NCBI GenBank assembly: GCA_038206475.1
Contig: JBBRAU010000001.1
Location: 141,732-205,731 of the forward strand
Length of the DNA stretch: 64,000 nt
From: Patescibacteria group bacterium
Lineage (GTDB): Bacteria > Patescibacteriota > UBA1384 > JBBRAU01
Direction of reading: 5' to 3'
The notes under the pieces were generated by a model, which saw nothing but the letters and a program-made list of their open reading frames with translations, was not told the DNA's origin and searched no databases. How positions within the stretch are numbered: position 1 is the stretch's first letter; every line of letters starts with the position of its first letter. Below, one piece after another: positions 1 through 64,000 of the stretch. The position numbers and the translations under genes were made by a program.

Positions 1-150
1 ATCAAAGTCTTTGGAATGGTCGTGCATGAGAATGGGACCGCCGATGTCGCCGGGTTGGGGCCGATCATCAGCGAACAACTGACGGTTTTGCAGCAGTAGT
101 GGCGACAGAGCGGCGGCTTGCAGCAGGCGGCGGCGGGTAATGGTAGGCAT
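1..150 (-). CDS. hypothetical protein, N-terminal fragment (gene runs off the window start)
   Basis: Minus-strand ATG at 150-148 opens a frame that leaves the window: MPTITRRRLLQAAALSPLLLQNRQLFADDRPQPGDIGGPILMHDHSKDFD. The RRR-plus-hydrophobic N-terminus looks signal- or Tat-like. Too short to appear in the ORF track. Confidence 0.3.
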   Translation of the reverse strand, partial: MPTITRRRLLQAAALSPLLLQNRQLFADDRPQPGDIGGPILMHDHSKDFD

Positions 151-260
151 GAGGATCCCCTAGATTGTTCAGGTCGGCCACGCAGAGCGCAGTGGTGGCA
201 ACAGATAGCTTCAGTACAGCAGAAAGCCGCCTGGCCTGAAAGAAAGCCTACCAGTCTGAT

Positions 261-1147
261 ATGCTCCGCACCATGAGTAGGCTTGAGGCAGTATTGTCGA
301 AGCTACTGGCTTGGTACGCGGAAAACCGGCGCGATTTGCCGTGGCGCGAGACGAGTGATCCATACGCTATTTTGATCTCTGAGGTTATGTTGCAACAAAC
401 GCAGGTAGAGCGCGTGCTGCCAAAATATAGAGCTTGGCTTCGGTGCTGGCCGACATTGACTGATTTGGCGGCTGCGAGCACGGCTGATATATTGATTGCC
501 TGGCAGGGCCTTGGCTACAACCGGCGGGCGCTTAATCTGAAGCGTTTAGCTGAGACGGCCGTCGCCGAATATGGCGGCAGTTTGCCAACTGAAGTGACTG
601 CGCTCGAAGCTTTACCCGGCATTGGCGCCTATACGGCACGAGCCGTCGCAATATTTAGCCGTGCCGCGCCCGAGCTGGCCCTTGACACCAATGTTCGTCG
701 TATGCTTTGGCGGCTATTCTTTGGCCGCGATGATGTGGTACCGCCAAGTGATCAACAGATCGCCGAGAAAGTACTGCCGGCGGTACAGATGCTCAGGAGC
801 GATATACTGCACCAGACGATGATGGATTTCGGCTCGGCGGTTTGTCTGCAGCGACAACCGCGCTGCACGAGCTGCCCACTAGTGGCAGATGCCGAGCCGG
901 CCAGAGTTTTATCAAGACACCGCCAAACTGGCCAAAGCGAGGGCCCCCGCCGTTTCGCCAGAGCAACCGTTTTGTGCGCGGTCGGATTATTGATGTGCTG
1001 CGTCAGCATAGGCAGACAACGGCGGCGCTGACGGCGGCGCTGCAGGCGCAGGAGGTAAGCAGAAAGCGGCTGTTCCGGGCATTGATTGAGCTTAAGCGTG
1101 AAGGATTGGTTGTGCAGCAAAAGCAGACATGGCGACTTCCAGAATAA
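261..1147 (+). CDS. mutY: A/G-specific adenine glycosylase MutY-like (HhH-GPD plus 4Fe-4S loop), interrupted by an apparent 1-nt frameshift near 885-895
   Basis: The N-terminus (LPWRETSDPY, SEVMLQQTQV, WQGLGYNRRA) is MutY-like. HhH-GPD motif LPGIGAYTA...LDTNVRR is present. The Fe-S loop C-x6-C-x2-C is intact in frame 0, but the fourth Cys (RC in GRCRAG) and a plausible C-terminal domain (RFVRGRIIDVL...FRALIELKREGLVV) lie in the +2 frame (ORF 842..1147). Only 14 nt separate Cys3 from that Cys where C-x5-C needs 15, so one base is missing. The frame-0 tail after 890 is Arg-rich and reads as nonsense. Confidence 0.6.
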
Positions 1148-1235
1148 TTCCTGCGCGGCGACCAGATTCTTCTTTGTATATGAGCATAAATATGGTAGAT
1201 TTACACGTGAAGCAATGATGAGGCGAAAGGATGCT

Positions 1236-1721
1236 ATGTTGGAGGTCGGACAGAAAGCCCCCGGTTTTTGCCTTGATAGTTCAGACGGCACAGCTGTCTG
1301 TTTGTCTGACCTCGCTGGGCGAACTGCAGTGCTCTACTTCTATCCAAAAGATGATACGCCCGGTTGCACCACTGAGGCCTGCGCTTTTCGCGATGTCTCG
1401 GATGAGTTCACAAAGCGCGGCGCCGTTATCTACGGCGTTTCGCCGGACAGTGTTGCCTCACACGAGCGTTTCCGCGACAAATTCCAGCTACCATTTCCGC
1501 TACTCTCTGACCCAGGCAAAGCGATGCTCTCGGCTTACGGTGCCTGGCAGGAAAAGTCGATGTACGGTAGAAAATATATGGGCGTTGCACGGACAACCTA
1601 TATCATAGGTTCAGACGGCACGATTGTTGCCCTCTTTCCGAATGTCAAACCGGCAGACCACACGAAAGAGCTGCTCGGTTGGCTCGATGAATACCAAAGC
1701 AATGCAGAAAGGACAATCTAA
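1236..1721 (+). CDS. bcp: thiol peroxidase Bcp (peroxiredoxin, AhpC/TSA family)
   Basis: VGQKAPGF...VLYFYPKDDTPGCTTEACAFRD peroxiredoxin motif with CxxxxC. AAGGA sits 4-5 nt before ATG 1236. The ORF track start at 1086 overlaps mutY, and in-frame ATGs at 1215/1218 are alternatives. Confidence 0.85.
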   Translation: MLEVGQKAPGFCLDSSDGTAVCLSDLAGRTAVLYFYPKDDTPGCTTEACAFRDVSDEFTKRGAVIYGVSPDSVASHERFRDKFQLPFPLLSDPGKAMLSAYGAWQEKSMYGRKYMGVARTTYIIGSDGTIVALFPNVKPADHTKELLGWLDEYQSNAERTI

Positions 1722-1723
1722 TT

Positions 1724-3538
1724 ATGCGCGGTGGACGAACTCTTCTACTGTTTGTGGCGTTGTTTTTCCTCTTTCTCAGCATCTCGGCCTATGTCACCTC
1801 AAACCGCAGCAAACTAAAGGACGCTTCAATCAGTGACATTGCCAGCCTAACCAAGGCCGGCAAGGTTGACTCAATTCAAAATACCGATAATGAACTGCTG
1901 GTTCAGTTGAAAGACGGTAGCGCCTTGCACTCAACAATTGAGCCTAACGCCAACTTGGCTGATTATGGCATTACACCAGACAAGGTTAATATCTCGGCTA
2001 AAATTAGTCGCGAGAACCCTTATTTGTCCATTTTCTTTAATTCGCTGTTGCCGGTACTTTTGATTGGCGGCATATTGTGGTGGTCCTTTCGCCAGGCTCA
2101 GGGTTCAAATAATCGAGCAATGAGCTTTGGCTCGACCCGGGCCAAGCCTCTGGAAAACGTCGGCTCAGTCACTTTTGACAGCGTGGCCGGTCTGGTTGAG
2201 GCTAAGCAGGAGCTGCAAGAAGTCGTTGAATTTTTAAAGAATCCCGAAAAGTTTCAGAAGCTCGGCGGTGAGATTCCGAAGGGCGTACTCTTAGTCGGCC
2301 CACCGGGGACTGGTAAAACGCTCTTGGCCAAAGCTGTCGCCGGTGAAGCTGGCGCGCCGTTTTTCTCTATCTCCGCTTCGGAATTTGTTGAGATGTTCGT
2401 TGGTGTTGGTGCCAGCCGCGTGCGCGATCTGTTCATGAAGGCAAAGCGCCACAGTCCAGCTATTATTTTCATTGATGAGCTTGATGCTATTGGTCGCCAG
2501 CGCGGTACGGGTCTTGGCGGTGGCCATGATGAGCGCGAGCAAACGCTCAACCAAATTTTGGTCGAGATGGATGGCTTTGAGACCCAGGAGAATGTCATTG
2601 TTGTGGCGGCAACCAACCGACCTGACGTGTTGGACCCGGCTTTGTTGCGCCCTGGCCGTTTTGACCGCCAAGTGCAGGTTGATCTGCCGGACCGGCGTGA
2701 TCGCATCGCTATTCTCAAGGTGCACACCAAAAATAAGCCGCTGGCAGAAGGCATTGACCTGGAGTCAATTGCCCGCCAAACGGCCGGCTTCTCAGGGGCT
2801 GATTTACGTAACGTGGCTAATGAAGCGGCTATTTTTGCCGCCCGCAAAGATCAAAAAGAAATTACGCAGCACGATTTTAATCAGGCCGTTGAGAAAGAGA
2901 TGATGGGGCCTGAACGCCGTAGCCGGGTACTGTCGCAGAAAGAGAAAGAGATCACTGCCTACCATGAGGTTGGTCACGCGCTGGTTGGCCGGGTGCTGCC
3001 GAATAATGATCCGCTGCACAAAGTGACGATTGTCTCGCGCGGTCGAGCACTGGGTTTCACCTGGTCGTTGCCGACAGAGGATATCCACCTGTACGACCGC
3101 AGCCGCTTCCTGGACCAACTGGCCCAGATGCTCGGCGGTCGAGCAGCGGAGGAGATCGTTTACGGCGAAATTACGACTGGTGCTGAAGATGACTTGCGGC
3201 GGGCAACCAAGCTGGCCCGGCGTATGGTAACGGAGTTCGGCATGTCAGACAAACTCGGCCCGATTGCCTACGGCGAGCGCGAGGATACGGTCTTCCTTGG
3301 CCGCGACTTTTCGTCGCAACCAAACTACTCCGATAAAATCGCTGAGGAAATTGACAGTGAAGTACGTCGCATTATGACCGGCGCCTACCACCGGGCCAAA
3401 ATGGTGGTCTCCGAGTACCGCGATCTATTAAACCGTATCACGACGGACTTGCTGCGCGAAGAAACGCTGGAAGGCCCGGCCTTGGAAGCGTATTTTGAGG
3501 GTATGACCTTCAAACCCGTTAGCGCTCCGGCGAACTAG
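1724..3538 (+). CDS. ftsH: ATP-dependent zinc metalloprotease FtsH
   Basis: N-terminal TM, Walker [15 protein letters not shown] ([20 protein letters not shown]) and zinc motif HEVGHA. 604 aa. Confidence 0.95.
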
Positions 3539-3543
3539 CATTA

Positions 3544-5169
3544 ATGACTGAGGCAAAGCAGGGCTGGTTAACCAGTCAGAATACTCGCCGCCGCGCCGCT
3601 TTTGTTGTGGCTTTGGCTTTGGTAGGCTCCAATTTGTTGGGATTTGTCCGCAACATTTTGTTGGCTCGCCAGGTGCCATTTGCCGTGCTCGACTCCTACT
3701 ATGCTGCGTTCCGTTGGCCAGACCTCTTGTTTAACGTCATCGTACTGGGTGCTGTCGCGACCGTTTTTCAACCGATTTTCGCTGAGCTCAAGCAAAAAGA
3801 TGGCCAAGCCGCAGCCTATCGCTTTACGCGGGCACTTTTAACCTGGTTGTCGATTGGGTTGCTGGCGGCTATGGCGATTTTGTTTATGCTAATGCCCTGG
3901 TTGATGCGGGTCACTCTGCCATACTCGGGAGCATCAAGCCAAGTGCTGGCGGTCCAGTTTGGCCGCATTTTGCTGCTGTCGCCGCTCATTTTTGGCTTGG
4001 CCAACATTGTCGGTGCAGTACTCAATATGGAGCAGCGTTTTGTCGCTTACGCCTTAGCACCGATCGTCTACAATATCGCTATTATTGTCGGCGCGCTCAG
4101 TTATGGCCGGTGGGGAAACACCGGTCTGGTCGTTTCGGTTATAGTTGGTGCCCTCTGTCATCTTGGTATCCAACTGCTTGGCGCCGGTGGCTTGCCTCGT
4201 TTGCTCAAACCAAACTGGCAGTGGGCAGACGCTGAAAGTCGGCGGATTGTTGGCTTGGCCTTGCCGCGAATGCTCGGTCTGGGCTTGAACCAAATCCTCT
4301 TAATTGTCTTTACGGCGCTCGGCTCGCTAATCGGGCCAAAGTCCATCGCGATTTTTAATCTGACCAACGATTTTCAAACCACGCCAACCGTCGTGGTCGG
4401 TAACACCTTGGCCGTCATTATCTTTCCGGGCCTGACTTTGGCTTATGCTGCTCACCAGAAAGAGCAGTTTCGCTCGCTAGTCGTGCGTTCGCTAGAGCTG
4501 TTGCTGTTTCTGCTGGTGCCGGCGGCGACCGCCATGTATGTTATGCGCGCGCAACTGACGCGACTGTACTTAGCGCTTGGTAAGTCCTTAACGTGGACCG
4601 ATACAGTCCATGCCATTCAGGCGCTCGGCACCTTCTCGATCGGGGTTATTTTTGCCGGCATTGTCGTGGTGCTGTCCCGCGTACTTTATGCCCAACACGA
4701 GACGCGGCGGCCAATGACCTACACTGGCATCAGCGCTTTAATTAGTATGGCTGCGGCGTGGCTGTTTGTCGTGCCGCTGCACTGGAACGTGGCGGGCCTG
4801 GCGTTGGCCTATTCCTTGGGTCAATTTATTAATGCCGTACTGCTGTGGCTGGATATTCGCCGTCACAGTTTGCCGCCGGCGGCAGAGCGCCGCCTGCTTT
4901 CCTCAGCGCTGCCGCGCACTATTGGCACCTCGGTGGTGATGGGATTAGCCATTTGGGCCAGTTTGCGCCTGGGGGCATTGGTGTTTGGCACTGACACGGT
5001 GCTGGGACTGGCGCTGCAAACGTTTGTTGCTGTCCTGATTGGGACTGGTGTCTTTCTGCTCGCGGCGGTATTGCTGGGCAGCTCTGAACTGTCTTGGCTA
5101 TTTGAGGAGCGGGCGCAGGTCATGGTTTCGCGACCGAAAGAGCTGCCTTCACCAGAAGCAGGGATATGA
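3544..5169 (+). CDS. murJ: lipid II flippase MurJ/MviN family
   Basis: 541-aa polytopic membrane protein with an MviN-type N-terminus (LVGSNLLGFVRNILLARQ) and multiple TM helices. Its 3' end overlaps polA by 4 nt (ATGA). Confidence 0.75.
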   Translation: MTEAKQGWLTSQNTRRRAAFVVALALVGSNLLGFVRNILLARQVPFAVLDSYYAAFRWPDLLFNVIVLGAVATVFQPIFAELKQKDGQAAAYRFTRALLTWLSIGLLAAMAILFMLMPWLMRVTLPYSGASSQVLAVQFGRILLLSPLIFGLANIVGAVLNMEQRFVAYALAPIVYNIAIIVGALSYGRWGNTGLVVSVIVGALCHLGIQLLGAGGLPRLLKPNWQWADAESRRIVGLALPRMLGLGLNQILLIVFTALGSLIGPKSIAIFNLTNDFQTTPTVVVGNTLAVIIFPGLTLAYAAHQKEQFRSLVVRSLELLLFLLVPAATAMYVMRAQLTRLYLALGKSLTWTDTVHAIQALGTFSIGVIFAGIVVVLSRVLYAQHETRRPMTYTGISALISMAAAWLFVVPLHWNVAGLALAYSLGQFINAVLLWLDIRRHSLPPAAERRLLSSALPRTIGTSVVMGLAIWASLRLGALVFGTDTVLGLALQTFVAVLIGTGVFLLAAVLLGSSELSWLFEERAQVMVSRPKELPSPEAGI

Positions 5170-7901
5170 AACGGCCACTTCTCTTACTTATTGATTGTCA
5201 CGCGTTGCTGCACCGTGCTTTTCATGCCGTGCCGCCAAGCCTAAAGACCAAAAACGGCGAGCCGACCAACGCCGTTTTTGGTTTTACTTCATCGCTATTG
5301 TCGGCCATTGAAACGCTGCAGCCGACCTATATTATTGCTGCCTTTGATCCACCCGGGAAAACCTTCCGCCATGATGTTTATGCAGATTACAAAGCAACAC
5401 GGGCCAAAACGCCGGACGACTTGCGCAGCCAACTGATACTGGCGCGCGAAGTGATTGACGCACTCGGCATTCCGCGCTACGAGACGGCTGGTTTTGAAGC
5501 CGATGACGTTATCGGCACTGTCATTCACCAACTGGCTGATCAGGATGTCGAGGTTATTATTGCCACGGGCGATAAAGACGCCTTGCAGCTCTTGGCTCCG
5601 CATGTGCGCGTTTGGACGCTGCGCCAGGGGATTAAAGACACCATCTTGTACGACCTCCATATGCTGAAAGACGAGCGCAGCCTAACGCCGGCCGGCTTTA
5701 GGATGGCCAAAGCACTGCGCGGCGATCCGTCGGACAACATTCCCGGCGTGGCCGGGGTGGGTGAGAAATCAGCCAATATTGTTGCTGCCCACTTTGAGAC
5801 GCCGAAAGCGCTGGCGGCAGCCTTGGCAAACCAGTCTGAAGCTGAGCTCAAAGCGCTTGGGCTGTCGTCCGGACTGCAGACTAAGTTGCGGGAAGCCGGC
5901 TCGGTTATCGATGAGAGCTACTACTTGGTAACCATCCGCACAGACGCCCCGATTGTTGTTGAGCTGGCCAAATCCGCTTTCCAGCCGAAAGTGACGTCTG
6001 AGGTTGAGACGCTCTTTCAGGATCTCGAGTTCAGCACGCTAATGAAACGGCTGCGCGCACTTGCGCCTGAGACGGCTGATGCTGCTGCACATCGTCACAA
6101 ACTGCCACGTCAGTATGAGCTGGTCAGCGAAAAAGCCTGGCCGGCCTTAAAGCAGGCACTTGCCAGCGTGAAATTGCTAGCGGTTGATACCGAAACTGAC
6201 GCGCTTGATCCGCTGCACCAGCAGCTGGTCGGCTGCTCTCTGTCCTGGCGGGCCGGCCACGGCTACTATCTGCCATTTGGCCATGATGAGGGCGACAACC
6301 TGCCCCCAGTGATACTGACTGAGCTTGTCCTGCTGCTCAATCGGCCAGATGTGGTCAAAATTGGCCATAATATTAAGTTTGACCTTCACACCTTTGCTAA
6401 CGCCAGCTGTCCGCTGAAGCCGGCCTACTTCGACACTATGATCGCTGCTCATCTGCTCTGGCCAGACAAAGCCAACCGATCGCTCGATGAGTGCTCGTTT
6501 GTTGAGTTTGGCGAGGAGCTGCAGCCGATCAGTAGTTTAATAGGCCGCAGCGCCGGCCGTAGTACGATGGCCGAAGCGCCAATTTCAGAGGTGGCGCCGT
6601 ACGCCGCCGAAGATGCCGATTTTACCTTTCGTCTCTACGAGCGTTTCAGTCAGGGCTTACAAGAGCAAAAACTCTGGACGATGATGACCGAGCAAGAGAT
6701 GCCGGTGCTAGCTACCTTATTTGCCATGGAGCGGCGAGGCATTTGCGTAGACAAAGCGGTGCTCAATCAGCAAGCAAAAAAGCTGATGGTTGAACAGGAG
6801 GCGGTGGCTGCAGACATTCGGGCTGAGCTGGGCGAAGATCTAAACGTTAATTCGGCTGACCAGTTGGCGGCTGCGCTTTTCCAGAAATTAGAGTTACCGG
6901 ACGCGGGGTTGCGGCGCAAGGGCAAGAGAGCGTCAACTGCGGCCGCCGAGTTAGAAAAAATTCGCCATCTGCACCCGGTCGTGCCGTTCATCTTAGCCTA
7001 CCGCGAAAAGGCGAAATTGGTTTCGACCTATCTTTTGAGTCTGCCGGAGCTGATTGACGAGCGTGATGGCCGCTTGCACACCACCTACAGTCAAACGACA
7101 GCCTCGACCGGCCGTCTGGCCTCACTGAAGCCAAATTTGCAGAACATCCCGATTCGGACTGAGGCCGGCCGGGCGATTCGCACCGCCTTTGTGGCCGCTC
7201 CTGGCAAGCAACTGCTCTCGGCTGACTACTCGCAAATTGAATTGCGAATTGTCGCGCATGCTTCCGCTGACTCGGCTATGATGGCGGTTTTTCAAGAGGG
7301 CCGTGATCTGCACACCGCCACTGCCGCCGAAATTTTTGCCACTGACCTAGCTAAAGTGACGCCTGAGCAGCGGCGCATCGCCAAAGCGATTAACTTTTCA
7401 CTGATGTTTGGTATTTCAGCCTTCGGCTTGTCTGAGTACATCGGCCGGCCGCCGGCTGAAGCTGCCCAGTTTATTGACCGTTATTTTACGGTCTACGCTG
7501 GTGTCAAAAAATATATGGAGCAGATTATCGCTCAGGCTAAAGAGCGCGGCTACGCCGAAACGCTCGGCGGTTACCGACTACCAATTCCTGACTTGCAAAG
7601 CGCCCACGGCATTCGCCGAGCGGCCGCCGAGCGTCTAGCCTTGAATGTACCGATTCAAGGCACCGAGGCGGAGATATTAAAGCGGGCGATGATCGCTCTG
7701 GCGGATCTGTCGGCGACTGAGCTGTTGTTGACAGTGCATGATGAGCTCGTCTTCGAGGTGGACCTGGCAAAGCTCCCCGTAGTGGTGCCGCAGATTCGGC
7801 AGGCGATGGAGCAGACGACTCAGCTGTCGGTACCAATTGTGGCGGAGTTCAAAGTCGGCCATGATTGGGGCGACATGACCCCTTATCAAGAAAAAATGTA
7901 A
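5166..7901 (+). CDS. polA: DNA polymerase I
   Basis: 911 aa with a 5'-3' exonuclease N-terminus (LLLIDCHALLHRAFHA), a 3'-5' exo-like middle and polymerase motifs A (DYSQIELR), B (RRIAKAINFSLMFG) and C (VHDELVFE). Confidence 0.95.
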   Translation: MKRPLLLLIDCHALLHRAFHAVPPSLKTKNGEPTNAVFGFTSSLLSAIETLQPTYIIAAFDPPGKTFRHDVYADYKATRAKTPDDLRSQLILAREVIDALGIPRYETAGFEADDVIGTVIHQLADQDVEVIIATGDKDALQLLAPHVRVWTLRQGIKDTILYDLHMLKDERSLTPAGFRMAKALRGDPSDNIPGVAGVGEKSANIVAAHFETPKALAAALANQSEAELKALGLSSGLQTKLREAGSVIDESYYLVTIRTDAPIVVELAKSAFQPKVTSEVETLFQDLEFSTLMKRLRALAPETADAAAHRHKLPRQYELVSEKAWPALKQALASVKLLAVDTETDALDPLHQQLVGCSLSWRAGHGYYLPFGHDEGDNLPPVILTELVLLLNRPDVVKIGHNIKFDLHTFANASCPLKPAYFDTMIAAHLLWPDKANRSLDECSFVEFGEELQPISSLIGRSAGRSTMAEAPISEVAPYAAEDADFTFRLYERFSQGLQEQKLWTMMTEQEMPVLATLFAMERRGICVDKAVLNQQAKKLMVEQEAVAADIRAELGEDLNVNSADQLAAALFQKLELPDAGLRRKGKRASTAAAELEKIRHLHPVVPFILAYREKAKLVSTYLLSLPELIDERDGRLHTTYSQTTASTGRLASLKPNLQNIPIRTEAGRAIRTAFVAAPGKQLLSADYSQIELRIVAHASADSAMMAVFQEGRDLHTATAAEIFATDLAKVTPEQRRIAKAINFSLMFGISAFGLSEYIGRPPAEAAQFIDRYFTVYAGVKKYMEQIIAQAKERGYAETLGGYRLPIPDLQSAHGIRRAAAERLALNVPIQGTEAEILKRAMIALADLSATELLLTVHDELVFEVDLAKLPVVVPQIRQAMEQTTQLSVPIVAEFKVGHDWGDMTPYQEKM

Positions 7902-7903
7902 TC

Positions 7904-8815
7904 GTGGCGCTGAGAGTGCTACTCACCGGTGAGGACGCTTTTGCCATTCGTGAGCGGGCCGATTTTTATCTGGCTGCCTTCAAGCACAAGGTACCAGAAG
8001 GCAGCATTCGCCGTTTTGATGCCGAAGCGGTCTGGTCTACCGTTGAGGCGGCGTTGCTTTCGCAGTCGCTGTTTGCGGAAAAACAGATGATAGTGCTCGG
8101 TGAGTATCTAAAAACGCTCTCAGCCAAAGAGCAGAAGCAGTTTGCCGGGACTTTGGCCGCATTACCAGAGGAGACGTCGCTGCTGCTGCTTGAGCCTCGA
8201 GTCGGCCGGGCGAAACCAGTTGTCATGCCGGCGCGGCTGATCACTACAGAGCAGTTTGCCAAGCCAACGCCCTTGGGTCGGCAACAGTGGCTTAGGGCTG
8301 AACTCAAGGCACGCCATCTCAATTTGCCGCAGCTCGCGCCGCAGCTTTCAAAGTTAGCCGTGGAGGATCCATGGCTCGTTCGGGCAGAACTGGATAAACT
8401 GGAGATGGCTAGCCGCGCCGGCGCTAATGTGCTGGACATTGTTTCGCTGCCGCAAACCGAGAAGGTGTTTGCTATCACCCAAGCTATTGAGCGCGGTGAC
8501 GCCAAGGCGGTCAGCGCCGTGCTGACCCGATTAGAGCGGAGCACGGCAGCGCCAATCGAAGCGCTTGGCTACTTAGCTAGCTGGAGCCGCCAAGCCCTGC
8601 TGGTCAAGCAGGAGAGTAACCCAGTTGGGCTGACCATGCCGCCATTTGCCGTCGCCAAACTGAGGCAGTTTGTCAGTCGTCTGCCGAGCGCGGTAATTAC
8701 TCGTCAATTTCAAGCCGTCGTTGTTTTGGATGAACGTTTGAAGCGGGGAGAGTGGGAAGGCTGGCCATCACTAACTAGCTGGTGTCTGGCCTGGATAACA
8801 AAAATAACTGCGTAG
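7904..8815 (+). CDS. holA: DNA polymerase III delta subunit (HolA-like)
   Basis: Delta-subunit-like helical protein. The ORF-track start at 7865 lies inside polA. The first in-frame start after the polA stop (TAA 7899-7901) is GTG 7904, giving (M)ALRVLLTGEDAF. Confidence 0.6.
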   Translation: MALRVLLTGEDAFAIRERADFYLAAFKHKVPEGSIRRFDAEAVWSTVEAALLSQSLFAEKQMIVLGEYLKTLSAKEQKQFAGTLAALPEETSLLLLEPRVGRAKPVVMPARLITTEQFAKPTPLGRQQWLRAELKARHLNLPQLAPQLSKLAVEDPWLVRAELDKLEMASRAGANVLDIVSLPQTEKVFAITQAIERGDAKAVSAVLTRLERSTAAPIEALGYLASWSRQALLVKQESNPVGLTMPPFAVAKLRQFVSRLPSAVITRQFQAVVVLDERLKRGEWEGWPSLTSWCLAWITKITA

Positions 8816-8829
8816 AGACCAAAGGTAGG

Positions 8830-10317
8830 ATGGGGCAAGAACATGGGCAACCTGGCCAGTCGATCTGGCGCGATCTACACCTGGACACAGCCGGTCTGGT
8901 TTTTGCGTTGGTTGTTTTTGCAGTTTCCGCCGGTCTCTTGCACCTGCACAAACCGGCTGCTTCCGCCGATGACCTAGCTGGCCAGGCCGTCGCCGACGTA
9001 AGCGTCAATCCAACCGCTGACTTTACGATTAACGCCCGTGGCCAGCTGCTCAAAAGCGCGGCCGCAACTGGCGTTCGCGTCCACCGCTACGCCAATCGCG
9101 ATGAGCTGCGCTTTATTTGGATCAATAACCCCGGAGAGCCACTGGCTGCGGCAATCGCCGTTTTCCATTTGCCCAGCGGCGTCGCCAGCAACCTCGCCAA
9201 GCCCGAGTTAATTACACGCGCCGTATATAGTAAGGAGACGAGCGTTGTAGACGCCCAGTCGCTTAGCTTCTCGGCCGAAGGAGTTGACCCGGTTGGCACC
9301 GTCACGGTGGTGATTACACTGCCGCGCGGCAGCATCAAGCTGCCGATGTCTGCCAAGCTGTACGACGAACTAGCGGGGGAGCCGGCGCTGCTGTGGGCGG
9401 ATGTCGGGCTGTTTATTTTAACTATTGGTGTGATGATGCTCATCTGGTTGTCACGTCGTCGAATGGTCGAGTGGCAGGCGCTGCGTCGGGCCGGAGCGGT
9501 GCAAACAACGCCGCCAGCCGCCTTGCCACCCGCCGTAGTCGGCGTCTTTATTCGACAAAAGTTTACCAGCCGAGAGATCATCGCCACGCTGATTGATTTA
9601 GCTGAACGCGGCTACCTGCGTTTTAGTGAGCAGCCGAGCGGCACGACCATTGTGCCGCGCAAGCTTGATCCTGTCGGTCTTTACCCGCATGAACGTGAGG
9701 TGATGCAACTGTTGCAGTCAAGTGACCGGCTGCTCAAAGGGCTGGACCGCGACGTCTTTGAGGCTGAATCCGGCCGCCTAGTCATTGCTATTTACCGGCT
9801 GGTTGAGCGACTCGGCATTTTTGCCCGCAGTCCTCGGTGGACGCACCTGCGCTGGCGGACTGGAGGCGCTTTAATTACCCTCGGTGGTGCCGTCGGGCTG
9901 CTGTTCACCCTCCGGTTGTTCCCGGACCCACCATACATTGCCCTCTTTTGGCTGGCCGTTACGCTGATTGGGATAATTATTTTTCGTCTTGGCAGCGGCT
10001 ATACCGCCTACAGTGAAACTGGCCGCGGCGCCCTGGGCGCATGGCTGGCTTTTGGCCGCTATTTGGCTAGTCCGCAGCCGGCGACCTTAGACGAGGTGTC
10101 GTACGGCAGTTTTGTCCATTTTCTGGCCTATGCTGTGGCGCTCGGTGTCGATGAGGCGTGGCTACAGCGTTTTCGTGACCTGCCGTTTCAGTCACCAGAT
10201 TGGTATACACCGCTCCAGCCAGGTGTTACGGCCGAGCAATTCTACCAAGGCTTGATCCGACCAGCCGCGACTATCGGCGCGGCCATTAGCCAATCGGTAC
10301 TGCCAACCGTTGATTAG
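8830..10317 (+). CDS. DUF2207-type membrane protein (predicted)
   Basis: Architecture is N-terminal TM/signal, a ~200-aa extracytoplasmic region, a TM, a cytoplasmic region, then two C-terminal TMs (ITLGGAVGLLFTL, IALFWLAVTLIGIIIF). ATG 8830 is the likely start (ORF track 8782). Confidence 0.5.
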   Translation: MGQEHGQPGQSIWRDLHLDTAGLVFALVVFAVSAGLLHLHKPAASADDLAGQAVADVSVNPTADFTINARGQLLKSAAATGVRVHRYANRDELRFIWINNPGEPLAAAIAVFHLPSGVASNLAKPELITRAVYSKETSVVDAQSLSFSAEGVDPVGTVTVVITLPRGSIKLPMSAKLYDELAGEPALLWADVGLFILTIGVMMLIWLSRRRMVEWQALRRAGAVQTTPPAALPPAVVGVFIRQKFTSREIIATLIDLAERGYLRFSEQPSGTTIVPRKLDPVGLYPHEREVMQLLQSSDRLLKGLDRDVFEAESGRLVIAIYRLVERLGIFARSPRWTHLRWRTGGALITLGGAVGLLFTLRLFPDPPYIALFWLAVTLIGIIIFRLGSGYTAYSETGRGALGAWLAFGRYLASPQPATLDEVSYGSFVHFLAYAVALGVDEAWLQRFRDLPFQSPDWYTPLQPGVTAEQFYQGLIRPAATIGAAISQSVLPTVD

Positions 10318-10359
10318 CAGAGGTCATTTCAGTCAGGGAAGAATTAGGGGCATAATAAA

Positions 10360-11178
10360 ATGAAAAGTCATCAAGGAGGGCGCGTGGGACCACATTCTAG
10401 TATTACGGGTTGGCTTAGAGTCGGTATAGGTGCAGTTGTCGCCCTTATTTTATTTGGCATTGGTTACGGTGCCAGCTACGCTAAACGAGTCAGCCAAACA
10501 GTGACTCCCCTAGCCATGGTTGTCTCACCCTCGGTTTCCCCGACAGCGAGTACGCCGATATCGACACCCTCGGTTTCTCCGACAGCGAGTGCGCCGATAT
10601 CGACTCCTTCGTCTTCAACTCAACGTGTGAGTAACCCTAAAATTGCTGCCGGTGCCAGCCAACCATCGGCTGATGTTTCAGCTTCACCGGTTGCATCAAG
10701 TAGCATCACAACATCTTCTCCAACCGCTTACCAAGACACCGATCTACATTTCTCATTTAGCTATCCCAGCACCTGGAAGGTAAATAAAGATGTCTTTCTG
10801 TTTCTAAGCTGTCTGTATCTAAATAGTCCCGAGAACTTGGCCACAGAGGATGATATGCTGCTAGGAAAATTTGACGCCATGCTTTGCGAAATAGCTAGTC
10901 CTAACCTCGTTGGTGCTGACGATCAGACTCTTCTGAACGATACTTACCGAGGCTTAATTAATGGTGGCACATCATCAGATAGGATCTCGGCAGTCACAAT
11001 TAACGGCTTGTCTGGGTATGCGGTGTCTGGCGTCGTGCCAAGCAACGGAATAAAAGCACTATCGGTGGAACTTGTGCGTAACTATCAATACATGCTGATC
11101 TTCCCGGGCAATGCCACAAACCAAAATGACTTGTCTTCGGCGCAACAGGGCATTTTAAACAGCTTTCGTGCTATCTAA
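10360..11178 (+). CDS. membrane-anchored secreted protein with tandem Ser/Pro/Thr linker repeats; paralog family A (see 35195..36025 and 45046..45756)
   Basis: N-terminal TM (VGIGAVVALILFGIGYG); near-exact tandem SPSVSPTASTPISTP / SVSPTASAPISTP; C-terminal domain with YPSTWK and QQGILNSFRAI, both shared with the 35195 paralog. GTG 10384 with AAGGAGG 4 nt upstream is a better start than ATG 10360. Confidence 0.6.
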   Translation: MKSHQGGRVGPHSSITGWLRVGIGAVVALILFGIGYGASYAKRVSQTVTPLAMVVSPSVSPTASTPISTPSVSPTASAPISTPSSSTQRVSNPKIAAGASQPSADVSASPVASSSITTSSPTAYQDTDLHFSFSYPSTWKVNKDVFLFLSCLYLNSPENLATEDDMLLGKFDAMLCEIASPNLVGADDQTLLNDTYRGLINGGTSSDRISAVTINGLSGYAVSGVVPSNGIKALSVELVRNYQYMLIFPGNATNQNDLSSAQQGILNSFRAI

Positions 11179-11249
11179 CTTCTCACCGTCTCTGCTGCGT
11201 GTAGGCTGCTCCCCAAGACTCCAAATGGTCTGCCGTGGTGTTACATATG

Positions 11250-11882
11250 CTATTGTTTGGGCGGGTAGTACGGCCGAGTGTAAACTTCAAAGGTAGGCCA
11301 AACCGAGAACATGGCGGTGCCGATAATAAAGCGTTGATCGACAAAACCAAAGGCGCGCGAGTCGTTGCTTTTTTCACGGTTGTCGCCAGATAAAAAGTAA
11401 CTGCTCTCTGGCACAGTGACTGGGGTGGTCGTCACAAAATCGTTATCGGTGATGGTGGTTTGAACGTCAGTTGGCAGGTACGATTCTTCCAGCGCCACAT
11501 TATTGACGTAGAGATTGCCATTTTTGACCTGAATAGCCTCGCCTGGCAAGCCAGTCACGCGCTTAATAAAGTTGCGCTTCGGGTCGCCCGGAAAGTGAAA
11601 GACCACAATATCGCCGCGCTGCAACGTGTCGGTGCGGGCGAGTTTGTTGAGTACAATACCCTCATGGTCTTGCAGAGTCGGGTCCATACTGTGGCCGTCA
11701 ACAATGATGATGGTCATCACAAACAGGTGCATCAGCACCAGCAGGCAGACGGCAATCACCAAGCTGCGCACTGAGCGAATAAGCACTCCACCACCAAGTA
11801 GCAGCTTCTGCAGTAGTTCCATAGCCTTAGTATAGAAGAAGTTCAGCGACTGCTCGAGCGCTTCAAAAAACCCACCGGTCAA
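11250..11882 (-). CDS. lepB: signal peptidase I
   Basis: SPase I boxes (VDGHSMDPTL, RGDIVVF, GDNREKSNDSR) behind an N-terminal TM. ATG at 11823 (MELLQK) is an alternative start. Confidence 0.9.
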   Translation of the reverse strand: MTGGFFEALEQSLNFFYTKAMELLQKLLLGGGVLIRSVRSLVIAVCLLVLMHLFVMTIIIVDGHSMDPTLQDHEGIVLNKLARTDTLQRGDIVVFHFPGDPKRNFIKRVTGLPGEAIQVKNGNLYVNNVALEESYLPTDVQTTITDNDFVTTTPVTVPESSYFLSGDNREKSNDSRAFGFVDQRFIIGTAMFSVWPTFEVYTRPYYPPKQ

Positions 11883-11924
11883 GCTTGGCTGGTGGGGATC
11901 CTGATATATCCGACAATACGTGGT

Positions 11925-12164
11925 TTAGGCGGCTTTTTGCTGTTTGGCCAGGCGGGCAATTAAGCGGCTGGCTTTATTTTTGTGGATGACGTTATTCTTG
12001 GCCGCTTTCATCAGCGCACCCTGAGCGGTGGCTAAGGTTTTTGGGTTGGCCTCAGTGCGAGCGGCTTTAACGGCGTGCTTAAAGGTCCGGCGGACCAGTT
12101 CATTCTCGGCGGCGCGGCGTTCGGCCACGCGCATCATTTTCTTGGCAGATTTAATAACAGGCAT
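11925..12164 (-). CDS. rpsT: 30S ribosomal protein S20
   Basis: 79-aa basic protein (MPVIKSAKKMMRVAERRAAEN...) with AAGGAAA upstream. Confidence 0.9.
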   Translation of the reverse strand: MPVIKSAKKMMRVAERRAAENELVRRTFKHAVKAARTEANPKTLATAQGALMKAAKNNVIHKNKASRLIARLAKQQKAA

Positions 12165-12329
12165 AAAAGTTTCCTTACTTGATTCCGCTTGAGGCTACCA
12201 CAAAACTGCGTGATTGACAACACTAGGCTAGTCAATTACGATGCTTTCTTGCATGCCCCAAATGACTTGCGCCGTTCAGAAGCCCTGTTTACGGGTGGTG
12301 AAGTGAATAAATTACCGAGGGAGACCGCC

Positions 12330-13490
12330 ATGAGTCCAACTGAAGCTGACAGCAAATCAATGGAAATTTCGCCAAAACAACAGGCGCTCGATTTGCTACG
12401 CAGTGCCAAGAAAGTTTGGATTATGAGCCACAAGTCGCCGGACGGCGACGCCGTCGGCAGCAGTTTGGCCCTCGCACGCGTACTGGAGAAGCTGGACAAG
12501 CAAGTAGAGGTCGCGGCCTGGGGTGGCGTACCGGAACAGATGCGGTTTTTGCAGAGCTGGCAACAGCTGCACGACAACTTACATGCCCGACACGAAACAC
12601 GCATTTCCTTGCCCTTGCAAAGCGGTGAGCACGCTCAGTTGCTCTATGCGCGCAACCAACTGTCGGGGGCGTTGGAGATTGTCGTTAAAACGGAGCGCGA
12701 GATGGCAGCCAATCAGGTGGCGGTCACGGTCGCCACGGAACTGCCGGACGTACTGGTTATTTTGGACTCCTCAACCTTAGAGCATCTTGGCCCGTTGGCC
12801 GAGCAAGTGCGACCGCTGCTCAGTCAAATTAAAACGATCGCCATTGACCATCACGCCAGTCATCAGCCATACGCCCAAGTGACCTGGCTTGAGACTGGGG
12901 CTACCTCAACCAGCGAAATCATGGTCGGCTTGATCGAGGCGATGGCCGGAAAAACGCCGCTGTTTGATGCCGAAATTGCGACTAGTCTGCTGCTTGGCCT
13001 CATGACCGATACCGGCTCATTCCAGAACGAAAATACCACCCCGAAGTCGCTCACTACGGCCGCTCAATTGGTGGCGCTTGGCGCTGACCGTGAGCTGATC
13101 GTGAAGTGTGTGTTCCGCACGAAGTCATTTGGCCGTTTGAAGCTATGGGGACGGGCGTTGGAGCACCTGCAGGTCCACCAGAGCGGCCGGTTCGCCTGGA
13201 CCAGTCTGGCGGCCCTTGATTTTCAGCAGACCAAAACCACCGAAGAAGACGCCTCAGGTTTGATTGACGAGCTCTTGAAAAGTTTGCCCAATGTTCGTTT
13301 CGCCTTGGTGCTATCCGAACGTCAACTTGGCCTGCAGGGGTCGATGCGTAGCGTTGACGATCAGACTGACGTGTCGAGGCTCGCCGAACGCTTGGGTGGT
13401 GGCGGCCATAAAAAAGCAGCTGGCTTTTTACTGCTCGGCGCCAGTTTGACCAGTAAACAGGACGAGATACTACAAACCCTGGCCGCCTAG
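12330..13490 (+). CDS. nrnA: DHH/DHHA1 phosphoesterase (NrnA-like oligoribonuclease / pAp phosphatase)
   Basis: DHH motifs (SPDGDAVGS, IAIDHHAS) and DHHA1 GGGHKKAAG. GAGGGAG sits 8 nt before ATG 12330. The ORF track start at 12189 is probably too far upstream. Confidence 0.8.
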   Translation: MSPTEADSKSMEISPKQQALDLLRSAKKVWIMSHKSPDGDAVGSSLALARVLEKLDKQVEVAAWGGVPEQMRFLQSWQQLHDNLHARHETRISLPLQSGEHAQLLYARNQLSGALEIVVKTEREMAANQVAVTVATELPDVLVILDSSTLEHLGPLAEQVRPLLSQIKTIAIDHHASHQPYAQVTWLETGATSTSEIMVGLIEAMAGKTPLFDAEIATSLLLGLMTDTGSFQNENTTPKSLTTAAQLVALGADRELIVKCVFRTKSFGRLKLWGRALEHLQVHQSGRFAWTSLAALDFQQTKTTEEDASGLIDELLKSLPNVRFALVLSERQLGLQGSMRSVDDQTDVSRLAERLGGGGHKKAAGFLLLGASLTSKQDEILQTLAA

Positions 13491-13706
13491 ATTGCTATTT
13501 TTGGCAAAATCGGGTAGTCTAAGCGTGTTCATGGGGGAGTTCACGAACCCGAGCTGTCACTGAGCGTTGTCCGGTGCACAGTTCATGAGTGACCCTGACT
13601 GCACTCTCATTAAGTCAGGCGATACCGGCTGGAGCAATCTGGCCAGTATGAAACGGTATCCGCTGAAAGCAGTGCTTTTGGTTGGAGCCAAAGAAAGGAA
13701 TGACCG

Positions 13707-14123
13707 ATGGCAGAAGAAGTAGCGACGAAAAAACCAGTTCGCAGCAAAAAGGCAGCCGCGGGAGCGCCCGCTGAGCCAACGGCGGCAGAAACCGTTGCTC
13801 CACTAGCAGAGCAGCCGGCCCCAGCCAAAATGACAGCCAAGGCCGCCAAGAGGGCCCGCGCCGCGCTGACGGTTGACGAAAAATTAATTAAAAAATACCG
13901 CTCGCACGAGAAAGACACTGGCTCGGCCGAGGTCCAAATTGCCCAGCTGACCCGCGATATCAACTCGTTGGCCAAGCATCTGTTGGAGCACAAAAAAGAT
14001 CATGATTCGCGCCGCGGTCTGCTGAAAATGGTGGCTCGTCGTCGCCGCTTGCTGACCAGCCTGCGCTCAGCCGACCGCCCACAGTACGAGCAGCTGATTG
14101 CCGACCTTGGGCTGCGGAAGTAA
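13707..14123 (+). CDS. rpsO: 30S ribosomal protein S15 with ~45-aa Ala/Pro/Lys-rich N-terminal extension
   Basis: C-terminal 89 aa are canonical S15 ([16 protein letters not shown]...[22 protein letters not shown]). AAAGGAA precedes ATG 13707. The internal Met at ~13830 has no SD. Confidence 0.85.
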
Positions 14124-14125
14124 CC

Positions 14126-16282
14126 ATGGCGCTTGAATTCACTACCTATCAAGCTGAAGCGGCCATTGGCACCCGCACGCTCTCGTTTGAAACCGGCAAA
14201 TTGGCCGGTTTGGCTAACGGCTCCGTGACCGCCCGCTACGGCGACACGGTCATTCTGGTGACAACTGTCACAGCTAAAGAGCCGCGCGAAGGCGTTGATT
14301 TCTTTCCACTGACGGTTGATTACGAAGAGCGGCTGTACGCTGCTGGCAAAATCTCTGGATCGCGCTTCATTAAGCGTGAAAACCGACCATCAGAGGAGGC
14401 GATCTTAGCCGCTCGTCTGGTTGATCGGCCGCTGCGCCCACTCTTCCCAAAGTATTTTAGGAACGACGTCCAAATTATTATCACCGTCTTGTCGGCCGAC
14501 CTGGAGAATGATCCAGATATCATCGCGATTAACGCCGCCTCCATGTCACTGATGGCTGCTGGGGCGCCGTTTGACGGTCCAGTTGGCGCCGTCCGGGTTG
14601 GTTTGGACGTTGCCGGTCAATTTATCATTAATCCCACCCATGCTGAGCGCGCCACCGGCAAATTAGACCTCGTTGTCGCCGGCACCAAGGAGCGGGTGAT
14701 GATGCTTGAGGCTGGTGCCAGCGAGGTGCCTGAGGCCAAAGTGATGGAAGCAATCCGCTTCGGCCATGCTGAACTGCAGAAGGCGATTGTGCTGCAAGAA
14801 GAATTTGCCGCTATGCTACCGAAGACGGAGCGGGCCTTGCCGGAAATCGACCTGAACATTCATGAGCAGGTCAAAAGCTTTGTGGGTGACCGCTTGTCAG
14901 AGTTTTTGCGCACCGCTGACAAACTGGAACGCGAACGTCACATGGCTGATTTTGAGGCCGAAGTGTTGAAGAATTTCGAAGGTGACTTCAAGCAAATCGA
15001 TCTTAAATCAGCGCTTGAGAAATTGATTGAAAAAGAGGTGCGCCGGTTAATTTTGGTTGACGGCGTCCGGCCCGACGGTCGCAAAATTGACGAGATTCGG
15101 CCGCTGAACGTGCAATTGGCACTGCTGCCACGCACCCACGGCTCGGCACTGTTTACGCGCGGCCAAACCCAGGCCTTGACTATTGCTACACTCGGCTCGC
15201 CGGGTATGGAACAGACAGTTGAGACGATGGAGCAAGACGGTGCCAAGCGCTACATGCACCACTACAACTTTCCGCCGTACTCTACGGGTGAGACGAAACC
15301 GCTGCGGGGTGCCTCTCGCCGCGAGGTCGGCCACGGAGCACTGGCTGAGCGGGCACTCGTCCCGGTATTGCCGAAGCAGGAGCAGTTCCCGTACACTATC
15401 CGCCTTGTTTCAGAAATTCTTTCTTCAAACGGCTCTTCGTCAATGGCCGCCACCTGCGGCTCGACCTTGGCGTTGATGGATGCTGGCGTGCCAATCGCCC
15501 GGCCCGTGTCCGGTATCGCCATGGGTTTAGTGACCGAAGCTGGTCATGAGACCGAAAAATATACCATTCTGACTGACTTGCAGGGCCTTGAGGACTTTGC
15601 CGGTGACATGGACTTTAAGGTTGCCGGCACCACTGAAGGCATCACTGCCATTCAAATGGACACAAAAATTCACGGCTTGTCGCTCAAGATGGTTGAAGAG
15701 ACGCTTGAGCAAGCCGCCACCGGCCGCGCTGTCATTTTGCAGGCCATGACCAGTGTCATTGCCGAGCCGAGGGCCGACTTGTCGCCGTACGCGCCGCGTA
15801 TTACCTCAATTCAGATTCCGCCCGATAAAATCGGTACGGTTATTGGTCCGGGCGGCAAAATGATCCACAAGATTATTGAAGACGCCGGTGGCAAAGAGGT
15901 GATCACACTTGACATTGAAGAGGACGGCACAGTGCTTATCTCCTCAGTCGACCCGAAGGCGGCCAAAATTGCCGAAGAGATTATTTCCGGCTTAACCCGC
16001 GAGGTTAAGATTGGCGACATCTTTGACGGTGAGGTGGTGCAGATTATGCGCGACCGCATGTCTGGCAAAGAGATTGGCGCTATTGTCCAAATTTTGCCTA
16101 ACCAAGACGGTATGGTGCATATCTCTGAACTTGCCAACACTCGCGTTGATACAGTCTCATCGGTGGTCAAAGTCGGCGACAAAATACGTGTGCAGGTGGT
16201 TGATGTTGACCTGGACCGCGGCCGTATTTCGCTCTCCCGCCGCGCCTTGCTCGACCGTCCGACTGAAACTCAGCGCAGCTAA
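14126..16282 (+). CDS. pnp: polynucleotide phosphorylase
   Basis: 718 aa with two RNase PH domains, KH (IPPDKIGTVIGPGGKMI) and S1 domains. Conserved rpsO-pnp linkage. Confidence 0.95.
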   Translation: MALEFTTYQAEAAIGTRTLSFETGKLAGLANGSVTARYGDTVILVTTVTAKEPREGVDFFPLTVDYEERLYAAGKISGSRFIKRENRPSEEAILAARLVDRPLRPLFPKYFRNDVQIIITVLSADLENDPDIIAINAASMSLMAAGAPFDGPVGAVRVGLDVAGQFIINPTHAERATGKLDLVVAGTKERVMMLEAGASEVPEAKVMEAIRFGHAELQKAIVLQEEFAAMLPKTERALPEIDLNIHEQVKSFVGDRLSEFLRTADKLERERHMADFEAEVLKNFEGDFKQIDLKSALEKLIEKEVRRLILVDGVRPDGRKIDEIRPLNVQLALLPRTHGSALFTRGQTQALTIATLGSPGMEQTVETMEQDGAKRYMHHYNFPPYSTGETKPLRGASRREVGHGALAERALVPVLPKQEQFPYTIRLVSEILSSNGSSSMAATCGSTLALMDAGVPIARPVSGIAMGLVTEAGHETEKYTILTDLQGLEDFAGDMDFKVAGTTEGITAIQMDTKIHGLSLKMVEETLEQAATGRAVILQAMTSVIAEPRADLSPYAPRITSIQIPPDKIGTVIGPGGKMIHKIIEDAGGKEVITLDIEEDGTVLISSVDPKAAKIAEEIISGLTREVKIGDIFDGEVVQIMRDRMSGKEIGAIVQILPNQDGMVHISELANTRVDTVSSVVKVGDKIRVQVVDVDLDRGRISLSRRALLDRPTETQRS

Positions 16283-16404
16283 GCACTTGACAAAATTGCG
16301 AATTTAGTAAATAATTAAATCATCGTCGTTTTTTGCGGCAAGGATCTCTCATAGTTGTGTCACCCGATACGTCTAACGCAATCACCGTAGCCGACCGGAT
16401 GGTA

Positions 16405-16959
16405 GCCCTCCAAGCGGTAGCTGATGGTATTCGCCAGCCTGGCGGCTGCGGTAATGCCATCTGCCAAACGCGCACCCAAGCAGTGCCCGGCAGCGGCAAC
16501 CCGCAGCCTGAGATTGTTTTCATCGGTGAGGGCCCTGGCCAAAAGGAGGACCAAACCGGCGAGCCGTTTGTTGGTGCCGCCGGTACGTTTCTGGCCGAAA
16601 TGCTGGCCTCGATTGGCCTTGAACGCAGCGATGTCTTTATTACTAATATCGTCAAATGCCGACCGCCGGATAACCGCGACCCGATGCCCGAAGAGAAAAC
16701 CACTTGCACACCCTTTCTGGACGAACAACTGGCTATCCTTGAGCCGAGGCTGATTGTGTTGCTTGGCCGCCATGCCATGGAGTACTTTTTGCCTGGCTTG
16801 AAAATTAGCCAAGTGCACGGCCAGCCGAACAAGAAAGGCGGCCGGGTTTACCTGCCTCTCTATCATCCGGCAGCAGCGCTCTACAATGGCAGTCAACGCG
16901 AAGTGCTGCTGGCTGATTTCCAGACCATTCCAGCCATCTTAGCCGCCCTCCAGGATTGA
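16405..16959 (+). CDS. uracil-DNA glycosylase, family 4 (Fe-S type)
   Basis: GEGPGQKEDQTGEPFVGAAG and NIVKCRPPDNRDP family-4 motifs with a C-x4-C pair upstream. The ORF track starts at TTG 16333. ATG 16405 matches the family's N-terminal length better. Confidence 0.8.
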   Translation, partial: ALQAVADGIRQPGGCGNAICQTRTQAVPGSGNPQPEIVFIGEGPGQKEDQTGEPFVGAAGTFLAEMLASIGLERSDVFITNIVKCRPPDNRDPMPEEKTTCTPFLDEQLAILEPRLIVLLGRHAMEYFLPGLKISQVHGQPNKKGGRVYLPLYHPAAALYNGSQREVLLADFQTIPAILAALQD

Positions 16960-17134
16960 ACGCACCTTTTTGCCTGCGACGCTTGAGCGTTGGCAGCAAG
17001 GAGCGTTCACGGAGCGCAACCACCTTGAATTAATACCAGTAACGGCGACCTTGTCGCCACTATCATTGCGGGTTTTTGCCCGCAGCTACAACGCACTTGC
17101 CCGGAGGGGCATATTGCACAAGAAAGGAAACTGT

Positions 17135-19243
17135 ATGGTTGATCAATCAACCGCCCCAAGCAGCTCTCCAGCGGCCCCTGCGCCGACTGGGAGCCCGGAC
17201 GGAGGCCAACGCGGCCGCCGTCGCAATTACCGCAGTCGCAGTCGGTCTAACCCTGCGTCCGCAACAAGTGAGACGCCAATTGTGGCGGCTCACATCTCAA
17301 AAGACAGTCTTAAGGTAACAACTGCTGACGAGCAAGCCGGTAACCGCCGGCCAGCGCGCGGCAGTCGGACCTCGTCAGTTGGCAGCGAGAACGGCACAGG
17401 CCGTTCCAGCTACGCTGATCGCAGTGCCACCGCTCCGCACCGCGGTTTGCCCAATCGTCGCCGCCGAGTTGAAAAACAGAGCCTGTCTGACTACTCGCAA
17501 GGCTCATTTAATGCGGGCGAAGATCGTTTGAGTGTGGTTGGCAATAATGACCAACCGGCCGCCAAGCTTGGTCCAGCCGGCGAGACGCTAAGAATTATCC
17601 CACTTGGTGGTGTTGAAGAAATCGGCAAGAATATGACCGCCCTTGAGTGGGGCGACGACATCATCATTATTGACTGCGGCTTCATGTTCCCAGATCAGTC
17701 CATGCCAGGTGTTGATTATATTATTCCAGACGTAACCTATTTAGCGGAGCGCAAATCAAAAATCCGCGGCATGGTAATCACCCACGCCCATATGGATCAC
17801 ATTGGCGCCTTCCCGTACGTTTACGAGAAGCTGGGTACGCCACCGATTCATTCGGCGCCGATCACGCTCGCTTTCATTAAAAAGAAGCTTGAAGAGTTTG
17901 GTATTGATCAAAAAGCCCGCATGATTCCGTTCAACCCCGACCGCGATAAGTTACGGCTCGGCCGTTTTGAAATAGATGTCTTCCGCCTGACGCACTCGGC
18001 GCCAGACTCGGTGGGTGTGGCGGTTAAAACCCCGCATGGCCATATTGTCTACACGACTGACTGGAAATTTGATCACACGCCGGCGGACGGCAAACGGGCC
18101 GACTTTGCAACACTGGCCCGCCTCGGCGAAGAGGGTGTGCTAGCCCTGTTTTCCGACTCGACTAACATTGATAAGCCGGGCACCTCTATTTCAGAAGCAG
18201 AGGTTGGCCACGCCTTAAAAGAGGCGGTTGGTAACTGCCGCGGCCGTATCATTTTGGCTACCATGTCGTCGCTAATCACTCGTATCCAGCAGGTGTTGCA
18301 AGCCGCCGAGAAGCATGGCCGCAAGGTGGCCTTTGTCGGCCGCTCCATGGTCGATAACGTCGACATGGCTATTCAGCTCGGCAACATCATGCCGCCCAAA
18401 AACACCATCATCGACATTAACGACATCGGCCGCTATAGCGACGACCAGGTTTTGATTGTCACCACCGGCTCGCAGGGTGAGGAGTTGTCGGGCTTAACCC
18501 GCATCGCCCAAGGTGAACACCGCCAGGTCAAAATCAAGAGGGGCGATACTGTTATTCTGTCCGCCTCAGCCATCCCGGGCAACGAAAAAGCTATTCAGCA
18601 GATGATGGATGGCTTGGCCCGTGAAGGTGCCCGTGTCGTCAACAATAAAATGATGTCTATTCATACCTCGGGCCACGCTAACCGCGAAGACCTGAAGTTA
18701 ATGATTGCCCTGACTAAGCCGCAGTACTTTTTGCCGATTCACGGTGAGCGCTTTAAACTCATCATGCATGGTGAATTGGCTGTCGAAATGGGGGTTAAAC
18801 CGGAAAACATCTTGATTGGCGACAACGGCCAAGTAACCGAGTTCAAAAACGGCCAAGGCGCGGTTACGACGCAACGTGTTCCGGCAGGCTACGTCTTAGT
18901 CGACGGCCTCGGTATCGGCGACGTCGGCAACATTGTGCTGCGCGACCGCAAGATGATGGCCCAAGACGGCATCTTTGTCTCAATCATCACGGTGGACCAC
19001 CAGACCGGCAAGGTTCTGGCTAGCCCGGATATTATCTCCCGCGGCTTCGTTTACATGCGTGATAACGAAGACTTAATCGGCAAAACGAGAGACGAGATTA
19101 AGCGCATTCTGGAGGAGCAAACCAAGAAGACGCCGTTTGAGTGGAGTTGGGTTAAAAACGAGCTCAGAGACGGCCTGGAGCGCTTCCTGTTTGAACAGAC
19201 GCACCGCCGACCGATGGTTATCCCTGTTGTCATCGAAGTCTAG
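17135..19243 (+). CDS. rnj: ribonuclease J with ~190-aa Arg/Ser-rich low-complexity N-terminal extension
   Basis: MBL motif HAHMDHIG, beta-CASP and C-terminal domains after LRIIPLGGVEEIGKNM. AAAGGAAA sits 5 nt before ATG 17135 (ORF track 16970). Confidence 0.9.
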   Translation: MVDQSTAPSSSPAAPAPTGSPDGGQRGRRRNYRSRSRSNPASATSETPIVAAHISKDSLKVTTADEQAGNRRPARGSRTSSVGSENGTGRSSYADRSATAPHRGLPNRRRRVEKQSLSDYSQGSFNAGEDRLSVVGNNDQPAAKLGPAGETLRIIPLGGVEEIGKNMTALEWGDDIIIIDCGFMFPDQSMPGVDYIIPDVTYLAERKSKIRGMVITHAHMDHIGAFPYVYEKLGTPPIHSAPITLAFIKKKLEEFGIDQKARMIPFNPDRDKLRLGRFEIDVFRLTHSAPDSVGVAVKTPHGHIVYTTDWKFDHTPADGKRADFATLARLGEEGVLALFSDSTNIDKPGTSISEAEVGHALKEAVGNCRGRIILATMSSLITRIQQVLQAAEKHGRKVAFVGRSMVDNVDMAIQLGNIMPPKNTIIDINDIGRYSDDQVLIVTTGSQGEELSGLTRIAQGEHRQVKIKRGDTVILSASAIPGNEKAIQQMMDGLAREGARVVNNKMMSIHTSGHANREDLKLMIALTKPQYFLPIHGERFKLIMHGELAVEMGVKPENILIGDNGQVTEFKNGQGAVTTQRVPAGYVLVDGLGIGDVGNIVLRDRKMMAQDGIFVSIITVDHQTGKVLASPDIISRGFVYMRDNEDLIGKTRDEIKRILEEQTKKTPFEWSWVKNELRDGLERFLFEQTHRRPMVIPVVIEV

Positions 19244-19269
19244 ATACTTCAGCCCTGCATCATGACAAG

Positions 19270-19297
19270 AAAAAGCCCGCTGTACGGCGGGCTTTTG
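19270..19297 (+). terminator. rho-independent terminator after rnj
   Basis: aaaAGCCCGCtgtacgGCGGGCTtttgg. A 7-bp GC stem plus T-run sits 27 nt after the rnj stop. Confidence 0.7.
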
Positions 19298-19525
19298 GTG
19301 TGTGGATGGCTGTCCCTTATCGACCGAGGGAAGTGTTGATCTCGGTCGATGCAAAGAGCACATTTCTACCTCCGGTATAAGGTGGAACGAGAAGCACCTC
19401 ACTTTTACCAAAACATCCCTCATCTGTCTAATGACAACGGTTTATGGGCCGATGTCTTGTAGCCTCGTCAAATGAGCGTCAGTGTCGTATACTCCGAGCG
19501 TTGTCTGAATTAATGAAAGGATTGT

Positions 19526-20017
19526 ATGCGCACAGCAATGATCATTCTTGGCGTCTTGATTGTGGCGGCCCTGGCCGTCGGCCTGAAAGGGAGGAGCCAG
19601 ACGTCTTCCTCGGCTTCAACCTCACCGGTCGCCTCAGCCAGCGTCGAAACCAGCCCACTGGCAAGCAGCCTGGACGCCTCAGCTAGCCCAGTTGTCTCTG
19701 TGAGTCCAATTACTGATTCGAACACCAGCTCAGCGTCCAGCCAGGCGGATGCCGTTGTCACTATTTCCGAGACCGGCTTTACGCCCAAGGCGGTCACCAT
19801 CAAGCAGGGCCAGACGATTCAATTCAAAAACAATGGCTCCGGCCCCCACTACGTCGCCTCTGATCCGCATCCAACGCACACGGACTACACGGGGCTTCAG
19901 TCAAAGGATTTGCTGCCGAACCAGTCTTGGAGCTTCGCTTTTGCTAAGATAGGGACATGGGGCATCCACGACCACGAAAACCCGAGCATGAAAATGACGG
20001 TCACCGTCAAATCGTAG
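19526..20017 (+). CDS. membrane-anchored cupredoxin-like protein (no Cys; function unknown)
   Basis: N-terminal TM, Ser-rich linker, then a ~90-aa domain (TISETGFTPKAVTIKQGQTIQFKNNGSGPH...GTWGIHDHENPSMKMTVTV) patterned like a cupredoxin/plastocyanin beta-sandwich. His-rich but has no Cys ligand. Confidence 0.5.
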   Translation: MRTAMIILGVLIVAALAVGLKGRSQTSSSASTSPVASASVETSPLASSLDASASPVVSVSPITDSNTSSASSQADAVVTISETGFTPKAVTIKQGQTIQFKNNGSGPHYVASDPHPTHTDYTGLQSKDLLPNQSWSFAFAKIGTWGIHDHENPSMKMTVTVKS

Positions 20018-20664
20018 CCAAGGCCAAGGTTGAGAAGCAGCGCTACAAACTAGCAGTTACCGGCTCAGCCGAGGGGCTTTGTGCTGAGTGCGGATATGAA
20101 AAGGCTTACCAAGTTGGTGAGGAGATCGCCAAGCAGGGAGCTATTTTGCTGAACGGGGCAACCAAGGGCATTCCGCACTTTGCTGCATATGGCGCCAAGG
20201 CGCACCAGGGTTTTACGATCGGCTTTTCGCCAGCTATCTCCAAAAAGGAACACGTCAAAAAATACGCTTTGCCGCTTGATGTGTTAGATATCGTCGTCTA
20301 CACCGGCTTCAACTACTCTGGCCGGAACTTGATGCTGACACGGGCAGCTGACGCCGTCGTGATGGTTTGTGGCCGCATCGGCACGCTAAATGAGTTTACC
20401 GCTGCTTTTGAAGACGGCAAGTTGATCGGTGTGTTAACGCACTCTGGCGGCATGTCCGGCGAAATTGAGCATATTTTAAAAATTGCTAAGCGCGGCCGCG
20501 GCCGCGTCATATACAACAGCAACCCAAAAGCCTTGGTTCAGGAGCTGATTCAGCACATTGCAACTGACGAGCGGGTCAACTTTCATGCCACGGCAGCTGA
20601 GATGCGCGGACGGGATTTAGACTTGATGCGCGCTCATCCCTCTAAATGTCCGCTGCCTGAATGA
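19957..20664 (+). CDS. LOG/TIGR00725-family Rossmann-fold nucleotide-binding protein
   Basis: KLAVTGSAEG...GATKGIPHFAAYGAKAHQG..TIG.....VVMVCGRIGTLNEF matches the LOG/TIGR00725 pattern. The only canonical start is ATG 19957, which overlaps the upstream gene by 61 nt in another frame. Confidence 0.6.
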   Translation: MGHPRPRKPEHENDGHRQIVAKAKVEKQRYKLAVTGSAEGLCAECGYEKAYQVGEEIAKQGAILLNGATKGIPHFAAYGAKAHQGFTIGFSPAISKKEHVKKYALPLDVLDIVVYTGFNYSGRNLMLTRAADAVVMVCGRIGTLNEFTAAFEDGKLIGVLTHSGGMSGEIEHILKIAKRGRGRVIYNSNPKALVQELIQHIATDERVNFHATAAEMRGRDLDLMRAHPSKCPLPE

Positions 20665-20668
20665 CGTT

Positions 20669-22024
20669 GTGCTGAAGCTAACATTTGCTGGTGCTGCCGG
20701 CGAAGTCACCGGCAGCTGTCACCACCTGGCGACGCCTCACGGCAATCTACTCATTGACTGCGGCTTCTTTCAGGGTCGCCGCCTGGCTGAGGCCAAAAAC
20801 CACGACCCGTTTCCCTTCAACCCAGCCGAAGTGTCGGCGGTGTTGTTGACTCATGCTCATTTAGATCACGTCGGCCGTTTGCCGAAGCTAGTTGAAGAAG
20901 GTTTCCCGGGGCCAATTTACGCCACAGAAGCGACGGCTGAATTGGCCAAGCTGGTACTGCTAGATACGGTTGGCATTTTGGCCGAGCATGCCGAGCAAGA
21001 CGGCACCCTGCCTCTTTACGGTCGCGCTGATGTAGAGGCTACGCTCAAGCGCTTCAAGGCCATTCAGCTTGACGAGCCGTTTTCACCACTGCCGGCTGTA
21101 CGGGCGGCTGCTCGCGAGGCTGGCCATATTCTTGGTTCAGTCTTCTTTGAGCTGGAAGCTGACGGTAAACGGTTGGTGTTCTCCGGCGATCTCGGTAACG
21201 TGCCTTCGCCGCTGCTGAACCCCTCGACAGAACCAGTGCAAGGCCACGTGGTGGTCATAGAGTCCACTTACGGCGGTAAAACGCATGAGGCAGCCGAGAG
21301 CCGTCTAAAAACGGTGCATACGGCACTGGATCAGATTATTGCCAAGCGCGGCACACTCTTAATTCCGGCCTTTGCCATTGAGCGCACCCAAGAGCTACTG
21401 TTTTTCATTGACGCCCTGGCTCGCCACCGCGAAATTCGGGCGTTGCCGGTCTTCTTGGACAGCCCGCTAGCGATTGAAGTGACCAATATCTATAAGCGCT
21501 TCCCCGGTTTATTTCAGCCAAAAATTGCCGAGGAGCTGAAACACGGCAGCGATCCCTTCAACTTTCCTTTTCTCAAAATGACGCGCTCGGTGCAGGCCTC
21601 GCGCCAAATCAACCACATTCCCGGCCCCAAAGTAGTGATTGCCGGCGCTGGCATGATGGAGGGCGGACGTATTCACCACCACTTAATTCGGCACCTCGAC
21701 GAAGAAACGACCACGCTGCTAATAGTCGGTTTTCAGTCGCCTGGCACCTTGGGGAGGGAGATCGCCGACGGCGCCAAGCAAGTAGAGCTGGAAGGCCAGC
21801 CAGTTAAAGTACGCGCTCAGGTTGAGCAGGTGCAGGCCTTTTCCGCGCACGCAGATGAACCGCAACTACTGCACTTTTTGTCGGCGCTGAAGGCACCGCC
21901 TGAGCACTTATTTACCGTTCATGGCGAGCCAGAGAGCAGTCAAGCGCTTCTGTTGGCGATCAAAAAAGCTCACGGCTGGAGCGGCCTGGCACCGAAACTT
22001 GGCCAGACCGTTTCGCTCGACTAA
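20669..22024 (+). CDS. MBL-fold beta-CASP metallo-hydrolase (RNA-metabolising, CPSF/RNase J-like)
   Basis: LLTHAHLDHVG motif 2, beta-CASP motifs (FSGDLG, SAHAD). GTG start lies 5 nt after the upstream stop. Confidence 0.8.
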   Translation: MLKLTFAGAAGEVTGSCHHLATPHGNLLIDCGFFQGRRLAEAKNHDPFPFNPAEVSAVLLTHAHLDHVGRLPKLVEEGFPGPIYATEATAELAKLVLLDTVGILAEHAEQDGTLPLYGRADVEATLKRFKAIQLDEPFSPLPAVRAAAREAGHILGSVFFELEADGKRLVFSGDLGNVPSPLLNPSTEPVQGHVVVIESTYGGKTHEAAESRLKTVHTALDQIIAKRGTLLIPAFAIERTQELLFFIDALARHREIRALPVFLDSPLAIEVTNIYKRFPGLFQPKIAEELKHGSDPFNFPFLKMTRSVQASRQINHIPGPKVVIAGAGMMEGGRIHHHLIRHLDEETTTLLIVGFQSPGTLGREIADGAKQVELEGQPVKVRAQVEQVQAFSAHADEPQLLHFLSALKAPPEHLFTVHGEPESSQALLLAIKKAHGWSGLAPKLGQTVSLD

Positions 22025-22166
22025 CCTGACACTTCTAAACAAGCTATCCGCCAGAGGGCGGATTTTTGTTTGGCTAAACTTGGTTTTTTACGCTTGTAAC
22101 AATACAGAGGGGGAGTATATAGTGGATTTAAGCCAGTATGGTGGGGACAACGTGAAAAGGAGATGC

Positions 22167-22385
22167 ATGGACGAAGCCACTCGCGGCAAATTACAAAATC
22201 GCCTCCATCGGCTGGAGGGACAACTGCGGGGGATCGAAAACATGGTCTATGCCGAGCGCGACCTGGCTGAGGTAGTGCAGCAGCTGTGGGCCGTACGCGG
22301 CAGTGTGACTGCCGTGGTGCTTAGCTTGATTGAAGCTGAAGAGGCTTCACCCGAGCTTCTCAAGCGACTGCTCCGCTCGGTGTAG
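22167..22385 (+). CDS. CsoR/RcnR/FrmR-like (DUF156) small helical regulator lacking the usual Cys/His metal ligands
   Basis: 72 aa: MDEATRGKLQNRLHRLEGQLRGIENMVYAERDLAEVVQQLWAVRGSVTAVVLSLIEAEE matches the L.RL.RIEGQ.RGI..M pattern. AAAAGGAG sits 4 nt before ATG 22167. The ORF track extends to 21921. Confidence 0.55.
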   Translation: MDEATRGKLQNRLHRLEGQLRGIENMVYAERDLAEVVQQLWAVRGSVTAVVLSLIEAEEASPELLKRLLRSV

Positions 22386-23094
22386 TGCTCTCCTCTTCAG
22401 GACTAGACATCGGAATGGTCACCTGGGCAAGCGTGCCTACTTTCTGACCGGTCGAGGGGTCTTTGAGCTCGAAGTAGCGCGGTGGGATACCGAGTGCGTC
22501 CAAAATCATTGAACCCATACCACCTTCGCGGTCACCAGTCACTTCTACACGTTGTTCGCTACTTAAGTTCTTAGCTGATGTTGCCTCATCTCGACGAGCG
22601 TTCAATGCCTGCAAGCTGATCCCGCCACGATCGCGAAACTCCAACTGCAACTCATGGCGGGCATTATTCCAATCGGCGGTGAAGCCAAAACTACCTACCT
22701 CGAGCGGTCGGTTGGGGTCATGGAGTGTGCCATGCGCGGCAGCATTGCTGGCTAGTTCGTCAAAGCCAAGCTCCAGGGTGTCTTTAGCTGCGCTCTCAAC
22801 GAATCGGCGGCCAAGAGCTTGTCGTACGAGCCTAACAGCCAACGGGTCACTCGGTACTTCAATTTCGACGTGTGGATGAATAAAAAAGTAATCCGTTAAA
22901 GCACAAACGGCAGTTTCTTGGCCCGCTTCGTCCTTGCTGCCGGTCATAATCCTGTCTTTTACCAGACTGAACAGTATTTCGGTCAGCTCGCTCGAACTTA
23001 TTGTTGCTTCGGGCTTTGGTGCGGCCTCAACTGGCCGTACCCACCATTCCGGCTTTTCTTGCCTCGCGGGCGGTGGTGTAAGTATCTCAGGCAT
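22360..23094 (-). CDS. GHKL/HATPase_c-domain protein (anti-sigma-factor RsbW/SpoIIAB-like serine kinase)
   Basis: N-box ELASNAAAHG, G1 EFRDRGGIS and G2 GGMGSMILDALG. ATG 23094 (MPEILT) lies 2 nt downstream of the L,D-transpeptidase stop. The ORF-track N-terminal extension to 23448 overlaps that gene and reads as nonsense. Confidence 0.6.
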   Translation of the reverse strand: MPEILTPPPARQEKPEWWVRPVEAAPKPEATISSSELTEILFSLVKDRIMTGSKDEAGQETAVCALTDYFFIHPHVEIEVPSDPLAVRLVRQALGRRFVESAAKDTLELGFDELASNAAAHGTLHDPNRPLEVGSFGFTADWNNARHELQLEFRDRGGISLQALNARRDEATSAKNLSSEQRVEVTGDREGGMGSMILDALGIPPRYFELKDPSTGQKVGTLAQVTIPMSSPEEESTTPSGAVA

Positions 23095-24544
23095 GGACGT
23101 AGACCACCGTGCCGACATCGGTCCAATCATACAGTTGGGCGGCATTGGCATCAGTGAGGCGAATGCAGCCGTGCGAAACCGGTGTACCAATGTGACCGGC
23201 GCCTTCTTTGGCGCCGCTTGGCCACTCAGGCAAAGCGTGCAAACCGTAAGAGCTGCCGATAAACGGCATCCAATATGGCATATAGAGGCCGAAGGTCGCC
23301 GAATAGGCGCGGACTGATTTGCCATCCTGAACGTGGAAGACGCCAATTGGCGTCGGTGTTGACCATTTGCCGGTCGAAACGCCAGCTGACAGAAACTGTT
23401 GATCACCATCCCAGGCAATAAGCTGCTGCGATGACAGGTCAACTTCAATGTATTTACCGGGATAAAGGCCAGGGGTAAACGCTGGCGTAATCTTTTTTAC
23501 CCCGGCAGCAACTGCTCTGACGGTCACTTGGGCCGAGGAAGTTGTTTGGTAGCTGTCGGTTAGTGCTTTACTGATGGCGGCAAAGGTGGCGTCGCGGTCA
23601 ATTTTACTGCCGTCTCGGCCCTCTTTCTGAACTGCTCCAGTGAGGGTATTCACTTCGCGGGCGACGGCCGGTCGCTCAACGTGCTCGGCGATTGTGTCCA
23701 GACTGCGATTGACGGCGTCTTGATCGATGGCCAGGTTGAGGATTTTGTCCTGGCGGGTGACGACTAGCCACTTCAGAATGTCTAGGCTGTCTACTTGATA
23801 GGTTTGGCTGCCGACCTGCAGCTGGAGTGGTGCACTACTCCACAGCTTCATTTCATCAGCCACACGGTTGGCCTCATCCGTGCTGACGCCGGGCGATTCA
23901 TCAGAGTAGTGCAGCACAATGGGCTGCTCTAGTTGGTTGCTACTCAGCGTTTTCAAGAGGTCGGCTTTAGTCTGGTCCACATCAATATGCTTGCCGGTTT
24001 TGGCTGGCACAACAATAACTTGGCCGTTTTTGCTGCTGACAGCGGCATCTTGAGCGGTGGTTTGAGCTGTTTTTAAGCTTGTAGCCACGGCGTTGGCAAA
24101 TTGGCCGCCGTCGAGCTGCCAGTGCAATGGGTCGTGGTTTGGCCAGATCAGTCCGGCCAGCATTTCGCTGAGGCTGTCCCAAAAGGCGCTGTGGTGGCCG
24201 GACTGCCAGCTCTGGCTAACGGCGCCGGCAATATCGAGGCTGGCGCCAAGTTCCGTTACGGGCATCGCGGCTAGAAAGCTTGCGCCATCGCTAAAATGGG
24301 CTGACTGCTGTTCAAGGTAGCTCTTAGCCGCGACCAATTTGTCACGTGCCTCGCGGCGGGTCAGGCCAGCCACCGAGATGCCGCCGATAGATGTCCGCGG
24401 CAAAAAGCGGTGGGCGTAGCTCTCGTGGTAGCCAACCAACAGTAAAATAACAAAGGCCGCCGTGAAGAAGGCCAACAAACCGGACCGGATGGCCAGGTGT
24501 AGCCGATGACGTGGTTTCGGCGGATTAATTGACATTTTTATCAT
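23087..24544 (-). CDS. L,D-transpeptidase (YkuD domain) with N-terminal TM and VanW-like/peptidoglycan-binding region
   Basis: C-terminal catalytic motif GVFHV...GTPVSHGCIRL. N-terminal TM (LLAFFTAAFVILLLVGY) followed by a VanW-like segment. Confidence 0.8.
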   Translation of the reverse strand: MIKMSINPPKPRHRLHLAIRSGLLAFFTAAFVILLLVGYHESYAHRFLPRTSIGGISVAGLTRREARDKLVAAKSYLEQQSAHFSDGASFLAAMPVTELGASLDIAGAVSQSWQSGHHSAFWDSLSEMLAGLIWPNHDPLHWQLDGGQFANAVATSLKTAQTTAQDAAVSSKNGQVIVVPAKTGKHIDVDQTKADLLKTLSSNQLEQPIVLHYSDESPGVSTDEANRVADEMKLWSSAPLQLQVGSQTYQVDSLDILKWLVVTRQDKILNLAIDQDAVNRSLDTIAEHVERPAVAREVNTLTGAVQKEGRDGSKIDRDATFAAISKALTDSYQTTSSAQVTVRAVAAGVKKITPAFTPGLYPGKYIEVDLSSQQLIAWDGDQQFLSAGVSTGKWSTPTPIGVFHVQDGKSVRAYSATFGLYMPYWMPFIGSSYGLHALPEWPSGAKEGAGHIGTPVSHGCIRLTDANAAQLYDWTDVGTVVYVHA

Positions 24545-24742
24545 TTTTCACAATTATTTTGATAGGGTCTGTTTTTTTCTATCGTACAGACAATCACCGA
24601 CCAGTAAAATGGGTGCGTAAGAACCTGCTCCTTCGGAACAGAACCTTTTCACTTGACGCTCCTGATAGCTCACTGGTTTGACGGGTAGGCTTACCACGCC
24701 AGTGGCAAGCCTTTGCAATAGATTTGCAGAATTGATGAACAC

Positions 24743-24818
24743 GGGTGCGTAGCTCAGTGGTTAGAGCAGACGGCTTATATCCGTCCGGTCCTAGGTTCGA
24801 TCCCTAGCGCACCCACCA
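24743..24818 (+). tRNA. tRNA-Ile, anticodon UAU (genomic TAT)
   Basis: Hand fold: acceptor GGGTGCG/CGCACCC, D-arm GCTC-AGTGGTTA-GAGC, anticodon stem GACGG/CCGTC, loop CTTATAT (T33, A37), T-arm CTAGG-TTCGATC-CCTAG, encoded CCA. Confidence 0.8.
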
Positions 24819-24969
24819 GCCACATACCCACATTGGTGTGTGGACATGTGACTGGTGTAGGAGATAGATCGAACCGGCAAGCGTAGTTTGCTTGGTGAGA
24901 GCCCATGAGACGAACAACGTGAGTCGCAAGGTTCTGCTGCGCAGCAGCAGGTTCTTTGCGCACCCACCA
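24807..24969 (+). repeat. direct 12-nt repeat GCGCACCCACCA (tRNA-Ile 3' end, 24807-24818, and copy at 24958-24969) flanking a 139-nt hairpin-rich segment
   Basis: Exact 12-mer occurs twice. The intervening segment contains the palindromes GCAAGCgtagtttGCTTGg and CTGCTGCGCAGCAG. Confidence 0.7.
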
Positions 24970-25187
24970 ACGATCATCTAAAGATGCGTGCCTTACGATC
25001 TTCTAAATCAGTATAATGCCATTGTCGCACTTGGTGGTGACGTCTCGCCTGAAAGCGGGCTTAATCCACAAGCTCAGAAGTGTGTTGAGAAAAGCACTGG
25101 AAGGGGGTAGGTAGCTGGGATGTAGACTAGGCATAGCCAAGAAATCCAATAACCATGACTTGCGAAAGTGAAAAAATAAGCATGATC

Positions 25188-25213
25188 AAAAACACCGGCT
25201 AGCCGGTGTTTTT
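25188..25213. terminator. bidirectional rho-independent terminator
   Basis: aaaaaCACCGGCtaGCCGGTGttttt. Perfect 7-bp stem flanked by an A-run and a T-run, 22 nt downstream of the minus-strand small gene 25235..25492. Confidence 0.75.
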
Positions 25214-25234
25214 GAATGTTGTGATCGGGGGCGG

Positions 25235-25492
25235 TTAGCTTGGGCCTGGAGAAGGGGAGGTGCTGTCAGTTGCGCTTGGGGTGCTGCTCACGGAACTCTC
25301 TGGCAGGACGCCACTTTGATCGGTTGCGGTGTCGGTAGGTACCACCGTACTGCTCTGGTCAACGCCGGTGTTGGTCGTTGCGGCGTTGCCTTTGGTGGAG
25401 TAGCGATACACGGCCACCACAATCAAGACAACAATAACAACTAGCACCAATGTTGCCGTACTGCTCATGCCGGCTTTTGCAGTTTTGGACAT
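25235..25492 (-). CDS. small membrane-anchored protein with Ser/Thr/Pro-rich tail (85 aa)
   Basis: MSKTAKAGMSSTATLVLVVIVVLIVVAVYRY TM helix followed by a low-complexity tail. AAAGGA sits 6 nt before the ATG and the terminator is immediately downstream. Confidence 0.55.
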   Translation of the reverse strand: MSKTAKAGMSSTATLVLVVIVVLIVVAVYRYSTKGNAATTNTGVDQSSTVVPTDTATDQSGVLPESSVSSTPSATDSTSPSPGPS

Positions 25493-26231
25493 AACAATCC
25501 TTTCGTTTCTTGTTTATAGCAGTATTCGCGAAAACCTGAAGCTTAAGGGGCTAAGCGAGCCAAAAGGCGCGTATGGTTAGCCCGTTAGCTCACATGGTGA
25601 AGCGAAGCTGCTAATACGTTATCTCATGCGTCAAGCAGGTGGAAAACCCGACCACAAGTTCGTCGGTTCTTCATACCATGACCAACTCAGCTGAGAAGCG
25701 GCTGAGCCAGTGCACTCCTCTATTGAAAGGGAATTTCCAGAAAATACAAGATTGACGGGGCAGCCGACGTCTTGCTAGCGTTCTAGGCGGTAACACGTTT
25801 GTACCTATGGTCTGCGCCAGCGGGCCCAGAGGTTCTGAAGCAATGCTTTAGGTCCTCAGGACCGGCAACACTTGATCCAGCGGTGTACCGCCGGATCCAT
25901 GCAAAAGGAGGGGCGGCTAGTCTTTCGTCGAAGCAGCATAGTTGTTTGCGACCGATTGACGGCCCGTGGCAGTGCCACGCTCGTTTGCACGATAAGCAGG
26001 CTATGGGAAGTGGCGGTCGTGCCGCAGCACCACCCTTGTGACTGAATGATATTTTTGGGCCCGCCTCGCTGCGTCGAGCGCCGGCCACACTCTTGCCGTC
26101 TGCTTATATACGAAGCAGCCAGTTTTTGCTAATCAGGCGGCCGGAGTCCTGATTTCTCTTAGCCTGCGCTCCAATTTCTGGAGGGCAGAGATTAAAATTG
26201 AAAAATGAGCATATAGAAAGAAAGGAAGCAG

Positions 26232-28985
26232 ATGCATAGTGCATCGTACAGCTCTCCACCGCATGCATCGCTCCGCCGTCTCAGTCAGCTGGTGCTGGCT
26301 GGTCTGACCGTCGTGCAGACGGTAGTTTTGGGCGTCGGCGCCGGTGGTGTGGCTCATGCCGCAAGTGGTATTGAGCTCACAGAGTTTGTCCCAAGCTACG
26401 GTGGCCAAGCCGAAGTTGAATTAAAAAACACCGGCAGCACCCCGGTTGACATCAGTGGAACCACTATCGCTATCAACGGCACCTCACGTTTGACTATTCC
26501 CGCCGCCACCATGCTGGCCGCTGGTCAAAGCCAGGCCTTTGCTGCCGGCTCTGCCGTTGCTAGCTCCGCCACAACCACCAGCTTGACCGTTGCAGTCACC
26601 GACCCAACCGGCGTCGTCCAGAGCCTGTCGCTTGGTTTGCTTGGTGATTTGCCGGCACCGGACAGCAGCCGGGCGGTCGCCAAAATCGGCGGCGTTTACT
26701 ACGCCAACCTGCTGCCAACCTTAAATGCTGACAATACGACCAGCGGGTTGACCTTGCCGGACCAGCCGGCAAGCCTCATGATTGGCGGCGACAACGCGAT
26801 CTCCAGCGACGAGCAGTCCGCCACGCCATTTCAGCTGACCTTAGCCAGCCATGCCGCCGGCACCGAGTTTGCTAAGAGCTACCTCGTGCAGAGTGGTGCT
26901 GTTCGTGACGCTGCCACAGGCTTGGTTACCGGCAGCCCGGCCAGCTGGACAGCCAACACAACTGACCTGACCGCCGGCAGTGCCACCGGCCGCGTTTACC
27001 TTGAATCAAGCAGCGGTGTCAGAAGCGCCATTCTCGGCCAAGCCGTGACAGTCAGCACTGCCCCAGTTATTGTGCCGCTTGCCGCCAGTATCAGCGAGCC
27101 GGCTGTCGGCAACCGCGCCTTCACCACCGTGACTTATACGGTGAGCCGCGACGCCGAGTCGGCGGTACTGCGCTTCTCCACAGACGGTGCCTTTGCGACC
27201 GGTATGCACGAAGAGAGCGTGCCGGCTGGTGCCGGCAGCCACACCGTTGCACCAACCGGGGCCGGATTAACCAACGGCCAGCGTTACGCCGTCCGGTTGG
27301 TTGTCTCGGACGCCAGCGGACAAAGTGTAACGGCCAACGCCCTTGGCCTATTCAGCTACGACCCAGAGGTGCCAGCTGGCAGTTTCTCAATTCGTAGCAC
27401 GACGACGCCGGTAACCGACAACGTCAGTTTGACGACCGGTCAAGAAGTCAACTTAGTCATCCCAGCCAGTAGCTTATCCGACAATGTTACCGCAACGCCG
27501 TTTTTGAAAGTTGAATTCTCAAACGACGGTCAGCATTTTGGTAGCGCCACTGACGCCCACGGCAACATTACCGACGCAACTCCAGTGTTGGTGGCCAATT
27601 TGCCGCTCGGCGCCGATGGCAAGTACGTCGTGACCTCAGCCGGCCGCCGCTGGTTTTTGACCGATGGCAATGGCAGCAAAACCATTTCCTTCCATGTCAT
27701 TGACGAAGCCGGCAACCGCAGCCCTGTCGTCAGTCAAAACATTGAGCTGGACACGCGCTTAACCGGTTTGACAGGTATTGTTCTGCCAGCAGGCACGACC
27801 ACGACCGAGCTGCATCCGTTCGCCGCAAGCACCGACGATATCATTGTGAAAAGCATCACGACCAAATCAGACAGCGCCGTCACTCTGACCGCCAGCCATT
27901 ACGCCAGCAATCCTTATCCAACTGGTGTTTTGCCAGAGGGCTACACGTTGGTCGGTCCATACTTTAACTTGTCGGTCAATCCAGACAAAAGCCTTAGCTA
28001 CCCAACAACCTTCCGGGTCTACTTCACCCAAGCTGAGCTTGATGGCGCCGGTGTGACCATTGGTAAGATGGCTAGCGCTGTATTCTACGATGCCAGTTCA
28101 AATCACTGGAAACTGTACCAAGGCGACGAAGGCCGCTCAATTGTGGTTAAAAGCTCTGACCGTGCTGGCTTCGTCGGCTACGTCGAGGTTACGGCTAACC
28201 ACCTGACGCCGATGGCCTTGGCCGCCAAAACCGCCGCCTTTGCCCCAGCCGGTCTAACCGTCACGCCGCACAACGGTCAAGTAACCCTGAAATGGGACGC
28301 CCGTTCGTCGGCGACGCACTACCTGGTGGTTTATCGCCGCCAAGGCAGCACCGAGGCGACACAGGTGGGAACTACAGGCACAGAAGTGACCATCTCCGGT
28401 CTTGGTAACGGTACCACCTACGAGTTCTTCGTTTATGGATTGGACGACTTCGGCAACCAGAGCGCCTTGTCGGCCACCGCGGCTGCTACGCCGATTGCGC
28501 CCGTCGTCAAGACCGCCAGTGCACCAACACGCCACTTCGATCGCTTCGGTAACTTAGTTGACCAAAACGACAACATTATTGCCACCGTGCAATCCTCAAC
28601 GGCCACGACACCAGCCGAAACCAGTTCACCGACGCCAACCCCGGAGGTTACCGCTTCGGCCAGTTCGAGCCCGGAAGAAACCTCAACCAGCTCAGACCGT
28701 ACACCGTGGATCGTGCTCGGCGTGCTGGTGGCACTGGCCGCTCTGGCCACGGCCGGTTACTTCTACTGGTTCCGTGACGAAGACGACCTACCGCCAACTG
28801 TCCCTCCGACCAGCGGCGGAAGTGTTGCCAAGACCGAAGTCAAAAAGACCAATCAAGGTGGGGTAACGACCACCGTTCGCGGCCCATCCGGCCAGCCCGA
28901 GGCACCGCCACCTCCACCAGCCAGACCGCAGACGCCGTCCCCGGAAAAACCACCTACAGACAAAGCTCCGCCCCCTCGTTGGTGA
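26232..28985 (+). CDS. large cell-surface protein: signal peptide, LTD-like domain, FN3 domain, C-terminal TM anchor and Pro-rich cytoplasmic tail
   Basis: Signal/TM LVLAGLTVVQTVVLGVGAGGVAHA. LTD-like IELTEFVPSYGGQAEVELKNTGSTPVDISG. FN3 LTVTPHNGQVTLKWDARSSATHYLVVYRRQG...TYEFFVYGLD. TM WIVLGVLVALAALATAGYFYWF then PPTVPP...PPPPPARPQTPSPEKPP. AAAGGAAG precedes ATG 26232. Confidence 0.7.
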   Translation: MHSASYSSPPHASLRRLSQLVLAGLTVVQTVVLGVGAGGVAHAASGIELTEFVPSYGGQAEVELKNTGSTPVDISGTTIAINGTSRLTIPAATMLAAGQSQAFAAGSAVASSATTTSLTVAVTDPTGVVQSLSLGLLGDLPAPDSSRAVAKIGGVYYANLLPTLNADNTTSGLTLPDQPASLMIGGDNAISSDEQSATPFQLTLASHAAGTEFAKSYLVQSGAVRDAATGLVTGSPASWTANTTDLTAGSATGRVYLESSSGVRSAILGQAVTVSTAPVIVPLAASISEPAVGNRAFTTVTYTVSRDAESAVLRFSTDGAFATGMHEESVPAGAGSHTVAPTGAGLTNGQRYAVRLVVSDASGQSVTANALGLFSYDPEVPAGSFSIRSTTTPVTDNVSLTTGQEVNLVIPASSLSDNVTATPFLKVEFSNDGQHFGSATDAHGNITDATPVLVANLPLGADGKYVVTSAGRRWFLTDGNGSKTISFHVIDEAGNRSPVVSQNIELDTRLTGLTGIVLPAGTTTTELHPFAASTDDIIVKSITTKSDSAVTLTASHYASNPYPTGVLPEGYTLVGPYFNLSVNPDKSLSYPTTFRVYFTQAELDGAGVTIGKMASAVFYDASSNHWKLYQGDEGRSIVVKSSDRAGFVGYVEVTANHLTPMALAAKTAAFAPAGLTVTPHNGQVTLKWDARSSATHYLVVYRRQGSTEATQVGTTGTEVTISGLGNGTTYEFFVYGLDDFGNQSALSATAAATPIAPVVKTASAPTRHFDRFGNLVDQNDNIIATVQSSTATTPAETSSPTPTPEVTASASSSPEETSTSSDRTPWIVLGVLVALAALATAGYFYWFRDEDDLPPTVPPTSGGSVAKTEVKKTNQGGVTTTVRGPSGQPEAPPPPPARPQTPSPEKPPTDKAPPPRW

Positions 28986-29000
28986 TCTCGTCAAACGAAT

Positions 29001-29040
29001 AAAAAACATCCCCGCGCGAATGCCCGCGCGGGGATGGTAC
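29001..29040 (+). terminator. strong hairpin after the surface-protein gene (putative terminator)
   Basis: aaaaaaCATCCCCGCGCGaatgccCGCGCGGGGATGgtac. 12-bp GC-rich stem preceded by an A-run (T-run for the opposite strand), with only a weak T tract after it on the plus strand. Confidence 0.5.
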
Positions 29041-29062
29041 GGTTTGCGCTATACTGAGAACA

Positions 29063-29461
29063 ATGTCCCGCTCTGAGCAATTGACGAATCTTCTCTTTCG
29101 CGTCGGCGGTTTTATGGTGCTTATCTATGCCTTCTGGCTGATCGGCCGTGCCATCGTGCAAAACATTCACCAAAACCAGACGTTGGCTGATGCGACCAAA
29201 GCGGTGGATGCAGCCAAAGCGAAAAATGACGCTTTGCGCCTGGAGATTGCCTACGAGCAGACCGATACTTACCGCGAGAAGGAGCTTCGGCGTCGCTTCG
29301 GCTATCGCAAGGCTGGTGAAGTGGTGGTCTCAATGCCAGAGAATGCTGATCCGGAGACAACGCCGACGCCGACAGCTCAGCTGGAACCGCCGCCCGGTGT
29401 CGAGCGCTCGCCAGCCCGCCTTTGGTGGCAGTATTTCTTGGGTAAAAGCTCGCAGCGTTAA
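29063..29461 (+). CDS. ftsB: septum formation initiator family protein (FtsB/DivIC-like)
   Basis: One N-terminal TM (FMVLIYAFWLIGRAIV), coiled coil, and the FtsB/DivIC signature YREKELRRRFGYRKAGEVVV. Confidence 0.55.
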   Translation: MSRSEQLTNLLFRVGGFMVLIYAFWLIGRAIVQNIHQNQTLADATKAVDAAKAKNDALRLEIAYEQTDTYREKELRRRFGYRKAGEVVVSMPENADPETTPTPTAQLEPPPGVERSPARLWWQYFLGKSSQR

Positions 29462-31056
29462 GCGGCTTTTTGCTTGGCTAAGGCGGCAGCAACCAGCCCC
29501 AAAAAGAGGGGATGCGGCCGGGTCGGCCGCGACAGGAACTCCGGATGCGACTGTGTGGCTAAAAAGTAGGGATGGCCGGGCAATTCAATTAGCTCGGCCA
29601 AATCGCCATCGGGCGATAAGCCGGACAAGACCAGGCCTGTTCCCTCCAGCTGTTTATGGTAAGCCGGGTTGACTTCGTAGCGGTGACGATGGCGCTCCCA
29701 AATTTTAGATTGACCAAATAGCTCGGCGGCTTGGCTGCCGGCTTTCAGCCGAGCTTGGTAGGTGCCGAGGCGCAGGGTGCCGCCCAGCTCAGTGACATGG
29801 CGTTGATCTGGCAGGTAATCAACGACCGGCTGGGTCGTTTTTGGATCGAACTCGCTCGAGTTAGCATCCGTCAGGCCCGCTAAATCACGCGCGACTTCAA
29901 TCACCGCGCACTGCAGCCCAAGACAAATGCCGAGGAAGGGAATATTGTGCTCGCGGGCGTAGCGAATGGCCGTAATTTTACCCTCAATCCCGCGAATGCC
30001 AAAGCCGCCCGGTACCAAAATACCGTCGACCAGTTGAATCTGTTTGGGCAGCCGCCTGCCTTCAGCATCAATCGAGACAATTTGAACTTTGGCGTCGAGA
30101 GCCGCCCCGGCATGGCGCAGCGCCTCAGAAACCGATAAATAGGCATCAGGGTGGTCGAGGTATTTGCCGACCATGCCAATAGTTATGGTTTTTTTCAGGT
30201 GAGTGACGCGTCGAACCAGCTGCTTCCACTCGGAGAGGTTGCTCTTGCGACTCTTGAGTCCTAGTCGCTTCAAAACAACACGGGCTACGTGCTGCCGCTC
30301 CAAGTTAAGGGGCACTTCGTACAGGCTGTTAACGTCCAGTGCCTCGACGACATTCTCGTCGGCGATGCCGCCAAAGAGAGCGATTTTCTCACGCTCGGCG
30401 GCGGTCAGCGGCCGCTTGCAGCGCACTATCAACATATCGGGTACGATGCCGTAGCTCCTGAGCATGGCAACAGACTGCTGTATCGGCTTCGTTTTGCCTT
30501 CATCTGACGGGTAAATGTAATCCATTTTGACTACGTGGACGAACATGGCATTATGGCGTCCTACTTCCAGCGCATACTGGCGAATGGCCTCAATAAACGG
30601 CAGGGCTTCAAGGTCGCCGACGGTGCCGCCAACTTCGGCGATTAAAATATCTGGCTGATACTTCTCAATCGGCAGGCCCAGGCGTCGTTTAATTTCACCC
30701 GTGACGTGTGGCACCACCTGGATGGTTTTGCCGAGGTAGTCGCCTCGCCGCTCCTGCTCCATCAAGGTGCGGTAGACTGCGCCGGTGGTAAAATTGGACA
30801 GTTTAGTCAAAGCAATGTCCATGAACCGTTCGTAGTGGCCAAGGTCAAGGTCGGTTTCGGCGCCGTCGTCCGTCACAAATACCTCGCCGTGCTGAAACGG
30901 GTTCATGGTGCCAGCGTCTTCGTTTAAATACGGGTCGGCCTTAATTGGAATGACCGAAAAACCCTTATATTTTAAAAGCGCGCCAAGTGAAGCGACCGTA
31001 ATTCCTTTACCAATACCGGAGACAACGCCGCCGGTGACGAAAATGGTTTTGGCCAT
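29458..31056 (-). CDS. pyrG: CTP synthase
   Basis: MAKTIFVTGGVVSGIGKGI N-terminus. GATase triad region (GICLGLQ...H..H). Confidence 0.95.
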   Translation of the reverse strand: MAKTIFVTGGVVSGIGKGITVASLGALLKYKGFSVIPIKADPYLNEDAGTMNPFQHGEVFVTDDGAETDLDLGHYERFMDIALTKLSNFTTGAVYRTLMEQERRGDYLGKTIQVVPHVTGEIKRRLGLPIEKYQPDILIAEVGGTVGDLEALPFIEAIRQYALEVGRHNAMFVHVVKMDYIYPSDEGKTKPIQQSVAMLRSYGIVPDMLIVRCKRPLTAAEREKIALFGGIADENVVEALDVNSLYEVPLNLERQHVARVVLKRLGLKSRKSNLSEWKQLVRRVTHLKKTITIGMVGKYLDHPDAYLSVSEALRHAGAALDAKVQIVSIDAEGRRLPKQIQLVDGILVPGGFGIRGIEGKITAIRYAREHNIPFLGICLGLQCAVIEVARDLAGLTDANSSEFDPKTTQPVVDYLPDQRHVTELGGTLRLGTYQARLKAGSQAAELFGQSKIWERHRHRYEVNPAYHKQLEGTGLVLSGLSPDGDLAELIELPGHPYFLATQSHPEFLSRPTRPHPLFLGLVAAALAKQKAA

Positions 31057-31139
31057 ATGCTGCCTTTCGGTGTTTTTCCAACTTTACAAAAAGATGGCCC
31101 GGCTGGCCACCTGTTCTTTTTGCCGATTTCTGGTTTGGC

Positions 31140-31263
31140 AAGAACGTTACCAATTTCTTTGAAAATTGGTAAGAACCTGGCCTACGGCCAGAACCTTGCC
31201 AGCTGCTTCGCATCTGGTAAGAACCTGGCCAACTGCTTCGCATCTGGTAGCGGGGGTTGGACA
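31140..31263 (+). repeat. structured short-repeat family, copies pre-R1/R1/R2, plus a 19-nt duplicate of the tRNA-fMet 3' end (31245-31263)
   Basis: R1 31168-31200 is GGTAAG-AAC-CTGGCCtacGGCCAG-AAC-CTTGCC. R2 31216-31243 is a deletion variant. Before R1 sits ggcaagaacGTTACCAATttctttgaaaATTGGTAAgaacc. Each unit is preceded by cttcgcatCTGGTA, which matches the complement of the tRNA-fMet 3' end. Confidence 0.7.
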
Positions 31264-31439
31264 GACCCCTGGCGCGTCCGCCAGCCGGCGGACTTGCCGG
31301 GTACCCCCACACGCTTCGCCTGTCTAGCGGCAGACAGGCGTGTGACCGAACCAAGCTGCGCTTGATTCGGTCACACAACCCAATTACCAGAGAAGTGCCC
31401 ATCTTGCGATGAACACTTCTCTGGTAGCGGGGGTTGGAC
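31245..31439 (+). repeat. 19-nt direct repeat CTGGTAGCGGGGGTTGGAC (31245-31263 and 31421-31439) bounding a 157-nt segment with three perfect 8-11-bp hairpins
   Basis: The second copy is the 3' end of tRNA-fMet on the minus strand. Internal hairpins are GCCTGTCTagcggcAGACAGGC, GTGTGACCGAA...TTCGGTCACAC and CCAGAGAAGTG...CACTTCTCTGG. Confidence 0.7.
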
Positions 31440-31497
31440 TCGAACCAACGACCTCCAGCTTATGAGGCTGACGAGCTAACCACTGCTCCACCCCGCT
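31422..31497 (-). tRNA. tRNA-Met (CAU), initiator-like (A11:U24), with a paired A1-U72
   Basis: Minus-strand fold: AGCGGGG-TG-GAGC-AGTGGTTA-GCTC-G-TCAGC-CTCATAA-GCTGG-AGGTC-GTTGG-TTCGAGT-CCAAC-CCCCGCT-A-CCA. Very close to the bacterial tRNA-fMet consensus, except for 1-72 paired and only two G-C pairs in the lower anticodon stem. Confidence 0.8.
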
Positions 31498-31629
31498 ATA
31501 TGCGTGCACAACTTTAACTACTACTCGAATGAATCGAGCTTATATTAGTATACCATTTCTTATTTATGACGTCAATGTCAGAAGATGGCAGAAATGCCAT
31601 AAATATGCTAAAAATATAAGTGGACAGTT

Positions 31630-31742
31630 CATTTGCGCCAGGGTAAGAACTTCGCACTGCGTGCGAAAACCTTGCCCCAGCTCACTTCGTTCGCCAGGGT
31701 AACAACCTGAAGCTTCGCTTCAGAACGTTGCCCTGACCTTCA
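31630..31742 (+). repeat. structured short-repeat family, copies R3/R4, abutting the 5' end of tRNA-Met (plus)
   Basis: R3 31637-31676 is GCCAGGGTAAG-AAC-TTCGCACtgcGTGCGAA-AAC-CTTGCC. R4 31693-31733 is GCCAGGGTAAC-AAC-CTGAAGCttcGCTTCAG-AAC-GTTGCC. The outer boxes carry a compensatory G/C change and the inner stems differ entirely. GCCAGGGTA equals the first 9 nt of the adjacent tRNA. Confidence 0.7.
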
Positions 31743-31820
31743 GCCAGGGTAGCTCAGTTGGTTAGAGCGCGTCACTCATAACGACGAGGTTCGTGGGTTC
31801 GATCCCCACCCCTGGCACCA
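31743..31820 (+). tRNA. tRNA with CAU anticodon, elongator type (tRNA-Met, or tRNA-Ile2 if lysidinylated)
   Basis: GCCAGGG-TA-GCTC-AGTTGGTTA-GAGC-G-CGTCA-CTCATAA-CGACG-AGGTTC-GTGGG-TTCGATC-CCCAC-CCCTGGC-A-CCA. C11:G24 is elongator-type and 1-72 is paired. Confidence 0.75.
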
Positions 31821-31827
31821 AAATTAC

Positions 31828-32037
31828 ATGATGATATTGAATTTCCGAGCTACTGTTGAACGGAATTGCCAGATAAGCGCCGAGGAAAATGCCTATCTGG
31901 CGTATGTTCCCGATCTTGGGGTAGCGACTGATGGTGATACAGCGAAAGAAGTTCTGATAAGTATTCAAGAGATTGCAAGCATGTTCCTTCAAAGTCTGCG
32001 ACAAGACGGCTTAGTTGTGCCAAAGCCAGCCTTATGA
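31828..32037 (+). CDS. HicB-like / UPF0150 family small protein (antitoxin-type N-terminal domain only, 69 aa)
   Basis: AYLAYVPDLGVATDGDTAKEVLISIQEIASMFLQSLRQDGLVVPKP matches the HicB N-domain pattern (Y.A.VPDLPGC.T.G.T.EEAL.N..EAI). Its stop overlaps the lepA ATG (ATGA). Confidence 0.5.
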   Translation: MMILNFRATVERNCQISAEENAYLAYVPDLGVATDGDTAKEVLISIQEIASMFLQSLRQDGLVVPKPAL

Positions 32038-33851
32038 TCCAAGCTAATATTCGTAATTTTTGTATTATTGCCCACGTTGACCATGGTAAATCGACCCTGG
32101 CCGACCGTATGTTAGAGCTGACCAAAACGGTTGAGATGCGCGAGATGAAAGAGCAGCTGCTTGATCAAATGGACTTAGAGCGCGAGCGCGGTATTACTAT
32201 TAAGTTGCAACCAGTACGCATGCAGTGGCAAGGCGTCGAGATGAACTTAATTGACACGCCGGGACACGTTGATTTTGCCTATGAAGTTAGCCGCTCACTG
32301 GCGGCGGTTGAAGGCGCGGTTCTGTTGGTCGACGCCAGCCAAGGAATTCAAGCTCAAACGCTGGCCAATTTGCGCTTTGCCCGTGAGCATAATTTAGTCA
32401 TTATTCCGGTCATGAATAAAATTGACTTGCCCTCGGCCCGGCCAGAGGAGGTGGCGCTGCAGGTCAAAGAGCTGCTGCAGTGCACCGACGACGACATTCT
32501 GTTTGCCTCTGGCAAAACTGGCGAGGGTGTAACCGATATCTTAGATGCGGTCATTGCCCGCATTCCGGCCCCAAGCGGCCAAGCCGACGCCGCACCGCGA
32601 GCGCTCATTTTTGACTCAATTTACGATCCGTATCGCGGCGTCGTTATTTACGTACGCGTGGCAGACGGCCGGTTGCAAAAAGGAGATCGGGTACGTTTCT
32701 TGGCCACGAAGCGTGAGGCGCAGGTACTGGAAGTTGGCAGTTTCCGACCCAGTTTTCAGCCGGAGGCGGCGCTTGAGAGCGGCGAAATTGGCTATGTGAT
32801 TACCGATGTCAAAGCCGTCCGCGAGGCGCGGGTAGGGGACACACTGGCCCTGTCTGGCAAAGGTGGGGAGACAACGGCCTTGCCGGGCTACCGTGAGCCG
32901 CTGCCGATGGTTTACGCCGGCCTCTACCCGGCCCAAGGCGAGGCTTCAGCCAAGCTGCGCGATGCACTTGACCGTCTGAAATTGCAAGACGCCTCATTGT
33001 CGTTTGAGCCAGAATTTTCGCCAGCCTTAGGCTTCGGTTTTCGGGCCGGCTTTTTAGGTATGCTGCACCTGGATATTGTCCGTGAGCGTTTAGAGCGTCA
33101 CTTTGACCTTGACCTCATCATCACCACGCCGTCAGTGCCGGTTGAGGTGGTGCTATCGAGTGGGGAGGAGCGGATTATCCAGCGCGCCTCAGAGCTACCG
33201 AGCTCCAACGACCCCAGCTCGCGGCTGGGTCAGTTATCGATGGGGGAGATAGTTGAGTTGCGTGAGCCATGGGTGGCGGTTACGATTTTGACGCCAGAGC
33301 AGGGGATGGGCGGCGTGCTGGAGCTTTTGACTGGCCGACGGGGAATTCTTAAAAACGTCGCGCATTCTGGCTCTGGCACAGTCACGCTTGAAACCGAGGC
33401 TCCCCTACTCGGCGTCATTGTTGATTTCGCCGATAAGTTAAAAAGCTTAACCCAAGGCTACGCCTCATTTGACTATCATTTCATTGGTTTTCGGGCGGCT
33501 CCCCTCGCCCGCCTCGACGTTTTGATCGCCTCAGAGCCGGTTGACGCGCTAGCCCAAATTGTCCATAGAGACGAAGCCAAAGCCATTGGTGAACGCATTG
33601 TGACTAAATTGAAAGAGGCAATCCCTCGTCAGCAGTTTGTCATTAAACTGCAGGCGGCCATTGGCGCGACAATTGTTGCCCGCGAAGATATTCCAGCGGT
33701 TGGCAAAAACGTTACCGCGAAGCTCTATGGCGGCGACGTGACGCGTAAAAATAAACTGCTGGATAAGCAGAAAAAGGGTAAAAAGCGGCTGCAGCAAATT
33801 GGCAAAGTGGCTGTGCCAAATGAAGCTTTCTTGGCACTCCTGAGCCGGTAA
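32034..33851 (+). CDS. lepA: elongation factor 4 (LepA)
   Basis: G1 IIAHVDHGKSTL, G3 DTPGHVDF and the LepA-specific C-terminal domain. 605 aa. Confidence 0.95.
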   Translation: MIQANIRNFCIIAHVDHGKSTLADRMLELTKTVEMREMKEQLLDQMDLERERGITIKLQPVRMQWQGVEMNLIDTPGHVDFAYEVSRSLAAVEGAVLLVDASQGIQAQTLANLRFAREHNLVIIPVMNKIDLPSARPEEVALQVKELLQCTDDDILFASGKTGEGVTDILDAVIARIPAPSGQADAAPRALIFDSIYDPYRGVVIYVRVADGRLQKGDRVRFLATKREAQVLEVGSFRPSFQPEAALESGEIGYVITDVKAVREARVGDTLALSGKGGETTALPGYREPLPMVYAGLYPAQGEASAKLRDALDRLKLQDASLSFEPEFSPALGFGFRAGFLGMLHLDIVRERLERHFDLDLIITTPSVPVEVVLSSGEERIIQRASELPSSNDPSSRLGQLSMGEIVELREPWVAVTILTPEQGMGGVLELLTGRRGILKNVAHSGSGTVTLETEAPLLGVIVDFADKLKSLTQGYASFDYHFIGFRAAPLARLDVLIASEPVDALAQIVHRDEAKAIGERIVTKLKEAIPRQQFVIKLQAAIGATIVAREDIPAVGKNVTAKLYGGDVTRKNKLLDKQKKGKKRLQQIGKVAVPNEAFLALLSR

Positions 33852-33904
33852 TTTGACTAATCCAAACATGGGGGGTAGATTAAGGATAAGATTAAAGGAG
33901 GCAT

Positions 33905-34507
33905 ATGTTACAACGTGGCGCACTTCCCCGCCCTGGGTTTACTTTGATTGAGCTATTGGTAGTGATTGGTATCATTGCTATTTTAACGGCGCTCTTAGTG
34001 CCGACGATTACTAATGCCCGCAAACGGGCCACAGCCGGCGTGGCAGTTAACCAGTTAGTAAAGAACTGTGAAGCAGCTAAAAATTATTACGTTGGCGGCG
34101 GCGATATTACGCAATACTTCCAAGATATCGATCGCACAGGCTTGCCTGGCTACAATGCATCAACCACAAGTAGTACTGTTGGAGCTGTAAATCAGTCTTT
34201 CGTTCAAGGTGGACCAACAACTGGGTACTCAAATCAGTGGCAGTTATTTTCCTTTGGACCTCCAGCGAACACCTCGATCGCAACAAACTTTCCCAAATCA
34301 GATCAAGCCATTCAGTTGTACGCATACGATTGGACTAGCGGTGCGGCTGACAAATGGTTGCACGCTTACGATGGTTTAACTGTCGGTAGCTACAAGTTAG
34401 GCACAAACCATGCCGCTATTGCATGTGGCCTCTCAGCTGATGCGAGTCAACCCATTCTTTATTATTATTACAATAATGGCGATTCGCCTTGGCCGAAATT
34501 ACCCTAG
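33905..34507 (+). CDS. type IV pilin-like protein (prepilin-type N-terminal cleavage/methylation domain), paralog 1
   Basis: Leader MLQRGALPRPG then [30 protein letters not shown], a class III signal with hydrophobic helix. Variable C-terminal domain. AAAGGAGG lies upstream. Confidence 0.85.
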   Translation: MLQRGALPRPGFTLIELLVVIGIIAILTALLVPTITNARKRATAGVAVNQLVKNCEAAKNYYVGGGDITQYFQDIDRTGLPGYNASTTSSTVGAVNQSFVQGGPTTGYSNQWQLFSFGPPANTSIATNFPKSDQAIQLYAYDWTSGAADKWLHAYDGLTVGSYKLGTNHAAIACGLSADASQPILYYYYNNGDSPWPKLP

Positions 34508-34519
34508 TGTGATTGATTC

Positions 34520-34544
34520 AAAAAGCGCCTGACGGCGCTTTTTG
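34520..34544. terminator. bidirectional rho-independent terminator (pilin gene on plus, tRNA-Lys on minus)
   Basis: aaaaaGCGCCtgacGGCGCttttt. Confidence 0.75.
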
Positions 34545-34558
34545 AATGTCTTCATGCA

Positions 34559-34634
34559 TGGTGGGCCCATTGGGACTTGAACCCAAAACAAACGGCTTAA
34601 AAGGCCGCTGCTCTACCAATTGAGCTATAGGCCC
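34559..34634 (-). tRNA. tRNA-Lys (UUU)
   Basis: Minus-strand fold: GGGCCTA-TA-GCTC-AATTGGTA-GAGC-A-GCGGC-CTTTTAA-GCCGT-TTGTT-TTGGG-TTCAAGT-CCCAA-TGGGCCC-A-CCA. Confidence 0.85.
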
Positions 34635-35032
34635 ATACGATACCCTTTCGGGCCAAATATGTATCGGTAGTAATGAAAAGTTTCGGCGGTGCGGCGGGCA
34701 TGACAATTGGCGCAGTGTACCTCGCATTTAGAAATCTCGCACTCGACACGCTTCCAGCCCGATCCGGTTTGAACCATCCAGCGTATGGCGCGAATTTTTT
34801 GACCTCGGGCATGGTCGAACTGCAACACCGCAGGATCAGATGCTCCACAATCACGGCAAGGGTTTTGTTCCAGATATTGCCAGACGAGGATATTGTTTAT
34901 CTCACGTACCCGATCTCTTCGTGCGCAAGTAACTTTTCGGTGGTGTTCGGCGTTGCGTGCATAGTATGCGCTTGAGCGCGCCCGATTACATTCACGACAA
35001 TGTAGCTGCAGACCGTCTTTTTTTGGTCCGAT
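34625..35032 (-). CDS. HNH endonuclease (complete HNH/Zn-finger core, no canonical start codon in frame; possible pseudogene or non-canonical start)
   Basis: My minus-strand translation is stop-free from ~35040: ...GPKKDGLQLHCRECNRARSSAYYARNAEHHRKVTCARRDRVREINNILVWQYLEQNPCRDCGASDPAVLQFDHARGQKIRAIRWMVQTGSGWKRVECEISKCEVHCANCHARRTAETFHYY*. It carries CxxC...CxxC, FDH and the CANCH HNH motif. The first ATG/GTG/TTG in frame is GTG 34828, downstream of the first Cys pair. ATC at 35032 is the most plausible non-canonical start. The stop lies 10 nt inside tRNA-Lys. Confidence 0.5.
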   Translation of the reverse strand: MGPKKDGLQLHCRECNRARSSAYYARNAEHHRKVTCARRDRVREINNILVWQYLEQNPCRDCGASDPAVLQFDHARGQKIRAIRWMVQTGSGWKRVECEISKCEVHCANCHARRTAETFHYYRYIFGPKGYRMGL

Positions 35033-35194
35033 TACGATTAAATTGCGCGATATCGCATTCAGTTTTGCAGATCACTCAGCGCTTCGTGTCCATATACATA
35101 TTCTAACTTTGTTCGGGTACAAACATATCGATGATTGTTTAATTCACTCCACACGATACCAAAAAAACCGCTTTTACTCAACTTTCTAGCATCG

Positions 35195-36025
35195 CTACCC
35201 GCGAGCAGCGGTAAAGGAATTTAAAATTGCTTGTTGAGCAGTCGGTAAATCGCTCAGAGAGGTATAGCCGTTAAAAGTAATGGCAAGGTAGGCGTCAAGT
35301 GTCTCGAGACAAAAAGTGATTTCATGTGATCCCGTGTGACCATCGCTGGCGGCCATGTTACGGATGGCAATGAGAGCGGGTTGGCCACTAACGGTGGTTT
35401 GGCCGTTGATTTGAAAAGTGCCAGAGTGACTTTTAGTGAGTTCTTCAAGACTGGTTGCAGCGTATGGACTATTTTTCTTTTCAAGACTGATAGCGATATC
35501 GCTATTTTGACCTTCGGAGTTGCCGTTGGCTGTAGACTCTGGACTACCAAGGAAGATGGTGTCAAAAACGACGGTCTTCTTCCATGTGGTTGGATAACTT
35601 ACCCGATACTCGTCGTTTTCGTAGGTGGTCAGCTGCGTAGCATTTGTTGTTGTGGTGGAAGAAGTATAACTAGATGTCGGCGCACTATTAGTTGCACCAG
35701 AATTAGTAGGTTGGCCAGCAGCTGCCCTCCCTGGAGCTACCTTAGGCGTTGCATTATTTGAAGTCGTTTTAGTGCTCTGGAGTGATTTATTTGTGGCGGG
35801 AGTCGCCGCCGATTGCGAGGTGGCGCTGGGGGAGGCGGTAGATGGCTGTAGGCTGACTTTAGTTGTCTGTGACCGAGCGTCAATTCCGGCTGAAAAGCCG
35901 GCTAGGTCGCCTATTACAATAAAACCGACACCAAGCAGGGTCAGCGCCAGATACTTAGCCGGTGCAGCGATCGGGGTGTGGAAACGACCACGGTTGAGCA
36001 CATCAGCATGCATGATTTTAGACAC
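35195..36025 (-). CDS. membrane-anchored secreted protein with Ser/Thr-rich linker; paralog family A
   Basis: N-terminal TM (YLALTLLGVGFIVIG), a ~100-aa S/T/A/N-rich linker, and a C-terminal domain with YPTTWKK and QQAILNSFTAARG matching the 10360 paralog. GTG 36025 has AGAAGGA 5 nt upstream. Confidence 0.6.
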   Translation of the reverse strand: MSKIMHADVLNRGRFHTPIAAPAKYLALTLLGVGFIVIGDLAGFSAGIDARSQTTKVSLQPSTASPSATSQSAATPATNKSLQSTKTTSNNATPKVAPGRAAAGQPTNSGATNSAPTSSYTSSTTTTNATQLTTYENDEYRVSYPTTWKKTVVFDTIFLGSPESTANGNSEGQNSDIAISLEKKNSPYAATSLEELTKSHSGTFQINGQTTVSGQPALIAIRNMAASDGHTGSHEITFCLETLDAYLAITFNGYTSLSDLPTAQQAILNSFTAARG

Positions 36026-36039
36026 GGTAATCCTTCTTT

Positions 36040-36606
36040 TTACTCGCCACGACGGGCGCCAAATATAATGACTGCCAGCGGTGCCAGTAGGAGCACCAGG
36101 TTTTTGTACTGCAGAATAGCTGCGGCAATTTTACTCTGCGCTAGAATTTGGCTGAGCTGTCCGGCCGACATGAACTGCAAAAGCGCGGCAATCAGGAGCA
36201 CAGTAGAGCAAAGCGAGAAAAAGGCTACCTCAAAACTGGACAAACTACTAACGCGTCCGCTTTTTAAACCACTCTTTTGCGCCAACAGAATAATCAGGCC
36301 CACAAACAGGGCTGCCATAATACTGAACGGCGACAGCTTGCCGGCCACATAAACGTGAAAGATGGTACGATCGCCGGCCAAAAAGTCGGTGATTGGTTTA
36401 GACCAGGTTTCAGCCACCAGCAACGCCACGTAGGTGGCAAACAGCGTGGTCACGGCGCGGTCGCGTTGCAACACCAAACCATAGCCAACTCCGACTATCA
36501 GCGAAATGCCGAGAAATAGATCCCAACTGGGCAGACCACCCTCCTTGTCTGTACACCTTCTAGTATGGCGATAGTTTAGGTAATTGGTCAAACGGTGATT
36601 GGCCAA
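36040..36606 (-). CDS. small polytopic membrane protein (CvpA-like, tentative)
   Basis: Four predicted TMs (LFLGISLIVGVGYGLVL, LFATYVALLVAE, IMAALFVGLIILLA, FFSLCSTVLLIAALLQF). Start uncertain: TTG 36606 per the ORF track, and no canonical start follows the AAGGAGG at ~36540. Confidence 0.4.
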   Translation of the reverse strand: MANHRLTNYLNYRHTRRCTDKEGGLPSWDLFLGISLIVGVGYGLVLQRDRAVTTLFATYVALLVAETWSKPITDFLAGDRTIFHVYVAGKLSPFSIMAALFVGLIILLAQKSGLKSGRVSSLSSFEVAFFSLCSTVLLIAALLQFMSAGQLSQILAQSKIAAAILQYKNLVLLLAPLAVIIFGARRGE

Positions 36607-36648
36607 AAGTAGATAAGAGGGTTACCCTGAACAAAAAGAAGGAGAAGA

Positions 36649-37146
36649 ATGCCCAGCATTTCTCATGCTGCACGGCCAGCTTTCACGCTTATCGAGCTGC
36701 TGGTGGTTATTGGCATCATCGCCATTTTAACGGCACTCTTAGTGCCGACGATTACTAATGCCAGAAAACGCAGCCAATTTGGTTCAATCGCAAAAATATT
36801 TACGAACGAATGTGAATCCGCGAAGAATTATCTCGTGGCCGGAGGCAATGGTACAATCTATACGGACTACCAGAACGCACCGTTACCTCAACCTTGGCTT
36901 ATATACCTAGAACAAAGTACGTATTTTGGGCTGTCTGGCAAGGCACCTACTGCTACTTCTTTAACCTTGATTCTTTCCCCCTTTACGACGTTGCCGTTGC
37001 CGGCTGGTTGGAATAATCAGTGGGCGCTTGATGGCATGCGTAACCTGGTGGTTGGACAGTACAAATTAGGTAACGCCTATAGTGCCATGTATTGCTCCGC
37101 AGATAGTGATGCTTCGTCGGCGATTAGTTATGGCCCAACAGCTTAA
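36649..37146 (+). CDS. type IV pilin-like protein, paralog 2
   Basis: [11 protein letters not shown] then [30 protein letters not shown], with a divergent C-terminal domain. Confidence 0.85.
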
Positions 37147-37700
37147 TGGAGGCAAGTACGAATAGCACCAAGTTTTCTCGAGTGCACCGCGGTTTCACGC
37201 TTATCGAGCTGCTGGTGGTTATTGGCATCATCGCCATTTTAACGGCACTCTTAGTGCCGACGATTACTAATGCCAGAAAACGGGCCACCTTTTCTGCAGC
37301 TATGAATGCATTGATTGCTAACTGTGAGCGAGCCAAAGAGTATTACATTAATGGTGGAACTGGACTATTCCCTGATATTGATCGGACTGGATTGCCTGGG
37401 TATAGTGCTACGCGCGGCGTTTATAATAATCAGACTTGGGCAAATTCTCCAAATCCGATAGGCACCCTTGGCCAATCTCCAGATTGGAAGCTGTTCTCCT
37501 ATAACGGAATGGATATATGGCTGTATGCCTACAATGACGAGCAGCAGGTTTATCGGACGCAATACAATAATATTACATACGGCAAGTATCGACTTGGACC
37601 CAGCAACTCCACGGCGGCAAGATGTGTACTCTCAGCTGACGCTAGCGCACCCATTCAGTACGATATGAGAGACGCTAATTCGGCTTGGGTCGCGATGTAG
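37146..37700 (+). CDS. type IV pilin-like protein, paralog 3
   Basis: ...SRVHRG then [30 protein letters not shown]. Start is ATG 37146 (overlapping the upstream stop) or in-frame GTG at ~37182. Confidence 0.85.
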
Positions 37701-37712
37701 CAATGCTACATC
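37694..37712 (+). terminator. palindromic hairpin spanning the paralog-3 pilin stop codon (weak terminator candidate)
   Basis: GATGTAGCAaTGCTACATC, a 9-nt inverted repeat with no T-run. Confidence 0.3.
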
Positions 37713-37734
37713 CACTGTTTGACTGACAATTTGA

Positions 37735-38337
37735 TTATGGACGTAAATTCTTCAGCTGCTCCCAGAGTCGCTTCTCTTCTTTAGAGAGTTTATTGGGAAT
37801 GGTTATGCGGGCGCTGATAATAAGGTCTCCTCGGCCGCGTTGGTGACGGCCACCTTTGCCGCGCAGCACAAACTGCTGGCCGGGTTGAGTGCCAGGCGGA
37901 ATATTCAGCTGCACCGTATCGCCGTCAATATTTAAATTGAGCTGGTCGCCAAGTACGGCCTGGCTGGGGCTGAGCTGTACCTCGGCCTGAATGGTGGAGA
38001 AGGCTTGGCTGAAAAAATCAGAGAAGATGTCGCCAATGCCGCCGCCGAAGCCGCCAATATCGCCAAAGTCTTCTGGACGGAAGCCGCCGCCAAACGGTGA
38101 GCCTTGCTGATTCTGTGCGGTGCTGCCGACGCCGGCCGCTCCGAAGCGGTCGTAGCGGGCCCGTTTTTCCACGTTGGACAGCACTTGGTAGGCTTCGTTA
38201 ATTTGTTTAAATTTTTCGGCTTCACCACCGCCGCGGTCGGGATGGTGCTCAAGGGCCAACTTGCGATAGGCACGCTTAATCTCCTCGGCGGAGGCAGTAT
38301 TAGAGACGCCGAGCGTGGTGTAGTAGTCCATTGGCAT
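37735..38337 (-). CDS. dnaJ: J-domain co-chaperone (DnaJ/CbpA-like, type II: J domain plus G/F region, no zinc finger)
   Basis: J domain DYYTTLGV...[13 protein letters not shown] and a Gly/Phe-rich region ([18 protein letters not shown]). No CxxCxGxG repeats. Last gene of the dnaK operon. Confidence 0.8.
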
Positions 38338-38525
38338 GGGTTGGTGAAAATTATTACTTACCCGTCATTGCGAACGCACCTAGTGCGTGTGGCAATCTTA
38401 AACGAAAGGATTGCTTCGTCGGCTTGTGACCTCCTCGCAATAACGAGGTGGAGGTGGGCTACTCGCTGCGCCTACCAGGTGGCAGGCCAGGCTCGCAGTG
38501 ACGATGGGTAGTGGATGGGTTCGTG

Positions 38526-40433
<1,908 letters not shown>

Positions 40434-40547
40434 CTATTTTGATTAAAATACTCGTTATATTACGATGTATGAATTCATCATACTATTGGACTATTAATGA
40501 TTATTATTACTTATTTAGTGATCAAGTAGCCTTCCGAATATGCTGCC

Positions 40548-41060
40548 TCAGGCGCCAGCCTGAGAAGGCTTATTGACTATTACTAACGCTGGACGAAGTG
40601 CTTGCCCCTCTGGAGTGAGCCAACCAGCCTGGATAGTTTGGAGTACGAGACCGTCAGGTTGTTTGGGCTGGCTGTCTGTGCCGATGGCTTCATGCTGACT
40701 GGGGTTGAACGATTGATTGGAGCTTTCGATCTGGCGGTAGCCGAGTGCCTGCATTGTCTGCTCAGCTTGCTGGCGGACTGCCTCGACTCCCTTAAGCCAA
40801 TCGGTACAACCGGCTTGGGCGGTGAGCGTCTGCCGTGTCTCAGGTGACAGGTGATCGAAAGCTCGCTCAATAGTATCTATCACCGGCAATAGCGCTAGCA
40901 CGGCCCGGTCGCGGCCGGCTTGGCGCGCTCGCGTTTCGTTCTCAACAGACCGGCGTTGCAAGTTTGCCAGATCGGCGTGGGCTCGCTTGAGCTGGGCCTC
41001 AATCTCGCCTGGCTCAGACTGGTTTAATGGTTCAATAGGTTCAGATTGTTGTGTGGTCAT
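40548..41060 (-). CDS. grpE: nucleotide exchange factor GrpE
   Basis: 170 aa with a coiled-coil N-half and GrpE C-terminal region. Sits upstream of dnaK in the operon. Confidence 0.8.
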   Translation of the reverse strand: MTTQQSEPIEPLNQSEPGEIEAQLKRAHADLANLQRRSVENETRARQAGRDRAVLALLPVIDTIERAFDHLSPETRQTLTAQAGCTDWLKGVEAVRQQAEQTMQALGYRQIESSNQSFNPSQHEAIGTDSQPKQPDGLVLQTIQAGWLTPEGQALRPALVIVNKPSQAGA

Positions 41061-41068
41061 GCCTGAAT

Positions 41069-41086
41069 TGTAAAGTTAACTTTACA
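41069..41086. promoter_or_regulatory. perfect 18-bp palindrome TGTAAAGTTAACTTTACA, 9 nt upstream of the grpE start, in the divergent grpE/comEC intergenic region (candidate heat-shock operator; not CIRCE)
   Basis: Seen directly in the sequence. No CIRCE (TTAGCACTC-N9-GAGTGCTAA) copy is visible anywhere in this window. Confidence 0.5.
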
Positions 41087-41112
41087 TTATGTCAACCAAA
41101 TATTGCTCTTAA

Positions 41113-42384
41113 TTGTCTAGACTGAAGTCAATGCTTGCGCTGATCTGCTTGTTGGTTGGGCTACTGCTGCCGGTAGCCGCTTGGCCGCTGCCCTGGTGGT
41201 GCAGTTTGGCCTTCAGTCTTGGCTGGGCCTTTGTTCTGCTAGCTGTATGGCGGCCGCGGGCGGCGGGACTGCTTGTATTCGGCTGCCTGTGGGCTATCGG
41301 TTGGAACATGAGCGTTCAGCCTGCAAGTCAATCGTGGCAGCGCACCGAGACGCTGCGTCTATTGGAACGCCACCAAACCGGCTGGCTCATTGCCGCCCCG
41401 GAAGGGTGGATACTAGCCAAGTCAACCAAGGCTCCTGGTCTGCTGCCCGGACAGTGGTTTACGGCCAGCGTCAGTTGCCGGCCGGCGATACTGTCACCGG
41501 CCCTGCTCGCCGACCGCATTACTGCAAACTGTACGCTACAAGGCATCCGGAACGGTCGCCTGCCTCGCTCGACTGCCTGGCTAAACGTGGTTCGAAACGG
41601 GCTAACACATCAACTGGCCGTGTTTCTCCCCTCCCCGGTGCGCGATTTGACCGCCGGTTTCTTCTTGGGTAACCAAACCGTTAACAATGCCGCCCTCAAG
41701 CGCGACCTGCAGGCTACCGGCACTACTCACCTGATTGCAGTGTCCGGCTACAACTTTCTCATTGTCGTCAGCGTAATGGCACTCCTGTTGCAGCTTTTTC
41801 TAGCGCCGCGACCGGCGACGCTAGCCCTGATACCCATCATGCTAGCTTATGGCGCTATGGCCGGTTTGTCTGGTGCCGTTTGGCGGGCGCTTTTATTCGT
41901 GCTACTCATTCTGCTGGCTCGCCTACTCTACCGGCGACCACCGGGGTGGTGGTTACTGCTGCTGACGCTGACAGTGGCGACGCTCTGGAATCCCTGGATA
42001 CTCCGCACTGACCTGTCATTCCAGCTATCGGCGGCGGCCAGTTTTGGCGTCATTGTGCTGGCGCCAAAAGTTGAGGCGCTTTTGAAGCGAGTTATCAGGT
42101 TTCGGCTTCGGTTGATAAAGCTGCTGACCGCTCAGTTGGCTGAAACCCTCGGAGCGACAATCGCCGTAACGCCTCTTTTGACCTACTACTTTGGTCAGCA
42201 GTCTTGGCTGGCGGTACCGGTTAATTTGCTGGTGGTGCCGCTTGTCCCCTACGCCATGGTGGCCACGTCTGCAGGCTTGATACTGTCGTTGTTGTTGCCG
42301 CTTTGGCCAGGTGCGCCCCATGCTGTTGCCTGGCCACTGCCAGCCTTGATGCTGGGCGTTATCCACCTGGCCGCTCACCTGTGA
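41113..42384 (+). CDS. comEC: ComEC/Rec2-family DNA internalisation channel protein, short form without C-terminal MBL domain
   Basis: Polytopic membrane protein with the competence-domain motif LQATGTTHLIAVSGYNFLIVV. 423 aa. Confidence 0.7.
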   Translation: MSRLKSMLALICLLVGLLLPVAAWPLPWWCSLAFSLGWAFVLLAVWRPRAAGLLVFGCLWAIGWNMSVQPASQSWQRTETLRLLERHQTGWLIAAPEGWILAKSTKAPGLLPGQWFTASVSCRPAILSPALLADRITANCTLQGIRNGRLPRSTAWLNVVRNGLTHQLAVFLPSPVRDLTAGFFLGNQTVNNAALKRDLQATGTTHLIAVSGYNFLIVVSVMALLLQLFLAPRPATLALIPIMLAYGAMAGLSGAVWRALLFVLLILLARLLYRRPPGWWLLLLTLTVATLWNPWILRTDLSFQLSAAASFGVIVLAPKVEALLKRVIRFRLRLIKLLTAQLAETLGATIAVTPLLTYYFGQQSWLAVPVNLLVVPLVPYAMVATSAGLILSLLLPLWPGAPHAVAWPLPALMLGVIHLAAHL

Positions 42385-42669
42385 ACGTGCGCCAAACGCC
42401 GCTGTATGGTACATTCATGCGTAGCGATGATATTCTTTGCCTAGGCAATAGATAAATAATTGTGCCGCTTTGTCACGGACTTAGCCTCCCCAACAAATGA
42501 AGCAACTGTCGGTCTCCGCTTGTGTCGCAAGGTTCCTCGGCAGGAGTGACGGTGATCCGGCAACACGTGGAGAGCGCTAGGAACGCACGCACCAAAGCTT
42601 CGCCTTTACAATGGGGTTCGCATATAGGGAACACGAGCGAATCGCTCGTTCCTCCGAGGAGTCTCTCTC

Positions 42670-43380
42670 ATGTCTGGACATTCTAAATGGGCGCAGATTA
42701 AGCGCCAAAAAGGGGCGACCGACCAAAAGCGCGGTCAAACCTTCACGAAGCTTGGCCATGCTATTTCTGTTGCCGCCCGCGAGAAGGGTGGCGACCCGAC
42801 TTCGAATTTCACGCTGCGTCTGGCAATTGAGCGTGCCCGAGCAGCCAATATGCCCAAAGAGAATATTGAGAGGGCTATCAAGCGCGGAACTGGTGAGCTC
42901 GGCGGCGCCCAAATTGAGGAGCTGACCTACGAGGGCTATGGCCCGGAAGGGGTGGCGCTCTTAATTCACGCTGTGACCGATAATAAAAACCGTGCCTTAA
43001 ACGATATCAAAACGGCCGTTACTCGGCACGGCGGAAAACTGGCCTCAGCTGGTGCGGTCGCCTACCTGTTTAAACCGGTCGGCCATATTCGGCTGGCGCT
43101 AACTAATTTTGACCAGCAATTTGAGCAGGCTCTCGAAGCCGGCGCCGAAGACATCTATACTGAGGGGGAGGAGTTGGTGATAGAAACCGCTCCAACCGAG
43201 TTGCAGCAGGTGCGGCAGGCGCTCGAATCGCGCGGAGAGAAGCTGCTAGAATCGGAGTTAACCGAAAAGGCGCAGACGACCGCTGAGCTTTCAGAAGCGG
43301 GCCAGGAGCAGTTGCTCAGACTGGAAGACGCGCTCCATGAGCTGGATGACGTGGTCAAAGTGACCGATAACGTCGCCTAG
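42670..43380 (+). CDS. yebC: YebC/PmpR family DNA-binding transcriptional regulator
   Basis: MSGHSKWAQIKRQKGATDQKRGQTFTKL is the hallmark N-terminus. 236 aa. Confidence 0.9.
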   Translation: MSGHSKWAQIKRQKGATDQKRGQTFTKLGHAISVAAREKGGDPTSNFTLRLAIERARAANMPKENIERAIKRGTGELGGAQIEELTYEGYGPEGVALLIHAVTDNKNRALNDIKTAVTRHGGKLASAGAVAYLFKPVGHIRLALTNFDQQFEQALEAGAEDIYTEGEELVIETAPTELQQVRQALESRGEKLLESELTEKAQTTAELSEAGQEQLLRLEDALHELDDVVKVTDNVA

Positions 43381-43444
43381 CATATTCTGCGGTTGCGGCA
43401 CTGAATGACGCCAATCGGTTCTGTCAGATTGGAAAAAATGAGGA

Positions 43445-44083
43445 GTGGGCATCGTAAAAAAAGAAATTGTTACCGTGGCGGTTGACCACTGGCGAACAAC
43501 AACTCCGGCCAAACAGCTGCGGCACATCCGCATTTTAGGTTTAGACCCAGGCACGGCTACCACTGGCTACGGCCTGGTTGACCTGGATGGTGCCGAGCCG
43601 ATCGTGGCCAACTATGGCTGTATTTTAACCGACAAAAGTGTGCCAGCGGCCGAGCGTTTGGTGGCTATTCATGAGGAGTTGACGCTGTTAGTTCAAGCGA
43701 CCAAGCCGGATCACGTCATGATTGAGCGGCTGTTTTTTTCGAATAACCAAAAAACGGCCATGGCCGTCTCTGAGGCTCGCGGAGTCATTTTAATGACGTT
43801 GTCGCAACTCAGCGTGCCATCGACCGAGCTGACACCGCCGCAGGTCAAACAGCGGGTGGTTGGCAATGGCCGGGCTGATAAGCGGATGGTTCAGCGGGCA
43901 GTGACCGAAATCTTAGCGCTTGATGAGCGTCCGAAGCCGGACGACGCCGCTGACGCGTTAGCTCTCGCTATTTGTGGTCTCTGGATCCACCTTGGTCTGG
44001 TCGAGGGCAATCCAGGAGAAGAGACCAAAAAATTGCCTGCCGCACTCATTGCCATGCAGTTGCGCCTCGCGGAGGCGGCTTAA
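43445..44083 (+). CDS. ruvC: crossover junction endodeoxyribonuclease RuvC
   Basis: ILGLDPGTATTGYGLVD and ...DDAADALALAICGLW catalytic motifs. Start uncertain (GTG 43445 per the ORF track, ~25 aa longer than typical). Confidence 0.8.
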   Translation: MGIVKKEIVTVAVDHWRTTTPAKQLRHIRILGLDPGTATTGYGLVDLDGAEPIVANYGCILTDKSVPAAERLVAIHEELTLLVQATKPDHVMIERLFFSNNQKTAMAVSEARGVILMTLSQLSVPSTELTPPQVKQRVVGNGRADKRMVQRAVTEILALDERPKPDDAADALALAICGLWIHLGLVEGNPGEETKKLPAALIAMQLRLAEAA

Positions 44084-45049
44084 ATGCCACGGCTGCGTCG
44101 TAATCCTTTAACCGGCGACTGGATTATCCTCTCGCCCGAGCGAGCCAAGCGGCCGGAAGAGTACGTCCGTCCGCGCCAGCAGGCTATTTCCGACCCGGCA
44201 GATTGTCCATTTTGCCCAACCGGGCCAGCCTATGCCACGAAGATTGCTGAAACCGAGCATACCTACGTTATCCCTAACCGTTACCCAGCCTTTGTGCCTG
44301 ATGACCAGGTCGTCAGTGATGGCGGCCGCCTGGCGGAAAGTGGTTTGGCGCTTGGCCGGCATGAGGTGATCGTGCGTAAATCGCACACTGAACATTTATT
44401 TGATCTGCCGCCCTCGAGGCTGCATGAGTTGCTTCAGGTATCGGCTAGCCGTCTGGTCAGCGCTAAGCGTGATCCGCGTTTAGAGTATGGCCTGGTTTTT
44501 CACAACCACGGCCATGAAGCCGGCAGCTCAGTTGCCCATCCGCACAGTCAGATGATCGCGGCTGCCTTTGTGCCACCACGGCTGCAAAATCTCATTCGCG
44601 AGCAGAAAATGTTTTACGCTGAGCACCAGCACTGTCTGCTCTGCCGGCTCTGGCAAGCGGAAGCCGAATCGAGGGTACGGGTATTAGCGGAGTCACAGCA
44701 CGCTATCGCCTTTTTGCCTTATGCCAGTCGCTATCCGTATGAAATCTGGTTGGTGCCAAAGCGCCATGCCGCTCATTTTGAGGAAATTGCTGAACATGAG
44801 CTAGCCGGTGTGGCTAGCCTGTTGCACATCGTCTTTAAAACCTTGAAAAGTGCCCTCGATGATCCGCCCATCAATTGGGCAGTTTACAGCAAGCCATTTC
44901 GGCCGCGCATCGGCAACGAAGCCTGGCATTGGTATTTAGAAATTATGCCGCGGCTTGAACACTTCGGTGGCTTTGAGCTGGCCACTGGCGCCATTATCAA
45001 TACGCTCTCGCCGGAGCATGCCACGACCTATTTGCGCAGCAAACGCTAG
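44084..45049 (+). CDS. galT: galactose-1-phosphate uridylyltransferase-like HIT-family nucleotidyltransferase
   Basis: Zn site CPFCP and HIT-like AHPHSQMIA (HxHxQ). Confidence 0.65.
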   Translation: MPRLRRNPLTGDWIILSPERAKRPEEYVRPRQQAISDPADCPFCPTGPAYATKIAETEHTYVIPNRYPAFVPDDQVVSDGGRLAESGLALGRHEVIVRKSHTEHLFDLPPSRLHELLQVSASRLVSAKRDPRLEYGLVFHNHGHEAGSSVAHPHSQMIAAAFVPPRLQNLIREQKMFYAEHQHCLLCRLWQAEAESRVRVLAESQHAIAFLPYASRYPYEIWLVPKRHAAHFEEIAEHELAGVASLLHIVFKTLKSALDDPPINWAVYSKPFRPRIGNEAWHWYLEIMPRLEHFGGFELATGAIINTLSPEHATTYLRSKR

Positions 45050-45756
45050 CTCTGTGGGGTGACGAGGTGCAGGCTGGCCAGGGTGTTGGCAAAGTCGGCA
45101 TCTAACCTCGCGGCGTTGAGCGTGGACAGCGTGTCGGTGAGAGTGACTGACAGCACCTGGCCGCCGATCCAAAAGAAAGCCGCTTGCTCATAGCCGGCGC
45201 TTGTTTTCTTAAACCCAAGCCCGGATAGTCCGGCCGCTTTGACCGTTGCTGCCAGGTAATTCTGGCTCTGTTGGCGCAAGCGGACATCCGGCACGTCAGT
45301 CAGTTTGTCGACCGGATATTTCTTCAGGATTGCCGTGAGCATCATCGCCTCAGCGGCTTGGCGGTCAAGCAAAACGATTGACTCTAAGCTGCCAGCACCG
45401 CGGTTTTGGTCAGCCGTGTATGGCTGAAAGTGGCCAGGGTAGCGCAAACTAAAGTAGTGACCCAAAAAATCGCCACTGGCGGGCGTGGCGCTGGCTGACG
45501 GCGCTGCCGACGGTGGCGCCGAGGTGACAATAACACCTTCAGCACTGGCGCTAAATTTGTAGCGCAGCACAATCACAAGAATCATCAGCGCCACCGATAG
45601 CCAGAGGGTGGTATAGCGATGGTGGTGAGTGTCTGGCGGTGCGGCTTGAGGTTTGGCCAACGGTTCTGCTGCCACGGAAGCAGCGTCAGGCAAAATAAAT
45701 GGCGCCGGATGGGCTCCAGGTTGGACACTGTCCAGTAATCGTAGCGGTTGCCCCAT
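45046..45756 (-). CDS. membrane-anchored secreted protein with Ala/Pro/Ser linker; distant member of paralog family A
   Basis: TM (LWLSVALMILVIVL), linker SAPPSAAPSASATPAS, and a domain opening FSLRYPGHF (compare FSFSYPSTWK and YRVSYPTTWKK in the other two). Confidence 0.5.
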   Translation of the reverse strand: MGQPLRLLDSVQPGAHPAPFILPDAASVAAEPLAKPQAAPPDTHHHRYTTLWLSVALMILVIVLRYKFSASAEGVIVTSAPPSAAPSASATPASGDFLGHYFSLRYPGHFQPYTADQNRGAGSLESIVLLDRQAAEAMMLTAILKKYPVDKLTDVPDVRLRQQSQNYLAATVKAAGLSGLGFKKTSAGYEQAAFFWIGGQVLSVTLTDTLSTLNAARLDADFANTLASLHLVTPQS

Positions 45757-45766
45757 CCTTGCCTGC

Positions 45767-46105
45767 TTACTTGGGCGCCTGTACCGTCACCGGCGCAAAC
45801 TGAATAATTTTATCGCTGCTTGGTCGCCACAAGAGCGCCTGTTTGCTGTTTGAAAAAATGAGCAGCCGGTCACCTGAGGCAGCGCGGGCAAAAAATGACT
45901 CGTGCGGCAGCGCGGCTAAATCAGAGACGACCGCTAAAGTCGGTGCTTCGTCTGGTAAATCCGCCATGGTTTTTAGGTGAGAGACAATCTCGGCGGCTGA
46001 GGTTGGTGTAGCTGATGGCTTAGTTGCGGTTCGCGTACGGCGCCAAAACAAACCTACCGCAATCAGTATTGCCACCACAACAAGAAGGGCCAATAAGCGT
46101 TTCAT
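45767..46105 (-). CDS. small membrane-anchored hypothetical protein
   Basis: MKRLLALLVVVAILIAVGLFW TM followed by a ~90-aa domain. ATG 46105 is preferred over the track start at 46168. Confidence 0.45.
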   Translation of the reverse strand: MKRLLALLVVVAILIAVGLFWRRTRTATKPSATPTSAAEIVSHLKTMADLPDEAPTLAVVSDLAALPHESFFARAASGDRLLIFSNSKQALLWRPSSDKIIQFAPVTVQAPK

Positions 46106-46166
46106 GCTCTTAGTGTACCACGGTTTTTCAGCGCCACGACGCGACGGGCTCTGATATACTGGGTGC

Positions 46167-47237
46167 ATGCGTCGATTTTTGGTCCTAACGGCAATACTTT
46201 TGGCTTGGCCAGGGTTGGTGTTGGCCGCTTCACCGGCGAGCGGCCACTATCAGCTGCAGGCTTTTGGTTTTGGCAGCGGCGGTGTGGATAATGCCACCTC
46301 CGGCAGTTACGCCTTAAATGGCATTACCGGCGAAACGAGCGGCGACCAGTTGTCATCTGGCAGTTATAAGGTGGGCTCGGGTCTTATCTTCACTCAGCAA
46401 GCCGATGTGCCGGATGCGCCAACCGTCACCAACCCCGCCAGTTACTACGACAAGCTGCACTTTGTCCTGAATCCGGGTCCAAACGCCTCAGACGCTACCT
46501 TTGCCATAGCGGCTTCAACCGACGGTTTTGTGACGACGAAATACGTCAAGGCTGACCACACCGTCGGCAGCAGCTTGGCGCTCGCCGACTACCAAACCTA
46601 CGTCAACTGGAACAGCGCAAGTGGCTTTGACGTTATTGGCCTGTCCTCTGGCAGCACGTACACATTTAAGGTGAAGGCCATGCACGGAAAATTCACCGAA
46701 ACCGGTTACGGTCCAAGTGCCTCGGTGGCCACGGTTGATCCGTCGCTGGTCTTTGATATTGACGTCGCGGCCACCGACACGGAAACGGCCAGTCCGTACA
46801 TCGCTGACCTTGGCGATTTAACTGCCGGCAGCGTCACCACCGGGGCTGACCGCGTCTGGGTGGACTTGGAGACCAATGCTGACTCTGGTGCGACGGTCTA
46901 TATTTCCTCAGCTAACACCGGTCTGTCGAGTACGTCCGCTGCCCACACCATCGCTTCGTCAAGCACTGATTTAGCCGTGGCCAGCGAAGGCTACGGCGCC
47001 CAGGGCGCCTCGGCCACCCAGTCGGCCGGCGGCCCGCTCAGTTTACTCTCGCCGTACGATGGCAGCGTCTCCAACGTCGGCATTATAGACAGTACACTCA
47101 GAACCATTTTTCGCTCGGCTGGGCCAATTACCGCCGGTCGCGGCTCGTTGCTGTTGAAGGCCAAGATTGCTGCCACTACGCCGGCGGCCGATGATTACAC
47201 CGATAGCCTAACCTTGGTGGCCGCCGGTGTCTATTGA
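46167..47237 (+). CDS. secreted Thr/Ser/Gly/Ala-rich beta-type surface protein, WxL-domain-like (tentative)
   Basis: Signal peptide MRRFLVLTAILLAWPGLVLA. C-terminal motif TTPAADDYTDSLTLVAAGVY is paralogous to the next gene's C-terminus and resembles, as I recall it, the WxL-domain C-terminal signature (YTGTLTWTL.DAP). Confidence 0.5.
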   Translation: MRRFLVLTAILLAWPGLVLAASPASGHYQLQAFGFGSGGVDNATSGSYALNGITGETSGDQLSSGSYKVGSGLIFTQQADVPDAPTVTNPASYYDKLHFVLNPGPNASDATFAIAASTDGFVTTKYVKADHTVGSSLALADYQTYVNWNSASGFDVIGLSSGSTYTFKVKAMHGKFTETGYGPSASVATVDPSLVFDIDVAATDTETASPYIADLGDLTAGSVTTGADRVWVDLETNADSGATVYISSANTGLSSTSAAHTIASSSTDLAVASEGYGAQGASATQSAGGPLSLLSPYDGSVSNVGIIDSTLRTIFRSAGPITAGRGSLLLKAKIAATTPAADDYTDSLTLVAAGVY

Positions 47238-47350
47238 GCCAGCGTTTTTCCTAGTAATTGACAGTGGCATGCAGACCAATAGATACTGTTTTTAGAAGCG
47301 ATTTGTGCGCTCTAGCTGTAACACATAGCGTAATAGAGAAGGATGGACAG

Positions 47351-48586
47351 ATGAAGGACAAAGTAGGTCTACGACCGAAGGTTGCAAGGTTCTGGCTACA
47401 AGGCAGGTCATTGCAATCTCTGGGCGCAAGCACTTGTCGTTTCGGGCAATGGTTTTCTGGCAACACGGAGCGTCTTATCCGATCTCGTCTCGGCGGTTTG
47501 TTGGCCATCTTTGTGCTCTTGATTGGCATGATGCCTATTAGGCGTACCCAAGCTGCCAATCTGTCCGCGGCCTCTATTCAGTTTTACCGCATGCAAACAT
47601 CAGTTCTCGCTAGTTCAACCAATAAAATTCTGGTCATATTTAAACCTGCCACCGCCGTGACTGGTCCGGGGTATGTGAAGCTGACCTTTGCAGGCACCGG
47701 CACGATAGGTGCGGCCAGCTACGGAGTGAATGTTACGCCGGCCAACGTCACGACATCGGTCACCGGTTTGCCCTCAACCTACAATATTGCTGGTAGCGCC
47801 GTAGCGGTCACGGCGGCTCCGCTTTCTGCGGCGGTCGCCGACAGTATCTCGGGCGCTACGGCCACCTTTAAGATGAGCACCACTCCCGGCGGTGACCTAG
47901 CCGCTGGCACTGTTTACGGCTTCTTTATTACCGGCGGCATTACTAATCCATCTTCCAGCGGTCAAATGGTCAATAAAATTGAAACCCTAACCTCGGGCTC
48001 AGCCATTGTTGACAGCCAACGGGTGGCCACGCGCGTGCTCACTAGCGATCAAATTACGGTGACGGCTAAGGTCCCAGCCACTTTCAACTTCACCCTATCA
48101 TCAACCACCGTTGATTTGTCCGACTTGGATCCTTCCTCGGTGGTGTCGGCTGCGTCACCGCCGACGGTCACGATTACCACGAATGCCACCCGCGGGTGGA
48201 CGGCCTGGCTGAAGGATTCAAACTCGCCGGCGGCTCTACACTCGGCCTCGGCCAGCTATGATATTGCCACCGCGGGTACAATCGATGCCACGCCGACCAC
48301 GCTATCGATTGGTTCAGACGGCTACGTGCTGGACGTTGATAACTCAACATCCGGCGGCAAAACGGGCACCGGCACCATCACTGTTGCCGCTGAGTACAAT
48401 GGCGCAACCACCTCGGCTGGCGGCACCTTATCGAACAGCTATCAAGAAATTGCCAAAAGTTCGGGCACGGCTGGTGGTACTGGCGACGTGCTAACGCTGA
48501 CCCCGCGGGCCACCATTTCAGCCATCACGCCAGCCGCCGATGACTACACCGACACCTGGACGGTTATCGGTGCGCCGACGTTCTAA
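47351..48586 (+). CDS. secreted beta-type surface protein, WxL-domain-like (tentative), paralog of 46167
   Basis: Hydrophobic signal region LGGLLAIFVLLIGMM. GWTAWLKD motif. C-terminal ITPAADDYTDTWTVIGAPTF. AAGGATGG precedes ATG 47351 (ORF track 47258). Confidence 0.5.
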   Translation: MKDKVGLRPKVARFWLQGRSLQSLGASTCRFGQWFSGNTERLIRSRLGGLLAIFVLLIGMMPIRRTQAANLSAASIQFYRMQTSVLASSTNKILVIFKPATAVTGPGYVKLTFAGTGTIGAASYGVNVTPANVTTSVTGLPSTYNIAGSAVAVTAAPLSAAVADSISGATATFKMSTTPGGDLAAGTVYGFFITGGITNPSSSGQMVNKIETLTSGSAIVDSQRVATRVLTSDQITVTAKVPATFNFTLSSTTVDLSDLDPSSVVSAASPPTVTITTNATRGWTAWLKDSNSPAALHSASASYDIATAGTIDATPTTLSIGSDGYVLDVDNSTSGGKTGTGTITVAAEYNGATTSAGGTLSNSYQEIAKSSGTAGGTGDVLTLTPRATISAITPAADDYTDTWTVIGAPTF

Positions 48587-49682
48587 ACTCCTGTGCGGGG
48601 TGGTTCTGCTTGTTGGCATGTGGCCCGCGGTTTTGGTGCATGCGGCTTCACCTAGTCCACTCGCCTCACCGAATATTCCAATTGACCAAACCAGTCAATC
48701 GGCTCAAGGTAATCCGCTCAATTTGACGGTGTCGCCAACAGTATTGACCCTGTCGGCCAAGCCGGGGAACACGTTTTCAACGGACATTCGGGTAAAGAAC
48801 AACGGCATCGCGCCGGAGGCTTTGCGTCTTGGCGTCATTAAATTTGCCGCTAACAATACGAGCGGCGAACCGGTGCTGCAGTCTCGGCAAAAAAATGACG
48901 ACTTTTTGAACTGGGTTAGCTTTTCAGCCCCAGTCTTCTCGGCTCAACCCGGCGAGTGGAAAACCATTACCGCCACCTTCAAGTTGCCCACCACCGCCGC
49001 ATTTGGTTATTACTATGCCATTGTTGTGACTAGGCAGAGCCAGCCGATTGATACCGGCAGCCGCCAGATTGGCGTGATTGGCGCGCCGTCGCTGTTGGTG
49101 CTTTTAGCGGTTGAAGCGCCCGGCGCCAAACGCGAAGCCCAGATGGCGAGCTTTTACGCCTCGCGCCAGTGGTATGAGTTCTTGCCGGCTCAGTTTTCGG
49201 TCGAGATTCAGAATAGTGGCAACGTGCACGTGGCGCCACACGGCGATATTTTTGTGAGCCGCGGCGGCCAAGATGGAGCCGACGGTGGCCGCGACATTGC
49301 AACCTTGCCCATCAATGATGATCAGGGTCAAATTCTGCCGAGTTCAAAACGAACATTTCAGGCTAGCTGGACCGCCGGCTTCCCCAGATTTGAGCCACGA
49401 CAGGTTGATGGTCAACCGGTGCTGGACAAGCAGGGCAATCTCAAAATGCACCTGGTGTGGCACTGGAACGATATTGGCCAATTCCGGTTTGGTCGCTACA
49501 CCGCGCATTTAACGCTTGTCTATGACAACGGCAATCAGGATGTGCCAATTGAGGCCACGCTTAATTTCTGGATCATCCCCTGGCGCCTCTTGCTGGCCGC
49601 CGTGTTTATTGCGGCCGGGCTGATTTGGAGTCTATTCTCGCTACTGCGCCGTTTCAAGCGACTCTTCCGCCACGCCGACTAA
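48540..49682 (+). CDS. cell-surface protein with CscA-like architecture (signal peptide, ~280-aa beta-rich ectodomain, C-terminal TM plus basic tail; DUF916/DUF3324-like)
   Basis: Signal LLCGVVLLVGMWPAVLVHA, a beta-rich ectodomain, C-terminal TM WRLLLAAVFIAAGLIWSLFSLL then RRFKRLFRHAD. The architecture is that of the DUF916/DUF3324 partners of WxL proteins in Firmicutes csc loci. The ectodomain itself was not matched to a known motif. Confidence 0.45.
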   Translation: MTTPTPGRLSVRRRSKLLCGVVLLVGMWPAVLVHAASPSPLASPNIPIDQTSQSAQGNPLNLTVSPTVLTLSAKPGNTFSTDIRVKNNGIAPEALRLGVIKFAANNTSGEPVLQSRQKNDDFLNWVSFSAPVFSAQPGEWKTITATFKLPTTAAFGYYYAIVVTRQSQPIDTGSRQIGVIGAPSLLVLLAVEAPGAKREAQMASFYASRQWYEFLPAQFSVEIQNSGNVHVAPHGDIFVSRGGQDGADGGRDIATLPINDDQGQILPSSKRTFQASWTAGFPRFEPRQVDGQPVLDKQGNLKMHLVWHWNDIGQFRFGRYTAHLTLVYDNGNQDVPIEATLNFWIIPWRLLLAAVFIAAGLIWSLFSLLRRFKRLFRHAD

Positions 49683-49700
49683 ATATGCGACAGTAGCGTT

Positions 49701-50615
49701 ATGCGACGACTTCTGCTTTTTTTGGTGCCCCTTTTGGCATGGCCCGCTACTGCCCAGGCTGCCGGCAATGGCGGCTTGGTGCTGTCGCCGGCTTATCAAG
49801 AGGTCAGTTTAGAGACAGGCGTGAGTGCCAAGCGTGTTGTTTTGACGCTGACCAACCAAGCCCAGTCGACAGCAAACCTCAATGTCTCGGCAGTTGATTT
49901 TGGCAACCTCGACAATCATGGTGGTCTGGCCTTCGCCGGTCAACCCGGCATTACGCTCGACAACAGCCATTTGCTGGTTAATTGGCTCGCCTTTGACCGA
50001 ACGACGGTACAAATTAACCCAGGCAAAAGCCAACAACTGACAGTCAGTATCAACAACCGCGATGATCTCACCGCCGGTGGCCATTATGCCGCGGTCTTTC
50101 TCACCGCGTCGGGCAACTATGGCAGCGCCACGCTCAGTTTCACGCCGGCTCTGGCCACCTTGCTCTATGTCAATAAAGTAGGCGCCAGCCAAGTTGGTCT
50201 GGAGCTGCAGTCGATGGCCACAAACTCCGGTTGGAGAACGGTGCCTAGCCAGTTAACGCTTAACTTTCACAATACCGGTGGAATTCACCTAAAGCCGCGC
50301 GGGACTGTTGAGTTAACCGACCCACTTGGCCACCTCTCTAGCCGCGGCATCATCAATGAATCCTCAGCCATTATTCTGCCAGCAGCGGTCCGCCACTACT
50401 CGGTGACGCTGCTCAGTCGGCGTCGCCCCATCTGGCCTGGCCGCTACACCCTCTCGGTGCACTACCGCTACGACGGCCGAGACGACACGACAACCGTCAC
50501 CCGAAGCATTTGGTACCTTGGTTCAGTTGGGCTGGCGGGTCTAGGTCTGGTCGGGGTAGTTTTTATCATAATAATTGTAAGACTAAAGAGAAATAGGTAC
50601 AGGCGTACACTATAA
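49701..50615 (+). CDS. second CscA-like cell-surface protein (signal peptide, beta-rich ectodomain, C-terminal TM plus basic tail)
   Basis: Signal LLLFLVPLLAWPATAQA. C-terminal TM LGSVGLAGLGLVGVVFIIIIV then RLKRNRYRRTL. Confidence 0.45.
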   Translation: MRRLLLFLVPLLAWPATAQAAGNGGLVLSPAYQEVSLETGVSAKRVVLTLTNQAQSTANLNVSAVDFGNLDNHGGLAFAGQPGITLDNSHLLVNWLAFDRTTVQINPGKSQQLTVSINNRDDLTAGGHYAAVFLTASGNYGSATLSFTPALATLLYVNKVGASQVGLELQSMATNSGWRTVPSQLTLNFHNTGGIHLKPRGTVELTDPLGHLSSRGIINESSAIILPAAVRHYSVTLLSRRRPIWPGRYTLSVHYRYDGRDDTTTVTRSIWYLGSVGLAGLGLVGVVFIIIIVRLKRNRYRRTL

Positions 50616-50706
50616 ATAATAAGACATATTACCATCCATAATTGCCCCCGAACAGCGGCCAAATCAGCTGGTATTAAAGTAACGCTCCGCTATACTGAAG
50701 ACAAGG

Positions 50707-53700
50707 ATGGGTAAACTCTTATCGCGGCTATGGGCAAGCGTATTACTCGCAACCATTGTTGTGAGTGTTTCTGGCGTCGCAACCGTCCCAACCGCCCAGG
50801 CAGCCGCCGGTATTCTGCATCAAATTAATTTTCAAGGCAAAGTTGTTAAATCTGACGGCACCAATGTCGCCAACGGCAGCTACGCCTTTGTTTTTAAGCT
50901 CTACGATAATTCGGCTGCCGGAACTCAGCTCGGCAATACGGAAACCCAAAGCCTAACCGTTACCGACGGCATCTTCCGCACAACGTTTTCGGATACGGCC
51001 GCAACTGGCCTACTCGAGAACGTTAATTTTAATTCTGACTCGCTCTACCTCGGGGTTAATTTCAACGGCGACGGCGAAATGACGCCGCGAGTGCGCTTTA
51101 CCTCAGTCCCCTACGCTTTCAATGCCGAGAAGGTAAACGGCCTAGCCGTGACCAATAATGCCGGCAATCCGCTGGCGGCGGGCTCAGCGCTCAAATTGCC
51201 AGACGGAAAAATAGTCGAATTTTCTGGCAGCAATAACCTAACCCTAACGACGACCGGGAATACGGTCGCGACCTTGCCGTCCGGCACGATCACCCTGGCC
51301 GACTTGAGCAGCACACAAGTCTTTAGCGGTGCCAAAACGTTTTCAGACTTGACCGTCTCCGACACCAACATCGCCCTGTCTGGTGCCTCAACCATCTTCA
51401 CCGGCACCGGAGCAATAACAGTCACGCCGGGCGGCGGCGGTGCTTTGAGCTTAAACTCGGCCGGAACCGGCAATACTGCTATTGGCAATGGCACCGGTAC
51501 CTTCCAACTCGACTCAAATACGCTTGACATCTCAACCGCCGGTGCCTTAAGTGGTGTCACCGGTATTGCCAGCTCCGGCGCCTACACCCAAACCGGTGTC
51601 AGCGCCAACACTTTCTCTGGGGCGACCACCTTCTCGGCGGCTGGTACGGCTGTATCGGTCACCAACGATGTTGGCATCGGCGGCGTTCTCCAAGTTGGTT
51701 CAACCACACCAACCACTTACTCCAGGCTCGGCACCAATACCACTGGTCATTCGCTTGGCGCGGCCTCAGACTTATTGGTCTCGGGCAATATTGAAGTTGA
51801 TGGCTCAGCCTTCTTTGACGGCACCGTGAGCTATGGCGGTGGTGCCAACTTTACGTTGACCACCAGCGCAAACAACATAACAACCGTTGCCGTTTCAACC
51901 ACCCAAACCGCAACCGGCGCCTTAACCGCCTCAACTGGTCTGTCCAGTCTCTGGCAGAGCAGTGCCGTAGTGGCTGGTGTTGGCGTTAGTCAAACCGCCT
52001 ACGGTAACTACACCACGGCTACTAAAACCGGGGCTGACACCGCTACCGGCACTTACAGCCTGTATGGCGATTACGCCAGCGTCAGCAATACCGGCTCGAC
52101 GAACGCCGGTACCAAAAATACTTACGGCGCGGCCTACTCGGCCACTGGCGATACGGCTGGTGCCTCAACTGCAACCGGACTGACAGTGACCGCCTCTGGT
52201 GCTGACACCAATCGTGGCCTTGAGATAACCGGCCCCACCTCAGCCGCCAACAACTATGCCCTGTACTCATCAGCCGCCGCTCAGTCGGTCATGGCTGGCA
52301 ACTTGCGGATTGGCTCAACTACCGCGCCAAACGTGGCACTGGATGTCACCGGCGCCGGCACCTTCTCTTCAACGCTGACGGCTTCAAATGGTCTCACGGT
52401 TTCAGCTGGTGGTGCCACGGTCGGTGGCAGCTCAACCGTCACTGGCACTTTGGGCATTTCTTCCTATCTCCAGGTTGGCTCGGTCACTGGTACCACCTAT
52501 TCGCGACTGGGCACGGGAGCAACTAACCACAGTCTGGCTGGCGCTGACAGTTTATTTGTCACTGGCAACTTGGAGGTTGACGGGTCGACCTATTACGATG
52601 GTGGCGTCACCTACGGCTCTGGCACCACCTATGACTCAACCGTCACCTTCAACTCCGATGTAGACTACGCCTTGGCTGGCACTGAAAACGTGACAATCAA
52701 CAATAGTAGCTACTCGACGCCATCAGCTGGCCTGCTCGATATTGCCGCAACTAGCAGCACAGATGACGTTCGCGTATTGCAAGCGGCGCTTACCTACTCT
52801 GCCACAGGGGCCGCGACTGGCTACACCAGCCGCAGCAGTTTTGCTAGCTCAGCCGTAGTGGCCGGAGCCGGCGTTTCCCAAACCGGCTATGCCAATTACA
52901 ACACCGCCACAAAAACCGGAGCAGATACGGCTACCGGCACCTATACGCTTTATGGTAGCTACAATACCGCTTCTAATACTGGCTCATCAGCCGGGACGAA
53001 AGTGACTATCGGCGGCGCCTTTACCGCTGTCGGTGATACTGGCGGCACCTCAACCGCCAAAGGCCTTACCGTCACTGCCTCAGGCGCCGATACCAACTAC
53101 GGTATTGAAATTACCGGTCCAACCTCGGCTACCAATAACTATGCCATCTACTCCAGTGCGGCGGCGCAATCGGCCATTGCTGGCAACGTGCGGGTTGGCT
53201 CAACCACGGCGCCTACGGTGGCATTAGATGTCACCGGCGCGGGATTGATTTCCTCAACCTTAGGCGTTTCTTCGACACTGACGGCCTCTAATGGTTTCAT
53301 CCAAACCACCGGCGCATTGAGTTTGACAGCTAGCTCTGGCTCATCGGCCATTACCCAAAGTGTTTTTGCCATTACTTCAACAGTCACCTCGGGCAACGGC
53401 TTCTCGGTGGCCTCGTCAACGGTTGACTCAGGCAACGTGGTGAGTCTCAATTCAACCAGCACGGCTGCCGCCTCTAACTCCCAAACCGTCTTAAACGTCG
53501 CCACCTCCGGCGCCAACGGTGCCTCAACTCAAACCACCTATGGCGCCAAAATTGCTAACACGCACACTGGCACTTCTTCCACTAATGTTGGTGGCTACTT
53601 CAGCGCCTCCGGCGGCACCAACAACTATGCCGCTATTTTTGACCAAGGCAATGTTGGTGTTGGCAACCCCACACCTTCACAGGCACTGAGCGTGACAGGG

Positions 53701-56700
53701 AGAGTTGCCATTGCTCCAAGCGGTACTGTCTCTGATGAACAGTACAACGGCAATTTGGTTATCACTAAACCAGTGTCCAGTGGACAGTACGTTAACCTAA
53801 TACGAGCTGGCACCTATGGATGGTCCCTGGGCTACGCCTACAACACCAGTACTTTCGCTATAGGCACTATTCAGGGAATAGACTCCAACTTTACTGCCCC
53901 TGCGCTGCAACTAGGAGCAAATGGAAACTTAACCATAACCGGATCCGTAACTGGCACTCAGTTAGTCTCGAATATTGCCACTGGCACCGCGCCCTTGCTC
54001 ATTACCTCAACCACCGTTGTGCCAAACCTTAACGTCTCACAGTTACTTGGTTCCACCTGGGCCGCCCCCGGGGCCATAGGTTCCACCACTCCCAACACCG
54101 GTGCTTTCACCACCCTGACCACCACCGGTACCATTAACTCCCAGGCCATCTCAGCCACCGCCGCCTTAACCGGCACCCTCTCCGTTGCCTCCACCTTAAC
54201 TGCCTCCAGTGGCTTGACTCAGACCACGGGAGCGCTCAATTTAACCGCCACCAGCGGCGCGCTGGCTATCTCTGGCTTAACCTCCGCCGCCCTGGCCACC
54301 GCCGCCTTAACCTTAAACACCACCGGTACTGGTACCACTCAAATTGGCAATGGCACCGGTACCTTCCAACTCGACTCAAATACGCTTGACATCTCAACGG
54401 CCGGTGCCTTAAGTGGTGTCACCGGTATTGCCAGCTCCGGCGCCTACACCCAAACCGGTGTCAGCGCCAATACCCTCACCGGCGCAACCTCCCTCACTGC
54501 CGCCGGCACCGCCCTTGCCGTTACCAACAACGCCACGATCGGCGGTACACTGACTGTTGGCGCCGTCTCGTCTGCCTCTGGTGCCGGTATTTTTGATTCG
54601 CTGAGCGTGGGTGGCGGTTACGGTTCAACCGGCGTCAGTATCTCGAATACCGGCAATATCCAAGCCAATGGCACGCTTACGGTGGATTCGACAATCGGCA
54701 TTGGTGGCGCTCCAGCGAGCTCAGCCGGGCTGCTGACCACCGGTGCTATCACCGCCACCACCAGTCAGTATGGCGTTGAGGCGGCCAACACCTTTAGCTC
54801 AGCGGCCACCACCGGTGCCAGCTTCTACGCTCTACCGCAGACGGCGGCAGCGGCTTATACCGTCACCAGTCTGTATAATTACCTCGCCTCTAATGCCAGC
54901 CTTGGCGTGGGCAGTGCTGTCACTAACCAATATGGTTTCTACAGCCCCGACTTAACTAGCGGCAGTAATAACTACGGTTTCTATGCCAATATTTCCTCGG
55001 GGACTAATAAATACGCCTTCTATGGTGGCGGCAATGCCCCGAGTTACTTTGGCGGCAACGTCGGTATTGGCACCGCGTCACCGAGTAACAAACTAACCAC
55101 TGTAGACACTGCAGGCGGTGTTCTTTGGCCAGGCATTCGTATCAAGAATGCCGCCAATTCCGTCAATACTGGTGCGGCCATAGAATTCAGTGTCCTGAAC
55201 GGTAGCAATGCGGAAACGGTGATGGGTCAGATAGGCGCCGCAGTTAACTCGGGGACGGCTGGTAGCGAGTTTGGTTACCTTACATTTCGGGCCAGTGTAG
55301 GTGGTACGCCGACAGAGGTGCTTCGTGTCTGGCCGGGGGCTGCGAGTACTACCCAGACCTCTATTACGCAAAGCACCGGTTCATCAGGACTGAATGTCAT
55401 CATTCCCTCCTATGTTGCAAATTCATACACCCCCGGCCTCTTCTGGAGCACGGCGGATAACAATCCATCAAAGCCGAAGGCGGGCATTTATACTCAGCTT
55501 ACGGCAACGGGGACCTATCTTTTGCTGGGCACTTCAAATTCATATGCAACAGGCATTACCAGCAACGTTATTATCGATCCAACCGGCAATGTCACTGGCG
55601 GCACCTACAACGGCCAGACCATCTCCAGTGCCGCCAGTTTCACCGGCACGGTTGGGGTGGCCAACTCGGTCACCGCACCAACGGTTAACGTTGGCACCGC
55701 CGGTGCTTCAACCGGAGTACTCAACCTGTCAGGGGCGACCTCTGGTACCATCTCCATCAAAGGTCAGGCCGCCGCTGGCAGCTACAACTTTAACTTACCA
55801 ACCACGGTTGGTTCTTCCGGTTTCGTGCTTACTTCAGCGGGCGGGGGAGTCACCGCCATGACCTGGACTGATCCGGCTGGTCTGACGGCAGGGACTGCCA
55901 CCAGCGTGCTCTTCTCCGGTGTGCAAGCCGCCACCAACACCGGCCAGGCACTGCTGGTTGGTAATGGCTCCTCATTAGGTGTGACCGGCACCGGCACCAT
56001 CAACGCCACCACCCTGCTTGGTTCTACTTGGGCTATCCCCGGGGCCATAGGTTCCACCACTCCCAACACCGGTGCTTTCACTACGGTCGCTTCAACCGGT
56101 ATTGCCTCATCGGGTAGCTATACCCAGACCGGAAGCGGTGCCAATACGTTCACTGGCGCCTCATCATTCACTGCCGCCGGTACGGCGCTAACAGTTAATA
56201 ATAGTGCTCAGATTTCCGGTGTAGTGGGGGTGGGTGGTGCTACTTATTCAAGTACGGGTCTAATCATCAGAAACACAAACTTAGCAACCGCTGATCAATA
56301 TGGTGCCTATATTTCGCCCACCTTTAACTCTTCTGCTACTCACGGAGCCGGCGGCGTTGTGTCTTCCCCCTCTACTAGTGCAGCTGCGTTTACGATTCCC
56401 ATACTCTATGACTACTATGCAGGCATTGTTTCAATTGGTGCTGGAAGCAGCGTCACTACTCAGTATGGCTACTTTGCGGAAGACCTGACTGGTGCCACCA
56501 ATAGCTACGGATACTTCAGTAACATGTCCTCGGGGGCTAATAAGTACGCTTTCTATGGGGCAGGGACGGCGGCTAGCGTCTTTCTGGGCAATGTTGGTGT
56601 TGGCACCAGCGGACCTTTGGCCAAACTACATGTCTCATCGGGCGACAGTGCAGTAATTAGCTTAGTTTCAGGTGTTAGCAAGGGTATCCGCTTTGGTGCT

Positions 56701-58923
56701 AACTCCTCGACGGCCATCATTAATGGTGTTGATAACACTGGTACAGGTTCATATCAGCCCCTGTCGCTTGGCGGTTCTGAGTTGCGGTTCAACAACTCCG
56801 CCGTGGAAGTGGCCAGGCTTAATTCCAGTGGTAATCTGGGCGTTGGTGCTACGACCACTATTTCCGCTCGGCTGCACTCTCTTGCCACCACCGAGCAGCT
56901 GCGCTTGGGCTATGATGCCGCCAACTACGCCGCCTTTACCGTCTCCTCCGGCGGCAACCTGACGCTGGCACCAACTGGCGGCACGACGAACGCTGCGGGT
57001 GCCCTGGCCGTGACTACTTCAATTACCGCACCAACCCTCTACGGCGGTGCTGCCTCCGGCGGCAATCTCACCCTCTCCTCTACCAGCAACGCTACGAAGG
57101 GTAAATTACTGATGGGCGGCTCTGCCTTTGTGGAATCAGCTAACCAGCTTGGCCTTGGCACTACCGCCCCAGACGCAAAGCTATCTATCGCCATAGCTCA
57201 GGCAGGTACCCAGTACATTCAGGGCCAGTTTGCCGGAACCAATACCGCTTCCGATCTTGGTAAGTTCCGGGTAGGTGGGGGCGAGATTGGTACTGGCGGC
57301 GTTGACCGGGCCTACCTTGAGGTGCGCCAGACCTGGAACGGTGCTACTACTGATACTGAACTAGGCCTCTATTCCACCAAGGGCGGGATTGGCGGCGGCG
57401 AGCGGCTGACAGTGCTGGGGAGCGGAAACGTCGGTATCGGTAATACTAACCCTGCCGCCTTACTCAGCGTGGGTAGCGGCGACAAATTACAAGTAGGCGC
57501 AACCGGCAACCTCAAACTCACCAACGTCACCACCGGCTCCAACACCAGTTCCCCCACCATCAACTTGGAAGGCAACGGCTTCACCGCTGGCCCCACCAAC
57601 ACCACCGGCTCCTTCTCCATGCAGACCATCCCCAGCAGTGCCACGGCTGCCAAGCTGATGATCGCCGTTACTGGCTTTGCCACCCAGAACGTTGCCTCAC
57701 TGACTGAAGCCGGTGCCTGGATTACCAAAGGCGCCCAAACCGCTAGCGGTACGCCGGACGTAGCTGAGTTTATTGGCACCACGGCCGAAGTGACTGCCGG
57801 AGACGTGGTAGTAGCGGCCGCTGGCCAGAACGGCAACGAGAACTTTGTAGCCACCCGCAACAGTGTACGCGGCAACCCCAGCGTCATTGGCGCCATTGCC
57901 GACGGTACCTCCGGCGTGCAGATCAATTCGTACGGCCAGTACAACGACTTCACCAATGGCACGCTCAGCAATAAGGGCAAACCGATGACTATTGCCGGCC
58001 GTATTCCGGTCAAGGTGACAACCCGCGGCGGCAGCCAACCCATTCTCCGTGGCGACCTCCTTATGGCCTCCGACAAGCCCGGTTACGCCGAGAAGTATGA
58101 TCCCGCCTCCGGCCCTTTGGTCGGCATCATCGGCGTTGCTCTAGACGAATTGCCTGCGGGCGACGGTAAGGTTTTTGCCCAGATCCAAATCTCTCGTGTC
58201 AGCGCTTCTCAGGCGCTTCTCGGCACAGCGCAGGATCTCGGTATCACTACGCTTACTGTTTCCAGCTCAGCTCTGTTCAAAGGAGACTTGAACGTGATTG
58301 GCAATGTGACGATCGGCGGCAGTTTGACTATTGGTAGCTCAAGTACGTCTAAGCTGGTTTTTAGGGTGCTTGGTCAGTCGCAATTTGGCAGCGACACCGA
58401 CAACCTGGCGATTAGTGAAAAGGGCCAGCTAACCCGCCATGGCCAGGCCACCACTAACCAGACTTTAGAGAACCTAGGCAAAGTGAGTGCAGCCAGCCCA
58501 ACCAATGTTTTGCCGCTGACTACGCTAATAGGCGCGGCTACTATTTCGTCTAGCCTGAGCCAGCCTGATGTGCCGCGCAACGTAACCTTGACAGCCATCG
58601 GCCTACGCGGCCTGGTCACGGTCAAGGGCATCTTGGCCGACAGCACCGAGGCGAGTGAGCAATTTAATGTCGTGGCTGACGGAATGATGCTTGGTCAAAA
58701 AGCCTTCCTGTCCATTAATAACGTGTCGGTGCCGGGTGCTGGGCAAATAAGTCTGGGTACTGGCCAAAAGCTGGGTCTGTCTAATAGTTTGCACGGTCAA
58801 AATGGTGTCTACTTGACACAAAAAGACGCCGCCCGAGTTACAGCGCAAGTGGATAGCCAAAACAGCACCGTTGACCTGGGACCATTAAATGGTGAAGCCA
58901 TTAAAATTTGGTACCGCTACTAA
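50707..58923 (+). CDS. giant secreted repeat protein (2738 aa) with tail-fibre-like Gly/Thr/Ser/Ala-rich beta repeats
   Basis: Signal peptide MGKLLSRLWASVLLATIVVSVSGVATVPTAQA. Repeated modules NNYA(I/L)YSSAAAQS..AGN.R.GSTTAP.VALDVTGAG and NKYAFYG.G.A.S.F.GNVG(I/V)GT..P..KL.V. Large internal duplications: near-identical ~130-bp DNA at 51481-51610 and 54346-54478, and ~85-bp at 54041-54125 and 56021-56100. No C-terminal TM or LPXTG. Confidence 0.75.
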   Translation: MGKLLSRLWASVLLATIVVSVSGVATVPTAQAAAGILHQINFQGKVVKSDGTNVANGSYAFVFKLYDNSAAGTQLGNTETQSLTVTDGIFRTTFSDTAATGLLENVNFNSDSLYLGVNFNGDGEMTPRVRFTSVPYAFNAEKVNGLAVTNNAGNPLAAGSALKLPDGKIVEFSGSNNLTLTTTGNTVATLPSGTITLADLSSTQVFSGAKTFSDLTVSDTNIALSGASTIFTGTGAITVTPGGGGALSLNSAGTGNTAIGNGTGTFQLDSNTLDISTAGALSGVTGIASSGAYTQTGVSANTFSGATTFSAAGTAVSVTNDVGIGGVLQVGSTTPTTYSRLGTNTTGHSLGAASDLLVSGNIEVDGSAFFDGTVSYGGGANFTLTTSANNITTVAVSTTQTATGALTASTGLSSLWQSSAVVAGVGVSQTAYGNYTTATKTGADTATGTYSLYGDYASVSNTGSTNAGTKNTYGAAYSATGDTAGASTATGLTVTASGADTNRGLEITGPTSAANNYALYSSAAAQSVMAGNLRIGSTTAPNVALDVTGAGTFSSTLTASNGLTVSAGGATVGGSSTVTGTLGISSYLQVGSVTGTTYSRLGTGATNHSLAGADSLFVTGNLEVDGSTYYDGGVTYGSGTTYDSTVTFNSDVDYALAGTENVTINNSSYSTPSAGLLDIAATSSTDDVRVLQAALTYSATGAATGYTSRSSFASSAVVAGAGVSQTGYANYNTATKTGADTATGTYTLYGSYNTASNTGSSAGTKVTIGGAFTAVGDTGGTSTAKGLTVTASGADTNYGIEITGPTSATNNYAIYSSAAAQSAIAGNVRVGSTTAPTVALDVTGAGLISSTLGVSSTLTASNGFIQTTGALSLTASSGSSAITQSVFAITSTVTSGNGFSVASSTVDSGNVVSLNSTSTAAASNSQTVLNVATSGANGASTQTTYGAKIANTHTGTSSTNVGGYFSASGGTNNYAAIFDQGNVGVGNPTPSQALSVTGRVAIAPSGTVSDEQYNGNLVITKPVSSGQYVNLIRAGTYGWSLGYAYNTSTFAIGTIQGIDSNFTAPALQLGANGNLTITGSVTGTQLVSNIATGTAPLLITSTTVVPNLNVSQLLGSTWAAPGAIGSTTPNTGAFTTLTTTGTINSQAISATAALTGTLSVASTLTASSGLTQTTGALNLTATSGALAISGLTSAALATAALTLNTTGTGTTQIGNGTGTFQLDSNTLDISTAGALSGVTGIASSGAYTQTGVSANTLTGATSLTAAGTALAVTNNATIGGTLTVGAVSSASGAGIFDSLSVGGGYGSTGVSISNTGNIQANGTLTVDSTIGIGGAPASSAGLLTTGAITATTSQYGVEAANTFSSAATTGASFYALPQTAAAAYTVTSLYNYLASNASLGVGSAVTNQYGFYSPDLTSGSNNYGFYANISSGTNKYAFYGGGNAPSYFGGNVGIGTASPSNKLTTVDTAGGVLWPGIRIKNAANSVNTGAAIEFSVLNGSNAETVMGQIGAAVNSGTAGSEFGYLTFRASVGGTPTEVLRVWPGAASTTQTSITQSTGSSGLNVIIPSYVANSYTPGLFWSTADNNPSKPKAGIYTQLTATGTYLLLGTSNSYATGITSNVIIDPTGNVTGGTYNGQTISSAASFTGTVGVANSVTAPTVNVGTAGASTGVLNLSGATSGTISIKGQAAAGSYNFNLPTTVGSSGFVLTSAGGGVTAMTWTDPAGLTAGTATSVLFSGVQAATNTGQALLVGNGSSLGVTGTGTINATTLLGSTWAIPGAIGSTTPNTGAFTTVASTGIASSGSYTQTGSGANTFTGASSFTAAGTALTVNNSAQISGVVGVGGATYSSTGLIIRNTNLATADQYGAYISPTFNSSATHGAGGVVSSPSTSAAAFTIPILYDYYAGIVSIGAGSSVTTQYGYFAEDLTGATNSYGYFSNMSSGANKYAFYGAGTAASVFLGNVGVGTSGPLAKLHVSSGDSAVISLVSGVSKGIRFGANSSTAIINGVDNTGTGSYQPLSLGGSELRFNNSAVEVARLNSSGNLGVGATTTISARLHSLATTEQLRLGYDAANYAAFTVSSGGNLTLAPTGGTTNAAGALAVTTSITAPTLYGGAASGGNLTLSSTSNATKGKLLMGGSAFVESANQLGLGTTAPDAKLSIAIAQAGTQYIQGQFAGTNTASDLGKFRVGGGEIGTGGVDRAYLEVRQTWNGATTDTELGLYSTKGGIGGGERLTVLGSGNVGIGNTNPAALLSVGSGDKLQVGATGNLKLTNVTTGSNTSSPTINLEGNGFTAGPTNTTGSFSMQTIPSSATAAKLMIAVTGFATQNVASLTEAGAWITKGAQTASGTPDVAEFIGTTAEVTAGDVVVAAAGQNGNENFVATRNSVRGNPSVIGAIADGTSGVQINSYGQYNDFTNGTLSNKGKPMTIAGRIPVKVTTRGGSQPILRGDLLMASDKPGYAEKYDPASGPLVGIIGVALDELPAGDGKVFAQIQISRVSASQALLGTAQDLGITTLTVSSSALFKGDLNVIGNVTIGGSLTIGSSSTSKLVFRVLGQSQFGSDTDNLAISEKGQLTRHGQATTNQTLENLGKVSAASPTNVLPLTTLIGAATISSSLSQPDVPRNVTLTAIGLRGLVTVKGILADSTEASEQFNVVADGMMLGQKAFLSINNVSVPGAGQISLGTGQKLGLSNSLHGQNGVYLTQKDAARVTAQVDSQNSTVDLGPLNGEAIKIWYRY

Positions 58924-59154
58924 CCATTATCTTTCGTAATCACATGTGGTGATGGGTAGGCATTGCTTCGCTTCGCTCAAGCGATGGGTCGAGTTTATAC
59001 CAATGCACGGAGTGGCCCCACCCCATGTCATTGCGCGCAGCAAAGCGACGAAGTAATCTCACCATTGACGTTCTGGGCCTTACAAACTCCCAGCCGCTTG
59101 CCTATCAGCCAATACATAGACAGACTAAACGCGCATAATACAAAAAGGAGACAC

Positions 59155-59697
59155 GTGTTCAAGCAGCAAAAGCTCGGTTTTACCTTAATTGAGCTGTTAG
59201 TGGTGATTGGCATTATCGCCATCCTGACCGCTCTTTTGGTGCCGACCATTACCAACGCCCGCAAGCGCTCGACGGTCAGCAAAGTGGTTGATGTGTTGGA
59301 GCGCGAGTGCCAGGCCGCCAAAAATTATATGGTCGGTGGTGGCACAGCCAACAGCTATGCTTCAACGCTGGTAGATCGTAGCGGTTTACCTGGCCCGAAC
59401 GCAGTAGCTGGTGCAACCAACTACTGGGCGCTTGGCAGTGTCACTTCGGCGAATTACGGCGGCAGTTTTTCGGCATTGCCCGCCCCCGGCGCCACAACTC
59501 CGCTGGCAATTGGGCTTTCATGGCAACGGGACAGCGCTACCATTGGTACTGGCTACAACGATATAGCGATCGGTCGAACTCGCCTTGGGAAATATGGTGC
59601 AGGGTTGTACTGTGTGACCGATGCCGATGCCTCAGCACCCATTCGATACTATGCCGTTGACAGCACCACTACTGCCACCCTCCTCTATTCCGGCTGA
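59155..59697 (+). CDS. type IV pilin-like protein, paralog 4
   Basis: AAAAGGAG 4 nt before GTG 59155 gives MFKQQKLG then [30 protein letters not shown]. The ORF track extends upstream to 58963. Confidence 0.85.
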   Translation: MFKQQKLGFTLIELLVVIGIIAILTALLVPTITNARKRSTVSKVVDVLERECQAAKNYMVGGGTANSYASTLVDRSGLPGPNAVAGATNYWALGSVTSANYGGSFSALPAPGATTPLAIGLSWQRDSATIGTGYNDIAIGRTRLGKYGAGLYCVTDADASAPIRYYAVDSTTTATLLYSG

Positions 59698-59789
59698 CGT
59701 CTACAGATACTCTACATTGTGGCTGGTCAACTCCTCATGCTGCTGCTCCGCCAAGCGTTTGACTTGCTGTCGCCACAGTTTGTGCTAAA

Positions 59790-60080
59790 ATGTGCTATAA
59801 TAATGGCATGATCCGTAATTATCTGTGGTTCAAACCACGCCCGCTGGCTGATTTGGCCGATGTTGAGAGCATTCACCATGTTCTCCGCTATGGCAGTTTA
59901 GAGGAGGTGGCCGAGTTGCGCACCCAGCTGGGTCTCGCACGACTAAGGCAGGTTTTTTTGAGCGCACCGCAGAAGATTTACACCCCGGCGGCGCTGCACT
60001 TTATCAGCCAGTACGTGCTAAAAATTGACACGCCAGTAAACGACCGTGCCTACCTCACCACTGCGCCTCGACATTCTTGA
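59790..60080 (+). CDS. small protein upstream of, and overlapping, the AbiEii-like gene (putative cognate antitoxin/AbiEi-like fragment)
   Basis: 96 aa. Overlaps the next gene by 35 nt, which suggests translational coupling. The antitoxin call is by position only. Confidence 0.35.
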   Translation: MCYNNGMIRNYLWFKPRPLADLADVESIHHVLRYGSLEEVAELRTQLGLARLRQVFLSAPQKIYTPAALHFISQYVLKIDTPVNDRAYLTTAPRHS

Positions 60081-60711
60081 CCAGGCGCGACAGGAGTTGC
60101 TCTGGCGCCTGTTGCCGGGATTGCCGGCCAGCGCTGTTTTAGCCGACGGCACCGCGATTGCGTTGCAGCTCGGACACCGGCTGTCGTATGATTTTGATTT
60201 TTTTCTGCTCGAAACGCTGCCAACTACACTTAGTCGTCAGCTTGCTCAGGTGGTTACTATTAGCCTGATCGAGCGCGATACACCCGATGAGCTAACCTTT
60301 TTTAGTGCCAATCAGGTGAAATGCAGTGTGGTTGCCTACCCGTTCACCATGCCGGAGCCGCCGTTTCTTGCCGATCACGGCTTGCGCCTGTATTCGTTAT
60401 TTGATTTGACGATCCAAAAGGCGTACACTATTGGCCGGCGGCCAGCCTATCGTGATTACTACGATCTTTATTGCCTCTTCCATAGCCAGGTGATCACGCT
60501 GCCGGCGGTTATAGCGGCCGGTCAAAAGTGTTATGGCAGCCTCTTTAATCCGAAACTCTTCCTGGAGCAACTTACCTACTTCGATGACTTGCCGGAGCGG
60601 AGTATCACCCCGGCACCGGGTGCGCTCGCGGCAGCAGAGAACGATCTCAGGCACTATTTTGAACAGCTGGTTGGTGCCTACATTGACACCGCAATGCCCC
60701 GCGCCGAGTAG
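60046..60711 (+). CDS. nucleotidyltransferase AbiEii/AbiGii-family toxin (DUF1814-like)
   Basis: LADGTAIALQLGHRLSYDFDFF matches the GGTAL.L..G.R.S.DLDF nucleotidyltransferase motif of AbiEii. Confidence 0.55.
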   Translation: MPTSPLRLDILDQARQELLWRLLPGLPASAVLADGTAIALQLGHRLSYDFDFFLLETLPTTLSRQLAQVVTISLIERDTPDELTFFSANQVKCSVVAYPFTMPEPPFLADHGLRLYSLFDLTIQKAYTIGRRPAYRDYYDLYCLFHSQVITLPAVIAAGQKCYGSLFNPKLFLEQLTYFDDLPERSITPAPGALAAAENDLRHYFEQLVGAYIDTAMPRAE

Positions 60712-60716
60712 ATCAG

Positions 60717-61988
60717 CTAGAGATACTCTACATTGTGGCTGGTTAACTCTTCATGCTGCCGCTCGGCCAAGCGTTTGGCCTGTTCGCGCCGCAACTTCCG
60801 CATTTGACGTGACGATTCCGATTTTTTGACGGCAACATCGTAAAGTTTAATAAACTGAGCGGCAATTAATTTCCAGGAAAAGCGCTCTTCAGCGGTTCTA
60901 CGAGCATTTTCGGCCAGGTGAGCACGCAGCTCCTTGTCGTCCAAAATTTTATTAACGGCTTCGGCAATTTCTTTGGCCGATCGCGCCCGGACCAAAAAGC
61001 CATTCTGACCATTCTTAACAGCCAGCGGAATGCCGCCTTTTCTGCTGGCGACAACCGGGGTGGATGAAGCCATCGCTTCTAGGGCAACCAGGCCCAGCGG
61101 TTCGTCCCAGATAGACGGGAAAACAACCACGTCAGCGCGTCGGTAGAACATCAATAAGTCGTTGGCTTGCTCGTCGCCAAAGTAGCCCAAAAAGTGCACA
61201 TTAGTCAGGTCTAGTTTTTTCGTCAGACGCTCAAGGTTTTTGCGCTCTTCACCGTCACCAATAATATAAATGTCACCTTTAATTTTTGATGCAGCTTTGA
61301 GGAGATATTCTACACCCTTAATTTTCGTTAGTTTCCCAGAGAACATGACCACATTTTTACCACGAAGGTGGTACTTTTCTTCAATTGGTCGAATTGGGCC
61401 AGTTTTGGGGTAGGTTTTGAGGTCAATGCCGCCAGTGATGATTCGGGTTTTCCAGGCAAGCTTGCGGCCGAAAATGCGCAACATCCAACTCTTGGTATGG
61501 CCAGAAACCGGCACCACAAATTCTGCTCGCTGGAGGGCGTCGCGAGTGAGGGCGAGATAGCGGGTGTCAACCGCGGCGGCCATGACGCTCGTGCCATGCT
61601 CGGAGACGACGTAGTTAATACCATAGATGCCCTTAATGTACGAGGCGATCCAGGTAAACAAACTTGAGTGATGAATATGCAAAACGTCTGGTTTGAACTC
61701 TTCCACTGCGCTCACGACAGCGTTAAAGAAGGCGCTGTAGAGGTCTGAGATTTCGGCATCGGAGAGATCGGTGTAGCGTTTGGCATCAGGCCACTCAGGG
61801 TGCATGGTAAATGCGGCGTGCAAAGGCATTTTCACTGGATACATTGTGATGCCTGGCAGCGGTCGGTGCTCTGGAGCGATAATAGCCACCTCGTGACCAG
61901 CCTTCACCAAGTTCTCCGCTAATTTACGGGTATAAGTGCCGGAGCCGCTGCCCCAAAGCGGAAAACAGAGGGCATGAAGTACTTTCAT
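60717..61988 (-). CDS. glycosyltransferase family 4 (GT-B) with ~60-aa charged C-terminal extension
   Basis: GT4 pattern (N-terminal Rossmann, EPLGLVALEAMASSTPVVASRKGGIPL E-x7-E region). C-terminal RQMRKLRREQAKRLAERQHEEL. Confidence 0.8.
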   Translation of the reverse strand: MKVLHALCFPLWGSGSGTYTRKLAENLVKAGHEVAIIAPEHRPLPGITMYPVKMPLHAAFTMHPEWPDAKRYTDLSDAEISDLYSAFFNAVVSAVEEFKPDVLHIHHSSLFTWIASYIKGIYGINYVVSEHGTSVMAAAVDTRYLALTRDALQRAEFVVPVSGHTKSWMLRIFGRKLAWKTRIITGGIDLKTYPKTGPIRPIEEKYHLRGKNVVMFSGKLTKIKGVEYLLKAASKIKGDIYIIGDGEERKNLERLTKKLDLTNVHFLGYFGDEQANDLLMFYRRADVVVFPSIWDEPLGLVALEAMASSTPVVASRKGGIPLAVKNGQNGFLVRARSAKEIAEAVNKILDDKELRAHLAENARRTAEERFSWKLIAAQFIKLYDVAVKKSESSRQMRKLRREQAKRLAERQHEELTSHNVEYL

Positions 61989-62038
61989 TTTTATAATTAA
62001 ACCATAAATTAATCAAAATTGGAAGGTTCAGCAGGCGA

Positions 62039-62425
62039 TTATCTGGAAACGCTGTGAGTTTGTAGCCAGCCGGCAATCATTTTTTCATCTACCTCACTAT
62101 TTGCAGCTTGGAGTGCGAGTATAATTGCTTGGTCGGTGCCGAAGTCGACACGTTGCCCATTGCGCTCCAGAAAAATAGCGCAAGCGGCAATGGCAGTGCG
62201 TTTATTGCCGTCGAGAAAAGCGCGATTATTGACAAGTGAATGCAGTAACACGGCCGCTTTGTGCCAAACGGTCGGATAGGCTTCTTGGCCAGTAAACGCG
62301 GCTTGTGGTCGGGCTACCGCTGAGTCAACCAGACCAAAATCACGCACACCATCACCGCCACCTGTCTGACAAACAATTAAGGCGTGTAATCGGGCTACCT
62401 CCGCAGCGGTGAGGCAGTGCATCAC
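62039..62425 (-). CDS. doc: Doc/Fic-family toxin (death-on-curing)
   Basis: Fic motif HSLVNNRAFLDGNKRTA. 128 aa. Immediately downstream of the phd-like gene. Confidence 0.8.
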   Translation of the reverse strand: MMHCLTAAEVARLHALIVCQTGGGDGVRDFGLVDSAVARPQAAFTGQEAYPTVWHKAAVLLHSLVNNRAFLDGNKRTAIAACAIFLERNGQRVDFGTDQAIILALQAANSEVDEKMIAGWLQTHSVSR

Positions 62426-62652
62426 TACAAATCAGCAAGACGGCGTAGCTGGTCGCGGTAGCGATCAATAAAACGGCCAGCTTCCTGATCTATAGTGGTG
62501 CCAGCGTCGCTGGCCGCGATGCCGGGCGGATTGAGACGTGCAACCTCTTGGCCATGACGAAGAATACGGTAAGTCACCCGTTCTGTGCGTACTTCATCTA
62601 ACAGTTCGGCGAAGCGCTGACGCGTCTCAGCGGTTGAGATAGTTTTTTCCAT
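62425..62652 (-). CDS. phd: Phd/YefM-family antitoxin
   Basis: 75 aa: MEKTISTAETRQRFAELLDEVRTERVTYRILRHGQEVARLNP. Overlaps doc by 1 nt. Confidence 0.75.
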   Translation of the reverse strand: MEKTISTAETRQRFAELLDEVRTERVTYRILRHGQEVARLNPPGIAASDAGTTIDQEAGRFIDRYRDQLRRLADL

Positions 62653-62691
62653 AGTTTATTTGTACATATTGTACAAAATACTGTTAGGCGG

Positions 62692-63750
62692 TTAGCGAAT
62701 TACTTTGGCCGCTGCAGCCAGGTAGCTTTGGGTCATCACTTGGGCCGAGAAATGGTTCTCGATATAATCCCGGCAGGCCTGGCGGTCGATCTGATCAATT
62801 TTACCGATGGCTGTTGCCATCTGGCGTGGATTATGCACGATAAAGCCCACTTGGCCTGGCGCAATAACTTCTGGCACAGCGCCGTGGGGGTAAGCGATAA
62901 CGGGCGTGCCGCAAGCGAGGGCTTCAATCATAATCAAACCAAACGGCTCTGGCCATTTGGTTGGAAACAATACTGCGCGGGCGTGTTGGTAATAAGGCAG
63001 TTTTTGGTCGGCGTTAATTTCGCCCAAGTAGCGGACAAGATGTCCGTCAACGTGCGGTCCAATGAACTGATTGAAGTATTTTTGATCGCGCACTTTTCCG
63101 GCCATTACAAGTGGGAAACCGGCGCGCTTAGCGGCCAAGATAGCGTCCAGCGGATTCTTGTGCTCGCCGATGGTGCCAATCCAAAACAAGAAGTCTCGTT
63201 TTGGGCGCTCAATCATGGGGAAAGCGGCCAGCTCAACGCCGTTATAAACGGTAGCTATAAAATTAGTCAAATCCTTCCAGCGGCCGCGCTGGTTGTTGGA
63301 GATGCTAATCGCGAAGGCTCGCGAATTATCATTCAGAACAGTAATGTTCTCGGCTAAGATGGGCAGATGGAACACTGAGATAAGTGGCGTCCTGAGAATG
63401 TTTGTCAGCGGTGCGAATGCCACTTCACCCCGGGTGTGGTTGAAGATAACGTCAAATTCCTGATCATGTTTCAGTAAATAGTCGGCGACCAGGGCAAAAT
63501 AGGTCATCTCTAGGCGCAGTTTACGGCTGGACTCCTCGGCGGCCAGATTTTGGGGCAAATCATTTAAGGCTTTGGGAAATATTTGGACGTGTTGAATGCC
63601 GCGCAAATGCGCCTGGCCAGCGTGGAAAAGGGTGACTTGGTGACCAAGCCGAACTAGCTCTCGCGCTTTAACCGAGAGAACGTTTTCTGTGCCACCCTGA
63701 CCGCTTGGTGGAATATTGAGAAAAGGTGGCGCGATGAGAGCGATATGCAT
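62692..63750 (-). CDS. glycosyltransferase family 4
   Basis: MHIALIAPPF...GGTENV N-terminus and EPFGLIMIEALACGTPVIAYPHGAVPE GT4 motif. Confidence 0.8.
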   Translation of the reverse strand: MHIALIAPPFLNIPPSGQGGTENVLSVKARELVRLGHQVTLFHAGQAHLRGIQHVQIFPKALNDLPQNLAAEESSRKLRLEMTYFALVADYLLKHDQEFDVIFNHTRGEVAFAPLTNILRTPLISVFHLPILAENITVLNDNSRAFAISISNNQRGRWKDLTNFIATVYNGVELAAFPMIERPKRDFLFWIGTIGEHKNPLDAILAAKRAGFPLVMAGKVRDQKYFNQFIGPHVDGHLVRYLGEINADQKLPYYQHARAVLFPTKWPEPFGLIMIEALACGTPVIAYPHGAVPEVIAPGQVGFIVHNPRQMATAIGKIDQIDRQACRDYIENHFSAQVMTQSYLAAAAKVIR

Positions 63751-63850
63751 AGCTCCAGCCTAGCGCGAAAGCGCTAAAAATGCACTGCTCAGAAGCTGTG
63801 GCTATCCCTGAGAGTCAAAATATGAGAGCCTGAAGTAGCAGGAGGTTCCA

Positions 63851-64000
63851 ATGAAGATTGTTCAACTTTCAACGCTCTGGGAACGGACGCCCCCGACAAA
63901 GTATGGTGGCCTCGAGCTTGTGGTTTCGAATTTAACTGAAGAGCTTGTTGCCCGTGGTCATGAAGTGACCTTGTTTGCGACAGGCGACTCCAAGACAAAC
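63851..64000 (+). CDS. glycosyltransferase family 4, N-terminal fragment (runs off the window end)
   Basis: AGCAGGAGG precedes ATG 63851. Translation MKIVQLSTLWERTPPTKYGGLELVVSNLTEELVARGHEVTLFATGDSKTN is a typical GT4 start. Confidence 0.6.
   Translation, partial: MKIVQLSTLWERTPPTKYGGLELVVSNLTEELVARGHEVTLFATGDSKTN

Follow-up and report, generated by a model that had tools for sequence, protein, structure and literature searches.

Of the Patescibacteria in culture, most live in attachment to other microbes; little is known about how they recognise a host and keep hold of it. Within the window, as we call the whole stretch of 64,000 nt analysed here, lies a giant gene that raises the question of what so long a secreted protein could do at the surface of such a cell. 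The initial annotation saw in it a fibrous adhesin, reminiscent of phage tail fibres and enlarged by recent duplication. We regard it as probable, with real room for doubt, that its product is a surface fibre of Patescibacteria (CPR) resembling phage tail fibres, and that the gene is a core member of a Pam-like pilus cluster. A "tail fibre-like protein" is indeed described as consistently co-localised with the pam operon, with the mechanism of host contact left unknown (Troman et al. 2026, bioRxiv 10.64898/2026.03.03.709456); that gene had been known without architecture, domains or role.

Results

The giant ORF and its predicted export

The secreted ORF of 2738 codons that had been annotated here was found as described, with an ATG start, and reads through 8.2 kb uninterrupted (Table 1). 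The protein has no Cys and is rich in Thr, Gly, Ala and Ser. Its only hydrophobic stretch comprises residues 4-22, where AF2 predicts a helix (residues 2-24), and the family alignment (A3) shows A32 and G35 without variation. A C-terminal LPXTG plus TM signal was not found in the giant protein, the sole LPQTA being internal (residue 1376); hydrophobicity and motif scan are in agreement with the earlier view that there is a signal peptide but neither a TM helix nor a sortase signal. The protein, searched whole or in 300-aa slices, gave no Pfam, PHROG, NCBIfam or PDB sequence match, and for the slices Pfam returned nothing even at E <= 10. Trimeric-autotransporter families, put forward earlier for comparison, did not appear in the Pfam scans of the giant protein either.

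Table 1. Features of the giant gene and of the cluster preceding it, in window coordinates.
Feature	Position	Strand	Basis or remark
Single-pass membrane protein	45046..45756	-	TM 50-68
Small single-pass membrane protein	45767..46168	-	Family usually downstream of giant gene in related loci
Pilin-like secreted protein, type 1	46167..47237	+	C-terminus ...TPAADDYTDSLTLVAAGVY; homologues adjoin giant homologues, E 1e-24 to 1e-39
Pilin-like secreted protein, type 2	47258..48586	+	C-terminus ...TPAADDYTDTWTVIGAPTF; C-terminal motif as in type 1
Chaperone-like protein, signal peptide and C-terminal TM helix	48540..49682	+	Hydrophobic segments 15-33, 341-359
Second chaperone-like protein, signal peptide and C-terminal TM helix	49701..50615	+	Hydrophobicity; homology
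Giant gene, 2738-aa secreted fibre protein	50707..58923	+	ORF, ATG start; identical protein recorded at NCBI
Sec signal peptide, residues 1-32	50707..50802	+	Sole hydrophobic segment; probable cleavage AQA|AAG after residue 32
Conserved N-terminal family domain, residues 33-260	50803..51486	+	43-55% identity across ~115 giant Patescibacteria proteins
Beta-sandwich core of N-terminal domain, residues 37-132	50815..51102	+	AF2 pLDDT ~90
Near-identical DNA tract, copy 1	51481..51608	+	Encodes IGNGTGTFQLDS...TGVSAN; 127/128 identical to copy 2
Near-identical DNA tract, copy 2	54343..54470	+	Spacing from copy 1 2862 nt, multiple of 3
Older repeat module, NNYALYSSAAAQS... region	52105..52373; copy 2 52990..53258	+	71% DNA identity over 269 nt
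Second DNA repeat, copy 1	54046..54130	+	LLGSTWAAPGAIGSTTPNTGAFTT; perfect 45-nt core 54066-54110
Second DNA repeat, copy 2	56017..56101	+	Core 56037-56081; spacing 1971 nt, multiple of 3
Phage-tail-fibre-homologous module, residues 1318-1481	54658..55149	+	Contains NKYAFYG...GNVGIGT; matches cyanophage S-TIM5 gp129
Second copy of tail-fibre module, residues 1831-1974	56197..56628	+	47% identity, internal
Domain X, residues 2312-2510	57640..58236	+	Predicted phi29-gp12-like intramolecular chaperone/autocleavage domain
Predicted scissile bond P2350|D2351	57754..57759	+	Partner residue E2354
Domain Y, residues 2595-2738	58489..58920	+	Variable C-terminal tip domain of giant protein

Internal repeats

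The repeat motifs quoted in the initial annotation were located by regular expression: NNYA[IL]YSS...ALDVTGAG at residues 515-551 and 810-846, and NKYAFYG...GNVG[IV]GT..P..KL at residues 1434-1463 and 1945-1974, with a degenerate copy at 972-994. GNVGIGT-like motifs occur five times, and IGNGTGTFQLDS...TGVSAN is present in exactly two copies (residues 259-301 and 1213-1255). Comparison of the protein with itself revealed further related segments. The older repeat module (residues 421-540 versus 717-835) has 77% identity, the wider pair 361-540 and 621-835 has 44-77%, residues 246-360 resemble 1200-1322 (60%) and 1752-1857 (41%), and two more pairs are 1321-1440 with 1831-1951 (47%) and 1082-1192 with 1737-1846 (41%). 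In the assembled sequence these repeats are far beyond chance.

At the DNA level, the near-identity claimed for the first pair is confirmed by 127 of 128 matching positions, only the earlier coordinates of its second copy (54346-54478) being off by 3-8 nt. The pair sits inside a 242-nt repeat of 82% identity overall, and its flanks drop abruptly to ~60%. Because of this drop, the tract looks like the product of gene conversion between old, diverged repeats; the "recent intragenic duplication" proposed before is the poorer reading of 128 nt at 99% identity between flanks at ~60%. The second pair does exist, but to call it nearly identical was an overstatement: identity is 85% over 85 nt, and the 45-nt core is perfect. 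The internal repeats would then be old module duplications, of which at least one pair may have been homogenised lately by gene conversion. With the two pairs spaced in frame (2862 and 1971 nt), in-frame changes in the length of the gene are possible via the repeats.

A fibre module shared with cyanophages

Residues 1318-1481 are homologous to gp129 of cyanophage S-TIM5 (YP_007006096.1), a protein annotated as "tail fiber protein" (31% identity, E 9e-17, pairwise blastp). tblastn of the module against phages retrieved 14 cyanophage records (E 1e-11), and tblastn and pairwise comparison together give 31-34% identity to the cyanophage tail fibre over 130-180 residues. This homology, together with the gp12-like fold and cleavage motif of domain X described below, backs the likeness to phage tail fibres that had been noticed. 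"Fibrous adhesin" is apt in so far as the protein is modular, secreted and fibre-like; that it is an adhesin we still only infer. No virion or prophage structural block was found around the gene, the neighbours being pilus-like, glycosyltransferase, toxin-antitoxin and housekeeping genes.

A conserved N-terminal domain defines the family

The homologue set comprised 126 retrieved proteins of 1500-4700 aa, and the sources that are named call them Patescibacteria. About 115 of them have just the N-terminal 260 residues in common with the giant protein, and in these the domain is always at the protein's own N-terminus. AF2 predicted about 5-6 strands for its core, with low confidence past residue 135 of the construct. 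Foldseek returned generic Ig-like or macroglobulin-like matches only (E > 0.04) and no significant pilin match, and phage collections contained no match to the domain. We propose that it is a docking or anchoring module. The order of modules is collinear between the giant protein and family members, and a common plan is reasonably supported: a conserved N-terminal beta-sandwich, a variable fibre, the conserved domain X and a variable C-terminal tip.

A predicted intramolecular chaperone domain

Domain X is present in 93 of the 126 giant homologues, 230-490 residues ahead of the C-terminus, and some have two X domains in tandem. The giant protein itself stays under the gathering score of PF11962 and has no Pfam match; in three homologues PF11962 overlaps X (P0044, 25.2 bits; P0086, 26.3 bits; P0063, 30.6 bits; gathering 25). 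AF2 modelled residues 2312-2510 with a pTM of 0.67. Searched against the PDB with Foldseek, the model matched phi29 gp12 (3suc/3gqh; probability 1.0, E 5e-3 to 1e-2, TM 0.45-0.54) and, also at probability 1.0, trimeric phage decoration proteins, the PDB E-values being modest overall (3e-3 to 1e-2). In BFVD, two entries named "Preneck appendage protein" were found (E 4.6e-8 and 3.7e-7); the top entry is unnamed (1.2e-8).

hhalign placed P2350-D2351-V-A-E2354 of the giant protein on S691-D692-F-A-E695 of gp12, at a probability of 49%. We take S691|D692...E695 to be the autocleavage site of gp12, with the residue roles reportedly described by Xiang et al. 2009. The invariant positions of the X alignment (A5) include P39, D40 and E43, and a D-x-A-E motif is carried by 82 of the 100 X domains in giant homologues and by 105 of the 117 in other proteins. 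The residue ahead of the conserved Asp is Pro in the giant protein, mostly Ala in its relatives and Ser in gp12. From model and motif, domain X is predicted to have the autochaperone fold of gp12 together with its cleavage-site motif.

The C-terminal tip

An exhaustive search found domain Y also at the C-terminus of smaller proteins, some of which have beta-helix domains and N-termini that match phage minor-tail or tailspike PHROGs; one, of 182 aa, is encoded beside the major capsid gene of Microcystis phage Mwe-Yong1. None of the 126 giant homologues carries domain Y, and it has no PDB or PHROG sequence match. The region after X holds other domains in relatives, namely Peptidase_M23 in three (P0091, P0094, P0108) and H_lectin in one (P0030).

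The pilus-like gene cluster

The type 1 pilin-like ORF matches the NCBIfam model CPR_pilus_PamT (NF058579) with its N-terminal 75 residues only (E 2e-7, 30.7 bits), and neither this ORF nor the Saccharibacteria members of its family reach the cut-off of 240 bits. The type 2 family was traced by jackhmmer to 68 related loci. In the type 2 ORF, which probably starts downstream of the listed TTG, residues 73-91 are hydrophobic and signal-like. Both types have a C-terminal strand-like motif, ...DYTD..T.., in common. The ORF of the first chaperone-like protein is annotated elsewhere with 370 aa, which puts its start at 48570. Homologues of the chaperone-like proteins that adjoin giant homologues match PF06030 (WxLIP_PGBD) and PF06280 (fn3_5); the PF06030 (DUF916) matches, partly weak, are confined to such homologues, and the window proteins have none at E <= 1e-3.

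Among representative genomes of 185,579 species, the N-terminal domain of the giant protein is encoded at 195 loci. Where at least 6 kb upstream could be inspected, pilin-like and chaperone-like genes are both present at 53 of 54 loci. Ahead of the giant gene, the typical cluster has two genes for pilin-like proteins and two or three for membrane-anchored chaperone-like ones, and the window carries a matching cluster at 46167-50615. The family of the larger of the two membrane proteins has members at 58 loci, as a rule 700-900 nt ahead of the giant gene, and in most related loci it is encoded directly upstream. Pilus cluster, N-terminal docking domain and intramolecular chaperone domain were all missing from the earlier picture of an adhesin. 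Most of the meaning of the giant gene is carried by its genomic context, in which it appears, by sequence comparison, as the conserved partner of a Pam-like cluster of the chaperone/donor-strand type.

Discussion

A proposed surface fibre for host contact

We read the giant protein as a presumably trimeric fibre tied to a Pam-like pilus locus; its architecture is reasonably supported, and its function would be host contact. Since the fibre gene almost always adjoins the newly described pilus cluster in these tiny, parasitic CPR bacteria, we consider the giant fibre a strong candidate for their host-contact device. According to the model, the 2738-residue chain would be exported unfolded by Sec, as its signal peptide suggests. 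The C-terminal region would exit last, and X would nucleate trimerisation, as intramolecular chaperone (IMC) domains do in phages; by the same analogy, the repeat modules rich in Thr, Gly, Ala and Ser would then zip into a long beta-structured fibre. The D2351/E2354 motif probably cuts the chain ahead of D2351. Judged by conservation and synteny, the N-terminal beta-sandwich would hold the fibre at the cell, bound perhaps to the syntenic membrane protein, to the membrane-anchored chaperone-like proteins or to the pilus itself. The region after X, variable between lineages, would be the end that contacts the host, with Y here and an M23 peptidoglycan hydrolase or an H-type lectin in relatives.

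X is not terminal, and the residues after it include, in relatives, enzymes or lectins that are expected to be functional; either there is no cleavage, or the cut piece stays attached, or it is a released effector. Release could take place as in polymorphic toxins or Rhs proteins, X autocleaving after assembly or on contact and so freeing X and the tip as cargo onto the host envelope. The order of a conserved N-terminus and fibre, an autoproteolysis-type domain and a variable C-terminus of 230-490 residues would suit this, as would the M23 peptidases after X in three homologues, the conserved D-x-A-E motif and the tandem X domains of some homologues. Domain Y, however, bears no signature of an enzyme or toxin, nothing resembling an immunity gene was identified downstream, where the next gene encodes a type IV pilin, and in phage systems the cleaved IMC is a folding aid that is discarded, not cargo, as in gp12, which loses its C-terminal domain by cleavage once it has folded (PMC3357383). 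We therefore regard a released effector as unlikely. Hardly less doubtful is the broader speculation that Patescibacteria took over the phage principle of IMC and autocleavage and made X a release switch that frees a swappable module for attack or recognition at the host surface; if true, the family would be the missing determinant of both host specificity and attack in epibiotic CPR bacteria.

The near-universal synteny with pilin-like and chaperone-like genes could also mean that the protein is mounted on the pilus as a tip adhesin, like PapG or FimH, its N-terminal beta-sandwich being an Ig-like pilin domain that is incomplete until a donor strand complements it. A core of just ~5-6 predicted strands would be in line with this, and donor-strand exchange is the assembly proposed for Pam, whose recognition of the host was left open; the acceptor domain of Pam pilins, however, is C-terminal (Troman et al. 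2026). Moreover, a fibre built by an IMC would be a trimer with three N-terminal domains, for which a single-file donor-strand polymer is a poor mount. The N-terminal domain has no significant structural match to pilins, and its sequence showed no likeness to the pilin-like proteins encoded nearby in jackhmmer tables, from which ORFs overlapping the giant gene were excluded. Tip mounting thus seems quite improbable to us. A generic coat, S-layer-like or matrix, in which phage-like parts are mere building blocks without a specific role in host contact, would be compatible with a repetitive, Cys-free protein very rich in small residues and lacking a recognisable binding domain; the strict synteny with pilus genes, the variable tip behind conserved terminal domains and the lectin and M23 tips of relatives argue for a directed interaction device and make a mere coat very improbable. 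We give the least credence, very little indeed, to misassembled repeats or the degraded tail fibre of a prophage. Short-read assemblers can be misled by repeats as alike as these (128 nt at 99% identity), and parts of the protein are related to phages, but the reading frame is uninterrupted and collinear with the family, the flanks of the repeats are diverged and in frame, phage genes are not found nearby, the N-terminal domain is absent from phage collections, and at least 195 genomes carry the gene family on the chromosome.

The surface fibre that we favour gives an anatomy to the neighbour of pam: an N-terminal docking domain, a phage-type fibre, a gp12-like chaperone with an intact motif and a swappable tip. 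It predicts a trimer, a cut at P2350|D2351, a host range set by the tip and dependence on the syntenic membrane protein. In CPR genomes the family could be used to mark host specificity, and the giant fibre would be one more instance in which a cellular appendage reuses structural modules of phages.

Comparison with known systems

YadA-type trimeric autotransporters are likewise long, repetitive and, as presumed here, trimeric surface fibres with the logic of an adhesin, but the giant protein has neither their C-terminal beta-barrel anchor nor a Pfam match to the YadA head or stalk, and its C-terminus is domain Y. CPR bacteria are monoderm-like and are not known to have an outer membrane. With gp129 of S-TIM5 the giant protein shares a homologous module of ~165 residues with the motif ...NNYGF...GTN+...GNVGIGT.P..KL; the remainder is unrelated, and the phage gene stands in a virion block.

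The likeness to phi29 gp12 (Peptidase_G2, PF11962) lies in an elongated fibre or spike followed by a beta-barrel domain of ~160-200 residues, in the matching fold, in the PF11962 matches of homologues and in D-x-A-E at the position of S691|D692. The giant protein differs in that it is cellular and Sec-exported, not part of a virion, and lacks the beta-helix enzyme body of gp12; 228 residues follow X, whereas the IMC of phi29 is the extreme C-terminus and is discarded. Release of gp12 is ATP-dependent, which cannot apply to the giant protein because it would be outside the cell. The IMCs of K1F endosialidase, T5 pb1 and MyRF (Peptidase_S74, PF13884) are also C-terminal trimerisation chaperones for a triple-beta fibre, but form a separate fold family and use Ser-Lys chemistry. 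S74 gave no Pfam match in the giant protein, whole or in 300-aa slices; some family members have it in place of X, again internally (P0040, residues 1517-1562 of 2266). MyRF is an example of such a domain being able to act mid-protein in a cellular protein (PMC8326128).

The WxL clusters of Firmicutes, which consist of WxL proteins and a DUF916/DUF3324 protein with a TM anchor (PMC10599100), resemble the present cluster in combining small and large secreted surface proteins with a membrane-anchored partner. A WxL domain was not detected, and the large WxL protein is anchored via its C-terminal WxL domain, whereas the conserved domain of the giant family is N-terminal.

Another counterpart is the pam operon of CPR bacteria. 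The window cluster scores far below the Pam equivalog thresholds, the comparison with Pam of M. amalyticus being made via the preprint's description and the NCBIfam model, and the window ORFs that were scanned did not show the ATP-synthase neighbourhood that the preprint describes. Nevertheless, in both, a large tail-fibre-like gene of Patescibacteria stands beside genes for secreted pilin-like proteins and for two chaperone-like proteins, each with a signal peptide and with a TM helix at the C-terminus; the type 1 pilin-like gene is a weak match to PamT, and this synteny is kept across lineages.

Results

The giant gene is uninterrupted over its 2738 codons, and an identical protein is encoded on a 208-kb NCBI contig. 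Thr, Gly, Ala and Ser make up 54% of the residues and cysteine is absent. As proposed in the initial annotation, an N-terminal signal peptide is the sole hydrophobic stretch, a sortase signal is missing from the C terminus (LPQTA is found only internally) and the three quoted peptide motifs are all present in the multiplicity claimed. Because a C-terminal sortase signal is absent, an LPXTG protein was rejected; a trimeric autotransporter adhesin was also rejected, since Pfam gave no match to a YadA-type anchor, head or stalk and the C terminus is taken up by domain Y (see below). Searches with the whole protein and ten 300-residue slices against Pfam, PHROGs, NCBIfam and PDB sequences gave nothing usable, and a promoter and terminator scan gave no signal beyond the shuffled expectation. 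Only over the giant gene does the GC skew become strongly negative (-0.11 to -0.13 at 50001-58000); the choice of C-rich Thr, Ala and Gly codons in the repeats is probably behind this.

The resemblance of the GNVGIGT motif to phage tail fibres, also suspected from the start, indeed reflects homology. The NKYAFYG...GNVGIGT module (residues 1318-1481, repeated at 1831-1974) matched 14 cyanophage genomes by tblastn, and in S-TIM5 the matched protein is gp129, which has the annotation 'tail fibre protein' (31% pairwise identity, E 9e-17). A prophage remnant, which such a module could bring to mind, was rejected because no phage-like genes were found among the window ORFs flanking the giant gene and the rest of the window has the genes of an ordinary chromosome (FtsH, PolA, PNPase, RNase J, CTP synthase, LepA, DnaK, ComEC).

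Two near-identical DNA pairs within the gene had been taken as a sign of recent intragenic duplication. Both pairs are real, but only the first is near-identical: 51481-51608 and 54343-54470 agree in 127 of 128 positions, whereas the second pair reaches merely 85% identity across 85 nt, with a perfect core of 45 nt. A recent duplication is not the favoured reading. The 99% tract of pair 1 lies within a 242-nt homologous module (82% overall), its flanks drop abruptly to ~60%, and the corresponding protein modules, 246-360 and 1200-1322, share 60% of their residues overall. Since this sharp identity island sits inside old, diverged paralogous modules, the sequence points to gene conversion and not to a fresh duplication of a 130-bp piece. 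At 2862 and 1971 nt, the distances between the repeat copies are both divisible by three and unequal recombination would therefore yield shorter variants in frame, so that length variants of the giant gene are possible.

A search of 5.8 billion proteins returned 127 relatives, every one 1500-4700 residues long and, where a source was named, from Patescibacteria, for example Moranbacteria. About 115 of them have only residues 1-260 in common with the giant protein (43-55% identity), always at their own N terminus. Residues 37-132 are confidently predicted to form a beta-sandwich (AlphaFold2 with the family alignment, pLDDT ~90), with low confidence further on. Foldseek matched this model to generic Ig-like and macroglobulin-like folds only and, therefore, no claim is based on its fold. 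A phage counterpart of the N-terminal domain was sought and none was found.

With the last 479 residues as query, an exhaustive HMMER search gave 416 proteins that resolve two independent domains, X (residues ~2312-2510) and, at the C-terminal tip, Y (~2595-2738). Judged from their profiles the two are unrelated (hhalign probability 5.9%). Combined MAFFT alignments of X and Y (A4, A7) misplaced fragments of both and were discarded; X was therefore modelled alone. X has the sharply conserved motifs TPD(I/V)AE.I and GRVPVKV...GD.L..S..PG.A.K and is present in 93 of 126 giant homologues, always 230-490 residues ahead of the C terminus. Its AlphaFold2 model (pTM 0.67) matched the C-terminal autochaperone of gp12, the pre-neck appendage of phi29 (3suc, 3gqh), and also trimeric phage capsid decoration proteins, each with a Foldseek probability of 1.0. 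BFVD gave 34 matches with E at most 1e-3 (best 1.2e-8); among them are 'Preneck appendage protein (barrel)' as well as tail proteins and a protein described as 'intramolecular chaperone auto-processing domain'. The gathering score of PF11962 ('Peptidase_G2, IMC autoproteolytic cleavage domain') is reached by the X domains of three homologues.

In a profile alignment with gp12 651-854 (probability 49%, E 1.7e-4), D2351 and E2354, both invariant in X, fall on gp12 D692 and E695, right behind the S691↓D692 bond; these gp12 residues reportedly act at the autocleavage site (Xiang et al. 2009). Of 100 X domains in giant homologues, 82 retain D-h-(A/S)-E, and so do 105 of the 117 X domains from other proteins. 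The X profile found no match among PDB sequences; scans of viral contigs gave pattern matches and no confirmed relative for X, and no match for the protein P0155. X of the giant protein has no direct Pfam match, and its assignment as a putative gp12-type domain is by fold, motif and family transitivity. In gp12 the C-terminal domain is known to serve as an autochaperone for trimerisation and to be removed by cleavage once folded (PMC3357383). Two tandem X domains, 170-320 residues apart, are seen in the homologues P0119, P0039, P0045, P0008, P0021 and P0023, which fits poorly with a role in which the domain is simply discarded after folding.

Y was found in none of the 126 other giants; elsewhere it ends smaller proteins, some of which have phage minor-tail or tailspike N termini and beta-helices. 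A stand-alone homologue of 182 aa is encoded by Microcystis phage Mwe-Yong1 (QXN68005.1, locus L084, 5866-6414), directly 3' of the major capsid gene. Head decoration or fibre proteins are typically encoded in this slot, so that Y may be a domain that phages use generally for surface display. Its profile matched neither PDB sequences nor PHROGs. In other giants the region after X holds a Peptidase_M23 domain (three cases) or an H-type lectin, and in some family members X itself is replaced by an S74 chaperone domain, likewise internal. The family plan is therefore a conserved N-terminal domain, a variable repeat fibre, a conserved domain of the intramolecular chaperone type and a swappable tip.

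Directly upstream of the giant gene lie genes for four secreted proteins, none with a Pfam match. The first has a weak match to the NCBIfam model 'CPR-type pilus protein PamT' (30.7 bits against a cut-off of 240), which by curated criteria places the locus outside the Pam system; searches of the chaperone family for the named PamC and PamD returned unnamed matches only. The PamT model stems from work on Ca. Mycosynbacter amalyticus, in which PamA/PamB pili were solved, PapD/FimC-like chaperones that are anchored in the membrane and have C-terminal TM helices were described and a protein termed 'tail fibre-like' was reported consistently beside the pam operon across CPR lineages (Troman et al. 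2026, bioRxiv 10.64898/2026.03.03.709456). Three loci of giant homologues contain homologues of the pilin-like and chaperone-like genes of the window (phmmer E 1e-15 to 1e-39). A scan with the N-terminal-domain alignment against one genome per species found 195 loci among 185,579 species, the closest at 56%. All 79 loci retrieved are from uncultured MAGs, and the informative record titles name Patescibacteria lineages. The upstream sequence spans 6 kb or more in 54 loci; both the pilin-like and the chaperone-like families are present in 53 of these, usually in the order pilin, pilin, two or three chaperones, small membrane protein, giant gene. On this gene order, we take the giant protein to be a core component of a Pam-like locus and not a chance neighbour. 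Very probably, the giant gene is a member of the unnamed 'tail fibre-like' group of the preprint.

Many TPA_asm MAG records with the cluster (L005-L083) have titles that read 'uncultured Bdellovibrionales', 'Gammaproteobacteria' or 'Pseudomonadales'. Since the cluster is otherwise found only in Patescibacteria-named genomes, these are probably mislabelled bins. Homologues of the chaperone-like proteins (loci L001-L003 and further family hits) weakly match PF06030 (WxLIP_PGBD/DUF916) and PF06280 (fn3_5), which is a hint of a possible evolutionary link between the Pam-like loci of CPR bacteria and the WxL surface-protein clusters of Firmicutes.

Features of the window
Feature	Position	Strand	Remarks
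tRNA-Ile, anticodon UAU (tat)	24743-24818	+	
Second large ORF, 917 aa	26232-28985	+	weak lamin-tail (LTD) and fibronectin type III matches
tRNA-Met (CAU)	31422-31497	-	
tRNA-Met (CAU)	31743-31820	+	divergent from 31422-31497, gap ~250 nt
Small membrane protein	45046-45756		inverted relative to related loci
Second small membrane protein	45767-46168		inverted relative to related loci
Pilin-like secreted protein	46167-47237		C-terminal motif ...TPAADDYTD.(L/W)T(L/V)...
Pilin-like secreted protein	47258-48586		same ending as 46167-47237
Chaperone-like protein	48540-49682		signal peptide, C-terminal TM helix
Chaperone-like protein	49701-50615		signal peptide, C-terminal TM helix
Giant gene	50707-58923	+	
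Type IV prepilin gene	59156-59697	+	directly 3' of giant gene
96-aa ORF	59790-60080	+	upstream of, and overlapping, toxin gene
AbiEii-type nucleotidyltransferase toxin (PF08843)	60046-60711	+	
Two GT4-family glycosyltransferase genes	60717-63750	-	downstream of cluster

As listed, the prepilin ORF has its start too far upstream: translation from the GTG at 59156, behind an AAGGAG ribosome-binding site, yields the classic leader MFKQQKLG↓FTLIELLVV. In eight related loci, too, type IV pilin-like ORFs are close to the cluster. The 96-aa ORF is possibly the antitoxin of the AbiEii-type toxin. That the GT4 enzymes glycosylate the Thr/Ser-rich fibre or pilins is pure speculation. The matches of the second large ORF suggest a surface protein. 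A tRNA-Ile with anticodon UAU is uncommon in bacteria, in which AUA is usually decoded by a lysidine-modified CAU tRNA; one of the two tRNA-Met (CAU) genes could encode the initiator or a lysidine-type tRNA-Ile2.

Discussion

We lean towards a phage-tail-fibre-like host-contact fibre that is linked to the Pam-like locus. The unfolded chain would be exported via Sec; X, emerging late in export, would nucleate the trimer, and the repeat modules would then fold as a long fibre. The D/E motif of X would probably cut the chain ahead of D2351. The N-terminal domain would hold the fibre at the cell via a cluster-encoded partner and the tip would touch the host. How the pilus contacts the host is stated as unknown in the Pam preprint (bioRxiv 10.64898/2026.03.03.709456).

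It is rather unlikely that the piece made up of X and the tip is released as an effector, and slightly less likely still that the giant protein is an adhesin at the tip of the pilus whose pilin-like genes lie beside it. Little room is left for a coat protein, or for an artefact or prophage origin. The giant protein belongs neither to the trimeric autotransporter adhesins nor to the LPXTG proteins, nor is it a prophage gene product, and the proposed host-contact fibre is not categorically new, nor is it ordinary. What appears to be new is a giant fibre, cellular and putatively Sec-exported, whose gp12-type chaperone domain is internal, whose tip is swappable and which many CPR lineages have fixed in a pilus locus.

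The closest known counterpart of the giant gene is the 'tail fibre-like' neighbour of the Pam preprint, and, as mechanistic models for its product, phi29 gp12 and tail spikes and fibres of the S74 type come nearest. A precedent for an autocleaving chaperone domain that is internal and part of a cellular protein is MyRF (PMC8326128).
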